A stretch of DNA of 64,000 bases, taken from Botryllus schlosseri. Its lineage: Eukaryota. This document shows positions 1 to 64,000 of the stretch, in pieces. The notes under the pieces are model-generated. The model was not told the DNA's origin, made no database searches, and saw nothing but the letters and a program-made list of their open reading frames with translations. The stretch covers positions 18,972,001-19,036,000 of the forward strand of contig CM119372.1 in the NCBI GenBank assembly GCA_051294905.1, written 5' to 3'. The translations under genes were made by a program, and so were the position numbers. Numbering within the stretch: position 1 is the stretch's first letter; each line of letters begins with the position of its first letter.

Positions 1-456
1 ATTACTGGCAGCTATAGGTGTTTGTAAGGATAAGATGTGGGATCTCAGATTTATCACTTGTGAATTACAAAATGTTTCAAGTACGACCAACGCTTCTTGC
101 TTTTAAACTTCATCTTAATTGAATTTTTCAAAGTGGAAAACAGTTTTGAGGCACGTTTGCGCCATGTTTACGGGTGAAAGTTTCATAACGTGAACTGAAT
201 ATGTATTGTCGAAAGTGGCCATTTAAACTATGCGATGTCTCGACCAAATGTAAATACTATTTGTGATACTACTTCCTAGAGTAATTTTGATATCTTCATT
301 TTCTACTTTCACTTGAAGCAGTTTTGTTGTCTTGGAAATTGCTGCCTCTACTTGGAGTTAAGTAAAAATTTACATAACTTTTACTTTTACTTCAACACCA
401 ATAAATGTACAACCAAATGGTCCAGTATATTACACGGCTTATTTCCTGCGTTTTAG

Positions 457-5091
<4,635 letters not shown>

Positions 5092-5408
5092 TGATGCCGT
5101 TCACTTCTTTTCTCTCGCTTGTGTGTTCTTTTAGTCCCCCGTCTGTACCGGCGCACAAAATATTTCGTAGCGGCCGACCCCCCACCCCCAAATGCTTGAT
5201 TTTATTGTTTTATCTCCGTTTCTCTTATACTGCCTCGTTTCATTCTACTGTTGGTCGCGTTTCCAAATCGATTTGCTTCGCTCGTCATGAAATATTCGAT
5301 AGATCCGAGCGGCGTTTGGATACCGGGCCTCGGTTTGCACGTGTTGCGTTGGTGTTGTCTATGGTTACCTTGGGTCTGATTTGCGTGAATTGACCCGCCT
5401 GTTCTTTT

Positions 5409-5573
5409 TCGATGTATTGTGGACGCCCTTGCACAAGCGGATTACATTTTTTGTAACTGGTCCATCCGCTCTTGTGTACTTCGTTCGTCGATGTATTGTT
5501 GACGCCCTTGCACAAGCGGATTACATTTTTTGTAACTGGTCCATCCGCTCTTGTGTACTTCGTTCGTCGATGT
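5409..5573 (+). repeat. 79-bp tandem duplication in the CUL1 3' UTR
   Basis: The unit starting tcgatgtattgt(g/t)gacgcccttgcacaagcggat begins at 5409 and 5488; a third start is at 5567; one mismatch seen. Confidence 0.9.
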
Positions 5574-5676
5574 CGTCTATTCGACCTGTTGTTGTCTGCC
5601 CCTGTAATCGGTCAATTGACCCGGTATTAAGTTTCGAGTTGTGCTGTTGAAGTGGTCATCCTTCCTTTGCTTGGCG

Positions 5677-5682
5677 AATAAA
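5677..5682 (+). promoter_or_regulatory. Candidate CUL1 polyadenylation signal AATAAA
   Basis: First canonical AATAAA noticed, about 590 nt after the stop, followed by T/G-rich sequence. Confidence 0.5.
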
Positions 5683-5974
5683 TTTATTGGGTTGACCGAG
5701 TTCGTGTGCGTGGAAATGGTCGGGGGAGATGGGATTGGGAAGTAGGCGATGGATTTTTCGTACGTGTAGACAAGTGTGGACGAAAGGCATGTTTTCCACT
5801 TGTTCTGCACTTACCACATCGCAATGGGTCCGTGGCATCAGTTCACCGCTAAAACAAATCGATGCTCCCAAACTTCCATCCTGTGCGGTTTGCATTTGCT
5901 GTAGGGGGTCGTGGGAATGTTTCCTCGGAGATTGCTTGTTGACTCCCAACCGACGGCTTTATCTTCGTGTGTAG

Positions 5975-6395
5975 CCTACTAGCTTCCGCACCCCAAACCC
6001 CTTACAGGGGGGGGGCGAGCTCGAAAGGGACCTAAAATGGTTGGTGAATTAACATGAATTATGAAATATTTTTGGACATTAATGCTGGGCGCGATTTAAT
6101 AGTGCCAAACATCTTGATTAAAGGGTACCCTTCCCCCAAGTAAAAACACGCACGTTTTATACAAATGTGTATTTCGGTCAAGACGCGCCAAGACATGAAG
6201 TTTTAGGCCATGTAACAAAAGTAACATGCGACTCCGCGAAGTGTGTCTGTTAGAACGATCGGCAGCGAGATAACCTTGGCCAAAAAGGACTGCCCTTATG
6301 CTGACCGAAAACTTCCATACAATGATACATATGTGCATGACTGTTCATGTTCAATGTTCATAGGCGTCTAAATGACTGGCGCCGAATGTTTCAGT
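5975..6395. mobile_element. Dispersed repeat (MITE-like), partial copy
   Basis: Inverted homologue of about 14385-14804 (shared ccgcaccccaaacccc..gagctcgaa..cttatgctgaccgaa..aaatgactggcgcc). Confidence 0.65.
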
Positions 6396-7080
6396 TCCAC
6401 TGTTCCAATTACTCTTCCCCCACGCGGAGGCTTAACGTGAATCTAGTTAATATTTCCTCGTCTCGACACAAAGATTGGCGTTCCGGCGTGCTGTGCGGCG
6501 ACGCAACTGAGCCCGGAGTGAGTCCCGGTGAGTGAGAGTTTTCTGTTCTCGGCAAGGGGTGGGAACCCTGCCCAGTTCCCAGTGTTTTGAATGTCTAAGC
6601 GAAGAAATCCAACTGAGCTGAGCACGGATAAACGACGAGAGTAACTGGTAGCCAGAGGTGGTCAGTAACGAAGTACTTTTACTTTTTCGAAGTACTCAAG
6701 TAGTTTTCCTCTACTTCTAGTACTAACTCAAGTAGATCTAATTTTCGCTACTTCTACTTCGTAATATTTTGTGATCTACTTACTTACTTTTCTCTATTTT
6801 CCGTTTGTCAGTAGAAGTAGTTCAATCCTCCAAGGAAGATAGTCTGATGAATTTCGGGGCTGTTTTCACGTAGTATTAACATTTAATTTTCATAAAAGTT
6901 GAGTAAAGCCCAGAATTTTCGTCGCGCTTAGCGCGCAGTGGATACGGATTTACCAGTATGATTTCACGAAAGTATCGGTGAATATATAATTTAGGTAGCG
7001 TGTTGGCGTGGTTCCGTTCACACTGCATTGTCGCCCTTCGCCCATATGAAATATGTCATCACAGTAATGGCTCATCACAA

Positions 7081-9182
7081 CATAGTGTCCTATATGGTGT
7101 CGACACAAGCAAATCGCACGGTTCAATGAAATTGTATCACGTCACAGTTTCCATTTGGCTACAGGCAATTTGACGGTGATTTTTGACCGGCTTGCCGAGC
7201 ATTAAATTTGATGAATCGGGTATCAATCGAAAGCTGACTCTGCACTGATTACGAAAATATAAATTTTATTCCGCTCGCGGCCCTGGAACCCCCACAATCA
7301 GCCCCCAATTATTCATTGTCGAGTAGATTGGCAGTGTGACGCAACAATGCTGTCTGGCGGAACGAGAGACTAGCTCAAGAGCAAGGATGCGGCCGAGCGG
7401 CGAGAGTGGGATCAGCTGACGTCGCGGCAATAGCAATGTGCAACCGCGCCACAGAGAAACGCTGCGCTGTTGATACTTTTTCTATGCGTTTCGGTACAAG
7501 CGAGCACACACCAGCCTTTCCTTGACTTGTAAGGGTAAAACTGGGTCCACAGAATGTATTAGGGCCCTACCAATTTTCGCGCAATATCCTTCAGCTGATA
7601 AAGATATGTAGGCTACGTCCAAGTAGTCTACATTGGATATGTCAAATTATTATGATATCGATTGCCTTAGCCCGCTTGTTGCGTAGGGCTCCAGAGACAC
7701 GTCGCGCTGTTGATGGCGGGTGTCGATACTTTCTATAGTCGCTTTTATGGTTAAGTGTGAGCAAGGAGCATTGAGCATGAGCTTACATTACAAGCTTTTA
7801 TTTGATCCGTATGGGTAGGACTTGGTCCGCGAATGCAGCAGGTAAAATGTTGATTGTTGAATAAAGTTTAACAGCAGGAGTGTCGAATTAAACTGGTATC
7901 GCTGTCCGGATTCAATCCGTTACTAAAAAGCTTGCGGGCCATACCTGCCAAATGATTCCAAAATGTTACCACCAAATTCATACCTTTGTTTTTCACTGGA
8001 ATATATCTGATATCACTATAAACGTTGACGTTGGAATTTGGTTTAGCATTTTTCAATCACCAAATAGTTTTTTTGAATGCCGGGGACCTTTTGCGTCAAA
8101 AGTAATACAGTGGTATCACAGATATTTGAATTATATTCATTCTGTAGCCTGTATATATATTCCTAACGTAACTTACGTAAAACGGATTTGCAGTATTTTT
8201 TCGCATCTGTGAATAACTGAATGTCCATTGTCCATTCGGCCAAACAGAGTTTGCACTTTTTCGCCTTCTCGGAATTTGGCAAGGTCACCGACGTGGTGCT
8301 TATGGGGACTAGAGTGAAAACTCAACACTGTAGTTGTATTACTACAATATGATATATTTACATTATCTAAATTTGCTGTCTTGAGTGAATCTTATTACTT
8401 GAAAGTATATTTTTCTTGCTAGGAATATCTCTAACAGCTGAAGGATTGCGCGAAAATTGGTAGGGACCAAATACATTCTGTGGACCCAGTTCTACCATTA
8501 CAAGGAAAGGCTGGTGTGTGCTCGCTTTTAGAAGCGCATAGAAAAAGTATCAACAGCGCCACGCATCTCTTGAGCCCTACGCAACAAGCGGGCTAAGGCA
8601 ATCGATATCATAATAATTTGACATATCCAATGTAGACTACTTGGACGTAGCCTACATATCTTTATCAGCTGAAGGATATTGCGCGAAAATTGGTAGGGCC
8701 CTAATACATTCTGTGGACCCAGTTTTACCCTTACAAGTCAAGGAAAGGCTGGTGTGTGCTCGCTTGTACCGAAACGCATAGAAAAAGTATCAACAGCGCA
8801 GCGTTTCTCTGTGGCGCGGTTGCACATTGCTATTGCCGCGACGTCAGCTGATCCCACTCTCGCCGCTCGGCCGCATCCTTGCTCTTGAGCTAGTCTCTCG
8901 TTCCGCCAGACAGCATTGTTGCGTCACACTGCCAATCTACTCGACAATGAATAATTGGGGGCTGATTGTGGGGGTTCCAGGGCCGCGAGCGGAATAAAAT
9001 TTATATTTTCGTAATCAGTGCAGAGTCAGCTTTCGATTGATACCCGATTCATCAAATTTAATGCTCGGCAAGCCGGTCAAAAATCACCGTCAAATTGCCT
9101 GTAGCCAAATGGAAACTGTGACGTGATACAATTTCATTGAACCGTGCGATTTGCTTGTGTCGACACCATATAGGACACTATG
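7081..9182. mobile_element. Foldback-type element with 611-bp perfect TIRs, CATAG termini, 7-bp TSD (P/Galileo-like or Mutator-like)
   Basis: 7081-7691 is the exact reverse complement of 8572-9182 (checked line by line); TSD ATCACAA (7074-7080, 9183-9189); absent from the sibling hAT at 48-49 kb. Confidence 0.93.
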
Positions 9183-9334
9183 ATCACAACGTTCGAACCC
9201 GATGTTTCGCAATCTAGCATTTCCTTATCACATCGTAATCTAGCATGTCCATTGTCCAAAATGTCCATGGCGTGTCCTAATCTGGAAAAGTGGACTCTGA
9301 CTTTTTTTAGTTTTAGAGCTGTTTAGCATACCAC

Positions 9335-10984
9335 TATCGAATGTGACTATGGAACGGAAACTCCTGTTTTCCGATTGTTAAGTCACGCTCGACTGAATCT
9401 AGCGACTTTGGTCAATCGCAGCGCAACAATCGAACAATTTGCCTTAGGTTAAATGGCATATCACACTTATAGATACCCGACTTTGATAACAAAATTACTA
9501 CACTAATCAGTCAGTGGTAATCTTGAAACTGGCAACAGTGTTAGATGACATCATCAAGACATACAATTCGGAAGCTAGTCGCTCATCTGGGTATGCAACA
9601 CAATCAAAATCAACATAGACCGATAGCGGCTTTTGCGAAAAATCCGTTACGCGCTAGGCTGCGCGCACCTATATACTCGACTTCGATAACGAAATTACCA
9701 CCGTAATCAGTTGGTGGCAATCTTGAAATTTGCTACAGTGTTAGATGACATCATCAATATATACAATTCGAAAGCTAGTCGCTCATCTGGGTATGCAATT
9801 AAAATCCACATGGACCGACGCCGGCTTTTGCTAAAAATACGTTACGCGCTAGGCTGCGCGCACCTGTATAGCCTACTCGCGTAAAATCTATTATGCGATA
9901 GCGCACTTTGCGCATACATATGCAATATACAAATACACGAAATTTCAAATAAGTATTTCGGCGTCGGCCATTATTTATCACCCTATGGCGGGCCCAAGAC
10001 CAACGTTTTGGGGGGGCTGACGAAGTGCTGTTACATTCCTGCATCCAGCCTATAGGCCTGCCTGCGGAACAGATTTTACGCAAAAACCTGTGTTGCTCTA
10101 TAGATTTTGAAGGTATTTCCATAGCGGGAGAGATGACGAGATTTCGTATCTATTATTCCCCATTCGGATTATGCGTTCTAACTCTGTGCGAAATTTAAAG
10201 GCTCTTCCTACACGGTTGGATCAGTAATTTCGTTACCGAAGTCGAGTATGTACTGTATAGATGCGCAGTTGCGCACTGTGCGCACAGCCTAGCCAATAAC
10301 GGATTTTTCGCAAAAGCCGTCATCGGTCTATGTTGATTTTGATTGTGTTGAATACCGAGATGAGGGACTAGCTTTCGAATTGTATATCTTGATGATGTCA
10401 TGTAACACTGCAGCAACTTTCAAGATTGCCACTAACTGAATAGGGTGGTAATTTAGTTATCGAAGTCGAGTATAAGTATATAGGGGCGCGCAGCCTAGCG
10501 CGTAACGGAGTTGTCACAAAAGCCGCTATCGGTCGATGTTAATTTTGATTGTGTTGCATACCCAGATGAGCGACTAGCTTTCGAATTGTATTGCAAGATT
10601 ACCACTAACTGATTAGGGTGATAATTTCGTTATCGAGGTCAAGTATATAGGAGCGCGCAGCCTAGCGCCTAACGGATTTTTCGCAAAAGCCGCTATCGGT
10701 CTATGTTGATTTTGATTGTGTTGCATACCCAGATGAGCGACTAGCTTCCGAATTGTATATCTTGATGATGTCATCTTACACTGTAGCAAGTTTCAAGATT
10801 ACCACTGACTGATTAGTCTAGTAATTTCGTTATCAAAGTCGAGTATCTACAAGTGTGATATGCCATTTAACCTAAGGCAAATTGCTCGATTGTTGCGCTG
10901 CGATTGACCAAAGTCGCTAGATTCAGTCGAACGTGACTTAACAATGGGAAAACGGGAGTTTCCGTTCCATAGTCACATTCGATA
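9335..10984. mobile_element. Foldback-type element with long TIRs built from ~200-bp tandem units, 7-bp TSD
   Basis: Termini tatcgaatgtgactatggaacggaaactcc / ggagtttccgttccatagtcacattcgata; TSD ATACCAC (9328-9334, 10985-10991); two units in the left arm, about three in the right arm. Confidence 0.9.
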
Positions 10985-11056
10985 ATACCACCTTTGAAAC
11001 TTTCTGGACTAAAGACATGAAATACATGTTCCGCTTTTAGTAGTATTTATATTTCA

Positions 11057-11338
11057 ATAGGCTTTTCGAAGTACAGAACTTCAATATTGCAGCAAACACA
11101 ACGTTCATATTGCCAAATTTATTCCACTGGAAGCTTTTCGACTGACTCTCTTCAGCGCTGAACCCCAGTAAATGTCTACTTGTCATTATTACGTCACAGC
11201 GACACAATTCTTTCTATATTTCGAACTTGGTTAACCTGATTTACTGGCGTTCACTGCTGAAGAGTTGAAGAGAGCCAGTCTAAACGATTCCAGCGGAGTA
11301 AATTTGGGAATATGAACGTATTGTTTTCTGCAATATTG
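11057..11338. mobile_element. Degenerate palindromic MITE inside the hAT
   Basis: Imperfect ~75-bp inverted arms (tcaatattgcag...ctcttca); flanked by ATATTTCA at 11049-11056 and 11339-11346; absent from the 48-49 kb sibling. Confidence 0.6.
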
Positions 11339-12084
11339 ATATTTCACTTTCAATTCCCAGTATCGAGTTCTAATTCATATCAGTTCTTTTGCCTCGACAG
11401 CATACACGTTGAAGTATAATAGTAAGTGTAGTAATGCCTTTAATTTCCGGAAATAAAACTACACAATTTGGCATTTTTACGGGCCACAATATTTTTTAAT
11501 AACGTTTACTCATCGCGCAGAGTGTGGGGGAGGGCTCCATACCATGATATTTCCTAAAACGCGCTGTTCGAGAAAACAGAGGATTAGTATCGCATTTTCA
11601 TATCAATACTATCGTTTTCATCCCATGATGCGGATGAATGCTTATGCTGTCGAAAATTGGATACCTCCTGGTATGCATCAATAAAATAGAGCTCGGCACC
11701 TTTCGCATTGTTCAATTTGCACCTTTTGACAATCCATGTGAACGAATTAGGATCGTTTTCACAACTACTTACTTACTTGAGTAGATTTAAAGTCGGTCAA
11801 TTCTACTTCTACTTCAAGTAGTTTTAGGTTGCTTATGGAAGAAGTAGACTACTTCTACTCGTACTTGAGTAGATTTTTTTCGTCGCTACTCCTACTTCTA
11901 CTTGAGTAGCTTTCCTGACTACTTTGACCACCTCTGCTGGTAGCCCGTCGCATCAATCAGTAGGCTACCCAAAAAGTAGCTCTTGGTTTCGAAAAGGTCG
12001 GTGACCCTAAATAGAGTTGAGCTTGATGTGATAAGCTTCCAGTCATCGACTTCTGACATTTCGTGGGTATGAACCCAAAGCGGA

Positions 12085-12434
12085 ATTGATAAATCTATGA
12101 ACAGATCACTGCTCAGTGTGCTCACAGATTTAAATTTCAATCCTGTTCTAAGAATCGGGACAACAGACTTTCATCTCTATAGTTTTGACAAATTGGTTAT
12201 TGAGGTCGGCCAGCCTATGAAATCTCGCCATTGTTTCTGGCGCGTGTACGATATCATCATAGCAATGTTTGGTTTGTTTCAAATAAGCATATATATTATC
12301 TCCATGTCCTCACTATATAATCAATTAAAATACCAGCAATATTGCGTTCTGGTTTATGATCCCAATTTTTGCGGCCCGCGAATGGATTCAGATGTTGAAT
12401 GCGGCCCGCGAGCTCAAAAGTTTGTCCACCCCTG
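12085..12434. mobile_element. Truncated hAT MITE (family of 31343-31941)
   Basis: Right end gcggcccgcgaatggattcagatgttgaatgcggcccgcgagctcaaaagtttgtccacccctg and its interior match 31630-31941; left TIR not found. Confidence 0.7.
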
Positions 12435-12687
12435 CTATAGAATGGAAACATTCTATAGTAACATTCTATAGTGTCACAGCTATCAGTAGAATAGTTTAGT
12501 TTAGCCATAGTATTCTAAGACAGAGAGAGAGAGCCTGTATTTTCATCTAACCAAAATACATAACAACAGACGGCAATGATGGTGGTACAGAAAACATGCA
12601 TGCACATTGCACAATATTCGGTAGTAGATAGGAATGATCGTCTGATCACACCCGCATCGAACAGATAGGCTACACTTGACTCTATAC

Positions 12688-14160
12688 CAGTGTCCACTGT
12701 CCAGTGGTTTCTCAACCGCCGGTGCACGACGACCTTTCTGTCGGTCCGCGAGCTAAATTAGGATTTTATACCTTAATTTGAAGATGCAAGATGTTGAAGG
12801 CTTGTCCATTGGTAAAATAATAAAACGTTATTTAAACTGATGCAGAACTTCGTGGGGTAAGATTAGGCCCGCAAACATGATCGATTTGGCTTAAAGTCCA
12901 AGCTGTCTCCGGTGACTCGCTAACCCGCGCAATTGGTACGATCATTCGTTTTCGATTCATTCGACAAAAGGTGCTTGGTCCTACTGCAAACCGCTTCATC
13001 TCTGGATATTATCATAGAGAAGAATACTATTCGAGTTGGCGCGGTCGGCATTCGGCGCGAAATTAGCCTATGTTTATCCGAGCAAGTCAATTTTACCTCG
13101 ACTCAGCAGACACTACCGTAAAATCACACGAATACCAACATAAAAATATTTAATTACGAACAATACCATCAAAATGTAGCTCTCTAGTACAGGGGTGGCC
13201 AACTTGCGGCCGTAGAAGGAAATTTGTGCGGCCGTGGACACGTAATTCAACTAGTAGGCCTATCTGTTTGCGGCAGTCGACAAGAAAATTGAATTTACGA
13301 ATTGACTCCCGAATTCCTGATATATGTCAACTTATCTTGAAATTTCAATGCGACTTCATTTTTCGATTTTATTCGTAGCGGCCTCTGCAATCTGAGCCCC
13401 ACAGTACAGATGCGAACAGCAGAAGAAAATGATGCACCCCAAATAGAAAAACCAACTTGGAATCGTGCGCTCCTCAAGAAAGAAATTTGTTTCTGGTACG
13501 TTTGGGAGATTCCAATATCTTTCCACTCCCACAATCCTGATGGGAGGTCAAGAAATAAAAACAAGCAACAAAAGTGACTATAATAACGATTGGCCCACCC
13601 GAAGATGCATCATCATTTGTAACTTGCTTCAAATTTTCGAAAACACTCCCTCCATCAATCAACTCTACCAATCGCATTGGCTGGGAAAGGATATAATATA
13701 TTTGATAGTAATATCTGAAACTACGAATATGAATGACGAAATTCATTCGTTAATCGTTAAAATTTTTCGCGATTCGCGCGACCATAACGTCGTTCCCAGT
13801 ACTTATTCATAACATGATCACTATATGTAGCGATTTCGGTGCGTATAGTAAGACGATATGAAAAAGTAGATTAGTCCGGAGTTCATCAGAAATTGACATG
13901 GTCAGTTTAACATGGGCATTTCGCGCCCAGCTAGTTCATTATGACTATGTCCTGGAATGCGGCCATAGGCAAAATAAGTAATCGAAATGCGGCCGTGAAT
14001 AGCAAAACGGTTGGACACCCGTTCTCTAGTACCACTCTTGCTGAAAAACGGCTGCCTACATTACATTTTGGGTTGATTTCAATTTTTAAGATCCACCGGT
14101 CCGCCAAATATCTTTTGAAATTTTACCTGTCCGCGAGCTGAAAAAGGTTGAGACCCACTG
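12688..14160. mobile_element. hAT MITE containing a nested hAT MITE
   Basis: TIR cagtggtttctcaacc (12702) / ggttgagacccactg (14160); TSD CTCTATAC (12680-12687, 14161-14168); an extra 14 nt precede the left TIR. Confidence 0.82.
13190..14023. mobile_element. hAT MITE nested in 12688-14160
   Basis: TIR caggggtggccaac / gttggacacccgtt (degenerate); perfect TSD CTCTAGTA (13182-13189, 14024-14031). Confidence 0.85.
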
Positions 14161-14384
14161 CTCTATACACTTTGTTCTAATAAGGAACACTATGGGTCAA
14201 TTCAATGTTGTAATATTTTCATCATCTTAAAACACCGCAACATACAATGTATCGTGGGGTTCGTGGAACCCTTCAAGTTTTCCGGCGGTTGTGCGTATAA
14301 GAGACGCACACGATTTCAAATTGGTATTTCTTCACTGGCATAAAATTTTTCCCAGCGGGATGGTATTTGTCTTGTGAGGTTCAG

Positions 14385-14804
14385 ATTGCAAATACAGGAA
14401 CATTTGGCGCCAGTCATTTAGGCGCCTATGAACAAATAAACCTATATATATGTATTTTGTATATATAACGAAGTCTTCGGTCAGCATAAGGGCATAGACC
14501 TTTTCGGCCAAGGTTTTCTCGCTGCCGATCGTTCTGGCACACTTCTTGGAGTCGCATGTTTTATGGCCTAAAACTTGATTGTATGTCTTGGTGGGTCGTG
14601 GCGCGGTAATGGCCCAATACCCATGCAATAACAAGGATAAACGACTACTTGAATTCGCGCGCAGCGCGAAAAAAATTTGAAAAAATTGCATAAATTTTCA
14701 AAAAATACTCTATGATTTATGCTAATTCACGAAATAATTTTGGGCCCCCTTCGAGCTCGGGCCCCCCCAATTGGGGGGTTTGGGGTGCGGCAGTTACGGT
14801 GCTG
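14385..14804. mobile_element. Dispersed repeat (MITE-like), inverted relative of 5975-6395
   Basis: Reverse-complement homology; terminus-like gcggcagttacggtgctg at 14804. Confidence 0.65.
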
Positions 14805-14859
14805 AGGACACACAATGCTGACAGCATCGTAACCATGTTAGCTTCAAGCACGCTTCTAC

Positions 14860-15136
14860 TATACGTGTAGATTTCGCGCCCCCTTATCGCCATATCACAA
14901 AACGCAACCAGGATGCTATAGCAAACCTAATGGATAGTTTGGTGGCATGGGAGGTTACGACTATTGATGAGAGATTTTTAAATATGAAATTCATACTAAA
15001 TCAAGAGCAATAATTATGATATGGAAGTAAATCGCGCGAAGCGCGAAAACATTTTCAGTTGAGCTCAGCTTCGCGATCCCCTTCAGATGCTTTCATGACC
15101 CCAAGGGGCACGCGTCCCTCAGGTTGAGACCCACGG
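14860..15136. mobile_element. Partial copy of the 2347-2651 MITE family
   Basis: Shared interior (gatagtttg.tggcatgg.aggtt...aaatatgaaatt...gcgcgaaa) and right end caggttgagacccacgg; left TIR missing. Confidence 0.6.
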
Positions 15137-17099
15137 CCTTAGAATTATCATGGTGAAATATACTAAGAAAAAGTTTAATTAAGTCCTTGCATTAATTCGA
15201 TATTTAGTACGCATTTTCTCAATATTTTTAATTAGTTTCTAAAGACTCTCGCGGGCCACATGCGGCCCGCGGGCCGTAGTTTGCCCACCCCTGTTGTATA
15301 GTGACACGAAATATTGTACGCTAGAGGCAGTAGCCTACCATGATCGAGGCTAAGCTATACAAGGAAGAATGCAGCGGTCGGGAATCATATGTGTCTGCCT
15401 CTGCAAAGTTGTTATCATATTGGTTGCCGTAGCGCATGTGCATGAGCAATGAGCGTGGTGCGATAAGTTTGCACTGTGCATGTAATCAACGCCAGATGCA
15501 ATCCCGTCCTTATTAGCACAGTAATTGGCATCACATTCGGTTGCGCCGTTTAAACTATTTCAACAATTGAAATATGTATGATATACAATGTACAAAAAGC
15601 ACTATCTACTTGTGGTGTTTGCGATACTACTAGCTTTGTTTTTGTTCCTACTGTGTGCGTGTTAGACTTTGCTTGCAGGAGACAGATAATCTTTTTGACG
15701 TGCAGTAAAGGCCTATTTCATTTGGCTGTTCAAATAGCTGTTTGCAAATGCTCGGCGAAGATGATATATAGCCTACACAAAGATATGTACGAGCAGGTAT
15801 ATTAGCACAGCATAAATATGCACTGTGTGCAACGGAATCCAATAACGATTGCGCCGCTGTCCCCAAAGATTTGTATACGCCGACTGTCATCGTCGTAAAT
15901 TTAATATGTAACACTATTTGCTCCTTTATTTGGGAAATCGAAACACGTCTTTTGCGACATGTCCATTTGTATGTTGGGTATTAATGCGAGGAATGAGCGA
16001 TGTCCTCGGGTTTGTTTGTTTGGACAATTGACATGGGCTAACGATAGAAAAAGATGATCTTAACCAAGAACTTATAGTTGCCTTGAGTTGTGACTTGTGA
16101 ACAGTGAAATGAGCAGTAGACGTCTTTGCAGTAAAAAAACTTGTGATATCGTGATCTGGGAGGATGTAACTGTTTTTGAAAAGCATAGGACTCTGTAGCC
16201 GATGATGTGCATCTCAGACTGGCTTTTTTGGATATTTATTCAACCAATTCAGGTTTGTTCTTAGGCTTTAGTGAATGTAGAAATTCGCTATACAGGCCTT
16301 AACTCTGCCTTAGTGCCTGGTTGATGAACACCTATTTCCTGGCAACTCAGAATTACCATTGTATAATTAAAAGTTGTCACAGATTGTTAACAACATTGGC
16401 ATGACAGGTATATTGCCTATCTTATCAGATATCAGCAACCAACTTGAGTATTTTTGCCAGGGGCTGGCGTCGAAGTGCGCTGCTTCTTCTGCACACCAAG
16501 AGTGGCTGCTTTGACATTGTAAACTACTTCTAGTTTTAAACCTTTGTTGCTTGGGGTTTTAAGATTCATGTTGTGCATTGTGTACGATATGATGTTATAA
16601 GAAAATACAAGATTTTTGTTATGATTTTGCTTGCGCCTTCCATGGACTCTCGTTAGGATTTAAGAACCGTTTATTTGGTTTGTGGTTTCATTTTTAGCAA
16701 TCTTGGTATTTTTAGTACAACCATGCTTCATGAAGGGTGGATTTTCTGATATTGGCCCTAGGGCAATGGCACTGAAATATGCAATGCCAGAATGTGCATC
16801 ACTATTGTATGGCGAGCGGTTTGGTAACTTGGTCAAAGAAACAGCTTTTGTGATTTTCAAGTCGATATTACTTGGTGGCTAGTCATTTTTGCAATTATTT
16901 TTGGCACCTTTTCATTGCTTCAACGTTGTAGGCACTCCCAAGGCTGTAAGCCTGTAATCTTTTTCATAGGTATATATCTCGATTGAGTACCATAATGTCA
17001 CTTTGTCAGTTTTTCCTGCGAGTTTGGTATGTGATTGATGCTTCAAAAATTTAAATTGATATCCTGCAAGTATTAACTACTGCAAATGACATCAACTCT

Positions 17100-18420
17100 T
17101 TGCTATGTTATTTGATCATTTACGATCTTACAAAATGGGTTATAATAAGAAATATAGACCATTATAAAACATATGATAATTCAATTATATACATGGTATG
17201 CAGAAATGTAGGTGAAGAAAATCTTGAATTGGTTTTGGTAGGGAAGTTGTTGAGACTTGTGATTGTATGTTTTATTAGCGAATACTCATATTATACTTGG
17301 TCAATTGCCTTCTCACAAAATTCCTAGCTTTCCATAGACAGACTGTTGTACTGCAATTGTTGACTATAATGGCTTTTTGGAAGAACAGGAATTTAGAGTC
17401 AGTTTACGGAATCCTGGTTACGTTGTGTCTTGTATCAGCGATTGAATTTGTTCAAGAGCTATACAGTGGCCTTATATAGCGTATCTTTACGGTATGAGGC
17501 ATAGCCTTGGTTATTGTAGCAGCATCAGCATTTTGAGAATTATATACATCCAAATGTTTTTCGTGGTTTGAATTACATTATTGATATGACATTACTATAG
17601 GATTCTTTGAGATGATTCTGCAATCCTCATGTTAGCTATAGTTTAGCCTACTCTGATTAGGTGCTGGTATCCCGAAACAGTAGAAATCCAGGCAGAGATC
17701 CATGGCAAAGAGCCGAACCGGATAATAGCACTATAATTGCATCATAGCTATGAAAGCATGCCATTTGTGCGTGCCACCATTGAAGAAAATGTTTTAATAT
17801 ATTTATAGGGTGTATTTTGAGGGTACTGCTCTCCACAATCATGATTACCAGGCTACTGGTGTTTTCATAAGTATATGCATTTGTCCAATATCAGGTTAAC
17901 TTGAAGCACTTGGTTCAATTTGTTTCCTCTCTCTATTTGGATCTCTAACAACAGGGATTGGTTCCTGTAGTATACTAATTATTTCAGTTAGCTTGGCACA
18001 TAATAAGTAAATTGCTTCCTTCATTGTTTCGGTGTATTTTGATAAATTGGACGATTGCATAATAGATTAGGGAGGATAGTGCGGTACAATCTATCTTGCG
18101 ATTTGGTGCAGTTTTAAATCCATCAGTAGTAACTTCATTTCGATGAATAGTCTTAGTAAACGTTTTGCAGAGTATAGTTTCTGTTTTTTGTAGAGAAACA
18201 GCACGTGTCAGCATCGGATCTATTAGCTCCATGATGTCAAATTTCAATTGCAAAACCATTGTTTACAAGCTGTCAATGGAAATTCCAGAGCCTCCTTCCG
18301 CTTGGACAGCTCTTTGAATTTTCTTCGTGATGTGCTGTATGTACCCTTTATCAAGCTCACGCAAAGCAATGCATCAGTTTATTGCTGAATTTAAAGCTGA
18401 TGATTACTAAATAATATCAA
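17100..18420 (-). pseudogene. Decayed L1/Tx1-like LINE ORF2, 3' portion
   Basis: Interrupted minus-strand frames give AEGGSGISIDSL*TMVLQLKF (GGLG...LK motif after RT) and, ~850-1000 nt later, AMPHT...ADTRHN...CLWKARN (zf-RVT / W-x-x-RN region); many stops. Confidence 0.45.
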
Positions 18421-18480
18421 TTTTTCATAGTATTCAAGCATATTGCCTGCTGTAGGCTACTTGAGTGATTGGGTTTTAGA

Positions 18481-18930
18481 TAGGCTTACCATATTTTGGA
18501 AATCTAAAAAGAGGACACTTTTTCAGAAATTTGAGACTTGCAAAACCGGAGAAGAATTCTCAAAAACCGGTGAATTTTTCCCACTTTGTGATCGATCGAC
18601 TAAAAAAAAAGGTCATCTCTTCCGATCAGAGCTCAAAATACCGTTTTCTTCCCGCATTGCTAGGTGGATGACTAAAAAAAAAAAAGAAAAAAGGTCATCT
18701 TTCCGCCCAGAGCTTAAATAACCGTTTTTCACTCCGAAATACCCGCCGGAGCGTCAGTTCTGTGCTAATTTACGGCATATCACTCGCAATTTGCTCTAAA
18801 TCTGACCTAAATTTTCAAAAAAGAGGACAAAATCTCAAAAAAGAGGACAAAAGGGCGTCCTCCGAGGACACTTTCTAAAAAGTCAAAAAAGAAGACAAAT
18901 CCTCTTAAAAGAGGACGTATGGTAACCCTA
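18481..18930. mobile_element. hAT MITE with TAGG termini
   Basis: TIR taggcttaccata / tatggtaacccta; perfect TSD GTTTTAGA (18473-18480, 18931-18938); internal aaaaagaggaca repeats. Confidence 0.9.
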
Positions 18931-19883
18931 GTTTTAGACCACTTCTACTTTGACATTTCTTGAAGTGAAAGTACTATAGGCTTTTTAAAACTTGTGAAAT
19001 GGGAAGCTGGTTTTGAACTGATTTTACTTGTGAGCTGTGAGTGAAATCGATTGCAGCCACCTATTCATATACATTGTAGGCTACAACAACCACAGCCCAA
19101 AGGCAGTAGTCTCACTTTCGAATCTCTTTGTGTCACTGTTAACCACTATGCCATGGCCGTGAAATGTAGGAGTGATTTGTTTTGAAATTTTGACAATTGT
19201 ATTGAAATGAACTTGTTTTCGAACCTATTATATATCTTTTGTCACGCCAGATATTACCTGCTGCATAACTATCCGTCCACCGCAACTACTTCAGTTCAAT
19301 TTCCATGCCTTCAGGATTGACTTTTGGAGAAGCGCATTATTCACATAGTGATCTGATTTGTAGATATCAAGTTAAGCCTCTCGACTCGGGTCGCAGCGGG
19401 TAGAATCTGGACGAAAATTACAGCGATCAAGCACCTTCGCAGACGTATGCCGCAAGAACATATGGCGTCAAGTTTGATTACCTTTAGTGCAGATTGAATA
19501 GGCGCTTGCGATCCTTGATCACTGAGATTGCATCGCGCATTCTCTTTGAGATATCTGAATTATGCAGACCTGTTGCCGTGCGGCGCTAGGCCGTCTACTG
19601 ACCCCTTACACTCCGTAGGCTACGTTGCTCATTTTGGGCGACTCTTTTCGGATATAATCGCAGTCGGTCGGAAACGCTATCACTGATTTGTCTCTCTGAA
19701 AGAAGTTGGGGCGGCTAAATCGATGCTAAAGTCAGTGGGATGGAATCGTAGCTTAAATATTTGATGTCCGACGCATGCAAAATTAACGAGCTGGTCGTGC
19801 ATCTTTCGACGTGCCTTGTACTCGGATCCATATCGAACTATACAATTTTCAGAATAGGTTAATTCGGCCGATATCCAGTATTT

Positions 19884-20401
19884 CAGGGGTGGGCAACATG
19901 CGGGCCGGATCCGGCCCGCGGACAGTTTTCCGTCTTATATGATAATGCGGCCAGCGGCTACGGTCTGCCGAGATTCCCCGCTACCTGCTTACTACGTCAA
20001 ATTTTAGTGACTCCATGTTATTATATACAATACATGTATGCGCATTGCGCACTGCGCTGCGTGCGAGAGTGGAGCTTACTCGTAAGTTCGTCGAAACGGG
20101 AAGAGTTACATTATCGGCATTTACGATGTACTCGTAACCCTAATATCGTTTGTGGTAATCATGGTGTTTCTCGACTACAATGGTCATTTACACCAGGCCG
20201 ATATTCCTTATTTTTGATTCCGTAGCCGCCGACTTGTAGCACGGAACACTTCTAGGCTTTTGTAAGACACCTCTTATGCCAGAGGTCGCTAACTCAAAAC
20301 GGGTCGCGAGCCACTTTTCAAATGTCGTAGAAGCCGCGTTCCGCATGAATTCAATATCAAGATAAAATAGGCCACACAGTTGGAGAAGTTGCCCGCCCCT
20401 G
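19884..20401. mobile_element. hAT MITE
   Basis: TIR caggggtgggcaac / gttgcccgcccctg; perfect TSD CAGTATTT (19876-19883, 20402-20409). Confidence 0.9.
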
Positions 20402-21184
20402 CAGTATTTCATAGTCTATAGTTGATCGTCGATTCCACCCATCTAGACTTTGTGACTGCCGCTGCGAATCGCCTCACATTTCAGGTCAGTTCAGCTTTCA
20501 TCGTTAGCGATAAAAGGAAGTGGAAAGTAATTGGAGAAGTCTTTTGCAATCAACAACACGCCTATACATCGAACATGCAAATAAGAGGCATACACACTGA
20601 ATTAAAAGTAGCAGAAGATAGAATAAAAAGGATCAGCGATGAAAAGGTACCAGTAGTCGAAATGGGTGCCGCGTGCCGGATCGTGGTCCAGTAATTTCGA
20701 GCGCAGACTAGTATTTATTTAGTAGAAACTGCTTGCATATTGAGTTGAATGCAGACACTTGACTTGACGTATTGCAGGCGGAATACTGCTTCACAGTCCT
20801 GGTCCGTCGTACTTGATAAAGTAGTGCGTTCCCTCGTAATTCGTATTCGAATCAATGCGTCCTTGATGATACCACTGGGAATCATTTGTATTGCACCGCA
20901 GTGACCATCGATGATCTCGTTACGAAATCGAACAAAATACGAGTAATGGGCATATTATAGCGTCTTTTTAGTCGGGCATTCGTTCTCACGGGGCCTCGGA
21001 GCGCTAGGGAAAGCGCAAATTCTTGTCGAACTTGAAATTTTTGAGGTCACCACTGCGTATCCGCCTTCACAGACTAGTTCTTCTGAATGGGTGCATTGCG
21101 CACTATCGGTTTTGACGAGTGTTTTTGTTTCGATCCGTCTACCTACGCAACGCATACTCGCTGCCGGAATGCAGTTTCTTCTCT

Positions 21185-21206
21185 CACGGATATCTAGATA
21201 TCCCTG
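21185..21206. mobile_element. 22-bp palindromic micro-element / transposon footprint
   Basis: cacggatatctagatatccctg flanked by perfect 8-bp TCTTCTCT (21177-21184, 21207-21214); the same 22-mer occurs at 49138-49159. Confidence 0.75.
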
Positions 21207-24200
21207 TCTTCTCTGCACACGTAATGAAGCGGAAAAAAGGACGGAGTCGCAGGAACAGTTGCCTAAACACCGGTCGCTGTTTGATCGCAGTTTTTACAAG
21301 CAGATCAACGCAGAGTGGCGAATTTAATATTTATGATGCTCGTAACTTCGATATATTGATACGTTGATGAGGGAGTTGTAAGCCGAGCTCGCGTTGCCGC
21401 CATCTCAAAAATTAGGCCACCGCTCCGTTCGGAAGCGTATTTTCCACAGTATATTCGCGCTTGACGGCGTTTTATTCCAGCACTTCGGCGCGCTTCGCGA
21501 AACGATTTACGAGTGCCATTTATCACGGCACTCGACGGACACTTCGCGAATGTGCGAAACGAAATAATTCATTCAGGTCACTGATGGTCGGTGTAATACC
21601 GCCGTCGTTGTGTGCGGCGGTTGAGTGCTCGACAGGGATAAGTTCAATTATTGTCACGGATTAACTCTTGATGCAGATAGATCGGTTAATATATAGCTTA
21701 CGCGAGTGGCTTTGATTTTGGCGTGAAATTGCGCGATGTCAGCGAGCCTCGCAGGATTTAACTCTTCCGTAACGATACCGACTGTCCTCAAAGCATGCGC
21801 GTAACAAAGCGTGAGTACGTCATGCAAACAAACTGGTAGTCTGCCGTAATTTCGAACTTGCTCGCTGAACTTGCTCGCTGTCCCAGTCGGTTAGTTCTGT
21901 CGCCTAGCGCCTAGATATCGACACAATGATGCGAGAACTCGAATCCGAATGGAGTATTAATTGTTACGATACGAATCGTAAAGTGGTCGTATCACAAAGC
22001 TACTCACGTTAGTGGAGATGACATTATTGTGAAGACGTGATCAACACACGGCATTGTCACGAAGTACAATGAAATACGCATGGTCGAAAAATACGAAATT
22101 ATCATTATGTGGTGAAAAACTGGCATTGTTTTCTTTGTGGTCGCACAAACTTTCCGAATCACTGAGGTAATCCAATTTGCTGATCCCTACCCATCAATAT
22201 ATCATATGTGGCCATAGATCTAGTTCAAGTCAACCCGAACGTTTGAATTAACTGTTGTTTGTGGTTGATTGGATGGAATTCCGAATGAGACCGCCCTGCC
22301 TCGTTCGCACGGTATTGGTACTATTTACATATTATCTGTCTCCTTTCAGTGGAGACATTCCCTGCTATTTATTGGTTCATAATTGCTGTTTACAGTGATC
22401 GGCTCCCCATTACATGCAGTTATGGGGCAATGAATCGGAAAATTTCGCTAGTGCCGCGAATGGGGACGAAACCGATGCAGATGTTCTAGCAGTAGCCTGT
22501 ATATTGAAGGCAATGTCATGCGCCGCGGTCGTGCATGAACGGGCAGGGAACAGAAGTGACTTCTGCTCAGTGTGCAAACCTCTTTCTTCAGATTGTGACG
22601 TCACCGTATAGCTCAGATGACGTGCATGTAGGAACGTGTGGGTTCTACCTGTGCTGCGTCCTGAGGCAGGTCAAAGTAGTCACGCTTGGAACTCGCGTGG
22701 AAGTAGGAGTAACGGCGTAAATATCTACAAGTACAAGCGGAATACCGATTTCCAAGTATGTAAAAAAGGAAGCATTCTTGGCATAGTTGAGCACTGTAGT
22801 ATTTTACTGACCACCGCTGGCTCTGGCACCATGGTTTACTCTGGGTCGCGAAAAACCTGTTGTAGGTAGCTCTACGTATTTTCATTGCAAGTGAGATGCC
22901 ATTATAAAGTATGGCGCTAACGCAGCGTTTGGAAAGGTACGGAAAGTTAGTATGAGAGGAGCGGGTTCAAATCGCAGTGTACAAATGATACGGTACGTAG
23001 TACTACTGATACGGTACGTAGTGCTACTGATATGGGGATGGATGTATATAACATACATATGTATAATATACATTGTATATTTTGGGTTTTATCTCTTGCA
23101 AAAGTCGTCTAATTTGAGGCGGATGAAAAATAACGATTATGCAGGGAATCGGAAGTTTTTCGAATGCCTGGTATGATTCACAACGTGAGAATTTGAATTG
23201 GAGGCTGGATATAAACTATTATGGAGCGCAGGCGGCAAGGCAGTTCGAAACCAGATTTTGTGTGAATTTCGAAATTCGAAGATTAGTGTATCCAGACCAC
23301 CGAGAAAGAATCGTAATATGTGTGGGGAATCAGAATCATTCTTGGCCGATTGACGAAGCGTTGCTGGGCGATCGGCAAACTTACTTGCTGCGAATTGTGA
23401 ACGGCGAGTGTCACAATAGCGAGTTATATAAAATCCCACCTGACCTCTACCCCGGTATAACATCACCCTAACCTTAACCGACACTTACGCTTACCCCGCC
23501 ACTATCTGCTATTTTGAGTGTATCTGTCCGGTGACGCTGGCTATTTAGCCGGAATGTCCTGTTGGTTACGTAACATTGTGTCTTGTGTGTCGCATTCTGC
23601 ATTGTGTGTCTTTCACTGGCTGTGGCAGTGTACTGAATAATCTGTAGACAACATTAAAGGATCAATGTCCATCATTGGATGCGTCGCCGCGCAAACACGC
23701 CCTAAGCCCAGAAGCAACATATTCTTCGTAATACTAGTTTTGGTCATGAGACAAGCTATAATTTGCACGCAAATTGGTCGCCACGACAGAGCGTGTTCAG
23801 CTGTTCAGTGACAGAAGATTCGGAAGTATAAGTTACATCTCGGCATCAATCACGGTGTTTCTCGTAGCATCAATTTCAACGATCGCATCATCAGATAAGC
23901 TCTGCGCTGTTCACTCTGCGACTCGAGAATGTCAAGTATTTGAAATGCGGTTTCGTGATATTTTTGGTGGGAAGGAGTTGAACAAATCATAACTGATTGC
24001 TCATAACTCATGCTGGTAGTGTGGTTCATGCGCTTAATTTCTGCGCACGGCTGATTTCTGTAATTTGATTTGTCGTAGTTACGCCGCCGTTGACAGCTTG
24101 GTATCGGTGTAATTAAACCTAGCAATCAGACGCGATCGAGCCGGGCTAGAGTGACCACTGTACAGAGTGCAGTAGTTAATATTAAAACTGATTCATCGAC

Positions 24201-24789
24201 TTTTCGCGGGGTCTTCGCAGGCTGCAGGAAATTAAGCCGGGTTTATTGCGGTTTTTGGTCGTGATTTAATCATTTCAGAACACATCGTTAGTAATGCTAG
24301 AAGTCCCTGGTGACCGCGTGTGTAGATAGCGAAATAGCTATCGATCACGTTTGGCGATATTGTGTCGCAAGCTCACTCAAAGCCGGCAGTGATATAATTT
24401 TTGCGATCCGCAGTGGCAACACCGTGGAAGTGTAGATATTCAGAAATGAGTCATTCGCTTGGCATATCTTCGCGGCTTGCGGGTGTTCCGCCGTTCAGGG
24501 CTGCGTGGGAAGTTAAGATTGTACTGATAGAAATTATTTAGTTTAGTTTTTATAAAAGGTCTGACATTTCAGAGAATTATGCCCATTTATGCTTGGGAAT
24601 TGAACTGGAGGAAGTGCTGAAGGGAGAGAGAATTTGGTTTTCATCCAACCGAATTCGACAATAATTCGACATTATAAAAGTGTCCACGATTTTGAGCCTA
24701 AACCCTAAAAACGTGTTTTCGTCCGGCTGGACTGTATCTCCAAAGGAACGTGGTACATAACTTCAATATACGATTGAATATATGCACAT

Positions 24790-25080
24790 TGAAAATACCG
24801 TCAGGGTAATCGTAAGCAACTAGTAGTGAATTTTATAGGAATTTATTAAGAGTCCTATCGGTATCACCAAATATGACATCACAGGTCTAGAATTTCGAAT
24901 AATCGAAGCGAACAGATGGCTCAAGCTCAATGTACTATTTTTAGATTACGCGCCGACTCCAACGGAAGGAGTCCTATTTCGTCCTACAACTATTGATATA
25001 CAAGGGTCGTCTTGGAATTTTCTAATGCTGACGATTACCCCTGACTAGTCTCAGCCGAAAGTATTCGGTTTCATTTCAAT
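24790..25080. mobile_element. Palindromic MITE-like repeat (gtcaggggtaatcgtcagcaactagtag family)
   Basis: Motif on + at ~24800 and on - at ~25030-25080; further copies at ~28983-29100 (+) and ~34965-35127 (-). Confidence 0.55.
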
Positions 25081-25795
25081 TTTTAATCGTACACAAATAA
25101 CAGAGCGAATATTTTACAGACGTTTCCGATTATATTCCTGCCCTTCAACGTGATCGGACCCAGTAAAAGTGACTTTTCCCACATTTCCCATAATTATTGC
25201 ATGTTACAGAACTGTCGCAGCTATAGTTGGCAAAAAGCCACGATTCACGGCTTATAGAAACCCGACCTTGTCGTGGTGTACCGCGCTACACTCTGCTTCA
25301 TACAGATGTACCTCGATCTTTCTTGCTATGTTTCCAATATATTTCGTTTGTAACGTAATCATATTCCATTACGATAAAACAATTATACATGCATTTACGT
25401 TGTCCAATCATTATATGCAAGCAAATATTTACAATCCCTAGACGTTTGACATGTCCTTCGGCAGGGTTAAGCAGTAAGCTTTACGGCGTGACCTTAACGC
25501 AGTAGCGACAAACTGATTTCCATTGTGTCCGAGCGTGTTTGTTGAACTTCTCTACGAACTCGTATTTCACGTCGCGCAACGTGTGATGTTTGCGGATGCT
25601 TACCAATCTCCTATTGATTTATCACAATGTAAACTTTTACAGTTTAGGTTATGCTGTCTAGTTTGCAGGATTAGTATTTGCGAAAGGATGCGATTTGCGT
25701 CGGCCGGTCCCGCCAAATTGCTTTTAAATTCCCCGTTCGAGAAATTGTGCGCCTGCCGCGTCGGAACGTTTTGAAGAAGGAATCTGCAGGTCTGG

Positions 25796-25821
25796 ATGGA
25801 GGACAATCGTATGACTGTATG
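25796..25821 (+). CDS. PLCL: PLCL candidate first coding exon (MEDNRMTV-)
   Basis: ATG at 25796, strong donor gtgagt at 25822; phase 2 matches the acceptor at 27484. Confidence 0.5.
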
Positions 25822-28800
25822 GTGAGTTTCATTCATCTCAAAGTATGCCAGACCTTGACCTTGACAACATTTTCGAATGGCGGTCGTGTGTGCAAATCGA
25901 ACTAGGTGATGTGGATTTTTGACACATACGTCCGTACACATTGTATAGCTCAGACTTCTGGAAACGCCACTTTAGCTCATTGCCGGTTCCGTGTAAGTGT
26001 AAAAGTCTTTAACACTGACTCTCGTATACTTATTTATCATGAATTGGTATGACAAACTTCATTTGATATCCGAACACACGAGTAAGTTGTACGATGTAGG
26101 CCTCTCGCGAATCCTAACATCAGGAATAATTGTTTTTTGGCGTCTTGAAACACAACCCACCGAGCATCCCTTTTGCGACATCGATCGTCAGCTTCCAGAT
26201 TCCGATAGTCATATTTTCTTCCATTCGTAAGTGGTTCGCCGTGTTCGCGTATTGAATATCTGACTCCAGCGTTGATCAAAGGGAATGTCAGCTTAATAAG
26301 TCATCCGGCCAAGCTACGCATTATCCAAGGCGATGTACCAACTAGCAGTCCGTACAATCGTGCACACATGACCATAGTATTCCGTGCGTTCAACTGAGTA
26401 TTACGCAAATCGGAGTTCTAGCCCCATGCTGCTTAGTGCTTAATGTGCTGTTCAATCGACATTTTTGAACCACTGGCACTTCATGTACGAAAAATTGCAC
26501 AATGAAAACACGCAGTACAATAAAACTAATCATTTTCATAATCCGTTGCTTTTTGCCGAAAATAAGTTTATAACCAACTTTGACTGCGATCGATGGTTTA
26601 TTTTGTATTTATAGCATAATCCGCTGATTTTATTAACGCCCTCGGTAATGTGACAGAGATTAGCGCGATCCTTTTAGGAAGCAGAGAAATTTGATTTCAT
26701 TCTTCATCGGGTCTTTGTTCTGGGCCATAAGAACAGCGACTGGGGACGAGAAGCTCAGAACCTCCGACGACGGGACATGAAGTCGGGCCCGCCCGCGTAA
26801 ATGTCGCCGGCGCTCACCATTACACTGCTCCCCCGAATCGGAAAGAACATGTATATCACCAATCGTATCACCAAATTTGAGAAACCCCTTTGTCGGCACT
26901 AGGGCTGGGCAAAATCGAGTACCTGAGTGATTCGATTCTGATTCACGTATTTTGCTTCGAGCCGAGCCGAGTATTCGAGTATCACTCATTATGACGTCAC
27001 GACAAAATGTATCATATGAAAGTTCAAATATATACCTTTTGTGTCACCACAAAGAATGTAATGCCCGTTATCCATCGCATTAACGATACTTTGGTATTTC
27101 TTCGACCCTACCGATTTCATTACACTTTGTGAGAATGCTGTGGGAGGATCATGCATGAATTCGGAAATGTATTTACAGTAACGGTCGTAGCTTTGCACTA
27201 TATGTTTCGTATGCTGCGATACGGCCAATCACGGCTTCAAGGCTTCCACAGTGGATGATTTTTGTTACTCGACTCCAATCATAAAAATAATTACTCGATT
27301 CAGATTCGAGTACTCGAATCGTTGTGCCCAGCCCTGGTCAGCACTTTATTTGAGAATGGCGCGATCGCGTTCGGCGCAGTCATGAAAATCAGACCGAACA
27401 AACCGCCGAGCGATGTGCGTTTTGACCCGGGGATGTCTAGAACTATCTTTGACCGCGGTTAATTTGTCGTGTTCTTTTTTCAGCCTCCTGGCAGAGGAAC
27501 TTACCGGCAGCGAAATGAGCCCGATATCGGAAGTCGGCGATTCGGAAGCTGTGTCGTCACAGACGGGCGAGGTACAATCAGATTCAGATCCGGTGAAAGT
27601 AGCGAGCGTTGCTACGCAGGTAGAAGTAAGGCCACGAATCTCCACTCAATCAGGAGAGGCGGCGAGCGCTGCGACGTTTCAAAACTATTTCAAGTGAACG
27701 TGTAAAAGGTCTCGTAAGCACTCGAGTAGTATGAAAAATTACATTGGGTAGAGGGGTCGCGGACTTTCAGTTAATCGGAAGTGGTTTCATTCGACATTAC
27801 AAAATGCGTCTTCGGGACTAATCCAAAATGAGTGACGACCTTGAGAATGGGTGTAATCCTCGACAATATATTCGGCAGTTACTGCGACGGCTTGGCATAT
27901 TTGCCGCGCGGTTCTTCCGACGATTTTCGCACGTAAAAGTAACGCAATCTCATCCCCAAAGTAGGCTGTTTTGCCTTTACTATCCGTTCAAGTGGAATCA
28001 TTCTAGATCCCAGAAACATGACCAATTGCCAGGGATGGTGTGAAGGTTCACGTTCGCGTTCTGTGTGTGAACCTCAAATTTAAAGGTTCACGTTCACAAA
28101 TGAACCTTGGTAGGTTCTGCCGTCGCTGGGTATCGTGTGCAATCTGTGCATTAATAAATTACATCACATCACTGAAATGTAGGGTTGGAATTAGCATTAT
28201 GACATCACATGACGCATTAGGTTTGCGTTCGCGTTCACACAAAACCTTTCAAAAAGGGTTCGCGTTCACACGAACCTGAACCTCTTAGGGGTTCACACTA
28301 TCCTTACGTAAAGTGCAGGTGGAATACTTCGTTAGTGACCATGACCACCTGACCAGTGACCAACTGACCATCTCTGTTCTGGGTATAATCACGCAACAAG
28401 CACTGGCTAGCCTCTGCTTCAATTTCTGGAAACATTCCTTTACAGAGTCCCGGGCAAACCGCCGAAGACGGGTTCGTGAACAGCGCGTACGCAGACAACG
28501 CGACGCCGATTAAGGAATTGCCGATGGACGATCCGCCAATAAGACCTCGGGCCGGAAGACGCCGCAGTATAATCAAGGTATGATTGCTGCCGTCGTGGTG
28601 GCAAGTGCGCTTGCGCGCTGGTCACCTGGCAATTTGCCTCGTGATGTAGTGACGAATTGGCTCGGCGCCGAGTTTTCTAGACGCTTGATTTGTCGGTCTA
28701 AAACAGCGGTTTTCAGCTTGGAACCGATATCATTTAAAAACACACTTCGCGAAACGTTGGACTTTAAGAAATCAAAATCAACCCGGAATGTAATTGCGAC

Positions 28801-31800
28801 AAAAGTATGCAGCCCAAAACAAAGAATCGCGACTTCATTTTGAGATGTTGCCGCGTTCTTATTTGACATTACACCTGTTACGCGTGGTCCTACTGAAGCT
28901 TCTGCGAGGCCAAGTCCAGTCGTAACCACAGTCTCGATGTTGACTGTTGTAGGGTTTCTTTTGAATAGCATATTCATTTTAAAATGAACCCGAATATTTT
29001 CGGCTGACACTCGTCAGGGGTAATCGTCAGCAACTAGTAGAGAATTGGAAAGAACATTGTATATCAACAATCATGTCACAAAATATGACGTCACCCGCAT
29101 GAAATTTTGAATGAGAGGGTCTCTTTTGAAAGAAATACGACTTCTCTACTTGACGTTTTCCATTGTGTTGTCTACAATGTCTAGTGTCGCTAAATTGCAC
29201 TGTGGGATTTTGTTTTGTAGCTTTCACATATTAATGGTCTTGAACGAGCTGCAGGCTGCTTTCTATAAACGGTATGGTAGAGCAATTCAGCATTGTGACG
29301 TGAGATAAGTTGAAAGTAGGCCACTCCACTAAAATTGTTGTATGTGGAGCATGAGCATAAGTTATGAGCATGCATAATTTGTGATATGCAGGCACCATGT
29401 ACGAAGATCGGTGGCCAAGGTACCATTTTACCATATGCAAAGATTTTCATGCTACGTAATTTTGCATCTAGTTGCAATCGACCCGCCACAGCGATAGGCT
29501 TTAACAAAGGTTGATTTTATATCACAGAATTTGAGTAATGTACTCCTCGTCTCGGTTATACTCTTGACAAATCCCATTGTAGTAGGCTAAGGCAGTGATC
29601 GTGTTTTTGCCCAAGTCAAATATTTAACTAGCGTTCGAACAACGCTCGAATATTAATATCAGGACATATAAATATTAACGTGTTCGATACAAAAACATTA
29701 GTCTGGGTAGGGATATCAATCTACAATCGCCGTGCGACGGAAACGTGGCACGTGACACGACATTCCGGTCATGAGCTACAGTGTGTCGTTCGAATTCAAA
29801 TTTTACAATGGTTGAAACGTATCGTTTTTGAGATAAAAAAGTCGGCATTACGGTTGCACTTTTTCGACTTTCCCAATTTCGCAACAACGGAAGTGGTAAA
29901 CAAGTTAACAACCATTCTTACATTGACCAGAATTTCACGGCATTGGTCAGGCCCACGCGCGTTGTGTAGTTTCTTGAAAGTATTGTAGCTAGCGAAGATT
30001 TATGATAACGAGTACTACGGATAGTGGTCATTCGCAGACGAAGAAGACTTGACCCGTGAAAACCGGTGATCAGTGCGCGCGTGCCGCCACGCGACAATGT
30101 CTCATCGCCGTATGTATAAATACGCGGCGCTGCTTTTACACACTCTTATAGAAGTCGTTATCGTTAATAGTGAACCCTGTATGCGGATAAAAAAACGAAA
30201 TCGAAACTACTGTTCCTACTTGTTTCGGTGTTCACTGTTCTTGTTCATGCACAGTTGCACACCGAATCGCATCACATCAAGAGAGGCTAATATCCTGATA
30301 GCGGGAGTTAGGTTCAACTACAGTCGAGGTAGTGAGCTGGGAGTTGATTGCCTCCCAAAATTAATGATGGTTCTGCGCGGCGAAATTTTGTATGTTGTCA
30401 CTGTTAATGTATGTAATAATGACCGCCGATTTATTCACAAATCAAGTTGTTAAGTTGTTACATCACCTTCGGGTATGACTGTATCGTATTTTTGTTTTGC
30501 TTTACGGCAAAGTTACTATGACGTAATCATGATGTTACGCGTCTTTATGTATAGGTACTAGGTAGTAGGTGTATTCTGCCACAGATTTAGCTCTTACAAC
30601 TATTTTTGCTTGTAATGATGTTTTCGAAACTGCTTCAAAGGTATGCGAGTCGGTGACTTCCCTCCTTTGCTAGCGCTACGAAAATAACGTTTTGGTTTTG
30701 TCCCGTTATTGAGCTTGGCAGTATTTCCACCCTTTCATTTTGTCGAGTTTCACAATGGCGATTTTTCGTGCGATTCGGTGAGTAACGGGGCGTCATTGCA
30801 CTGTCAGAGACCAGTGTCGCTGGTTGATCATCTGGTATTGTTCGAGAATATGGAGAAATTTAGATAGTGACAATTTCAATGGGTCTAGATGGGGTGGCAG
30901 GTTGTTGTTTTCTTATGGCGTGTTATATTAATGCAATAATGCTTCACTTATAAAAGGAAAATCAGGTTGCGCCATTACTAGTGGTTTTAGTGATTTCATA
31001 AAGCGACACTGTGAAGGTGAAGAGTGTGTAGTACACAGAAGTGTTCAAAGTAATCATCGCTGGACTCAAGTATAGGAGTAGAAACAACGTCTTTAATTTT
31101 TGCTCGCGTAGAAGTAGAAGCAGCGATTTCCCAGTAAGTACAAAACTAAGTATTCTAGGCCAGGTTTACCTTGAACGAAACTGTCAAGTGGAAGTGAAAG
31201 AAGTTGAAAATCACAACCACATGAGTAAATAGTGCAAGTAGGCGAAACCTACTTGAGTAGTTCGAAATAGTAGAAATGCTTCGTTATGTTGCAGATCGCA
31301 GCTGATAGTACAGTGTAGATCAGGGGTGAGTACAGTGTAGATCAGGGGTGGGCAAACTACGTGAAACGTAAATGCCTTAATTCGGACCACGAGTGTGATA
31401 TTAGATTCGCTACACGAGCATTGAGCAAGTTTATTATTGTAAGTGCTGTACTTGGTAACCCCGATTCGCAAGTGTGTTGGATAGATTCGTTCTTTGTCTG
31501 TGTTGAAGTATTTGTATTTATAATATTTGTATATTGTAGAAGAGTATATTTAAATGTAGCGCGGTTATGATGCTGTCAGCATTGTGTGTTCTGGAGTTGA
31601 ACCAAAAGTACAACCAGCAAATCTATGGATGAATCGCTGCTCACAGACTCAATTTTACATCTAGTTCCAAGAATCTGGGAGCTCGACTTTCATCCCTAAT
31701 TTTGACAATGAGGACGGCCAGCTTATAAATTCTCGTGTACGTTATCAAATTAATGCTTGGTCTGCTTTAGATGTACATTGTAAAAATACGTATATATTAT

Positions 31801-34800
31801 TTCCATGTTCTCGGTCACTATGTAATCGTTAATAGTATATAATATTGGATTACCGTAGTATCCCGATTTGATATAATGCGGCCCGCGAATGGATTCAGAT
31901 GTTGAATGCGTCCCGCGAGCTCAAAAGTTTGCCCACCCGTGGTGTAGATTGTACAGGAAAGCGAGTAATTACATTACGATTTTATCAGATTCTACAAAAA
32001 TTGCGCCAAGGGTCGTATTGTGGACCGGACCAAAACAGCTGGTGATTGCCAACCCATGCTGTACGCCAGGGGTCACCGACCTTTTTGAAACCAAGAGCTA
32101 CTTCTTGGGTACTGATTAATGGGACGTGCTGCCAAGTTACTCCCGTGCTTATCCGTGCTCAGTTGGTTTTCTTCAGTTAGTTAGACATTCAGAGCACTGG
32201 CAGGGTCTCGGCCCCATACCAGACTCACACCATGCAGCTTCTCCGGGCTCAGTTGCGTTGCCGCAATGCGCGTCGAAGCGCCGTCGAGACTGGTATATTA
32301 TCCAGATTCCAGTTAAGCCTCCGCATGGGCGAAGACGAGCAACGGCCCGATCGAAAACTGCGTTCGTGGGTTCCTTAGGGTAGACTGACCCATGTTCAAC
32401 TGCTCTTCACAAGAAACCCTTTTCCGCATCGACTTGCAAACTGTCGTTCTGCGACCGCGGGTGACTCGTTTGGTTCTCGCGGGCTACCGGTTGCCTGCGG
32501 GCCCCGACTTGGCGACCCTTGCTGTAGGCCATATTGTCGGATATTCACTCTTAACTCTTCGATGGAAGTGCGGACTCTGTCACGCCACGATATTGCCGAC
32601 ATCGGGTTACCTACCCACTCGGTATAAATATCAATAAATGTTGATTACACAATAATGAGCGTTTGATGTATCGATGATGACGAGCGCATGCGCGACCCAA
32701 CAGATCCGTCGTACGGCGTGCGTGCCAGCTATATTATTTGCTCGTTTGTCGAGTCCGTTATCTCGACTTTTTGTCAATTAACTCTTCATCGTAAACCCAT
32801 TATCGCTGTCAGCTGGTGGCTATTTGGACGCTGGTTTTCTCTGTTTTCTTTTATAGGCGGGACTAATTTCGTATTCACGCCGAACTTTGTATTGTGCAGG
32901 TTTAGCGAATTTTTGGAGCGCCTATTGTTGTCTACGCTCGCATGTCGCGGTATTGTGTCGGCGTGGTTATAATCTCGCCGGTGGAAAGTCGAATTTCGAT
33001 TTCTCGTACCACAAAGTACGCCGTTTACGCGTACATAGTCGTATAATCGGCGGTTCTCATGTTTTTATTCGCTCAAGACGCACAATGCACAATGTGATAC
33101 ACAAGACGCAATGCGATGTAATGAACAGATAGGAGGTCGAAACGGCCAGGCACGTTCTATGCCCAGTGTTAGATCTTGATGTTTCGGGCATTCGGCTGTC
33201 TTTCTTTAAAGACTTTTCCTTGCCCTTTTATTCTATCGACTTTTATTTTACATTTATCAAGCTAGGATTTCCTCTTCGCATACAAATGTCAAATATCAAT
33301 ATTTCATACGGGCCTCCTTTCATCAGTCGCCGATTTCGACTCTTGCGGTTGAATATTCGACCGAAATCTCTTGGTTTCTAGGGATTTTTCGTGGATCAAG
33401 TATCGACATCGTCGCGTTGCACTCTTGCACAAGATTAGCGCCAACACGACATAACGCCACCCTAGGGATTCTACTTTTATGAACTGCTGTAATATAGATT
33501 CTCGCGTTCCTATCCAGCCCATCAATAACAGTGATCTCCGTAAATGTATTATTAATTGCAACTTGCTGACTTGTAGTATACGCTTCGTGTGCGCATAACT
33601 GCGCTAATACTGTCGCCGGCCGCCGGGTCGTATGTGTTGTCTATGTGTGCAATTCCATGTGACCCCGCAACCTGGGAAAGAGCCTTTCATCGCGTAATTT
33701 TGTTACGTGATATATCGAGTGTGCAGTGTGCGGCCTTTTCTTTGGTTTCGACTTTATCATCTTTATTACTGTGCTCACAAGTTCTCGTGTTTCGTTTTAC
33801 GGCGTAACGGGGAAATTATGACATACTGTACACTACAGTTTCGGCGATGAGCGATTTACGGGTCCAGCAAACGTGAAAGAAAAACCAGTTTGCTGGGATG
33901 TGTGCGTTGCGCCTTGCGTTTGGCATGCGAGCTATTTTTACAATGTTGATTTTAACGACGTCTACGAATCGATTTTGGATCTGGGAGATAGCGTGTGATG
34001 AGCGCACACTGATGTTTTGATTAATACAGGCATTATGCTCAGTACGGATTAGCCCAAAATGTTCAGATAACGAATGTATATCACTTTCCCAACAACCCTG
34101 TAAAGAGGGGATATTTCTGTTCTGGTAGACGACAAGTCTGCAGCAATACACACAAATACTATTAAAGTGCTTATATTTTCTAAATCAGACGGAGAGAGAG
34201 AGAGCGAAAGGAATTATTTCGGAATCGATTCATAGGGGTTGTGCTGATGTCGTGAACGATCACGGTTATCAAGACTTGACGCCCAGTACTTAGCATCCAA
34301 GTACAAAATGAAAAACGGTCAATAACGGAAAAAAAATATTATAAGCAGCTTACAGATACCACTGCGCCGGATGCTTTTACTTGTGGTGTATTATGAGAGC
34401 ATGTATAGTTAGCTGAGCTGTGCATAAACAACTTCAACGATTTTTGCATAATGCATAGACTTTGGTGTAGCACATGTATGCTCAGTTGCTCACTATGTTT
34501 GTGTAACGGAACCAACAGAACGAATGTTCTGACTGCGCACTTCAAACCGCGTAACGGCGTAACAATGACGTCACTGTATCGCAAACGACAGATTCAATTC
34601 AATATTGTTTGTTGACATTTTCATCATTTCTGCAATACAATGAAAGAGGCATGCACGGTATGCACACTGGATGCAAAGTAAAAGAAGATAATGTAAAAGT
34701 ATAGAGACAAAAATAGGTGGCATGTGTCGGAAGGTGAGATCAATATATCAGGTCGTGGTCCGGTATACTAGAGGGCTGACTAGTACTGATTCAGTAGAAA

Positions 34801-37800
34801 TTGTTTGCATTCCGAATTGAATGTGGACACTGGTCATGGTCATGCTCGACGACTGTCGGAGGCCGTCCGTTCTTTCATTTATGTACGGTACATTGGAGTT
34901 GACTTTTATCAAAATCTGCCATCCTAGTTTGTGTCACCAAAATGAGGTCGTATATAATCTAAAAATAGGGCATTGAGCTCAAGCCATCTGTTCGTCTCGG
35001 TTACTCGAATTTTAATGCCGGTGACGTCATATTTGGTGATGGAATTGTTAATATACAATGTTCTTTTAATTCTCTACTAGTTTCGATTACCCATACAAAG
35101 TGTCGGCCGAAAATATTCGGGTTCATTCAATGTGAACGCTGTGTACATCCAAGACTCTCTTCGATCCTGATGGAGAATATTTTGTCCGCCCGCCGTATGC
35201 TTGCTTGTTGACAGTCTTTCGCGACCTTGCCTTCAAGAAATTGGTGCGCCTCGATCCCCGCGGTGTCGCCGAAGAGGCGCTGCCCAAGATAGGCTAATTC
35301 GTAATCGTTTCTATTTCCGGCATATCGCATGTTGGCAGTCGACGCTTCGAGTGTCGTGCTGAGGTAGGCGTGTATTGCATCGAAGGGCTGATGTGTTGGC
35401 GTCAGCGATGAGATGCTTGTTGACAGTTTTGCAGTGACTGAAGTATGAAATGTCGAATGACTTTGACGTTGCTATCGGTATCTGGCTTGTCGAGTTAGAT
35501 GTATGAGCTTTTCGTGGGTACTGAAAGCAAATATCTCGGTTTCTCGGTTCGTGAATTTCGTTGAGTGTAACATTTGCCGCGCTGTACAACGTAACGTATG
35601 TGTTGTACATGTTGGTCTCTATCTTGTACGTTGCCGAAGTCTGGAGCCATGTTAATTTCACGATGACGCATTTTTCGGCCGTCTATCTTAGAGGACTCCT
35701 TATGCTGTGACACATACATGTAAAGTTCGAGCCGGATTTGTGAATAGTACTCGTTTAGAATAGAGCGTTTTTGCGCCGAGATGCGTAGATCCCATCGTTG
35801 TAGTAACTGGCGAACTAGCTGTTTTGTAGCTACGCTGCGGGGATGGTGGCGCTTTATAAGTGCCAGCTCGGCTATGAGTGGTGCCTGCTTCCTTCCTGTC
35901 ATTTACCGCCGAGCTCGGGATGTTTTCAATTCGGAGTGATCAGTACGCTGCTTGGCGGCATGCACCCTTCGTAATAACTGCAGACATCTTGCGCGCTGGC
36001 TGGTAGTGTTGTGTACGTACTATAATTTTTTGCTCAGAAACAAAAGCGAATTTACGAACGTGTTTACGATTTACAATAAGTTGTTAGTGTCGTTAATTCG
36101 GACAAAGTAGTCGGACATTCGTTGCAATCGTGATTTTTCTGACATAATTCGTCGAACCGTGGGATTAACACTGGGACAGAGGTGGTCAACGTAGTTCAAA
36201 TGGTTGAAGATGCTTTTGGCCCCTCGAATGTTTCGTTCATTACCTCACATCGCGTCAATGATGTCATTCCATTGCTTACATTTGTTTTCCAGTCAATATT
36301 TTCATCAGGGAATATTTTCTTGAATCCCGCTTGAAAGATACCATATACAAAATGCCGTTGTTCGTTGACCAGCCACTCCCGCTCTGTTGTACGCCGAGAT
36401 CGTTGACCTCTCGCGTCATCGATTCCGATAATCGGATGCGCAGTCGTAAATTCGTTTGATCTACCGATGCGGGCACTCGCCAGACTCGATACCGTGCCGT
36501 CGCAACGTCAAAAAGATCACGAGGGCGGTGTAAATACAGTTATTTTTCACTGCCCCCACTGTAAATAGATCGTTGTCGTCTTGCGCTCGCCTCCATATCC
36601 ATACTTTTTAGTGGCGAGATCTTGACAAGTTCTTGTCCGATTGATGGCTTTTTCACTTGGACCAATCTCTGCCGGATCCATCCGAGAAGGCGTGAAATTG
36701 AAGAATGCGTTTCGGAGTATGTCGAATCGGGGCCCCGACGCCCGTAACGGTCGCTGTGAATTATTTATTGTTGTCAGAATTTCACTAGACAAAATCAACA
36801 TTTCAAAGACTCAGATCCGAGAATTTAATCGACGACACTGTCGAAAATTTAAGGTTGGGAACGGGGTACAAATGTAATAAATGTAATGTCAATGCAGCTG
36901 ATCGAAACAATATCGGGAAGTTATCCATTTCGAATGTTGGACCTTTGCAGTACGTTTTGAACACTTTAAAATGCACGCCGTAAAGTGACGCCTATTGTAG
37001 ATGTGTCGGCGTAGACCACCGATCTAGACGGCAGACAAATGTGACCTGTGGCCGACCCCGCGCAAAATTTTCGTCTTCGATGCTGTGTTGGAATAGAAGT
37101 GGATTTGGATTCTTAATATCAGTAAAACGCAGTGATTTTGTGACATCACTGCTTTCTGTGCCTGTATCAACATATCCGTGTCGGCCAATCGCTAAGGAAC
37201 ATGCAAATGAATCACTGAAACCAGCACGTAATACCACAGCACTGGCAGCTCCATTGTAAGTCCGTGTAAACAAAAATCACCTTCGTGACTGCGTAATAAT
37301 GGCCTCTTATGAAAACTAGTTTTCCGATCCATCTCGCACAAAGCGCGCCGCGACAATGGCATTCAGAATCCAGTAACTACCATCGATAAACCCTCCGTCA
37401 AGCGACCGCTGTGTTTTTGTGGTTATGGGCAGTTACATCGCTTTGCAATCACCATAAAATCGATCACATCGTTCGCCTGATCCGATTCTTACGTTTTTGC
37501 GTATCACAATGGAGGACGCGATTATCTTTTGAAAATATTGTTGGGTTTAGCGCGCTGCGCCGACTGCTAATCTCACCAGCGCGGATCTTATCACGGCGCT
37601 ATTAATTCAAGTCGACTGTGTCTATATCAACTGTCCGTGAGTATTTGCCCAGGTCGCCTGTTCTTTAGAAAAGTTAGCGTACATCTATTCGACTATCATG
37701 AACGCGAAAAATACAGCACTCTATGCCGACGATTCTGATTCCATTTTTCGAGCGTATTCGGCGGCAAATTTACGTAGTCTATTTATGAAGAAATTTGTCG

Positions 37801-40800
37801 ATTACCGAATGAGAAAGTTATAGTCTTTACGTTATCAATTGCTTGTATCGACCGGGCTCTGTAAAGCTCGCGACGCTGTAGACGTGTATTGATTACGAAA
37901 AAAATCTTGTTTTCAAACCAAAGCCAGCCTGTCGCAAATCGCAGCTGAGCCAACGACCGAAGCGCGTAATTATCCGCGTAACTCTCAACGTGAAGCGTCT
38001 CACCAAACTCTAACGATATACGGCGCGAAACAAGCGTACGCCTCTATAATATTAGTCAGGCTTCCGCGCGCCGTTGCTGGAAGTAGCATCACTCTGTTTC
38101 CGCTCTAGGCGTAGCCTACTACCATCGACGCTTTGAACGGTGCTTTATAACGAGTTAGAATTTTCCACAAGCCATGGCCACGGGGCTGCTTCGCAAGTAC
38201 TAATCAGACGTCTGCTCAGTGCTCAATAGAGAATATTGTATCGCCTGGCGCGTGCCTACAATAGACTGAATCTTGTGTTGTGCAATCGCGACTCGGGGGG
38301 TGCCTTTATTTTGTACATGCAAGCTAATGAAAAGCTAATACAGCTAATTAAGCTAAGGAAAAGCTAATTAAGCTAATGAAAGGCTAATTAAGCTAATGAA
38401 AAGCTAAGTAAGCTAATGAAAAGCTAATGAAAAGCTAATTAAGCTAATGAAAAGCTAATGAAGCTAATTAAGCTAATGAAAAGCTAATGAAAAGCTAAGT
38501 AAGCTAATGAAAAAGTAAGCTAATGAAAAGTAAGCTAATGAAAAAGTAAGCTAATGAAAAGTAAGCTAATGAAAAGCTAATGAAGCTAATTAAGCTAATG
38601 AAAAGCTAATTACGCTAATGAAAAAGTAAGCTAATGAAAAGCTAATTAAGCTAATGAAAAGCTAATGAAACCACCAGCGAATGTAAAAATGAAGCCAATG
38701 AAGCAAGGAAGTAAGTCCAGGTTAGTATTTTGCTCATATGATTCTGGATGTATCAAATCCGAAATTTTAAATCCAAGTTTAGAATCTGGATATTCGATTC
38801 TCAATAGGAATTTTTGAATTATGATTGCAATAGTGCCAATTCAGGCCTAACTGCACCCTGCAAACCGAAAGATTTGACGGCACCGACAGGTTTGTTTTGA
38901 GGTGTTCATGGTGTGTCTCGACTACTATGGTCATGGTCATGGTCATTTACACCAGGCAATTTTCTACATTTCTATTCCGTAGCGGCCGACATTATCGTTG
39001 ATTTTAAAACAAACATACTTCGCAAGGCAGCTAAAATTCATCGCATATTTTATGATGACATGGGAGCTTGGACGAAAACCAAGCAAGCATATTCATATTA
39101 CTTGAAGACCGAGGACCGACTCAGGTATGTATACAAGCCGCGGTGCCACAGGGGTGCTATTTGTACCCTAAAAATGAAGGAGTACTTGCCGTTTTCACCG
39201 CAGCCTTCTCCAGGTGACGTACTCATGGTTGGGCGATACTACGCTAAATCAAAGAACAACCCTGGTTACGAAAAACGTATAAGCTGGATTGAAAGCGGAC
39301 CATCGGATCCATGTAATGTGTGTATCGTGGAGTACAAGGGTATATCTGGGGACTGCAGTCCACACGGAAACAGCTCTGTGAACTTTCAAAATTACATCCG
39401 CACTCCGCCCAGCACTATTGAGAAGATAAAGGAAAAGGTTACATACGGGACAGGAAAGCGAGTTTACGTTGATCTTCAAAATGATTCCAAAAGTATTTCG
39501 CAAATGCCCCGGAATATAAGTCAGATCCACCACACTAAGCACCGGGAAAAAGTAAGCAAAGAAGGGCACAGTAGCCTGTCGCGAGACTGTTATGCAGACG
39601 AACTTTTGGATGTCATAAACATGATGCACACGGAAAAATTTGTGAGAAGAGTCATCCATTATCCAGCAAAAGCATCCAGCATAATTGTATACACCGATGA
39701 TCAAATAACAGATCTTAAAAAGATGTGTTGTACTGGAAAAACTGTACTTGGAATTGACAAGACATACAACTTAGGCAATGTGTACGCTACTGTAGCAGTT
39801 TTCAAAAACGTGAAGATGATTAGCACCAGAACGCAGGAAAATCCGATTTTCATTGGCCCCATATATCTCCACCATAGGTCAGATAGAGGGACATTTAACG
39901 ACTTCTTCAGTCATCTTAGCTCCGTTATAGGAGGTACTTTCGATCACCTTGTCGTGGGGACAGACGACGAAATTGCACTACACTCAGCAATAGAAAATTC
40001 GTTCAAAAACTGCAAGCACGTTCTCTGTGTCAATCATTTAAAGACAAATTTGGTCGACAAACTTCAGCACGGCATCGGTGCAAGCAAGCATTTGAGAAAA
40101 AGTCTGGTAAATCAAGTCTTCAATCTGTTGAATAGCAAGGACGAAATTGAATTTAATCGAAGAGAAGAAGACCTACTCACTATGTGCCATAGCATATGCC
40201 CAATGCTGGTCACATACTTACAAAATAGATTGCTACCGTTGTTGCGAAAAAAGGTCTGGCAAATGCGTAGCTTTATCGGCACAATGTTCAACCCAAAATC
40301 GGCGATGTGTAGTGGTTCCAAATATAATAATTTTCATAGTCATTGGGAACGATAAAGTAGCAACATTTTCATAGTCGTAAATGAGTATATCACGAGTATT
40401 TTCAATAATATCGCGAGATAGTACTCGCAGCATAGTTTATTTATAAACGAAGTTGGCATTGATGTCGGTTAATAATTATTATTTCAAAGATACCAATTCA
40501 GCGTCAATCAACAAACGCACACATTTCGCAATTGCAATCAGCGAAGTTTTTCGATGCGTGGTGTTCAATTAGCTTCCTTGTTACATTAGCTTCATTAGTT
40601 TTTCATTGTCTTGTTTCATTAGGTTTTCATTAGCTTTTGATTAGCTTACTTCTCATTACCTTAATTAGCTTTTAATTAGCTTCATTAGCTTTTCATTAGC
40701 TTACTTTTCATTAGCTTACTTTTTCATTAGCTTAATTAGCTTTTCATTAGCTTTTCATTAGCTTACTTAGCTTTTCATTAGCTTACTTAGCTTTTCATTA

Positions 40801-43800
40801 GCTTTTCATTAGCTTTTCATTAGCTTACTTAGCTTTTCATTAGCTTAATTAGCTTCATTAGCTTTTCATTAGTTTACTTTTCATTAGCTTACTTTTTCAT
40901 TAGCTTAATTAGCTTTTCATTAGCTTTTCATTAGCTTACTTAGCTTTTCATTAGCTTAATTAGCCTTTCATTAGCTTAATTAGCTTTTCCTTAGCTTAAT
41001 TAGCTGCATTAGCTTTTCATTAGCTTGCATGTACAAAATAAAGGCACCCCGACTCGGCCAAGATTGGACGTATTTTACTTTAACTAGTCACGGAATTACG
41101 CCGTGACACGCGTCTCATACCGGGCGTAATTTCTTCCTAATTTCATGGATAGCGTTGGATTATTAGCAGCGTAATTAGGCCGAAAGAATATCCGTAGACA
41201 TGGTGGAATAATTTGCGAAACATTTCGAGAATACCGTCTGACATGTATGGCGTCGTGGATGACACTCGTACAATACGTTATTGAAGCTCGTTGGACGCAG
41301 TTAGGGTGATATGCAGTGATCGCCTTTGTTGCATCGCACCGCCAGTTACGAATAACCACCCGACAGTTACCTCCCGGGCGCGTTGCCTCGAAATAAACAA
41401 CACATTACGTCGAGTTTATCGCTGAAGTACACAATGCAATGGAAGCGGTGACGAGCGAAGGCATGAAAATGGGGCTTGCATCTGAAGGCTCGCCGTCGCG
41501 CTTGGCCGCGGGTAACGACGTAAACGGAAGGGATCTACGGGAGTTAGAGATAAAGGAGCTCAGCGATAAACTGATACGCCCGATCAAATACCGTAACTCG
41601 CCGATCGTGCATCGGCGCAGTAGACTGGACGAACTGTTGAGCATCCCAGACGTCGCGGCCGCTTTATCGGACGACGCCGCCGTCAAGTTTTTAAACAAAG
41701 ATCAAAAAACCGCGGTCAGACCGCCGTCACCGGCCTATCTAGGCCCGCCTTTGCCAGAGAGCGCAGGTGAAGATACGCCCACAGAACACTTTAGCTTTGA
41801 CTTCAAAGACACCGGTCTTCCAGACTCGCCAGGCAAAAAGCACAATGGGCATTCTCCAAACCTTGACAAAACAAACCAGCAGGAAAACTCTAATGCATCT
41901 GACCTTTACGACGTTATTTCAAACAGTCTGGGCCCGATCGAAAGCTCCCTCTCTACCGATAACAAAACCACAATGGTAGGGCATCGGTTGAGTCTAACGT
42001 CAAGTGTCGTATTCGAAGACGTTGCGTCGCAAGACGGTTCTACCACGGAGCAGGACAACAAGACCGGACCGGATGCTCCAGATGAGGAGGATTATGTGGC
42101 AGATTATTTCGACACCTATAACAGACCGTCGATAAGAGAAAGGCAGATACGGCAGAAGAATCGGTTGTCGAAAAACAAGGACGAATACCAGGTCGACGAT
42201 TTGAGTTGGCGATCTCTGGCAAGGGCTATCGCTCGGGTCCAGAGCGAGGGTTTCACCGAAGAAGACGTGAATATTGTAGCCTCGGAACCAGATTTGATAC
42301 CTATCCTTAAAGTTGCGGTCAGTAGCCTATTTATTTATGGTCTGCTTGCGTGTGAATGTGACTCGCGAGATGAAAATTGTGTATATTACTCAATTAACCA
42401 ACTGCGCTGCGCTGAAATTTCGGTCTTATTGCCGACAGTTTGTGCCTGACAATTGCATACGGTATGCTCAATTTGTTTATTTCGGCAAAACCAAAATTGA
42501 TCTTTTTGGATTCGAGTATTGGAGATAGACTCGGAGATATATGTTCTACCACCAGAATGATGGTTTGTGTTCAGTTTGATAGCTGTTGAATCATTCTTGG
42601 CCAATGTAATTTGGCTAATTGGATGGGACACTGGGGACACAACTGTCCTAATATAATGCGGCTATCCAAGTGGGAATATATCCATGGTAGTCGTATCTGA
42701 TTAAAAGTATACATTAGTAAAATATTCAATCAATCCAAATGAAATCAGTCTCGTTCTTAATTGATTAATCGAGGATGGTGTCAGTGTCATGTCTGACTCG
42801 ATGGAATTTTTGGCAGACTTCCACTTTGCTAAGGGCGAAAATCCATGACTATGATCAATAAATTTTATCTAATAATGTAGTTAGCACAATTCATTTGCCA
42901 GTTCAATAAGCCAAACATTGTAATGTGGTAATGCTATCACAGAATTCGTCAGCATGTGTAAATAAAGGCGGTTCGGGAATGAGGATATGGGAATAAATCG
43001 AGAGCCGCCAGCTTTAAATACTTTGTTGTGACAAATGGCGTCCCTGTTCTTACAATGCACTGTCGGCATTTTATTAAATATTATTCCAACTTCAAATAAA
43101 TACAAAGCAACTAGTCGGACCAATAGGCTCGTGCAATTACATGTCCAGACAACCAAAATTCATGGAAATTCTGTAGTTTTACACCCTTTTTAATGTTTGA
43201 CTATGTTCCAATATGTAGGCCTTACTAAATCTGGCTGTGTCATAGAGTCCATTAGTTAGCCCTTGCTGAGAAAGTGTTAAACTGTATCATATCTAGTCTG
43301 AAGGAAGCAAACATCTTTCTTGATAGCTGTAACATCGAGATTTTGGTGATAAATGTAATGCTTCATACTACATAGGCATGGGAAATTTATAATACTTACT
43401 GTCTTTCTGAACGCCCCATCCTGTAATGATCCATCCATCAGTCATTCTTGTGGACTGTACACACACAGTGTAGTATCTCCATCCTCAGTATTACAAAATT
43501 TTTATTGATTAGGTGAAACTGATATTAACATGAAGTAGGCTATTTAAGCTACCCGTCATTTGCATACAAGTGGGTTACTTTGAGCAAGGATAAGCCAATG
43601 ACATCAATTATGGATTATACACTGTGTAGTTTTGACCTTGTTGGAAGATTTACCTTGTAATTGACTTACAGTGTGCAGTTATATTAAATGAACGGCTTTC
43701 GATAACTAGATTTTCTTTGAAACTATATCACATTTGGAAAAGTAATGGATGTTTCTGTATTGTGATTTCCTACAAAATGTTCCTGGAATTCGGAAACTGC

Positions 43801-46800
43801 GCATTCCTCGATCAAATTGTAAAACTTTGACTGACAGTGACAGTCAACTTCGAGACATCCTGTTGCATAATCATGGTGTTGTATCAGTAGTTTTTTTAGA
43901 TCTTATCTCGAGATATATCTGGAAAGTACAGGTCTAGTGGTGCTCTGTGGTTTAGGTGTGGTAAAACTTCTGAATACCTTGTACAAGTGACTGCTTCATT
44001 TGCAAGTCTGTCATTGAGATTTTGCGATATTAAGTTGTTCATTGTTAGTGAATCAAGATCAGTTGTTCTCAACGATTTTTCCTTCTGTGCCCCTTTTCAG
44101 AAACATTGGCCCCTATACTTTAAGGGCTCTACCAAAGAACCAAGGCACATGCATTGGCAAAAACATCTCTACTGGTATATCGTTGATTACTCTTAACAAA
44201 TAAAGGTCATATTGGGATTGAACTTGAGTGAAGCTGGAAGGTTTTGGTTGGCAAGTGGCTCATTTTTATATGCCAGTCTCTCACATATTTAAATGCATCT
44301 TAAAGAGTTGGTATAATTCTGGAGCCATTTACCATGAGTATTGTGTAGCTACTGTTAGCAACACGAAAAATCTATTATGAAATATGTAGGAGATTTGATC
44401 AGTTCTGATGCCATTACCTATTTTATTTGATGTTAGAAGGCAAGTGTAGCCTGTATTGCATATTTTACCCATGTAACTTGTAATTGGAGCCTGCAATCAT
44501 GGCCTTGATGTCCTGTCACTAGCTTCAACATTCAACTGTCCGATTTAAAGAATTCGTTCTTTATTGTAATACAATTTCAAGAACGTTATCTTCTTAACAT
44601 ATTTATTAAATACTTGAGCTAAATAAAGGTGTGTGTATACCACCCTTATTTGAAATAATCATTATTAACACACATTGATCCGTTGCTAGGTTAACACTTT
44701 ACTTTGGAATTGATGAAATCTTCTTGGTGCTCACTGTTCAGTCACGGGGTTTTGGTGCTCTGGGTGCTATAAAGGTTCAATACTGGTCATATTTATGAGG
44801 TTTTAAAAATTACTTCTGGGTAAGATTACAAAATAGCTGAACCTTTGGCTTTTCAAAATGTACACTGTGTTGTTCCCTATGTTTGAAACAGAATTCAAAA
44901 CGTTACTCAGTGTTCATCTAGTACACTCTGCTGCGCCGAGCCACCTTGCTATCATCATTGTAACATATGAAGTGCTCTTGTGTCCTATTCGTTGGACATG
45001 CGAATATCACACCGACATTTCACGTATTACTTCCTTCATGTATTCCAATTTGCATTTAGGACCCATCAACAAAGACTGGGATCCGTGCGAACAAAAAGTC
45101 GGTCTCTTTCAGCCGATTACCAAGTGAATCAACAATCCGAAATGCTGCTGATTGTGTGAACCTGATGCAAATGGGCCACCAATTCATCAAATTGAGATCG
45201 AACGCTAGGATATATAATAGATTCTACTGGTTCGATCTTGCGACAAAGTACGTATCAAGCAACTTCGCGTATTGTTATCCATACCTGAAATGTTGTGACT
45301 TAAATTTGCGTTCATAAATGCTTGATAATGTTTCGATCTAGGAAATATAGCTTTAGCTCAGGGGTTCATAACATGGGGATCATGGACGCCTTGGAGTCTG
45401 CGGACTAGCTCGGACTAAACTACACCATTAAAACTATATTGTCCACTTATAAAATCTGTCCTTATTTTTGATCCACCACACCAACCCTGCGGAGAGCGTC
45501 TCGTCTCGAAAAGAAAAGCCATAGACATTTGTATTTGAAGGCCAGTCCGCGAAATTTTTTTTTGTGTATTCAACGGCTTTCAATTCGTCCTTGACATGTA
45601 CAACAAATCGACAATTCAACCTCGAACTGGTCACACACTTTTATTCAAACGTACGGCTACAGATTAAACAATTGATACCAACTCACACAAGTTGGATCTC
45701 CGTCGTAGATGATTGGGAAATTTGGTGTGTCAAAAACCTGCACTGCACTCGTGAATTTGGAAAAATTTCAATTTGAAGACGCATTTTCCATTTGTTGATG
45801 TTTCTCATAATTGTACTAATTCTATTGTACTATGGTGTCTGGATATGGTTTGAAATCTATTATGTGACATTAGTATTGATCACTGACTGTTCATGTCCTG
45901 AAATACCCCTGGTTATAAGTCACATTCCCTCATTTTTTCAGCTCGTTAAAGTGGGAACCTTCAAAGAAAGACGCCGGGAAAGCAAAAATTGATATTTCTT
46001 CGATAAAAGCAGTAAGTGATATTTTTTAGGTAATTTCGAATCATTGCAGCTGGGTCCATGCGTCATTCGTAAGCATTGCGCCTCCAAAGTTGACTCATGA
46101 ATCATTTATTGCGTGCAGTGATTTGGCGCGATTACTTTCAAGGATTTTTTGCCCACTGGAGAATTGAATATTATAAGAAGAGTCTTATAGTTTCATGCAC
46201 ATTACCCAATAGCCTGGTTCATCAAGTCAGCTTCTGCTGTAAAGAGAAAGGATATCAATAATTTAGGTGGAGGTTTTGTAATGTCAAAATTTTTCAGTAT
46301 TTACTTCAATGGTAATCGTTCTTTGGCATTTCGTGTTATTGAATGGGCATTGTCAATTTCAACTTTAGTAGGTGTTTGCAATGATGTGCGTAGAGCATTG
46401 ACTATTTATCAAGCATTGGTTAGAACAACGACCCACTATGCCATGGCACGAGTGTTGTTTCAGGCCTTTGTTACTTTGATGGAGTTTTCCTGTGTCAAAA
46501 TTTTTTTTGTGTACATTTACTGAATGACTCTTGGGACCTGAGATTTTTTGATTTGCACCTCTGGCCTGTGTACATTTTACATATTTTGCTATTTGAGAGT
46601 TGCAAAAGTTCATATATATTGGTGTTGCCTCATAAATATTTAATTAACTTTGATATTGCAATATACTTCTTGCCATGGTGTTTTATTAGTTTCCAGTGTT
46701 ACCGTATGTTGTTTCTAGATCATCCCTAAATCATGCCTCGAATAAATGGCAAATATTAAGGTATTTTAGTAAATAATTTTTTAAATCGGTACGATGTTTA

Positions 46801-49800
46801 GGTTTATCCATGTAGTTCCTGTGTATTATGGATGAAATTTCAGTCCACATTTGAGACTTGTTTATAAACCTAAATTCCATACCATGAGCGTGCTGTGCAA
46901 TCTCTTTGAATTTCACGTTTTCTCAATTCAATAGCACTGCATTGTGATCACAATGGCTATTGTGGTACTGCTACATAGGCTCGACTGTAGTTACTTCTCT
47001 AGACAGAGAATGACCGATTATGTTAAGGTCACATTATATTCGTTTATAGCCCCCACACTATGATTCCTACTTTTGTCCAACTTGAATTGTTGGATTTGTT
47101 GTTATTCCATTTAAGATGAATTCTTTGAGATATTGTAACTCATTATTAGGTGTTGCATCTCACAATCGAGAACGGGCGCACTGCTAGTAACGGAATCGGT
47201 GCAAATATTTGGCCAGGCCTAGCCTCCGAATAAATAACTGGCAGAATAAATTTTGTTTTCAAAGCAATTTTTGATTCCAAATCTATTTATAGAGTCAATC
47301 TTAGCGTCCATTCAATTTTGTTGGATTACCAAATCTGCCAGACACTTATAAGCTTTGAAAGTGTCCGAATTCTTCGCCTTGTAGGGCATTCATTTCCATC
47401 ACCTGTAACATTCCGGCCCTTCATTCATCTTATCGATGTCAAATTTTCCTACTCACGGTTCGTGGTTGTTTGGATAAAGTCACTAAAAGTTTCAACTTCA
47501 CCGGATTGGATTGAGTGCAATCGATCAACAGTGCCTTATCTGTTATCGCCGTATCCTATATGCTTGGCGATCATGAGACATGTTCGGAATTGTTAGCTGA
47601 AATTTTCACTGGAAAACGGTGCTGACAATGCAATGTAGACTAGATTGATTACGTTGCTCTGGGCTGAATGTCATCCTACTATAATGCCACCTTTCTATCA
47701 TATTAGGATGATTAGAGAGGCAATACTGTAAATTGGCATGGTATTGCGGGACTGTGGGTGAAATCCATATCATGAAGGATTTCCCAATTCTCCTATCCTG
47801 CTATCCTGACAGTATCTCAATGTTCACCGTGACTTTATTTTCACCTATTTTTAACAGGTACGGCCGGGTAAAGTCACTGAATCGTTCGTAGCGTCGGAAA
47901 TTACTTCGCATTTTCATGACCAGCAGGCTTTCTCAATTATACACTCTGATTATAAGAATTTAGATTTAATTGCTGGTTCCGTGGACGAAGCCAATACCTG
48001 GATCGCAGGTAAGGAGCGTTTTGTGAAGTTCTGCTTTATTGTGGATGCGAATATTGAAATGATCGTAGTCATGACCCAGCTTGAGCGATTGTGCTAGGCC
48101 AACTTGAAAGCAATATCGGAATAACTGCATGCTCTACTTTGTGAATGGGAATTTGTCATTTGACACTGACAAGGTGCTTCTGAACAGACACAGAATAAAG
48201 AGATAATACCGTAATGCCGACATCAGTGTCCTATTATTATGTAAAGATACTTACTAACAGAGGGTGTCAAAGTAGTCAAGAAAGCTACTCAAGTAGAAGT
48301 AGAAGTAGCGACGTAAAAATCTACTCAAGTATGAGTAGAAGTACTTCTTCCATAAGCAACCTAAAACTACTTGAAGTAGAAGTTGAATTGACTGACACTA
48401 AAAGTACTCAAGTAAGTAAGTAGTTGTGAAAACGATCCTAATTTGTTGACATGGATTGTATAAAGATGCAAATTGAGCTATGCGAAAGGTGACGAGATTG
48501 ATTCACATTGATGCATACCAGCAGGTATCCAATTTTCGATAGCATAAGCATTCGTCCACATCATGGGATGAAAATGATAGGATTGATATGGAAATGCGAT
48601 ACTTATCCTGTTTTCTCGGACAGCCCGTTTTAGAAAATAGCATGGTATAGCGCCATCCCCCATATTATAAGGTCCGTAGTTTAGTTGAGAGGATACGGTG
48701 TAAACACTTTGAGAGATTAGTAAACGTTGATAAAAAATATGGTGGATCGTAAAAATGCTATATTGTGTAGCTTTATTTCCGGAAATTAAAGGCATTACTA
48801 CACTTGCTTTTATGCTTCAACATGTATGTTATCCAGACAAAAGAACTGATATAAATTATAACTCAAAGTATATGATACTGGGAATTGAAAATGAAACATA
48901 AATACTAGTTCTAAAAGTGGAACACGTTTGGTGGTATGCTGAAACAGCTCTAAAACTAACAAAAAATGTCAGAGTCCACTTTCCCAGGTTAGGAAGCGCC
49001 ATGGACATGCTAAATTACGATATGACAAGTAAATGCTGGATTGCGAAACATCAGTTTCAAACGTTATGATTAGCCATATATAGGCTACTGCGATAAATTA
49101 TTTCATATGGGCGAAGGGCGACAATGTGGTGTGAACTCAGGGATATCTAGATATCCCTGTGTGAACGGAATCACGCCAACCTGCTACTTGATACTTTCGT
49201 GAAATAATACTGGTAAAGCCGTATCCACTGCGCGCGAAGCGCGATGAAAATTCTAGGCTTCACTCAACTTTTATGGAAATTAAATGTTGGTACTCCGTGA
49301 AAACAGCCCCGAAATTCCTCAGGCTATCTTCCTGATTGGAAGATAGAACTACTTCTACTTGACAAACTGAAAATAGCGAAAAGTAAGTAAGTAGATCACA
49401 AAATATTATGAAGTAGAAGTAGAAGTAGCAAAAATCAGATCTACTTGAGTAAGTAACAGAAGTAGAGGAAAACTACTTCAGTACTTCGAAAAAGTAGAAG
49501 TACTTCGTTACTGACCACCTCTGCTTACTGAATACTATCATGCAAGTAGATTTAGAAGAGGTGATGAATTGTTATGAAATTCAATTCCTCATTTTTTCAA
49601 GCCGATTTAATATGACAGACCTAATTTGGCATAATTCATAATATCTGCTGCCTTGTGCAGAGAATCCCAAAGCATGATTTGAACCGCAATGGTCGCTAGC
49701 TTGCCAACTTGTGCTATCGCCTTTTCTGTATTGCAAGTCGTAATCTGTAAGGACGTTTTGTTGGAAGTTGTATCATACCCATGGCGCCAGTTTTTCAGCT

Positions 49801-52800
49801 TACATTGCAAGACGGTGAATCTGAAATTTTCATCGGATGTGTCATTGGTACCTATGAAATGTCATTGGTACCTATGAAATGGTGAAATCCTTTTACATTT
49901 TACTCAAACAGTGCCAGAGTGTTTTTGAGATACTGATGTCTTCGACATATAGTATGGCTTGTGGTTACATTGAAACATTTTAACCACTTCATGATGATGA
50001 ATTATTCAATAATTCACGACATAGTCACATGCATGCCGTTTGTATGGAACCATTCCTAGTACAGTGGTCTGTGTGCATATTGCAATGACATAGTAGTGGC
50101 TATTCTGAGTCTTTTCTAAAACAATTGGTGTTAAGTTATTTTGAATATTGAATTAAAAACTACATGCAGATGTGGTAGAATATATGTTTTTGAACTGCTA
50201 AGCTAATTTTCCGATCGGTCTTGCCAAGACTTGCAAACAGGGAGTAACCAACAACTTCCAAACAAAATATGCTTTATCAATTGTACTAAAATTCGGCTTA
50301 ACCACTGTATCATCAGGCCTTAGGTGTCTCATTGGAGGTCACGACCCAGAAGAACTCCAGACTAGACCGGACACAAGAGATGTTTGGCTCAGCTCCGTGT
50401 TTGAATCGGCAGATGCTAATGGCGATGGGTATCTGGACGAAGAGGAATCGTTAGCATTGCTCAAAGTGAGTTTAGTTGAGACTACTGTGAGGTTGCTGCT
50501 ATGTCACTTTGGTGCTGATGTTTGGACTATGCACGTAGCGTGATATGCTCGGTACGTCTAACAGCAACAGTTGTGGTTCTGTGATTGTCTTTCATTTTGA
50601 ATACCTCCTTTTGTTAGAAATGCCCCACTTTGATGTGCACTTGATCTTGTCACAGGCACTTGGTTATAGGGTGAGCTGAATATCGCTTTTAGTTTGCGTG
50701 AATATGAAATTGACTGTGGCGGTATGTTGGTATCCATTTTTTGCTGTGTCATTATGCTTCGCGGCATGCTTTAGAGACGTAACAGAGTTGTTGATCTATT
50801 GTGTGGTTGCTGATGCACACTGATCTCAAGTATTCAAATCAAAGCGTATCCGGGTAACGGGATGCATGTGGCATCAATGCTTTGAGCTGTGGCGTTCTTT
50901 GCAGTTGCTGTCTGCTTGGCAAGAATTTTTATAGTTAATTTTTCATTGTAATTCCGCTATCCCAACCTATTTTGTTACCATGGGCAGACATATGTGATAT
51001 TTCAACTAGTATGATAATATTAGAAATTAATCGAGATGGAGGGGGCTAGTGAGTGCCACGTATCTTTTTTTATGCAGCACTGCAACAGTCCCACAGTTGT
51101 GGTAGACTCCCTCTAATTTCTATTCAGTCGTATTTAAACACAATGTTCGCCATCTCGTGCTGCATCACTTGTATGTAATTTTTCCATTTAATTAATCAAA
51201 AATGTGATTGCCAAATCTATTTGTCGGAATGCGTGTAGAGAGAAGTTGGGTAATACTATATAAGCCTCCTGATCTCGCGAACCCCCCGGGTATAATTGTG
51301 ACAGGCACTTGAATATTTTTGTTTTTAATCCCAAGTTTTGAAATATCTAAAATACCTTCAATCGCCCGGGCGAGAATTGATAAGTCACCTTCCGGTGCTT
51401 CTAAACTGCACGAGTCATTAGCTCGGTATCAATTATGTGCATTCGAGTCGCACATCAAGCTGAAGTAAAATCACTGGGTGGGATAGCTGGTGTTTTAAGT
51501 GGCTTGTGTTGTGGTTGACTTCATTGTTTTGTGATATCTGATCATGAATAGTGCATTTTATCATAAGAGTAGTTTACTTGTTGGTTTCCAATGTATTGGC
51601 TGCATTGTGGGGATTGATCATGATTCGTTCAGTGGATCAATTGTTCACCGTCAGGTCCGAGACCCAAGTCGCTGGAATCTGTTTGCAGTGAAATATTACA
51701 CTTGTATTATTTATTTATAATCATATGTATCAACGAAGCACAGATATTACATGACGGTGTTTTGTTCAATGTTCGTTCTTGGCTTTACTTCTTGACAACT
51801 ATCTGACAACATCTTGATCTTGACCATTTTGGAAAGAATTCGAAACCTCTTACCCTTACAGTCTAACAACACCCACTATGCAGTAGGATTAGAGTCAAAT
51901 TGCTTAAATCAGGTAATATCAGTCACGCTGCTGTTTTCAGAGTCTGAGCGATGGCATTCGGGAAACGAGAATAAAGCAGAAGCTCACCGAGTTTTTAAGA
52001 TTCAAGGATCGCGACAGAACCCGACTGACCAAAGACGAGTTTGTCGAATTGTTTAAGGTTTGTAAATTATGCGCGATTCTCACACACAAATAGAGTTGAG
52101 CACTTCAAGCTCTCCTGCAACTGTTATTACACGGATGCGGTGATAAATTCGTGGAAGAACGTGCAAAAAACATAACCGACAAAGTAGTATTTTTTAGTTA
52201 TACGCCTAATGGCGACGTAATCGAATCATTGACTGTTAATTCAATGGCAATTTTGACGGAACCACCATTAAAACGCACCACTTAGTAACATAACGAGATT
52301 GACAAATGCACGATATGTTCCCTTGATGGTAGGTTTACGACATTACGGTGTGGAATGCCTCGATCATATGGATAAATTGTGCCTCGCTGCGTATTGGGCG
52401 AGATGCCGCGATCTTGTATTGACCCAGGGCTTACCGTGTGTTTTGATTGAGTTGTTGGCAAAATATTTTCCGTCTGATTTGCTGCACTTTGTATGCAGTT
52501 AGTATGGATGGATAGTCTGTTGCTAATGGAATTTCACTGTAGACTAGGCCGTGACTAGGCCTACTCAATCTAATATGCTATCTGTAGACGGATATAGAAT
52601 GCTTGTACCGATGTCTGATGTGTTATACCAGTGTGTACATTGGAAAACACTTTGATTCGAGTTAATCCTGCAAGTTGCTGTACATGTACAAGTTTTCATA
52701 GCCTGACATCACTGTTGACATTTGTATCAAAGCAAAAATGCGTAGTAGATAGAAGATAGCCTATCAATCACAAAGATGACTCGTGTGCTGGGCAAAACGA

Positions 52801-55800
52801 GCATGAAAGTTTCCAAAGTAACGCGGAGTGTTACGCTCTACATAATTTTGTCCTTTTTATTGGTGACGAAAATGAAGGCGTCTGAATTTGTCTAATTTTT
52901 AGACCACGTTTAGAATTTGACTTCTTCCCCCCCCCCCCCGGTAGATGTGTTTCATTGTCATGAACCAGAAATTTGATGTTGGGTTCAAAATTTTATATAT
53001 ATTCTAGTAATCTCGTTTCTACGACGTTAGTAAGTACTTTGTACTGTTGTAACAGCGTTGAAGTAATTGAATCCTAGTAGGACACGGCAAATTTATTCTT
53101 GTTTCTGTGCCATGGCCAGTCACCTTGTCTTGATGCCGTTAAATTAATCGAAATTGTGTAGGTTACAAGTCTTACTCTTGCTCCCAATTAGATACAGCGC
53201 TCTTTGACGACGTCTTGGTAATGAGAACAACTATCGTCTAATTACCAGTTTTGTTCAGCAGTACTACAATTTATGTAGGCTCCTTGAATGTGAAGGCCTT
53301 GTAATTTGTTGTTACCTATACTGTTATGCACATGTTATAATAAGTTGCTACTGCTTGCGATCACCGAAACTGCTTTCCTTGTTTCGTGTGTTGCCTGGAA
53401 AATTTAGTGTCATGCAGGGTAATCAGGGAATATCCACTAAGCTACCTGCTCTATCCAAAGTGCAACTGCATTATATTTCTTCAATTCTAGGATGTCACCA
53501 CACGACCCGAGATATATTTCCTGCTCGCCCGCCATGCAAGCACAGATGATAGATTGTCTGTGGAGGATTTGATGCTATTTTTAGAGTCAGAACAAGGTAT
53601 GTGTTCTTTGATAACTTTTAATCCCTGCTACTATGAGCAGGGGATATTCGAGCATAAGTGTATAGTGTTAACTGCGTGTCATAATCGTCCTTCATTGCGC
53701 AATTACGGTGATTTTACGGGACAAATATCAGATTTATAATGATTTGAAATGACACTACCCAGTATATATGTCGCTGTGAATGTAAATATGATCGGTTAGG
53801 CTTTAGATGGATTACTTGGTAGAAAACTAGCAGATGAATTAGTATTTTGAGTTTATTGAAAAATACTATGTCAAAAAAGGCGATATGTGTTGTATGTAGT
53901 GAGTTGAAAGTTTAGAAATGATTATTGTGAGTTGCGACTGTTGCTCTTTGGATTACATTTCTACTGCTTGTAACTGCTTCACTCCTATGATCCCTCTAAG
54001 TCTGCACGCACTCACCAACTCGCGCGGTCCCTTGGACTACAGTGCTTAATGACTAAAAAAAGGTCATCACTTCACTTGAATTTTTCTGTGCGCAGAGACT
54101 GTGTCTCAGCACTGCGCAAGCAGCGCACAGGCGCAGCTTTGAGGGAACAATGCTTCACTCTCTCAAGAGTCCTAGAAGCTAGCTGATAGCTGTGTTTTTT
54201 TCACCGGTCTAAAACTTTACTGTGTAATCATTGCTAGTAACGCAGCTCAATTATTCAGCCAGTTCATACTTGCGCTGGTTTCTGTCATTTAATTGAATTC
54301 TTCTGGTAAATTTCCGCTTGTCACTATTGTTGTGTTGTACATATCAAGTTACATATCAACTCCATACATTATTCATGGTCGAATTTTGGTCTGGCGGCTA
54401 ATGGAAATGTGCTTTGGCTGTTCTATTGCACACTGTCAGTCGAAACCAACGGGCTTATCTGTTTTTTAAAAATCACCAGTCATGCAATTTTCTTATTATC
54501 TCGTCTTAATGCCCCCATAGTAACTAGCTCATCTGCATGTGAGGCTCAAGTTCATTTTGGAAATACGCTGCTTTCTAACAATTCGATAAATACGGTATTG
54601 ATTATACATTTCATAAGTACAAGTATCTCTTCCAGGATACTGGAGTTATGTCAAACAGTGTGCCTTCCAAGACGGTCATCTTCAGATTCTTCACACACAT
54701 ATTAGAGCAGGGGTTCTCAACCTGGGGGGCGTGGAACATCCAAAGGGGGGCGCGAAGAAGCGGTCACCTGAAAAAATTTTTCGCGCTTCGCGCGATTTAC
54801 CTCCAATGCACATGTGTTTCACCAAATGTAGACCCAATTTCATCTTTTTTATTGTCTCATCAACATTCATAACCTTTCACACCACCAGACAATCTCTTGA
54901 GGTTGCTAGCATGCCAGTGGGATTTTGTGATATAACGATAAGGGGGGGCGCAAAATTTTTCATCATCAAAAAGGGGGGCGTGTCTAAAAAAAGGTTGAGA
55001 ACCACTGTATTAGAGTAAATTAGTCTCCTCAAGTGTTTTTTTTTATTTAAGGATTGGGCTGTTTGTAATAATATTATCCTATACGTGACACAAAATTTTA
55101 GTCCAGTTACCCAGTGGTGTGCATATGACTGATTTTATCAATTAGTACTTAGAGTTTCAAATATGTCTCCAGGTTGTTATACTGCGCGGACAATCCGATG
55201 TCAGAAGGCAGTATGTCATTAATAGAGTTTGCATACAACGTAATAGTCTGGATTCAATGCTGTGAAAGTTATGTATAGCCAGATGGGATTCGTATCTTAA
55301 ATCACTTTTACCAGTGAGTTTAGAATATTTCATGGTGCTATGCAGCTATAATGCAAATCATTGACTGTACATGTGCTATCAAGGGGTCATGTCCTTACCA
55401 TGAGAGTGGCTTTGCTGCGCTTCAAAATATTGCAAATTGATGAGAATTGCCATTTGTTTCAATTGTAAAATCGTAACCTCTTTCCTTGCAAATGATATGC
55501 TATCTGAATAATTAATAGATTTGTCCGTGATGTCTGAAAGCTGAGTGAAATATCCTAGAAATCCATATCTTTCTCTTGATAAATAAATGGATTATGTTAT
55601 TGGCGCATTTTTTCGTAGCAAATTTGCGGATTGGAGATTCAGTCATACATAGGGCTATCTGCTAGTAATCTATTCATCGTCAATATTACAGTCATTCTCA
55701 ATGTAGGCCTAGCGGCCTAGGCCTTTCTGGTGAAGTAGTTTTCATCTGTCGATGCTCAGCAGGAGTGCATTGCATTATGGTTACTATTTGTGGTTTTTTC

Positions 55801-58800
55801 CTAAGTGCGAAAGTTTGTTTTGCACGTGGCTGGATCTTTTCAACTTCCGATCGAAACACAAGAAAAGATGGGGTAGTTTGAAAAAGTAATTTGGCACCCA
55901 GCAAGTGACGCTGTGTGGTACCGCGTTCATGACTTTCCGGGCTCAAATTTCAAAATTGTTTACAAAGTTTTTTGGACGATTTTAACTTCCTTTCATGCTG
56001 TGACCTCCCATTTTTTTTAAAAACGTCGTCTGTTTTGAACCAATGTAACCACAAACGGATAGCAGCTGCCCACGTGCCCAGCTGTTACCCTGGCATGGAC
56101 CAAATGATGGCCTGCTATTACCTCGTGACTAAATGTGTTTTACAATACTGTATGTTCTGTATTTGAAGGTGTGACGGACATTACCAGGGAAAGGTGCGTT
56201 GAACTGATCGAACAATTTGAGCCCTCCGTCGAGTTGAAGGACGTGCCCGCGTTTGGTATCGACGGCTTCACAAAGTATCTCATGTCTCCAGAGTGCAACA
56301 TATTTAATCCTGTTCATTCCCAAGTGAGCTCCACTTACGTCTTTTAATCGATCGAATTTTGGTAAATTGCATTATCAGTGTGTAATTCACGTTTGCTTCG
56401 GCTTGCCAACACTTGAGAATCTTCACACTTTCGATGTTGACGCTCCAGCGATAATGGTATTTATGAATTTGCAAAGTATACATGTTGAAACCATGCAAGT
56501 GATGTGATTCAATATTTGCAGTCCGGTAATTATAAACTGATGTGAGACCAACGAGGAAACAATTGGATGTGTCCAAGCACATTACCCAGAAGCATATCAA
56601 TAGCATTAAGCTGTTGGTAATGGATGGGACCGTTCATAGAAGACATTCTGCCCGTAAATTCTACCTGACATTTTTAAGTGCGGTATATGTTTTTAAAATA
56701 AGTCAAGTTAATGTTGTTATTTTGAAACACGCCTTATAGCTTTGTCCCTGCAGCTCTAATTCATTCTAATTTTGTGTTTCACTGCTGCCTAGAATCACTG
56801 TCAAATTTTGGATCGATCATTGGTCATTTGACTTATATATATGTCATAATTCAAAAGCATTTGTTGCGACAGTGTAAAATTCGCAATATTCCTTGTTTTA
56901 AATGACTAGGCGTGGTCTCACTTGTGACAAAACGGATGCAATTCCTGCTTTACAATGTATCAAAACATGACTCCCGTCATGATATTTCAAACACGGTTAT
57001 TACTGTATCAAAACAACATACCTCGCAAAGTCTGCGAATTGCCGAATATAGGCTCTCCGCGATCATGGGACAGTTGTATATTGCAGTGATTAGAGGCATA
57101 AATCTGTTCATTATAGTTCCATACGTCACCGTAACCGAGTTCACACAAGATTGAGTCACCGGCCAAGATTGATGTGAAATTCAGGTCTACATGGTTATCG
57201 AGATGGTTATAAAGTGAATTTGTGCCATGTAATTACCATATGTAGCACATCCTACAGTGATGTCATCTCTGTTGCGGCGTTCTTTACAATCTATGAAAAT
57301 GTCATTTAACCGTATCTGCCCTTACTATTTCAACAGCATATTTGTTACATTTATAGAAATGAGGTCGCTGAGTAATGCGGGTGGTACCATGGTCTTTATT
57401 GTTCATTCTAAAATATGTTATTTTCGTATACAATACATATCTGTAATGCCACACATATGATGGATACGATTTCAATTTTTCAAATTTGGTATAAGGGAAC
57501 ACTGAACGCTCTTCGTCTTCGCAGATTTTTTGACTTGACTGTTAAGCCGTGTAATTTGATATCCTGCACAACAATTATTCCAGCCCACGTGAAGGCACAA
57601 TTTGACAGGAGTTGAAAGTAAATGATATTCAATCACGGTTAGATCATTATCATAGCCTGGGTCATGGTCCCTTGTTGACTGTGGCTGGGTGTATTATTAA
57701 GCTGTACAAATTACTGGGGTGCTTCCAAACTGCCAGATGATAATTCTACTTATGGAGCTGGTAATATATGGGCATTGGGCATACATATTTCTTAAAATTG
57801 AAGTCTACCGTTATGTCAAAAGTGAATTAAGTTTGTGCGTATCGGGTACCAGTACTTTTTATTAGTGATCTTGCTGTTCACAGTGGAGTGTTGTCATGTT
57901 GTGGTCAATCACTAGTCATGGCTCATACTTAGCATGCCGGAAAAAATTAATTAGGCTCTAGTGCTCTTTATTCATACCTGGTCATAGTAGTAACTATAAA
58001 TGCCATTGACGAATCTTCATTAGCGTTTTATGGACTGGTTGCTTGAGGTGATTAGCCTTGTCCGTTGAAACAATCCTGGAATGTATTCCCTACACTTCAC
58101 GATTCAGTTCAAGTAATTACTGAAGTAATTTCCTATTTTCCTTCAATTGCTAGCGAATGTGGTCACGTCATGAGCTTGTTTAGCCTACGTGATATTCGAA
58201 AGCTTACGAATGCATTTGTATTGCGTAGGTGTGTCAAGATATGAGCCAACCTCTATCACACTACTTCATAGCCTCATCTCATAACACCTACCTCATGGAA
58301 GACCAGTTGTCCGGACCGAGTAACGTCAGTGCGTATATGCGTGCGCTGCTAAGGTGGTACTTTTGTGTGAAATTGTACACCGTGTTTCATGCCGAAATAT
58401 TTTTGTCAGATGTTGCCGATGTATTGAGTTGGACTGTTGGGACGGAGCAGAAGGGTCGCCCGTGATATCTCATGGTCACACGCAAACCAGCAGGTTTGTT
58501 GTTTAGCTGTTGCTTGTATTATACTATATCAGTGGTTCTCAATCCCTTTCGGACCGTCACGAACCCCCGCGGACCCCCAAAATTTTAATTCAAATTTAGC
58601 TCTATTATCGTGCAACCGTCATCTGTCCTGTGCGAATATCAACGTCAGCAACAAAATGACCATTCTTGAAACTAACATCATAGTCTACTATATTTATATG
58701 GAAATAGGGAAGGCTTTTGTTATTTCAAAGCGAATTCTGTAGAAAAATGTCATGAAATTTGCGGTAGAGCCTTGAAAATATGCGCCGTCTATTTGATATG

Positions 58801-61800
58801 AACGAGTGCCGAAAATAGATTTCCACAAAGATAGGTGGTGGCGGAATGCGCAACGCTTCCAACACTACCTTTGGATACGATCGCAACATATATGACAGTA
58901 ATGCCACCAAAATAGAGAAACAGATGTTTAGCGAACATATAACGTCTAGGTCCAGGTCATTTCCATCTAGCAGCTCGTCTTGAAGTTATTCTGGAAAGCT
59001 GTTATGCATATCACAGGAGAAAATGGATGTTTGCAAACAACTTTTTTCCAAAACCTCAACAAAACATGTCTAAACAATATGTTTGTATCAGTAGGCTATT
59101 GGCAATTTAACAATTAAAATGAATAATAATAATTCATCTCAGACGGCCATTCTGATTATGTGAGTTCTGAAGTTTTAGTAGTTATGAATCGAAACTGCCT
59201 TTTGATTTCTCTAATTCAAAAAATAAAATACGAACTATGTTACCAACCATTCTATAAATTTGGAGGTTTCACGGACCCCCTGGAAATGCTTCGCGAACCC
59301 CCGGTTGAGAACCAATGTACTATATCAAACATGTAGATACGCATGACCATTTTTCTTATAATAGGTGATAGGCTTACAGATAAAACTAGCTATATTTCTG
59401 ATGAGATGGAGATAGTAATTAGTAAGATGGTTTACAAGAAGTTGTGATTGAACAATTGTGGCATTTGTTTCGTAAAGTCACAATCGTTATTCTTACATAT
59501 ATTCTGTGTCGTGTAGGTGATTTTCTTCAACAAAATAGATAGAAATAAAACAGGGCAGACAAGTGCGAATAATATTGTGAATAATATTAAGTTGACAGTA
59601 AGATGCTAGAAGGAGACAACAATTTATTGTAATCAGTACACTATTAAAAAGAAAATTCTATGTCTATTGTCGCCGACATATTGGTAATTTGACAGAAAAG
59701 AGGTAAATAACAGTTTTGAAATGTCTATCTAAATAATCCTGGATAGACCGCTTCTAAAATGAACATTCTAACCACTAGGCTATCGCGGTTTTATGATCTG
59801 AGTGCAATGTTTCATTGAAATATCACATGTCTTGTGTGATAAAGACAATCGGTTCTTTTATAATGTAAACTTCATGATGAATAATTCTCAATATGTGATA
59901 CTTTACTTATAAGCTGCAGTATTAATCTGATCCTACCATGACATCTCCGTTATCTTCTCATGTTGTGACTCACCTCTGCAAGTGTGTTATATCCAATTCC
60001 AATTGCTTTTAATAGATTCTACATATGTTTTGTTATACGTATGTCCCACTACATCACAAGTAATGGTAGCTCTGGGAAAGCAAGAACATTGAATAGCCAC
60101 GTTAGTGTTATTGCCATGAGCATCATTGAAATACCATGGTAAGCACTTGTCTTTCGTGAGTATAACTGATGAGTCCCAATTCAAATTATGTGGTGGTACA
60201 AAATTCCTTTTTTATTCTGTCTCTGGTCTAAAAACCATTGCACAATGCACATTGATATCTCAAAGTGTTAGAAAGCGACTGTGTGGTGGATACTATCATT
60301 TACTAGTATGAGTGGTATATCTGTTTTGTCGTTCAAATTGGACCAAAGCCAGCGTATATTTTATAAGTGATTAACTAAACTCTCAACAGATCCCCGCAGA
60401 ACTTTTTTTAGTCGGGACCCCTAAAATCTTTTGGGTGATTGTGTGGACCCCTTATTTTTGCCTAGTCTAAGAAAGTAAGATGAAAATTGAAGAACAGCCA
60501 AACCCCGAAATTTTACAAGCACTTCCGCCCACTCCTAACCGCATCCTCATATTGCCATCTGGTATAGTTGATGCCTAAAAAGCTACCTGATGACTAAATA
60601 GGTCATTATTTTGAGCACTGTCAATACCGGTATAGTTTTATAGTTGTAGTTTCAACATTGGCCTTCCATGGACCCCCTAAAACTAGTCTGCACATCCCAA
60701 GTCCTGCCATGTAAGATATGTGTTTGATTTTTTTGATGTGGGTGATGGGTTCATAGAAACCCAGATGCTACTTCCGTGGGCGGCTTACCAAAATCCGACT
60801 TGAAAACCAAGTCTTCTCACTTATTCCTCAATTCTCAGTGTAAGCTTCGAACACACGATCGAAGCGATCAAAGAGTGCAGTTTCAAGAACTCGCCATATC
60901 CTGTCATTCTCTGTATCGAAAACCACTGTTCTATCGAACAACAAAAGAAGATGGCGTCCGTCTTAATGACACTACTGGGCGATCAGATCTACGTTACGGT
61001 ATTGATACGGTTCGAGCTCGAAAGTAACTTACTTACGCGGTCATTTTGTGTTTAGAATCCGGACGAGGCGGCTGAATATCTCCCGTCTCCTGACGATTTG
61101 AAGTACAAGTTTCTGATACGGGGGAAGAAGTTACCCTCGGACATTGAAGGGGACGAGGGGTGGGTTACAGATGAAGACGAAGGCGCAGAACTTGACGAAA
61201 AGGTACCATATATTTACGACGGCCATGTTGCCCAATCACTTGTTATTTTGCTGGTAAAACCGGATGGGAGGGGTCGATAGTTACGAGTTTGGCAATTTTG
61301 ATTTCAAAACAGCACTGCTAGACTGAGTGGTGGCTGAAACCTTATTTAGTTGTTTCGTTTTGAAGTAATAAAGCGTATCGAGAATTTCTCGTGAATGTGT
61401 CAGATCATAGTGTCCTAGATGGTGTGGACACAAGCAAATCTCACGGCTCAGTGAAATCGGTCTACGTCACACTTTCCATTTGGCTGAAGGCAATTTGACG
61501 GTGTTTTTTTGACCGGCTTGCTGATCGCGAAATTTGATAAAACTGGTATCAATCGAAAGCTACCGCGGTACTGTTTGCGAAAATATTAATTTTACTCTGC
61601 TCGTGGCCCTGGAACCCCCCGCAATCAGCCTCAAATGTTGCATTGTTTCGGAGTTTGATATTGTGACGCAACCGTGCGTCTGAACAGCTCAGGAGCAAGT
61701 GCGCGCGAGAGTGAGTGTGAATTCTCAATCGGTTGCCCAACAATGGCCAATACTCTTGCGGTTTGCGCTGCACCTCACTTGCTCCCAGACGGCATGGTTG

Positions 61801-64000
61801 CGTCACAATATCAAACTCCATTACAATGCAACATTCGAGGCAGATTTTGGGGCTTCCAGGACGACGAGCAGAATAAAAATTATACTTTAGCAATCAGTAC
61901 CGCTGTAGCTTTTGATCGATATCCGTTTTATCAAATTTCGCGCTCGGCAAGCCGGTCAAAAATTGCCGTCAAATTGCCTATTGCCAAATAGAACATGTGA
62001 CGCAGACCAATTTCACTGAGCCGTGAGATTTGCTTGTGTCCGCACCATATAGGACACTCTGGTCAGATGATTACATACTCTGTGATTACCGTATATTCTA
62101 GGTTATTTGTCATCTCTGATCCATATCAATTGCACTGTAGCAATGTAGCGAATTGATTGATTGTTCCGTAGTACCGCGAATGTAGTATATTCTGGCTGTC
62201 CGATCTAGGCTAAGTGATATCGTGCTTGGTAGCGACTAGGGCTTCTTTGTGGTTTCTTAAACTGTTGTTATTTTTATTTTGCACATCCATATTGCTATGA
62301 CATCATGACTAGTGATTCTCAATCTCGATTTTTCCGTCCCTGTTTATTGAAGCTCTATTGAGTGACTGACTGAATTTCTAGTCATTGTTGTTGGTTGAAA
62401 ATCTTAAAACAGCATTTCCTAACTGTGTCAGATTATCAGACTCTTTTGATATGGAGAGGACATTAGATCGCTGCACTAGACTTTTCTGCATGCCATAAGC
62501 GTGCTGTGGACATTAAAGTTAAAAACTGCTGTTTGAGAAACCATGTCATAAAACATCATCTATAATGTAATGTGTTGCAACAGGTTACAAGTTTCACACA
62601 GAAGGTAGGCAGTAGTTGGGTGTTCGAAAGTTAGCAATTACTTGTTTAATCGTCACAGATCGAGCCTGTGGTAGAATGTCATGTTGACGTGATAGACACC
62701 ACAATAATCGTTTCATATGCTGGATGTCATTAATTGCGTTACGGGAATTGTGGATGGAATAGGCATCAATATCGTTGATCGTGATCTGTTCATGCATGCT
62801 ATTGTGATTTGTTATTGTCCGGTAGCATATGTGTAGGTATTTACAATGGTGTGACAAGCTGCTGTGTTATTGCGCTAACACGTAGTCAATTTCAAGATAC
62901 GTAATTCTAGTGTGTAAGAATGGACTGCACAAATGCAATGTTCCCTAAAGGTCTGAAAATGACTGCGACATGTAAGCCTGAGTAAACGGATTAATTTGTA
63001 TGCAGAAGCATACAGCGAGTTTAATTGTGTTTTCAATGGACTCCTGAATTATGCAGCTGCTCCGCGCATAAATTTAATCGCACGTTGATCGTTTGAGACT
63101 TGAACAGATTTCTCGACAATGACACAATCAAGGTCTCCAACTGAAACTAGAACTTTTGTTAACATTATCAAAGCAGCGTTTGTTTAATTGTCTTGCCTAT
63201 TTCATGTGATCCTGAATGCTGTGAAATTGAACAACATTCATATGACATGTTCCGGTGTTCCATATGAGCAATATCTGATATATCAATGGATTTAAATAAG
63301 TCAACTGTCTTTGACCTTGCGAATTCCTGGTACGCGGATCACGACGCCCTGTGGCTGTTATGATGTATAATTTTCTTTTGTCCGATTTGTGCTACCAAAA
63401 TGTGCAATGTTCTATTCGACTCGCTTGATGTTGGATTTGGAGTAGTAGTACTGCTAATGTAGGTGTAGCATGCCAATTGCTCACTCAGTACACTCACATT
63501 GCAGATAAGTGGGCTGTGAATCCTTGCAATATTGGCACAGCAAGAAATTGCACCGAGATTGCATTTTATGCATCTTTTTATAGGCCTTGAAAATCTACCT
63601 ATGTTTTCCTGGCCTTAGGAAATTGATCATCAATCGAAAGATATCCAAATAATTGATTAAATCTCCCATGAATAATACACGATGTTAAACGAACGACCAA
63701 CTGCACTTGAGCTTTTATCAATTCTAGTTAATACGACCAGTTTTAATATTTCAATAAGCTATTGATGTGCCAAACACACACGCCATTGTAAATCCATCGA
63801 TCCGTGATCCGAACCCCTAATCCGAGTTCAAATTTCAGCCCGCAGCAATGGATTCTCCGCCGGACTTGGTCTGACACGAATTTATATTTCCTAGGTTTTA
63901 TCGCCTTCACCCGGCGGTACATTCTCGATAGGACCCGGCCTGTTGGTCACACCAAAAGAGGAGAGCGATGGGAAAGCAAGACGAAAGCTCGCGAAAGAGT
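25796..64000 (+). CDS. PLCL: Phospholipase C-like protein (PRIP/PLCL family), 3'-incomplete; exons 25796-25821, 27484-27619, 28446-28577, 45060-45247, 45942-46011, 47858-48008, 50317-50465, 51941-52057, 53491-53596, 56169-56323, 58229-58353, 58410-58493, 60839-60998, 61056-61202, 63895-64000+
   Basis: The spliced product reads RRRSIIK-DPS...[12 protein letters not shown]...[17 protein letters not shown]..(PH), [10 protein letters not shown] (EF-hand), [93 protein letters not shown] (X-box) and RKLAKE (Y-box start). This matches PLCL1/PLCL2 landmarks as I recall them. GT-AG and phase-consistent throughout. Confidence 0.9.
26900..27336. mobile_element. hAT MITE in a PLCL intron
   Basis: TIR tagggctgggca / tgcccagccctg; TSD GTCGGCAC / GTCAGCAC (7/8). 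Confidence 0.85.
27484..27619 (+). CDS. PLCL: PLCL N-terminal exon ([13 protein letters not shown]...VATQ)
   Basis: Polypyrimidine acceptor ttctttttttcag; phase-0 donors at 27620 (gtagaa) or 27626 (gtaagg); in-frame ATG at 27515. Confidence 0.6.
28030..28306. mobile_element. Degenerate MITE with gttcgcgttcac subterminal repeats
   Basis: cagggatggtgtgaa / ttcacactatcctta inverted termini; no TSD recognised. Confidence 0.55.
28446..28577 (+). CDS. PLCL: PLCL exon ending RRRSIIK
   Basis: Acceptor ttacag, donor gtatga; RRRSIIK|DPS reproduces the vertebrate PLCL1 RRSSIIK-DPS stretch. Confidence 0.85.
28983..29100. repeat. Copy of the aatgaacccgaatattttcggc family
   Basis: Inverted match to 34965-35127; related to 24790-25080. 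Confidence 0.6.
31343..31941. mobile_element. hAT MITE
   Basis: TIR caggggtgggcaaac / gtttgcccacccgtg; perfect TSD GTGTAGAT (31335-31342, 31942-31949). Confidence 0.88.
32067..32521. mobile_element. hAT MITE
   Basis: TIR caggggtcaccga / ttggcgacccttg; TSD CTGTACGC / CTGTAGGC (7/8). Confidence 0.82.
34965..35127. repeat. Copy of the aatgaacccgaatattttcggc family (inverted)
   Basis: Its reverse complement matches 28983-29100 and the ~24820-24930 segment. Confidence 0.6.
38321..38710 (+). repeat. AAGCTAAT(G/T)-based microrepeat array (left TIR)
   Basis: Directly visible mixed 8-11-nt units aagctaatga(aa), aagctaatt, aagctaagt, aaaagt. Confidence 0.95.
38913..40355 (+). CDS. MULE transposase ORF (480 codons; first ATG 39060), C-terminally truncated
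   Basis: GIDKTYN (D1, 39756), GTDDEIAL..A (D2, 39963), CVNH (CxxH, 40026-40037), PHGNS..YIRT N-terminal motif; no TNN-x-x-E catalytic Glu motif seen before the stop. Confidence 0.82.
   Translation: MSRLLWSWSWSFTPGNFLHFYSVAADIIVDFKTNILRKAAKIHRIFYDDMGAWTKTKQAYSYYLKTEDRLRYVYKPRCHRGAICTLKMKEYLPFSPQPSPGDVLMVGRYYAKSKNNPGYEKRISWIESGPSDPCNVCIVEYKGISGDCSPHGNSSVNFQNYIRTPPSTIEKIKEKVTYGTGKRVYVDLQNDSKSISQMPRNISQIHHTKHREKVSKEGHSSLSRDCYADELLDVINMMHTEKFVRRVIHYPAKASSIIVYTDDQITDLKKMCCTGKTVLGIDKTYNLGNVYATVAVFKNVKMISTRTQENPIFIGPIYLHHRSDRGTFNDFFSHLSSVIGGTFDHLVVGTDDEIALHSAIENSFKNCKHVLCVNHLKTNLVDKLQHGIGASKHLRKSLVNQVFNLLNSKDEIEFNRREEDLLTMCHSICPMLVTYLQNRLLPLLRKKVWQMRSFIGTMFNPKSAMCSGSKYNNFHSHWER
40570..41026 (-). repeat. 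Inverted microrepeat array (right TIR)
   Basis: ttagcttttca / ttagcttaa / ttagcttac units, the reverse complement of the left array. Confidence 0.95.
41439..42317 (+). CDS. Candidate alternative first exon of PLCL (293 aa acidic/Ser-Pro-rich N-terminus), or a nested single-exon ORF ending at 42449
   Basis: 336-codon open frame inside a PLCL intron; the donor gtcagt at 42318 is phase 0 and joins in frame to exon 45060. Confidence 0.6.
42640..44400 (-). pseudogene. Decayed L1/Tx1-like LINE RT fragment
   Basis: Minus-strand [12 protein letters not shown] (YADD-like, ~43560) followed ~550 nt later by [21 protein letters not shown] (GGL-x-x-P-like); many stops. Confidence 0.4.
45060..45247 (+). 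CDS. PLCL: PLCL exon: PP1-binding motif KKSVSF and PH domain start
   Basis: [62 protein letters not shown]; ttag / gtacgt. Confidence 0.92.
45942..46011 (+). CDS. PLCL: PLCL exon (PH domain)
   Basis: [23 protein letters not shown]; ttcag / gtaagt. Confidence 0.92.
46100..47600 (-). pseudogene. Possible further decayed L1/Tx1-like fragment
   Basis: Minus-strand [27 protein letters not shown] resembles the post-RT GGL-x-x-PN motif; weak. Confidence 0.25.
47858..48008 (+). CDS. PLCL: PLCL exon (PH domain)
   Basis: [37 protein letters not shown]; aacag / gtaagg. Confidence 0.92.
48258..49523. mobile_element. Non-autonomous hAT (1.27 kb), un-nested sibling of 6653-11936, opposite orientation
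   Basis: TIR cagagggtgtca / tgaccacctctg; TSD CTTACTAA / CTTACTGA (7/8); colinear with the non-nested parts of 6653-11936. Confidence 0.9.
49138..49159. mobile_element. 22-bp perfect palindrome CAGGGATATCTAGATATCCCTG, second copy
   Basis: Flanks TGTGAACT / TGTGAACG (7/8); the sibling hAT at ~7015-7030 shows the empty site. Confidence 0.78.
50317..50465 (+). CDS. PLCL: PLCL exon (PH end, EF-hand)
   Basis: [32 protein letters not shown]; catcag / gtgagt. Confidence 0.92.
51941..52057 (+). CDS. PLCL: PLCL exon (EF-hand region)
   Basis: [26 protein letters not shown]; ttttcag / gtttgt. Confidence 0.88.
53491..53596 (+). CDS. PLCL: PLCL exon (EF-hand region)
   Basis: [35 protein letters not shown]; ttctag / gtatgt. 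Confidence 0.92.
53985..54152. mobile_element. Short hAT-type MITE (168 bp)
   Basis: ctatgatccctc / gagggaacaatg termini; perfect TSD CTTCACTC (53977-53984, 54153-54160). Confidence 0.78.
54708..55007. mobile_element. hAT MITE (300 bp), family of 2347-2651
   Basis: TIR caggggttctcaacc / ggttgagaaccactg; perfect TSD TATTAGAG (54700-54707, 55008-55015). Confidence 0.92.
56169..56323 (+). CDS. PLCL: PLCL exon (EF-hand to X-box linker)
   Basis: [43 protein letters not shown]; gaag / gtgagc. Confidence 0.92.
58229..58353 (+). CDS. PLCL: PLCL exon (X-box start, SSHNTYL)
   Basis: [31 protein letters not shown]; cgtag / gtggta. Confidence 0.94.
58410..58493 (+). CDS. PLCL: PLCL exon (X-box, ELDCWDG...HGHT)
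   Basis: [27 protein letters not shown]; gtcag / gtttgt; preceding intron is 56 nt. Confidence 0.92.
58530..59317. mobile_element. hAT MITE just downstream of the catalytic-His exon
   Basis: TIR cagtggttctcaa / ttgagaaccaatg; perfect TSD TACTATAT (58522-58529, 59318-59325). Confidence 0.9.
60839..60998 (+). CDS. PLCL: PLCL exon (X-box, [11 protein letters not shown])
   Basis: [53 protein letters not shown]; tctcag / gtattg. Confidence 0.93.
61056..61202 (+). CDS. PLCL: PLCL exon (X-box end and acidic linker)
   Basis: [49 protein letters not shown]; tttag / gtacca. Confidence 0.93.
61406..62061. mobile_element. Short (656 bp) member of the CATAG foldback family (cf. 7081-9182)
   Basis: catagtgtcctagatggtgtggacacaagc / cttgtgtccgcaccatataggacactctg; perfect 7-bp TSD GTCAGAT (61399-61405, 62062-62068); diverged arms of roughly 280 bp. 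Confidence 0.9.
63895..64000 (+). CDS. PLCL: PLCL exon (X-Y linker into Y-box), cut by the window edge
   Basis: Acceptor tttcctag; [17 protein letters not shown] resembles the KL-x-KELSDLV Y-box entry. Confidence 0.75.

What the first reader, a model, noticed from the sequence alone, without database searches (positions are those of the whole stretch)
21177..21214. A 22-bp palindrome flanked by a perfect 8-bp TSD: micro-transposon or stereotyped hAT footprint
Seen: TCTTCTCT-[cacggatatctagatatccctg]-TCTTCTCT. The same 22-mer (perfect form CAGGGATATC-TA-GATATCCCTG) sits with a different 8-bp duplication at 49138. CAGGG...CCCTG ends and 8-bp TSDs are hAT hallmarks, yet 22 bp is far below usual MITE sizes. 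Inference: either two TIRs head-to-head move as a unit, or full elements repeatedly collapse through a CTAG microhomology within their TIRs, leaving an identical scar at independent loci.
Basis: partly seen in the sequence, partly recalled or inferred. Interest (0 to 1): 0.72.

Follow-up and report, generated by a model that had tools for sequence, protein, structure and literature searches.

The report
P-transposon excision scars, 8-bp duplications
The 22-bp palindrome boxed in by an 8-bp repeat is most likely the scar left when a P-type (not hAT) cut-and-paste transposon jumped out; it is one of about a thousand such scars in this animal genome, a known kind of repair product that is unusually easy to read here.

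Summary
Both 22-bp palindromes sit where stated, flanked by 8/8 and 7/8 direct repeats.

Genome-wide counts:
- 132 perfect copies of the 22-mer.
- 947 short forms (20-50 bp) sharing the same 10-bp tips.
- About 155 copies of a 14-bp form.
- Reversed-pattern controls gave 0-2 hits.

In 53 sampled short forms the flanks match 8/8 in 27 and at least 7/8 in 39. The offset control never exceeded 5/8.

The parents are not hAT. They are ~3.6-kb elements with ~32-bp inverted ends starting with the same 13 bases and perfect 8-bp duplications. Their ORFs carry the P-transposase RNaseH-N and GTP-binding domains.

The scars keep only about 13-19 bases of each end. The spectrum runs from 14 to 57 bp and often includes filler. 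It mirrors laboratory junctions from Drosophila P excision, where 17-nt overhangs are end-joined. The only two joins predicted with at least 4 nt of microhomology are the abundant 14-mer and 22-mer.

The scar-versus-micro-transposon choice is settled in favour of scars. The hAT label is wrong.

Copy 2 lies in a repeat with at least 880 copies, mostly empty at that site. This scan already reported sister P-type scars with 7-bp duplications elsewhere in this genome. Verdict: new member of a known kind, moderate interest.

The parts
21177..21184 (.). Left copy of the 8-bp target-site duplication TCTTCTCT (site 1)
   Evidence: identical to 21207-21214.
21185..21206 (.). 22-bp scar at site 1. It keeps 14 nt of each transposon end, overlapping at TCTAGA. 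Position 21187 is C in the reference but G in three other samples.
21207..21214 (.). Right copy of the duplication TCTTCTCT (site 1)
49130..49137 (.). Left copy of the duplication at site 2 (TGTGAACT, 7/8 match to the right copy)
49138..49159 (.). 22-bp scar at site 2, a perfect palindrome
49160..49167 (.). Right copy of the duplication at site 2 (TGTGAACG)
48258..49523 (+). Copy of a ~1.27-kb interspersed host repeat that contains site 2. It is 84.5% identical to L027:580-1878, which carries a 28-bp scar at the same site.
7015..7022 (-). Empty site: a single TGTGAACG in a sibling copy of the same host repeat, with no scar and no duplication
   Evidence: about 95 of the first 100 genomic copies are empty in the same way.

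Best explanation
Each 22-mer with its 8-bp duplication is an excision scar of a P-superfamily DNA transposon.

Shown here:
- Full-length parents of about 3.6 kb exist.
- They have ~32-bp inverted ends beginning CAGGGATATCTAGAAC and perfect 8-bp duplications.
- Their ORFs carry P-transposase domains.
- About a thousand short remnants keep only the outer 13-19 nt of both ends between the same kind of duplication.

Inferred mechanism. As in the Drosophila P element, the transposase cuts one strand at the element tip and the other about 17-19 nt inside it. Both flanks of the donor site then keep identical 3' single-stranded tails made of terminal-repeat sequence. End-joining repair pairs the two tails at a self-complementary stretch, trims the flaps, fills in and ligates. 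Pairing at TCTAGA (nt 9-14) gives the 22-mer. Pairing at GATATC (nt 5-10) gives a 14-mer. Blunt or near-blunt joins and joins with templated filler give the 27- to 57-bp forms.

The scars have no function of their own. They are a fossil record of past excisions. Site 2 was later copied along with its host repeat.
For: Parents:
- End pairs bracket PF21787 hits. Examples are C12:20922690-20926273 (3584 bp), C15:145727-149296 and C14:24129894-24133469.
- PF21788 (GTP-binding insertion domain) hits lie in the same 627-629-aa frames, in the right order and above Pfam's cut-off.
- Of seven end pairs whose flanks were both listed, five have 8/8 duplications and two have 7/8.

Scars:
- 947 short forms with intact tips against 0 in the control.
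- The duplication is exactly 8 bp.
- An empty paralogous site shows the scar plus one 8-mer is an insertion.

Boundary of retained sequence:
- Of 52 ends that reach the inner CGGGAT (nt 19-24), only one belongs to a short form.
- None of the 25 printed forms that keep 19 nt continues with the parental G at nt 20.
- The inner bases of scars (AACT, AAACT, AAGT, ACTA) match the parental subfamilies.

Prediction: enumerating all self-pairings of a 17- or 19-nt tail gives only two products with at least 4 nt of microhomology, the 14-mer and the 22-mer. These occur at about 155 and 132 sites.

Precedent: the 17-nt staggered cut and 8-bp duplication of P elements are described in PMC7776569. Laboratory P excision junctions have the same architecture, with duplication, up to 17 nt, microhomology or templated filler, up to 17 nt, then duplication (PMC2895639).
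Against: - No cleavage was observed. The stagger is inferred from scar lengths only, and retention of 18-19 subfamily-specific bases suggests a cut slightly longer than the fly's 17.
- Two 40-bp forms with 19 nt or more on both sides could not be read, so 20-nt retention is not excluded.
- No locus was found with full, scar and empty alleles. Reads at site 1 showed only the scar.
- In two host repeats the same site carries 22-, 28- and 36-bp versions. Some forms therefore arise secondarily, by slippage or re-cutting, rather than as primary junctions.
- Several 14-mers have 9-bp rather than 8-bp duplications.
- Elements of 60-600 bp were not surveyed, so the gap between scars and internally deleted elements is not quantified.
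- The parents' sequences could not be fetched, so the THAP domain and catalytic residues are unchecked.
Confidence: 0.78

Rival explanations
1. The remnants come from abortive gap repair, not direct joining of transposase-made tails. After excision, synthesis copies the sister chromatid inward from both ends. The nascent strands then anneal early at the palindromes in the terminal repeat.
For: In flies most recovered products after P excision are incomplete synthesis followed by end joining (PMC2895639). The 14-mer and 22-mer would arise equally well from nascent strands pairing at GATATC or TCTAGA.
Against: This model predicts a broad tail of longer retained ends. Retention instead stops before nt 20-24 in more than 99% of short forms. 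Blunt 18+18 and 19+18 joins without microhomology fit fixed-length tails better.
Confidence: 0.13
2. The 22-mer is a self-contained micro-transposon. Two 11-bp ends head to head are cut out and re-inserted by the transposase, making a new 8-bp duplication each time.
For: There are 132 identical copies with different duplications. The same odd variant (G at position 14) recurs at three loci with different flanks.
Against: - The 22-mer is a minority among 947 forms of many lengths, and many of these were seen once in the rows read.
- The forms carry parental subfamily bases at nt 14-19, as expected for scars.
- Recurrent variants are equally explained by a variant parental end.
- The 22-mer lacks nt 15-32 of the terminal repeat.
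- In Drosophila the transposase binding sites lie inside the repeats (PMC7776569).
- Identical copies in the host repeat spread with the repeat, not on their own.
Confidence: 0.04
3. The scars are hAT footprints, as the first reader proposed from the CAGGG tips and 8-bp duplications.
For: The tips fit the loose hAT end consensus, and hAT elements also make 8-bp duplications (established knowledge). hAT elements are abundant in this genome according to earlier scan notes.
Against: Every long element found with these ends that overlaps a transposase hit carries P-type domains. hAT excision proceeds through hairpins on the flanking DNA and leaves no terminal-repeat sequence (established knowledge). 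A real hAT-like MITE nested in one scar has different ends.
Confidence: 0.03

Closest known systems
Drosophila P-element excision repair junctions (17-nt 3' tails joined by alternative end joining; PMC2895639, PMC7776569)
   Same: The architecture is identical: an 8-bp duplication, up to ~17-19 nt of each terminal repeat, junctions at microhomologies inside the tails or with templated filler, then the second copy of the duplication. The terminal repeats are about 31-32 bp in both.
   Different: These are natural scars carried in a germline genome assembly (site 1 is shared by other individuals), about a thousand of them, in a non-insect animal. The end sequence is unrelated. The tails contain two 6-bp palindromes, which make two products stereotyped. 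Retention reaches 18-19 nt, so the stagger may be slightly longer.
P-like elements and THAP9 of chordates (zebrafish Pdre2; Ciona P homologues, Kimbacher et al. 2009 as cited in PMC7776569)
   Same: A P-type transposase with 8-bp duplications, in a chordate lineage if the ascidian label from earlier scan notes holds.
   Different: Pdre2 has 13-bp terminal repeats with different sequence (PMC10983969). Neither of the two P-element papers read here (PMC7776569, PMC10983969) describes a genome-wide catalogue of scars. The Ciona paper itself could not be read.
P-type scars with 7-bp duplications found earlier by this scan in the same genome (s1-246863, s1-291514, s1-240488)
   Same: The same phenomenon and the same inferred cut of about 18 nt.
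   Different: A different family: 8-bp duplications, different ends, and here the autonomous parents were located by coordinates.
hAT (Ac/Ds, hobo, Hermes) excision footprints
   Same: 8-bp duplications remain at the donor site.
   Different: hAT footprints are a few changed bases between the duplications and contain no terminal-repeat sequence. The parents here are not hAT.
MITEs and very short non-autonomous elements
   Same: Short, inverted ends, flanked by duplications, high copy number.
   Different: MITE copies share internal sequence and amplify by transposition. These forms share only the tips, vary continuously in length, and are bounded by the cut position.

Membership tests
P superfamily (parent elements) | Transposase with a TNP-like RNase H domain interrupted by a GTP-binding insertion domain | tested here: met
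   PF21787 and PF21788 hits lie in order, above the curated cut-offs, in the same 627-629-aa frames inside end-bounded elements on C12, C14 (two) and partial ones on C2 and C16. A 961-aa frame lies at C9:893706.
P superfamily (parent elements) | N-terminal THAP DNA-binding domain | not tested
P superfamily (parent elements) | Terminal inverted repeats with 7-8-bp target-site duplications | tested here: met
   The two ends of C12:20922690-20926273 agree at 31 of 32 positions. Five of seven end pairs have 8/8 duplications and two have 7/8.
P superfamily (parent elements) | Long staggered donor cleavage (17 nt in Drosophila) | tested here: inconclusive
   Scars keep at most about 19 nt per side, and only 1 of 52 ends reaching nt 24 is a short form. 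This fits a cut of about 17-19 nt but is indirect.
P-element excision scar (the finding itself) | Both copies of the duplication retained, with partial terminal repeats of both ends between them | tested here: met
   empty paralogous site.
P-element excision scar (the finding itself) | A spectrum of junctions using microhomology in the tails or templated filler | tested here: met
   Lengths run from 14 to 57 bp. The predicted 6-nt microhomology products are the two commonest perfect forms.
hAT superfamily | hAT transposase in the autonomous element | tested here: not met
   Elements with these ends carry P-type domains. hAT domains were not searched for separately.
hAT superfamily | 8-bp duplication and YARNG-type tips | tested here: met
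   This feature is shared with P elements, so it does not discriminate.
MITE / micro-transposon | Copies related by descent from a mobile short element, homogeneous in length and internal sequence | tested here: not met
   There is a continuum of lengths, and perfect 22-mers are 132 of 947 short forms.

The most novel reading that the evidence does not exclude
Some of these 22-bp units may themselves be mobile, or may be re-cut by the transposase. That would make them the smallest transposable DNA known. It would also explain why one site in two different host repeats carries 22-, 28- and 36-bp versions. A milder version is that the palindromic scars are preferred landing sites that are hit again and again.
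Probability: 0.05. Interest if true: 0.8.

Novelty: new member of a known kind. Interest (0 to 1): 0.4.

Why it matters
Biochemical evidence for the unusual long staggered cut of P transposases comes from the fruit-fly enzyme. Here about a thousand natural scars from several subfamilies record where a distant animal's P transposase cut and how the germline repaired the break.

This gives a free in vivo data set on two things. One is cleavage geometry, about 17-19 nt. The other is microhomology choice in end joining.

It also matters for annotation. Such palindromes with duplications should be read as footprints of past P activity, not as hAT elements or micro-MITEs. Counting them gives a minimum number of historical excisions, more than 1,000 scars against roughly 35 long copies.

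Tried and rejected
1. Parent hunt among ends followed by C or G at nt 14. I fetched 16 loci and found no transposase. The 645-bp candidate (L052) turned out to be an unrelated hAT-like MITE nested in a 31-bp scar, and the others are one-sided or degenerate.
2. L062, an intact 799-aa P transposase copy, has no such ends and belongs to another P family.
From then on, matched letters were also withheld. I did not try to get round this, so the parents are known by coordinates, end sequences and domain hits only.
4. Reads at site 1 were laid to look for empty or full alleles. Only the scar was seen, and the runs are contigs, so absence proves nothing.
5. A strict scan of the window for other palindrome-plus-duplication units found nothing beyond the two sites and one probable chance hit.
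6. Open frames spanning site 1 have no Pfam match, so there is no evidence the 30-bp insertion lies in coding sequence.
7. The idea that the 36-, 30- and 42-bp forms reveal a longer hairpin-like terminal repeat was dropped once the real repeats were seen. The 36-mer is the 28-mer plus an 8-bp tandem duplication, and the 30-mer is the 22-mer plus 8 bp.

Full report
**Observation.** The sequence is as described.
- Window 21177-21214 reads TCTTCTCT, a 22-mer, TCTTCTCT. The 22-mer differs from the perfect palindrome by C for G at its third base.
- Window 49130-49167 reads TGTGAACT, the perfect 22-mer, TGTGAACG.
- The 16-bp core occurs twice in the window against 0.02 expected.

**Genome-wide picture.** The window is C2:18972001-19036000 of a 495-Mb assembly.

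| Pattern | Sites | Reversed control |
|---|---|---|
| 16-bp core, up to 1 mismatch | 616 | 2 |
| Perfect 22-mer | 132 | 0 |
| 10-bp tip, 0-30 nt, inverted 10-bp tip | 947 | 0 |
| 14-bp form, pattern hits (3 in 4 of all sites pass the last-letter filter) | 117 | 0-1 |

- Lengths of 22, 27, 28, 30-32, 34-36, 39, 42 and 44 bp and more were seen in the first 50 listed sites.
- The 14-bp form corresponds to about 155 sites after correcting for the filter.
- Among 53 short forms in fetched loci and the window, 27 have perfect 8/8 flanking repeats and 39 have at least 7/8. The offset control never exceeds 5/8, and only one repeat extends to 9 bp. The duplication is therefore real and 8 bp long.

**The insertion nature is shown directly.** Site 2 lies in a ~1.27-kb interspersed repeat (window 48258-49523). 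A sibling copy in the same window has the undisturbed target, a single TGTGAACG at 7015-7022 on the minus strand, with no scar. Genome-wide this repeat has at least 880 copies with the flanking anchors I used. About 95 of the first 100 listed are empty in the same way.

**The parents.** A first hunt led nowhere. Listing what follows the 13-bp tip then showed recurrent long continuations. A pattern requiring the inner motif CGGGAT at nt 19-24 gave 52 ends.
- Many ends pair up at 3.2-3.9 kb. Examples are C12:20922690-20926273 (3584 bp), C15:145727-149296 (3570 bp), C14:24129894-24133469 (3576 bp), C4:7912733-7916494 and C4:14604880-14608555. Larger copies of 7.5, 8.4 and 17.2 kb also exist.
- The two ends of the C12 copy agree at 31 of 32 positions and then diverge, so the terminal repeat is about 32 bp.
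- Flanks of seven pairs give five 8/8 duplications and two 7/8.
- Inside these elements lie hits to PF21787 (TNP-like RNase H N-terminal domain). In the same 627-629-aa open frames, just downstream, lie hits to PF21788 (the GTP-binding insertion domain peculiar to P transposases). Both are above Pfam's cut-offs.
- Single ends on C1, C2, C3, C8, C12 and C16 lie 1.5-2 kb from further PF21787 hits.
- The family is therefore P-type, not hAT.
- Subfamilies differ at nt 14-19 of the repeat (AACTTC, AACTAC, AACTCC, AAACTT, AAGCTC, AAGTCC). A non-autonomous group has ACTAC.

**Anatomy of the scars.**
- Nearly all short forms keep the 13-bp tip on both sides, plus a variable middle.
- That middle is made of the next bases of the parental repeats (AACT, AAACT, AAGT, ACTA). 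Sometimes a few filler bases or short local copies are added.
- Examples are 18+18 and 18+17 joins of the AAACT subfamily, 19+18 joins of the AACTAC subfamily, and 17+1+17 of the ACTAC group.
- Retention stops there. Only one of the 52 ends that reach nt 24 belongs to a short form. None of the 25 readable forms that keep 19 nt goes on with the parental G at nt 20.
- This sharp limit, together with blunt joins of near-full tails, is what a fixed staggered cut predicts. Random internal deletion does not predict it.

**Why a 22-mer.** I enumerated every way two identical 17- or 19-nt tails can pair. Only two products have 4 nt or more of microhomology, and both have 6 nt.
- Pairing at GATATC gives the 14-mer.
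- Pairing at TCTAGA gives exactly the 22-mer.
- These occur at about 155 and 132 sites, and no other perfect form was counted exactly.

**Comparison with what is known.**
- The P element has 31-bp terminal repeats, 8-bp duplications and an unusually long 17-nt staggered cut (PMC7776569).
- After P excision in flies, junction tables show the 8-bp duplication, up to 17 nt of each repeat, microhomologies within the tails or templated insertions, and the second duplication (PMC2895639). The architecture here is the same.
- P-type genes are known from zebrafish (13-bp repeats, 8-bp duplications; PMC10983969) and Ciona (cited in PMC7776569).
- Earlier notes of this scan call this genome an ascidian. 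They report sister scars with 7-bp duplications and an inferred cut of about 18 nt. I did not verify the organism. My result for the 8-bp family agrees with those notes and adds located parents.

**The two window copies.**
- Site 1 lies in unique sequence. Contigs from three other samples, from two other studies, carry the scar with G at 21187. It is therefore an older, shared scar, and the reference C is a later variant. No empty or full allele was seen.
- Site 2 is not an independent event in the strict sense. C2:16595402 has the same repeat, the same scar and the same 7/8 flanks.
- Other copies of the host repeat hold 28- or 36-bp versions at the same site.
- All eight filled copies I could read have the TG variant at a nearby CpG, while more than half of the empty copies keep CG. 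This favours one old insertion and excision in a sub-lineage of the repeat, followed by amplification and slippage: 28 to 36 by an 8-bp tandem copy, 28 to 22 by loss of 6 bp. Recurrent hits on a hotspot are not excluded.
- A second host repeat (duplication ATTCTCGG) shows the same trio.

**Rivals.**
- Abortive gap repair would also give the 14- and 22-mers, but it predicts a tail of longer retained ends that is not seen.
- A self-mobile 22-bp unit is not needed and fits the spectrum badly.
- hAT is contradicted by the parents.

**Limits.**
- No cleavage was observed.
- Elements of 60-600 bp were not surveyed.
- Several 14-mers have 9-bp duplications that I cannot explain.

**Verdict.** It is a new member of a known kind. 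Interest is moderate, mainly as a natural record of P-transposase cleavage and end-joining choices outside insects.

Noticed in passing
window 48258-49523; also 6653-7066, 9183-9334, 11334-11942: A ~1.27-kb interspersed repeat with at least 880 genomic copies (exact anchors). Most copies are empty at the TGTGAACG site, and a minority carry 12-, 22-, 28- or 36-bp scars there. Its class was not determined.
   Followed up: partly
genome, e.g. C2:12702717, C3:12850241, C4:16939776, C5:13227927, C6:13401068: Several 14-bp scars are flanked by 9-bp rather than 8-bp duplications, although the long parents and the 22- to 44-bp forms show 8 bp. Unexplained; possibly a related family.
   Followed up: no
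L052:201-845 (C4:21342288 onward): A hAT-like MITE with CAGAGATGAGC ends and duplication ATATCTAG is nested inside a 31-bp scar. The 30- and 36-bp scar forms equal the 22- and 28-mers plus an 8-bp tandem copy. This could be the clean footprint of such a second visitor, or repair slippage.
   Followed up: partly
window 21204-21224: In one other sample (run X10) a contig carries a 21-bp tandem duplication spanning the last 3 bases of the scar, the right-hand duplication and 10 bases of flank.
   Followed up: no
L062:3485-5881 (C2:28706484-28708880): An intact 799-aa P transposase with all four Pfam P-transposase domains, from a different and more abundant P family lacking these ends. The genome has at least 150 PF21787 hits, many in open frames of 790-800 aa, so P elements look recently active.
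   Followed up: partly
L016:1460-1545 and L018, L020, L021, L035, L037: A 28-bp scar variant with duplication TCGCCCAA recurs with identical flanks, so it was amplified inside another repeat. L016 shows three TCGCCCAA copies with an 8-bp tip fragment between the first two, suggesting two successive visits.
   Followed up: no
C12:22450738-22467991: A 17.2-kb stretch bounded by the same P-type ends with a perfect 8-bp duplication (GCTTTGAC). It is probably a copy swollen by nested insertions.
   Followed up: no

Follow-up and report, generated by a model that had tools for sequence, protein, structure and literature searches.

The Botryllus schlosseri gene described here, most of which lies in a 64,000-nucleotide stretch of DNA (the window), is almost certainly the single-copy ascidian orthologue of PLCL/PRIP, and the residue comparison and trees indicate with the same near-certainty that its pocket represents the ancestral state preceding vertebrate inactivation, though Lys438 is Arg and Tyr551 is His. 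The PRIP-1 and PRIP-2 proteins of vertebrates (PLCL1 and PLCL2) are phospholipase C-related catalytically inactive proteins. To our knowledge, work on the family has been confined to mammals and to its role as a non-enzymatic scaffold, in GABA-A receptor trafficking, PP1/PP2A, Akt and PIP2 protection. According to the aligned residues, the replacement of His356 is a mark of the vertebrate proteins and not of the PLCL clade.

Gene structure, transcripts and copy number

The gene model comprises 20 exons encoding about 1536 aa, starts at 41439 and ends about 12 kb past the end of the window (Table 1). All of its introns are GT-AG, and its 4.6 kb of coding sequence contain no internal stops or frameshifts. 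Its length is similar to that of the PLCLs of Ciona (1492 aa) and Phallusia (1558 aa), and exceeds that of the vertebrate PLCLs by about 400 aa, distributed between the two ends: exon 1 encodes a long, poorly conserved N-terminal region with a tblastn match to the Ciona and Phallusia PLCL N-termini, and the protein also carries a long C-terminal tail. The donor of exon 7 was preferred to an alternative at 53602 by alignment score alone, while that of exon 12 was picked by eye, with 61241 as a possible alternative.

The order of domains (PH, EF-hands, X, Y and C2) is that of a delta-type PLC, as determined with Pfam for each exon and with tblastn. The three X-box pieces cover positions 1-36, 40-66 and 68-118 of the Pfam PI-PLC-X profile, and the E values of their exons place the X-box far beyond chance. 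They occupy 58229-60998, the interval of the original prediction, which corresponds to exons 9-11 with AG/GT borders and introns of 56 and 2345 bases; exon 11 aligns to positions 237-279 of the PLC-delta1 chain. The PI-PLC-Y match of the gene is at C2:19038491, the PH match is weak and falls under the cut-off, and the relatives carry PF16457, PF09279, PF00388, PF00387 and PF00168. Exon 2 is 66% identical to Ciona intestinalis PLCL across the exon and has one copy in the genome; PLCL C2 domains share 55-70% identity with the C2 exon. The top short matches in the search with the C2 exon were from mayfly, snail, fish and lynx, with no further tunicates. The 2.3-kb intron holds an apparent inverted-repeat element at about 58523-59313, which a repeat search did not recover.

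Table 1. Exons of the B. schlosseri PLCL/PRIP gene. Positions are those of the window; positions prefixed L002 or L003 lie outside it.
Feature	Position	Strand	Evidence and remarks
Exon 1	41439..42311	+	Open frame, putative ATG at 41439 (start codon inferred), GT donor after 42311
Exon 2	45060..45247	+	PP1-docking-type KKSVSF (45093-45110), then start of PH domain
Exon 3 (PH domain)	45942..46011	+	tblastn to ascidian PLCLs; AG/GT borders
Exon 4 (PH, C-terminal half)	47858..48008	+	Weak Pfam PH_12 match; tblastn 56-58% identity to ascidian PLCLs
Exon 5 (EF-hand)	50317..50465	+	Pfam EF-hand_5 and EF-hand_1, under curated cut-off; tblastn
Exon 6 (EF-hand region)	51941..52057	+	tblastn 54-65% identity to ascidian PLCLs
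Exon 7 (PLC EF-hand-like region)	53491..53596	+	Weak Pfam EF-hand_like match; tblastn
Exon 8 (PLC EF-hand-like domain)	56169..56323	+	Pfam PF09279, E = 9.9e-09, above cut-off
Exon 9 (X-box start; His311 and Asn312 equivalents, 58280-58285)	58229..58353	+	Pfam PI-PLC-X, E = 3.6e-14
Exon 10 (X-box, CCRC; Glu341, Asp343, His356)	58410..58493	+	Pfam PI-PLC-X, E = 1.2e-09
Exon 11 (X-box; Glu390, 60918-60920)	60839..60998	+	Pfam PI-PLC-X, E = 1.6e-16
Exon 12 (X-box end, acidic start of X-Y linker; Arg at Lys438 equivalent, 61119-61121; Lys440 kept, 61125-61127)	61056..61202	+	Sequence, frame, alignment
Exon 13 (X-Y linker, Y-box start)	63895..64000, on to L002:79	+	Frame fits AG acceptor at 63895
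Downstream exon (Ser522 kept)	L002:1415-1501		Outside window
Downstream exon (Arg549 kept; His at Tyr551 position, CAT, L002:2527-2529)	L002:2511-2623		Outside window
Downstream exon	L002:3089-3174		Outside window
Downstream exon (C2)	L002:4274-4601		Outside window
Downstream exon	L002:7021-7448		Outside window
Downstream exon	L002:8888-9358		Outside window
Downstream exon with stop	L003:1358-1945		Outside window

Transcription and splicing of the intact gene are indicated by Logan contigs of runs X15 and X5, whose RNA label is a guess: they contain four of the predicted joints between exons (13 to 17), including that from L002:79 to L002:1415. The variants seen in exon 15 are all synonymous (6/6). 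In run X23, of which about 6% was read, raw RNA reads fell only on an intronic repeat at L002:1600-2400 and on none of the exons. PLCL/PRIP is single-copy in the B. schlosseri genome, and a second copy was rejected by the genome searches.

The catalytic pocket of the B. schlosseri protein

The closest solved structure is that of rat PLC-delta1 (1DJG/1DJX), which served as the reference for an active delta-type enzyme (EC 3.1.4.11) and whose numbering was taken from PDB chain 1djg_A (chain index + 132 = residue number). The original prediction had named the codons of a full X-box catalytic set, and direct reading of the sequence found every one of them exact: CAT AAC for His311 and Asn312, GAG (58426-58428) for Glu341, GAC (58432-58434) for Asp343, CAT (58471-58473) for His356 in VISHGHT, and GAA for Glu390 in IENH. 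The protein has, then, the catalytic pair His311 and His356 and all four Ca2+ ligands (Asn312, Glu341, Asp343 and Glu390). CCRC, noticed in exon 10 in place of the usual GCRC, was also read correctly; vertebrate PLCLs have GCRS or GCRC at this site, and CCRC is common to Ciona and Phallusia.

The Y-box residues lie in the downstream exons: Ser522 and Arg549 are kept, while Tyr551 is His. Together with Lys440, the two kept residues bring those matched to rat PLC-delta1 to His311, Asn312, Glu341, Asp343, His356, Glu390, Lys440, Ser522 and Arg549, whereas Lys438 is replaced by Arg, Tyr551 by His, Phe360 by Gln and Trp555 by Ala. The phosphate-binding set at 438, 440, 522 and 549 is present as Arg (a conservative change), Lys, Ser and Arg, and the Arg at 438 is common to all four ascidians, whose PLCLs also have in common CCRC, His356 and, at 360, a residue that is not hydrophobic.

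Position 551, which packs against the inositol ring, is Tyr or Phe in nine of nine outgroup rows and in all but three of about 70 intact-core sequences, and Tyr in the three other ascidians compared, Ciona and Phallusia, whereas the B. schlosseri codon is CAT. The PLCL of Saccoglossus also has His at 551 with all else intact, which suggests that His is tolerated there. In the hydrophobic ridge of the B. schlosseri protein, Leu320 is kept, 360 is Gln and 555 is Ala; all nine outgroup rows have Leu or Phe at 360, as do most other invertebrate PLCLs, and the other ascidians have Pro there, while 555 is variable in the outgroups also (Tyr, Gly, Ser, His). Ellis et al. (1998) reportedly found that alanine at most active-site residues of PLC-delta1, including Tyr551, lowers activity by orders of magnitude. 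The change at 551 and an apparently weakened ridge make PLC activity doubtful in B. schlosseri, and because of Tyr551His the species is a poorer candidate for an assay than Ciona or a species with 11 of the 11 pocket residues, such as oyster or Nematostella.

Orthology and the loss of catalytic residues in the PLCL family

The trees confirm the proposed PLCL/PRIP orthology, since the B. schlosseri gene falls inside a PLCL clade with a support of 100 that excludes nine delta/eta/choanoflagellate rows. The ascidians form a clade (support 100, stem branch 0.54) that is sister to vertebrate PLCL1+PLCL2 with a support of 97, or 98 with the catalytic columns removed. The nearest relatives are Ciona intestinalis P0154, Ciona savignyi H2Z2T3/5 and Phallusia mammillata A0A6F9DPG8, with 57% identity over the aligned core; C. 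elegans PLL-1 belongs to the same PLCL clade. The KKSVSF motif of exon 2 is of the RVxF type and lies just N-terminal of the PH domain. The PRIP-1 version of this PP1-docking motif is KKTVSF. PLCL sequences from Nematostella and other cnidarians through to mammals share the KK[ST]VSF block, which the delta/eta outgroups lack. The B. schlosseri protein thus resembles vertebrate PLCL1 and PLCL2 in its clade, its PH-EF-X-Y-C2 order, the KK[ST]VSF before the PH domain and most pocket residues, which are identical, and differs from them in keeping His356 and Glu390 and in having Arg438 and His551. Compared with the delta enzymes, it has a PP1-type motif and long terminal extensions and belongs to a different clade.

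Residues were compared in 67 sequences (25 vertebrate PLCL, 33 non-vertebrate PLCL and nine outgroup rows). The six core residues are intact in 24 of the 33 non-vertebrate rows, from cnidarians to ascidians, and in none of the 25 vertebrate rows, all of which have His356 replaced. As originally stated, PLCL2 reads YTGHT, in eight of eight jawed-vertebrate PLCL2 sequences aligned. At position 356, PLCL2 has Thr, except for the Asn of lamprey PLCL2, and most PLCL1 have Asn as well; in lobe-finned-fish and most tetrapod PLCL1, and in Callorhinchus, Glu390 is also replaced, by Gly, and decay has gone much further in the PLCL1 of ray-finned fish. In all jawed vertebrates sampled, PLCL2 retains 10 of the 11 pocket residues.

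As judged from the alignment, the catalytic set was lost at least five times. Vertebrates lost it on their stem, by a change of His356 to Asn and then, in PLCL2, to Thr; separate losses are seen in amphioxus, arthropods, nematodes, a leech and a nemertean. His356 itself is lost in vertebrates, C. elegans, a leech and thrips, and is still found in amphioxus, three arthropods and Lineus despite the loss of other core residues. C. elegans PLL-1 lacks His311, Asn312, His356 and Glu390, and its His mutation has been given in print as a reason to expect inactivity (PMC2266627). In the open-access literature searched, no other statement about the active site of an invertebrate PLCL turned up, nor did any paper documenting the retained set in non-vertebrate PLCLs.

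The residue comparison and the trees bear out the idea that the gene helps to date the loss, placing that of vertebrate His356 after the tunicate-vertebrate split. The further idea of a possibly active ancestor of a pseudoenzyme survives in that the ancestral catalytic set is intact, but Tyr551 is changed and such retention is usual in non-vertebrate PLCLs. Because 24 of the 33 rows retain the core, the B. schlosseri gene adds a further case and does not stand alone as an ancestor-like form.

Hydrolysis or binding

Like vertebrate PRIP, the B. schlosseri protein would dock PP1 through KKSVSF and bind PIP2/IP3 through its PH domain. It may also cleave PIP2 in a Ca2+-dependent manner, probably more weakly than delta-type enzymes because of the His at 551 and the polar residue at ridge position 360; from the sequence, we put hydrolysis of PIP2 by this protein at about an even chance. 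Constraint on the catalytic core is suggested by the same 24 intact rows, and a literature search found no enzymatic data for any non-vertebrate PLCL.

A strong competitor, to which we give a little less than an even chance, is a scaffold that only binds, docking PP1 and sequestering PIP2/IP3 while its X-Y pocket holds, but does not cleave, the lipid head group, so that the conserved pocket residues serve binding and fold rather than catalysis. Binding of PIP2 by the X-Y domain of PRIP, which showed no activity, has been reported (PMC6726632), and jawed-vertebrate PLCL2 is inactive with its pocket almost complete, so a pocket can be conserved for binding alone; as His356 also persists beside other core losses, residue retention is weak evidence of catalysis. 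The His at 551, the Arg at 438 and the polar ridge residue of the B. schlosseri protein point the same way. Binding alone, however, predicts drift at His311 and His356, yet most non-vertebrate rows have kept the core six over more than half a billion years, and the ascidians have kept it in spite of their fast evolution.

Two other explanations are very improbable. The gene could have diverged as a paralogue of PLC-delta or PLC-eta and hence be an ordinary active PLC, since its catalytic residues resemble those of active PLC and the closest solved structure, searched with the Ciona orthologue, is PLC-delta1 (E = 2.4e-130); but the ascidian genes lie within the PLCL clade next to the vertebrates, a position on which PLC-delta identity was rejected, the gene carries the clade-specific motif, and eight other PI-PLC-Y loci in the genome are able to supply the other isozymes. 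It is equally hard to credit that His551, or the gene's seemingly intact state, reflects an assembly error or a decaying gene. CAT differs from the TAT (Tyr) codon by a single C/T, and three other ascidians have Tyr; yet the codon is without a variant among those listed in contigs of X1, X5 and X15, from three studies (depths of about 10, 28 and 42), where nearby synonymous variants are listed, and both the uninterrupted coding sequence and the spliced form in the contigs argue against decay.

For the family as a whole, we consider it an evenly balanced question whether the first PLCL/PRIP was both an active PIP2 phospholipase and a PP1-docking scaffold and would still be so in most animal phyla, namely in cnidarians, molluscs, annelids, nemerteans, echinoderms, hemichordates and ascidians, with the inactive state derived on the vertebrate stem and, independently, at least four more times. 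On this reading the inactive state of vertebrates would have arisen by the change of His356 to Asn and then, in PLCL2, of Asn to Thr, each a single base change. If non-vertebrate orthologues are active, the family would offer a clean and datable case of an enzyme turned pseudoenzyme with its scaffold role kept, several independent replicate losses, and living forms of the earlier state, including one among the invertebrates most closely related to vertebrates; the B. schlosseri gene alone is a small gain, one more ascidian orthologue. Genes with the full catalytic set carry the widespread label "inactive phospholipase C-like protein", which would then need correction, hundreds of invertebrate genes being misnamed "inactive". 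NCBI calls the other ascidian PLCLs "inactive", that of Ciona intestinalis being "inactive phospholipase C-like protein 2", by transfer from vertebrates, although the inactivating substitution is absent from them.

Gene identity and X-box residues

Direct reading of positions 58100-61100 confirmed all the X-box codons that the original prediction had named as evidence of a retained PLC catalytic core. HMMER alignments with the crystal chain 1djg_A match these six codons with His311, Asn312, Glu341, Asp343, His356 and Glu390 in the rat PLC-delta1 numbering used here (chain index + 132), and three coding pieces match the Pfam PI-PLC-X profile over its positions 1-36, 40-66 and 68-118 (E = 3.6e-14, 1.2e-09 and 1.6e-16). 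In all four ascidians of our alignment, CCRC replaces GCRC.

Coordinates of the features in the window, in the downstream DNA (L002 to L005; exon 13 runs on from window position 64000 to L002:79) and in the genome
Feature	Position	Strand	Basis
Final exons of a cullin gene	400-5100	+	
Cullin domain	980-1387		Pfam, E = 1.4e-23
Cullin neddylation domain, end of the protein	4855-5088		E = 1.4e-27
484-aa open frame	38901-40352	+	
KKSVSF motif of the PLCL gene	45093-45110		
CAT AAC (His311, Asn312 equivalents)	58280-58285	+	direct reading
GAG (Glu341 equivalent)	58426-58428	+	direct reading
GAC (Asp343 equivalent)	58432-58434	+	direct reading
CAT (His356 equivalent)	58471-58473	+	direct reading
Possible short terminal inverted repeats, intron 10/11	58523-59313		by eye
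GGACCCC motifs	near 60380-60690		
GAA (Glu390 equivalent)	60918-60920	+	direct reading
Exon 14 (TSMHE)	L002:1415-1501		
Highly repeated element, intron 14/15	L002:1600-2400		
X1 contig compared with the assembly	L002:2295-3344		
Exon 15 (LTRVHP)	L002:2511-2623		
CAT (His551)	L002:2527-2529		
Large gene with EGF/CUB repeats	L004-L005, ~27-40 kb beyond window end	+	CUB E = 7.8e-15, EGF E = 7.1e-11
Four tandem PI-PLC-Y loci	G000:C11:28137014-28235707	-	

With 40 kb of downstream DNA added and ascidian relatives as guides, the gene was modelled as 20 exons encoding 1536 aa, with an inferred start codon (ATG 41439) and a stop lying some 12 kb beyond the window end; every intron is GT-AG, there are no internal stops, and the stretch originally noticed (58229-60998) corresponds to exons 9-11. 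In the model, positions 356 and 551 of PLC-delta1 fall at His666 and His872. Two junctions are less certain and are both inferred: at one, 53596 competes with 53602, and the other, 61202/63895, falls in the variable X-Y linker. The predicted joints of exons 13-17 (79/1415, 1501/2511, 2623/3089 and 3174/4274 of L002) are matched exactly by Logan contigs of runs X15 and X5, from two studies, so the gene is transcribed and spliced, the RNA label of these runs being a guess.

In the 495.5 Mb genome of Botryllus schlosseri, where the window spans C2:18972001-19036000, the PLCL locus was the sole match of the C2 exon and likewise of the PP1-motif/PH exon. There are eight other PI-PLC-Y loci, with single ones on C11, C15, C1 and C6 and four on contig 11 that lie in tandem within 100 kb and have near-identical PI-PLC-Y scores, where another PLC gene has expanded locally.

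The top match of the C2 exon among 1.84 billion representatives was Ciona savignyi H2Z2T3 (70% identity). A search with H2Z2T3 gave three more ascidian entries (Ciona intestinalis “inactive phospholipase C-like protein 2”, Phallusia mammillata, and more Ciona savignyi), followed by PLCL of echinoderms, hemichordates, molluscs, nemerteans, an annelid, cnidarians and vertebrates. Amphioxus, lamprey, gar, arthropod, leech and nematode members, together with delta/eta outgroups, were taken from cluster look-ups, and PLCL1 of ray-finned fishes, sharks, lobe-finned fishes and tetrapods from two more searches. In maximum-likelihood trees built by quick search (56 rows with 996 columns; 67 rows with 991 columns), the PLCL clade has a support of 100. 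The four ascidians group together (support 100), with the gene under study branching outside Phallusia and Ciona, and they are sister to vertebrate PLCL1 plus PLCL2 with a support of 97, which becomes 98 once the eleven catalytic columns are left out. Several rows are long-branched, and amphioxus is placed with the ecdysozoans, a grouping that is probably an artefact.

The sequence KK[ST]VSF ahead of the PH domain, which is the known PP1-docking site of PRIP-1, is kept from Nematostella to mammals in the PLCL clade and is absent in the delta/eta rows; in our gene, KKSVSF immediately precedes the PH domain. Tree position and motif together identify the gene as a genuine pro-orthologue of vertebrate PLCL1/PLCL2, and the orthology originally proposed stands.

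Retention and loss of the core across the family

The six core residues are kept in 24 of the 33 non-vertebrate PLCL rows and in none of the 25 vertebrate rows. Our gene keeps the core, but retention is the rule outside vertebrates and does not set it apart.

State of the six core residues in PLCL lineages
Lineage	Core	Changes
Cnidarians	kept 4/4	
Molluscs	kept 5/5	
Echinoderms	kept 5/5	
Hemichordates	kept 3/3	
Ascidians	kept 4/4	
Owenia, Tubulanus, Toxocara	kept	
Amphioxus	lost	Asn312Asp, Asp343Val, Glu390Asp and more
Four arthropods	lost	Glu341Lys
Leech, C. elegans PLL-1, Lineus	lost	
Jawed-vertebrate PLCL2	lost	YTGHT, His356 to Thr as sole core change; 551 is Tyr, Phe or Cys; rest kept
Lamprey PLCL2	lost	FNGHT, His356 to Asn
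PLCL1 of lobe-finned fishes, most tetrapods and most cartilaginous fishes	lost	His356 to Asn; mostly Glu390 to Gly (Arg in shark and ray)
Platypus PLCL1	lost	much more decayed
Ray-finned-fish PLCL1	lost	far more decayed

The dating argument of the original prediction also holds. The changes from His to Asn to Thr are two single-base steps (CAY, AAY, ACY), for which the simplest reading would be that vertebrates lost the residue once, on their stem after the tunicate split, and that Asn then became Thr in PLCL2. Over the whole gene tree, the intact state must have changed at least five times; the placement of amphioxus, if artefactual, can make this count of independent losses too low. In each of the four arthropod PLCLs the Ca2+ ligand Glu341 is replaced by Lys, yet both histidines remain in three of the four; in ray-finned-fish PLCL1, His-rich insertions take the place of the His356 loop.

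C. elegans PLL-1 is presumed inactive in print because it shares the His mutation of the mammalian proteins (PMC2266627), and our alignment agrees for this species. Besides PLL-1, no remark on the active site of an invertebrate PLCL, and no record of His retention in one, was found in a search of open-access literature, which is no proof of novelty. A sea-cucumber paper merely lists PLCL under an “inactive” name, and the core-retaining Ciona sequences have been public for years, also named as inactive. The gene itself adds one more unremarkable member to a family already known, and the family-wide pattern of retention and loss is a modest, testable evolutionary point.

The Y-box and the question of activity

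The six X-box residues are retained as originally claimed, but the catalytic set of Botryllus schlosseri as a whole is incomplete. In the downstream exons, Ser522 (TSMHE) and Arg549 (LTRVHP) are kept, while position 551 is His instead of Tyr; exon 12 (LIRGKKL) has Arg at 438 and Lys at 440. In the order H311, N312, E341, D343, H356, E390, K438, K440, S522, R549 and Y551, our gene reads HNEDHE-R-K-S-R-H, compared with HNEDHERKSRY in both Ciona species and HNEDHERRSRY in Phallusia. The hydrophobic ridge also appears weak. At position 360, our gene has Gln and the other ascidians have Pro, against Leu or Phe in each of the nine outgroup rows and in 24 of the 29 other invertebrate PLCLs. Position 555, variable in the delta/eta outgroup rows too, is Ala.

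His551 appears to be a real feature of Botryllus schlosseri, since none of the variants listed affects its codon in contigs from three studies (depths of about 10, 28 and 42). Exon 15 has at least six variants nearby and appears to be under purifying selection, as all six listed are synonymous. The best DNA holder of this region, a contig of run X1, differs from the assembly at 15 sites over 1049 bases, which implies high heterozygosity or a haplotype other than the assembled one. According to the alignment, Tyr551 also changed to His in Saccoglossus, independently.

The PRIP X-Y domain has been reported to bind PIP2 though inactive (PMC6726632), the remaining pocket residues of PLCL2 are conserved although it does not catalyse, and His356 persists in several PLCL lineages that have lost other core residues, all of which makes retention a weaker sign of activity than it seems. 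However, a pure binding role sits poorly with the joint preservation of two histidines and four Ca2+ ligands in most phyla for more than half a billion years, fast-evolving ascidians included. Our protein has about an even chance of measurable PIP2 hydrolysis, and such activity would be likely in the orthologues that keep all eleven positions (oyster, sea star, Nematostella).

Neighbouring genes and repeats

The window also contains the final exons of a cullin gene, and the 484-aa frame just upstream of PLCL exon 1 weakly matches a MULE transposase domain, with an E of 1e-4 that misses the cut-off. The possible inverted repeats of intron 10/11, CAGTGGTTCTCAA ... TTGAGAACCAATG, with subterminal motifs rich in GGACCCCC, suggest a small non-autonomous transposon; the pair, seen by eye, was not recovered by a repeat search, and similar GGACCCC motifs occur again near 60380-60690. 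The element in intron 14/15 reaches contig depths of 10^4-10^5 in DNA runs and is abundant, with many loose ends, in the raw RNA reads of run X23. The next downstream gene is cubilin-like in its predicted domain make-up.
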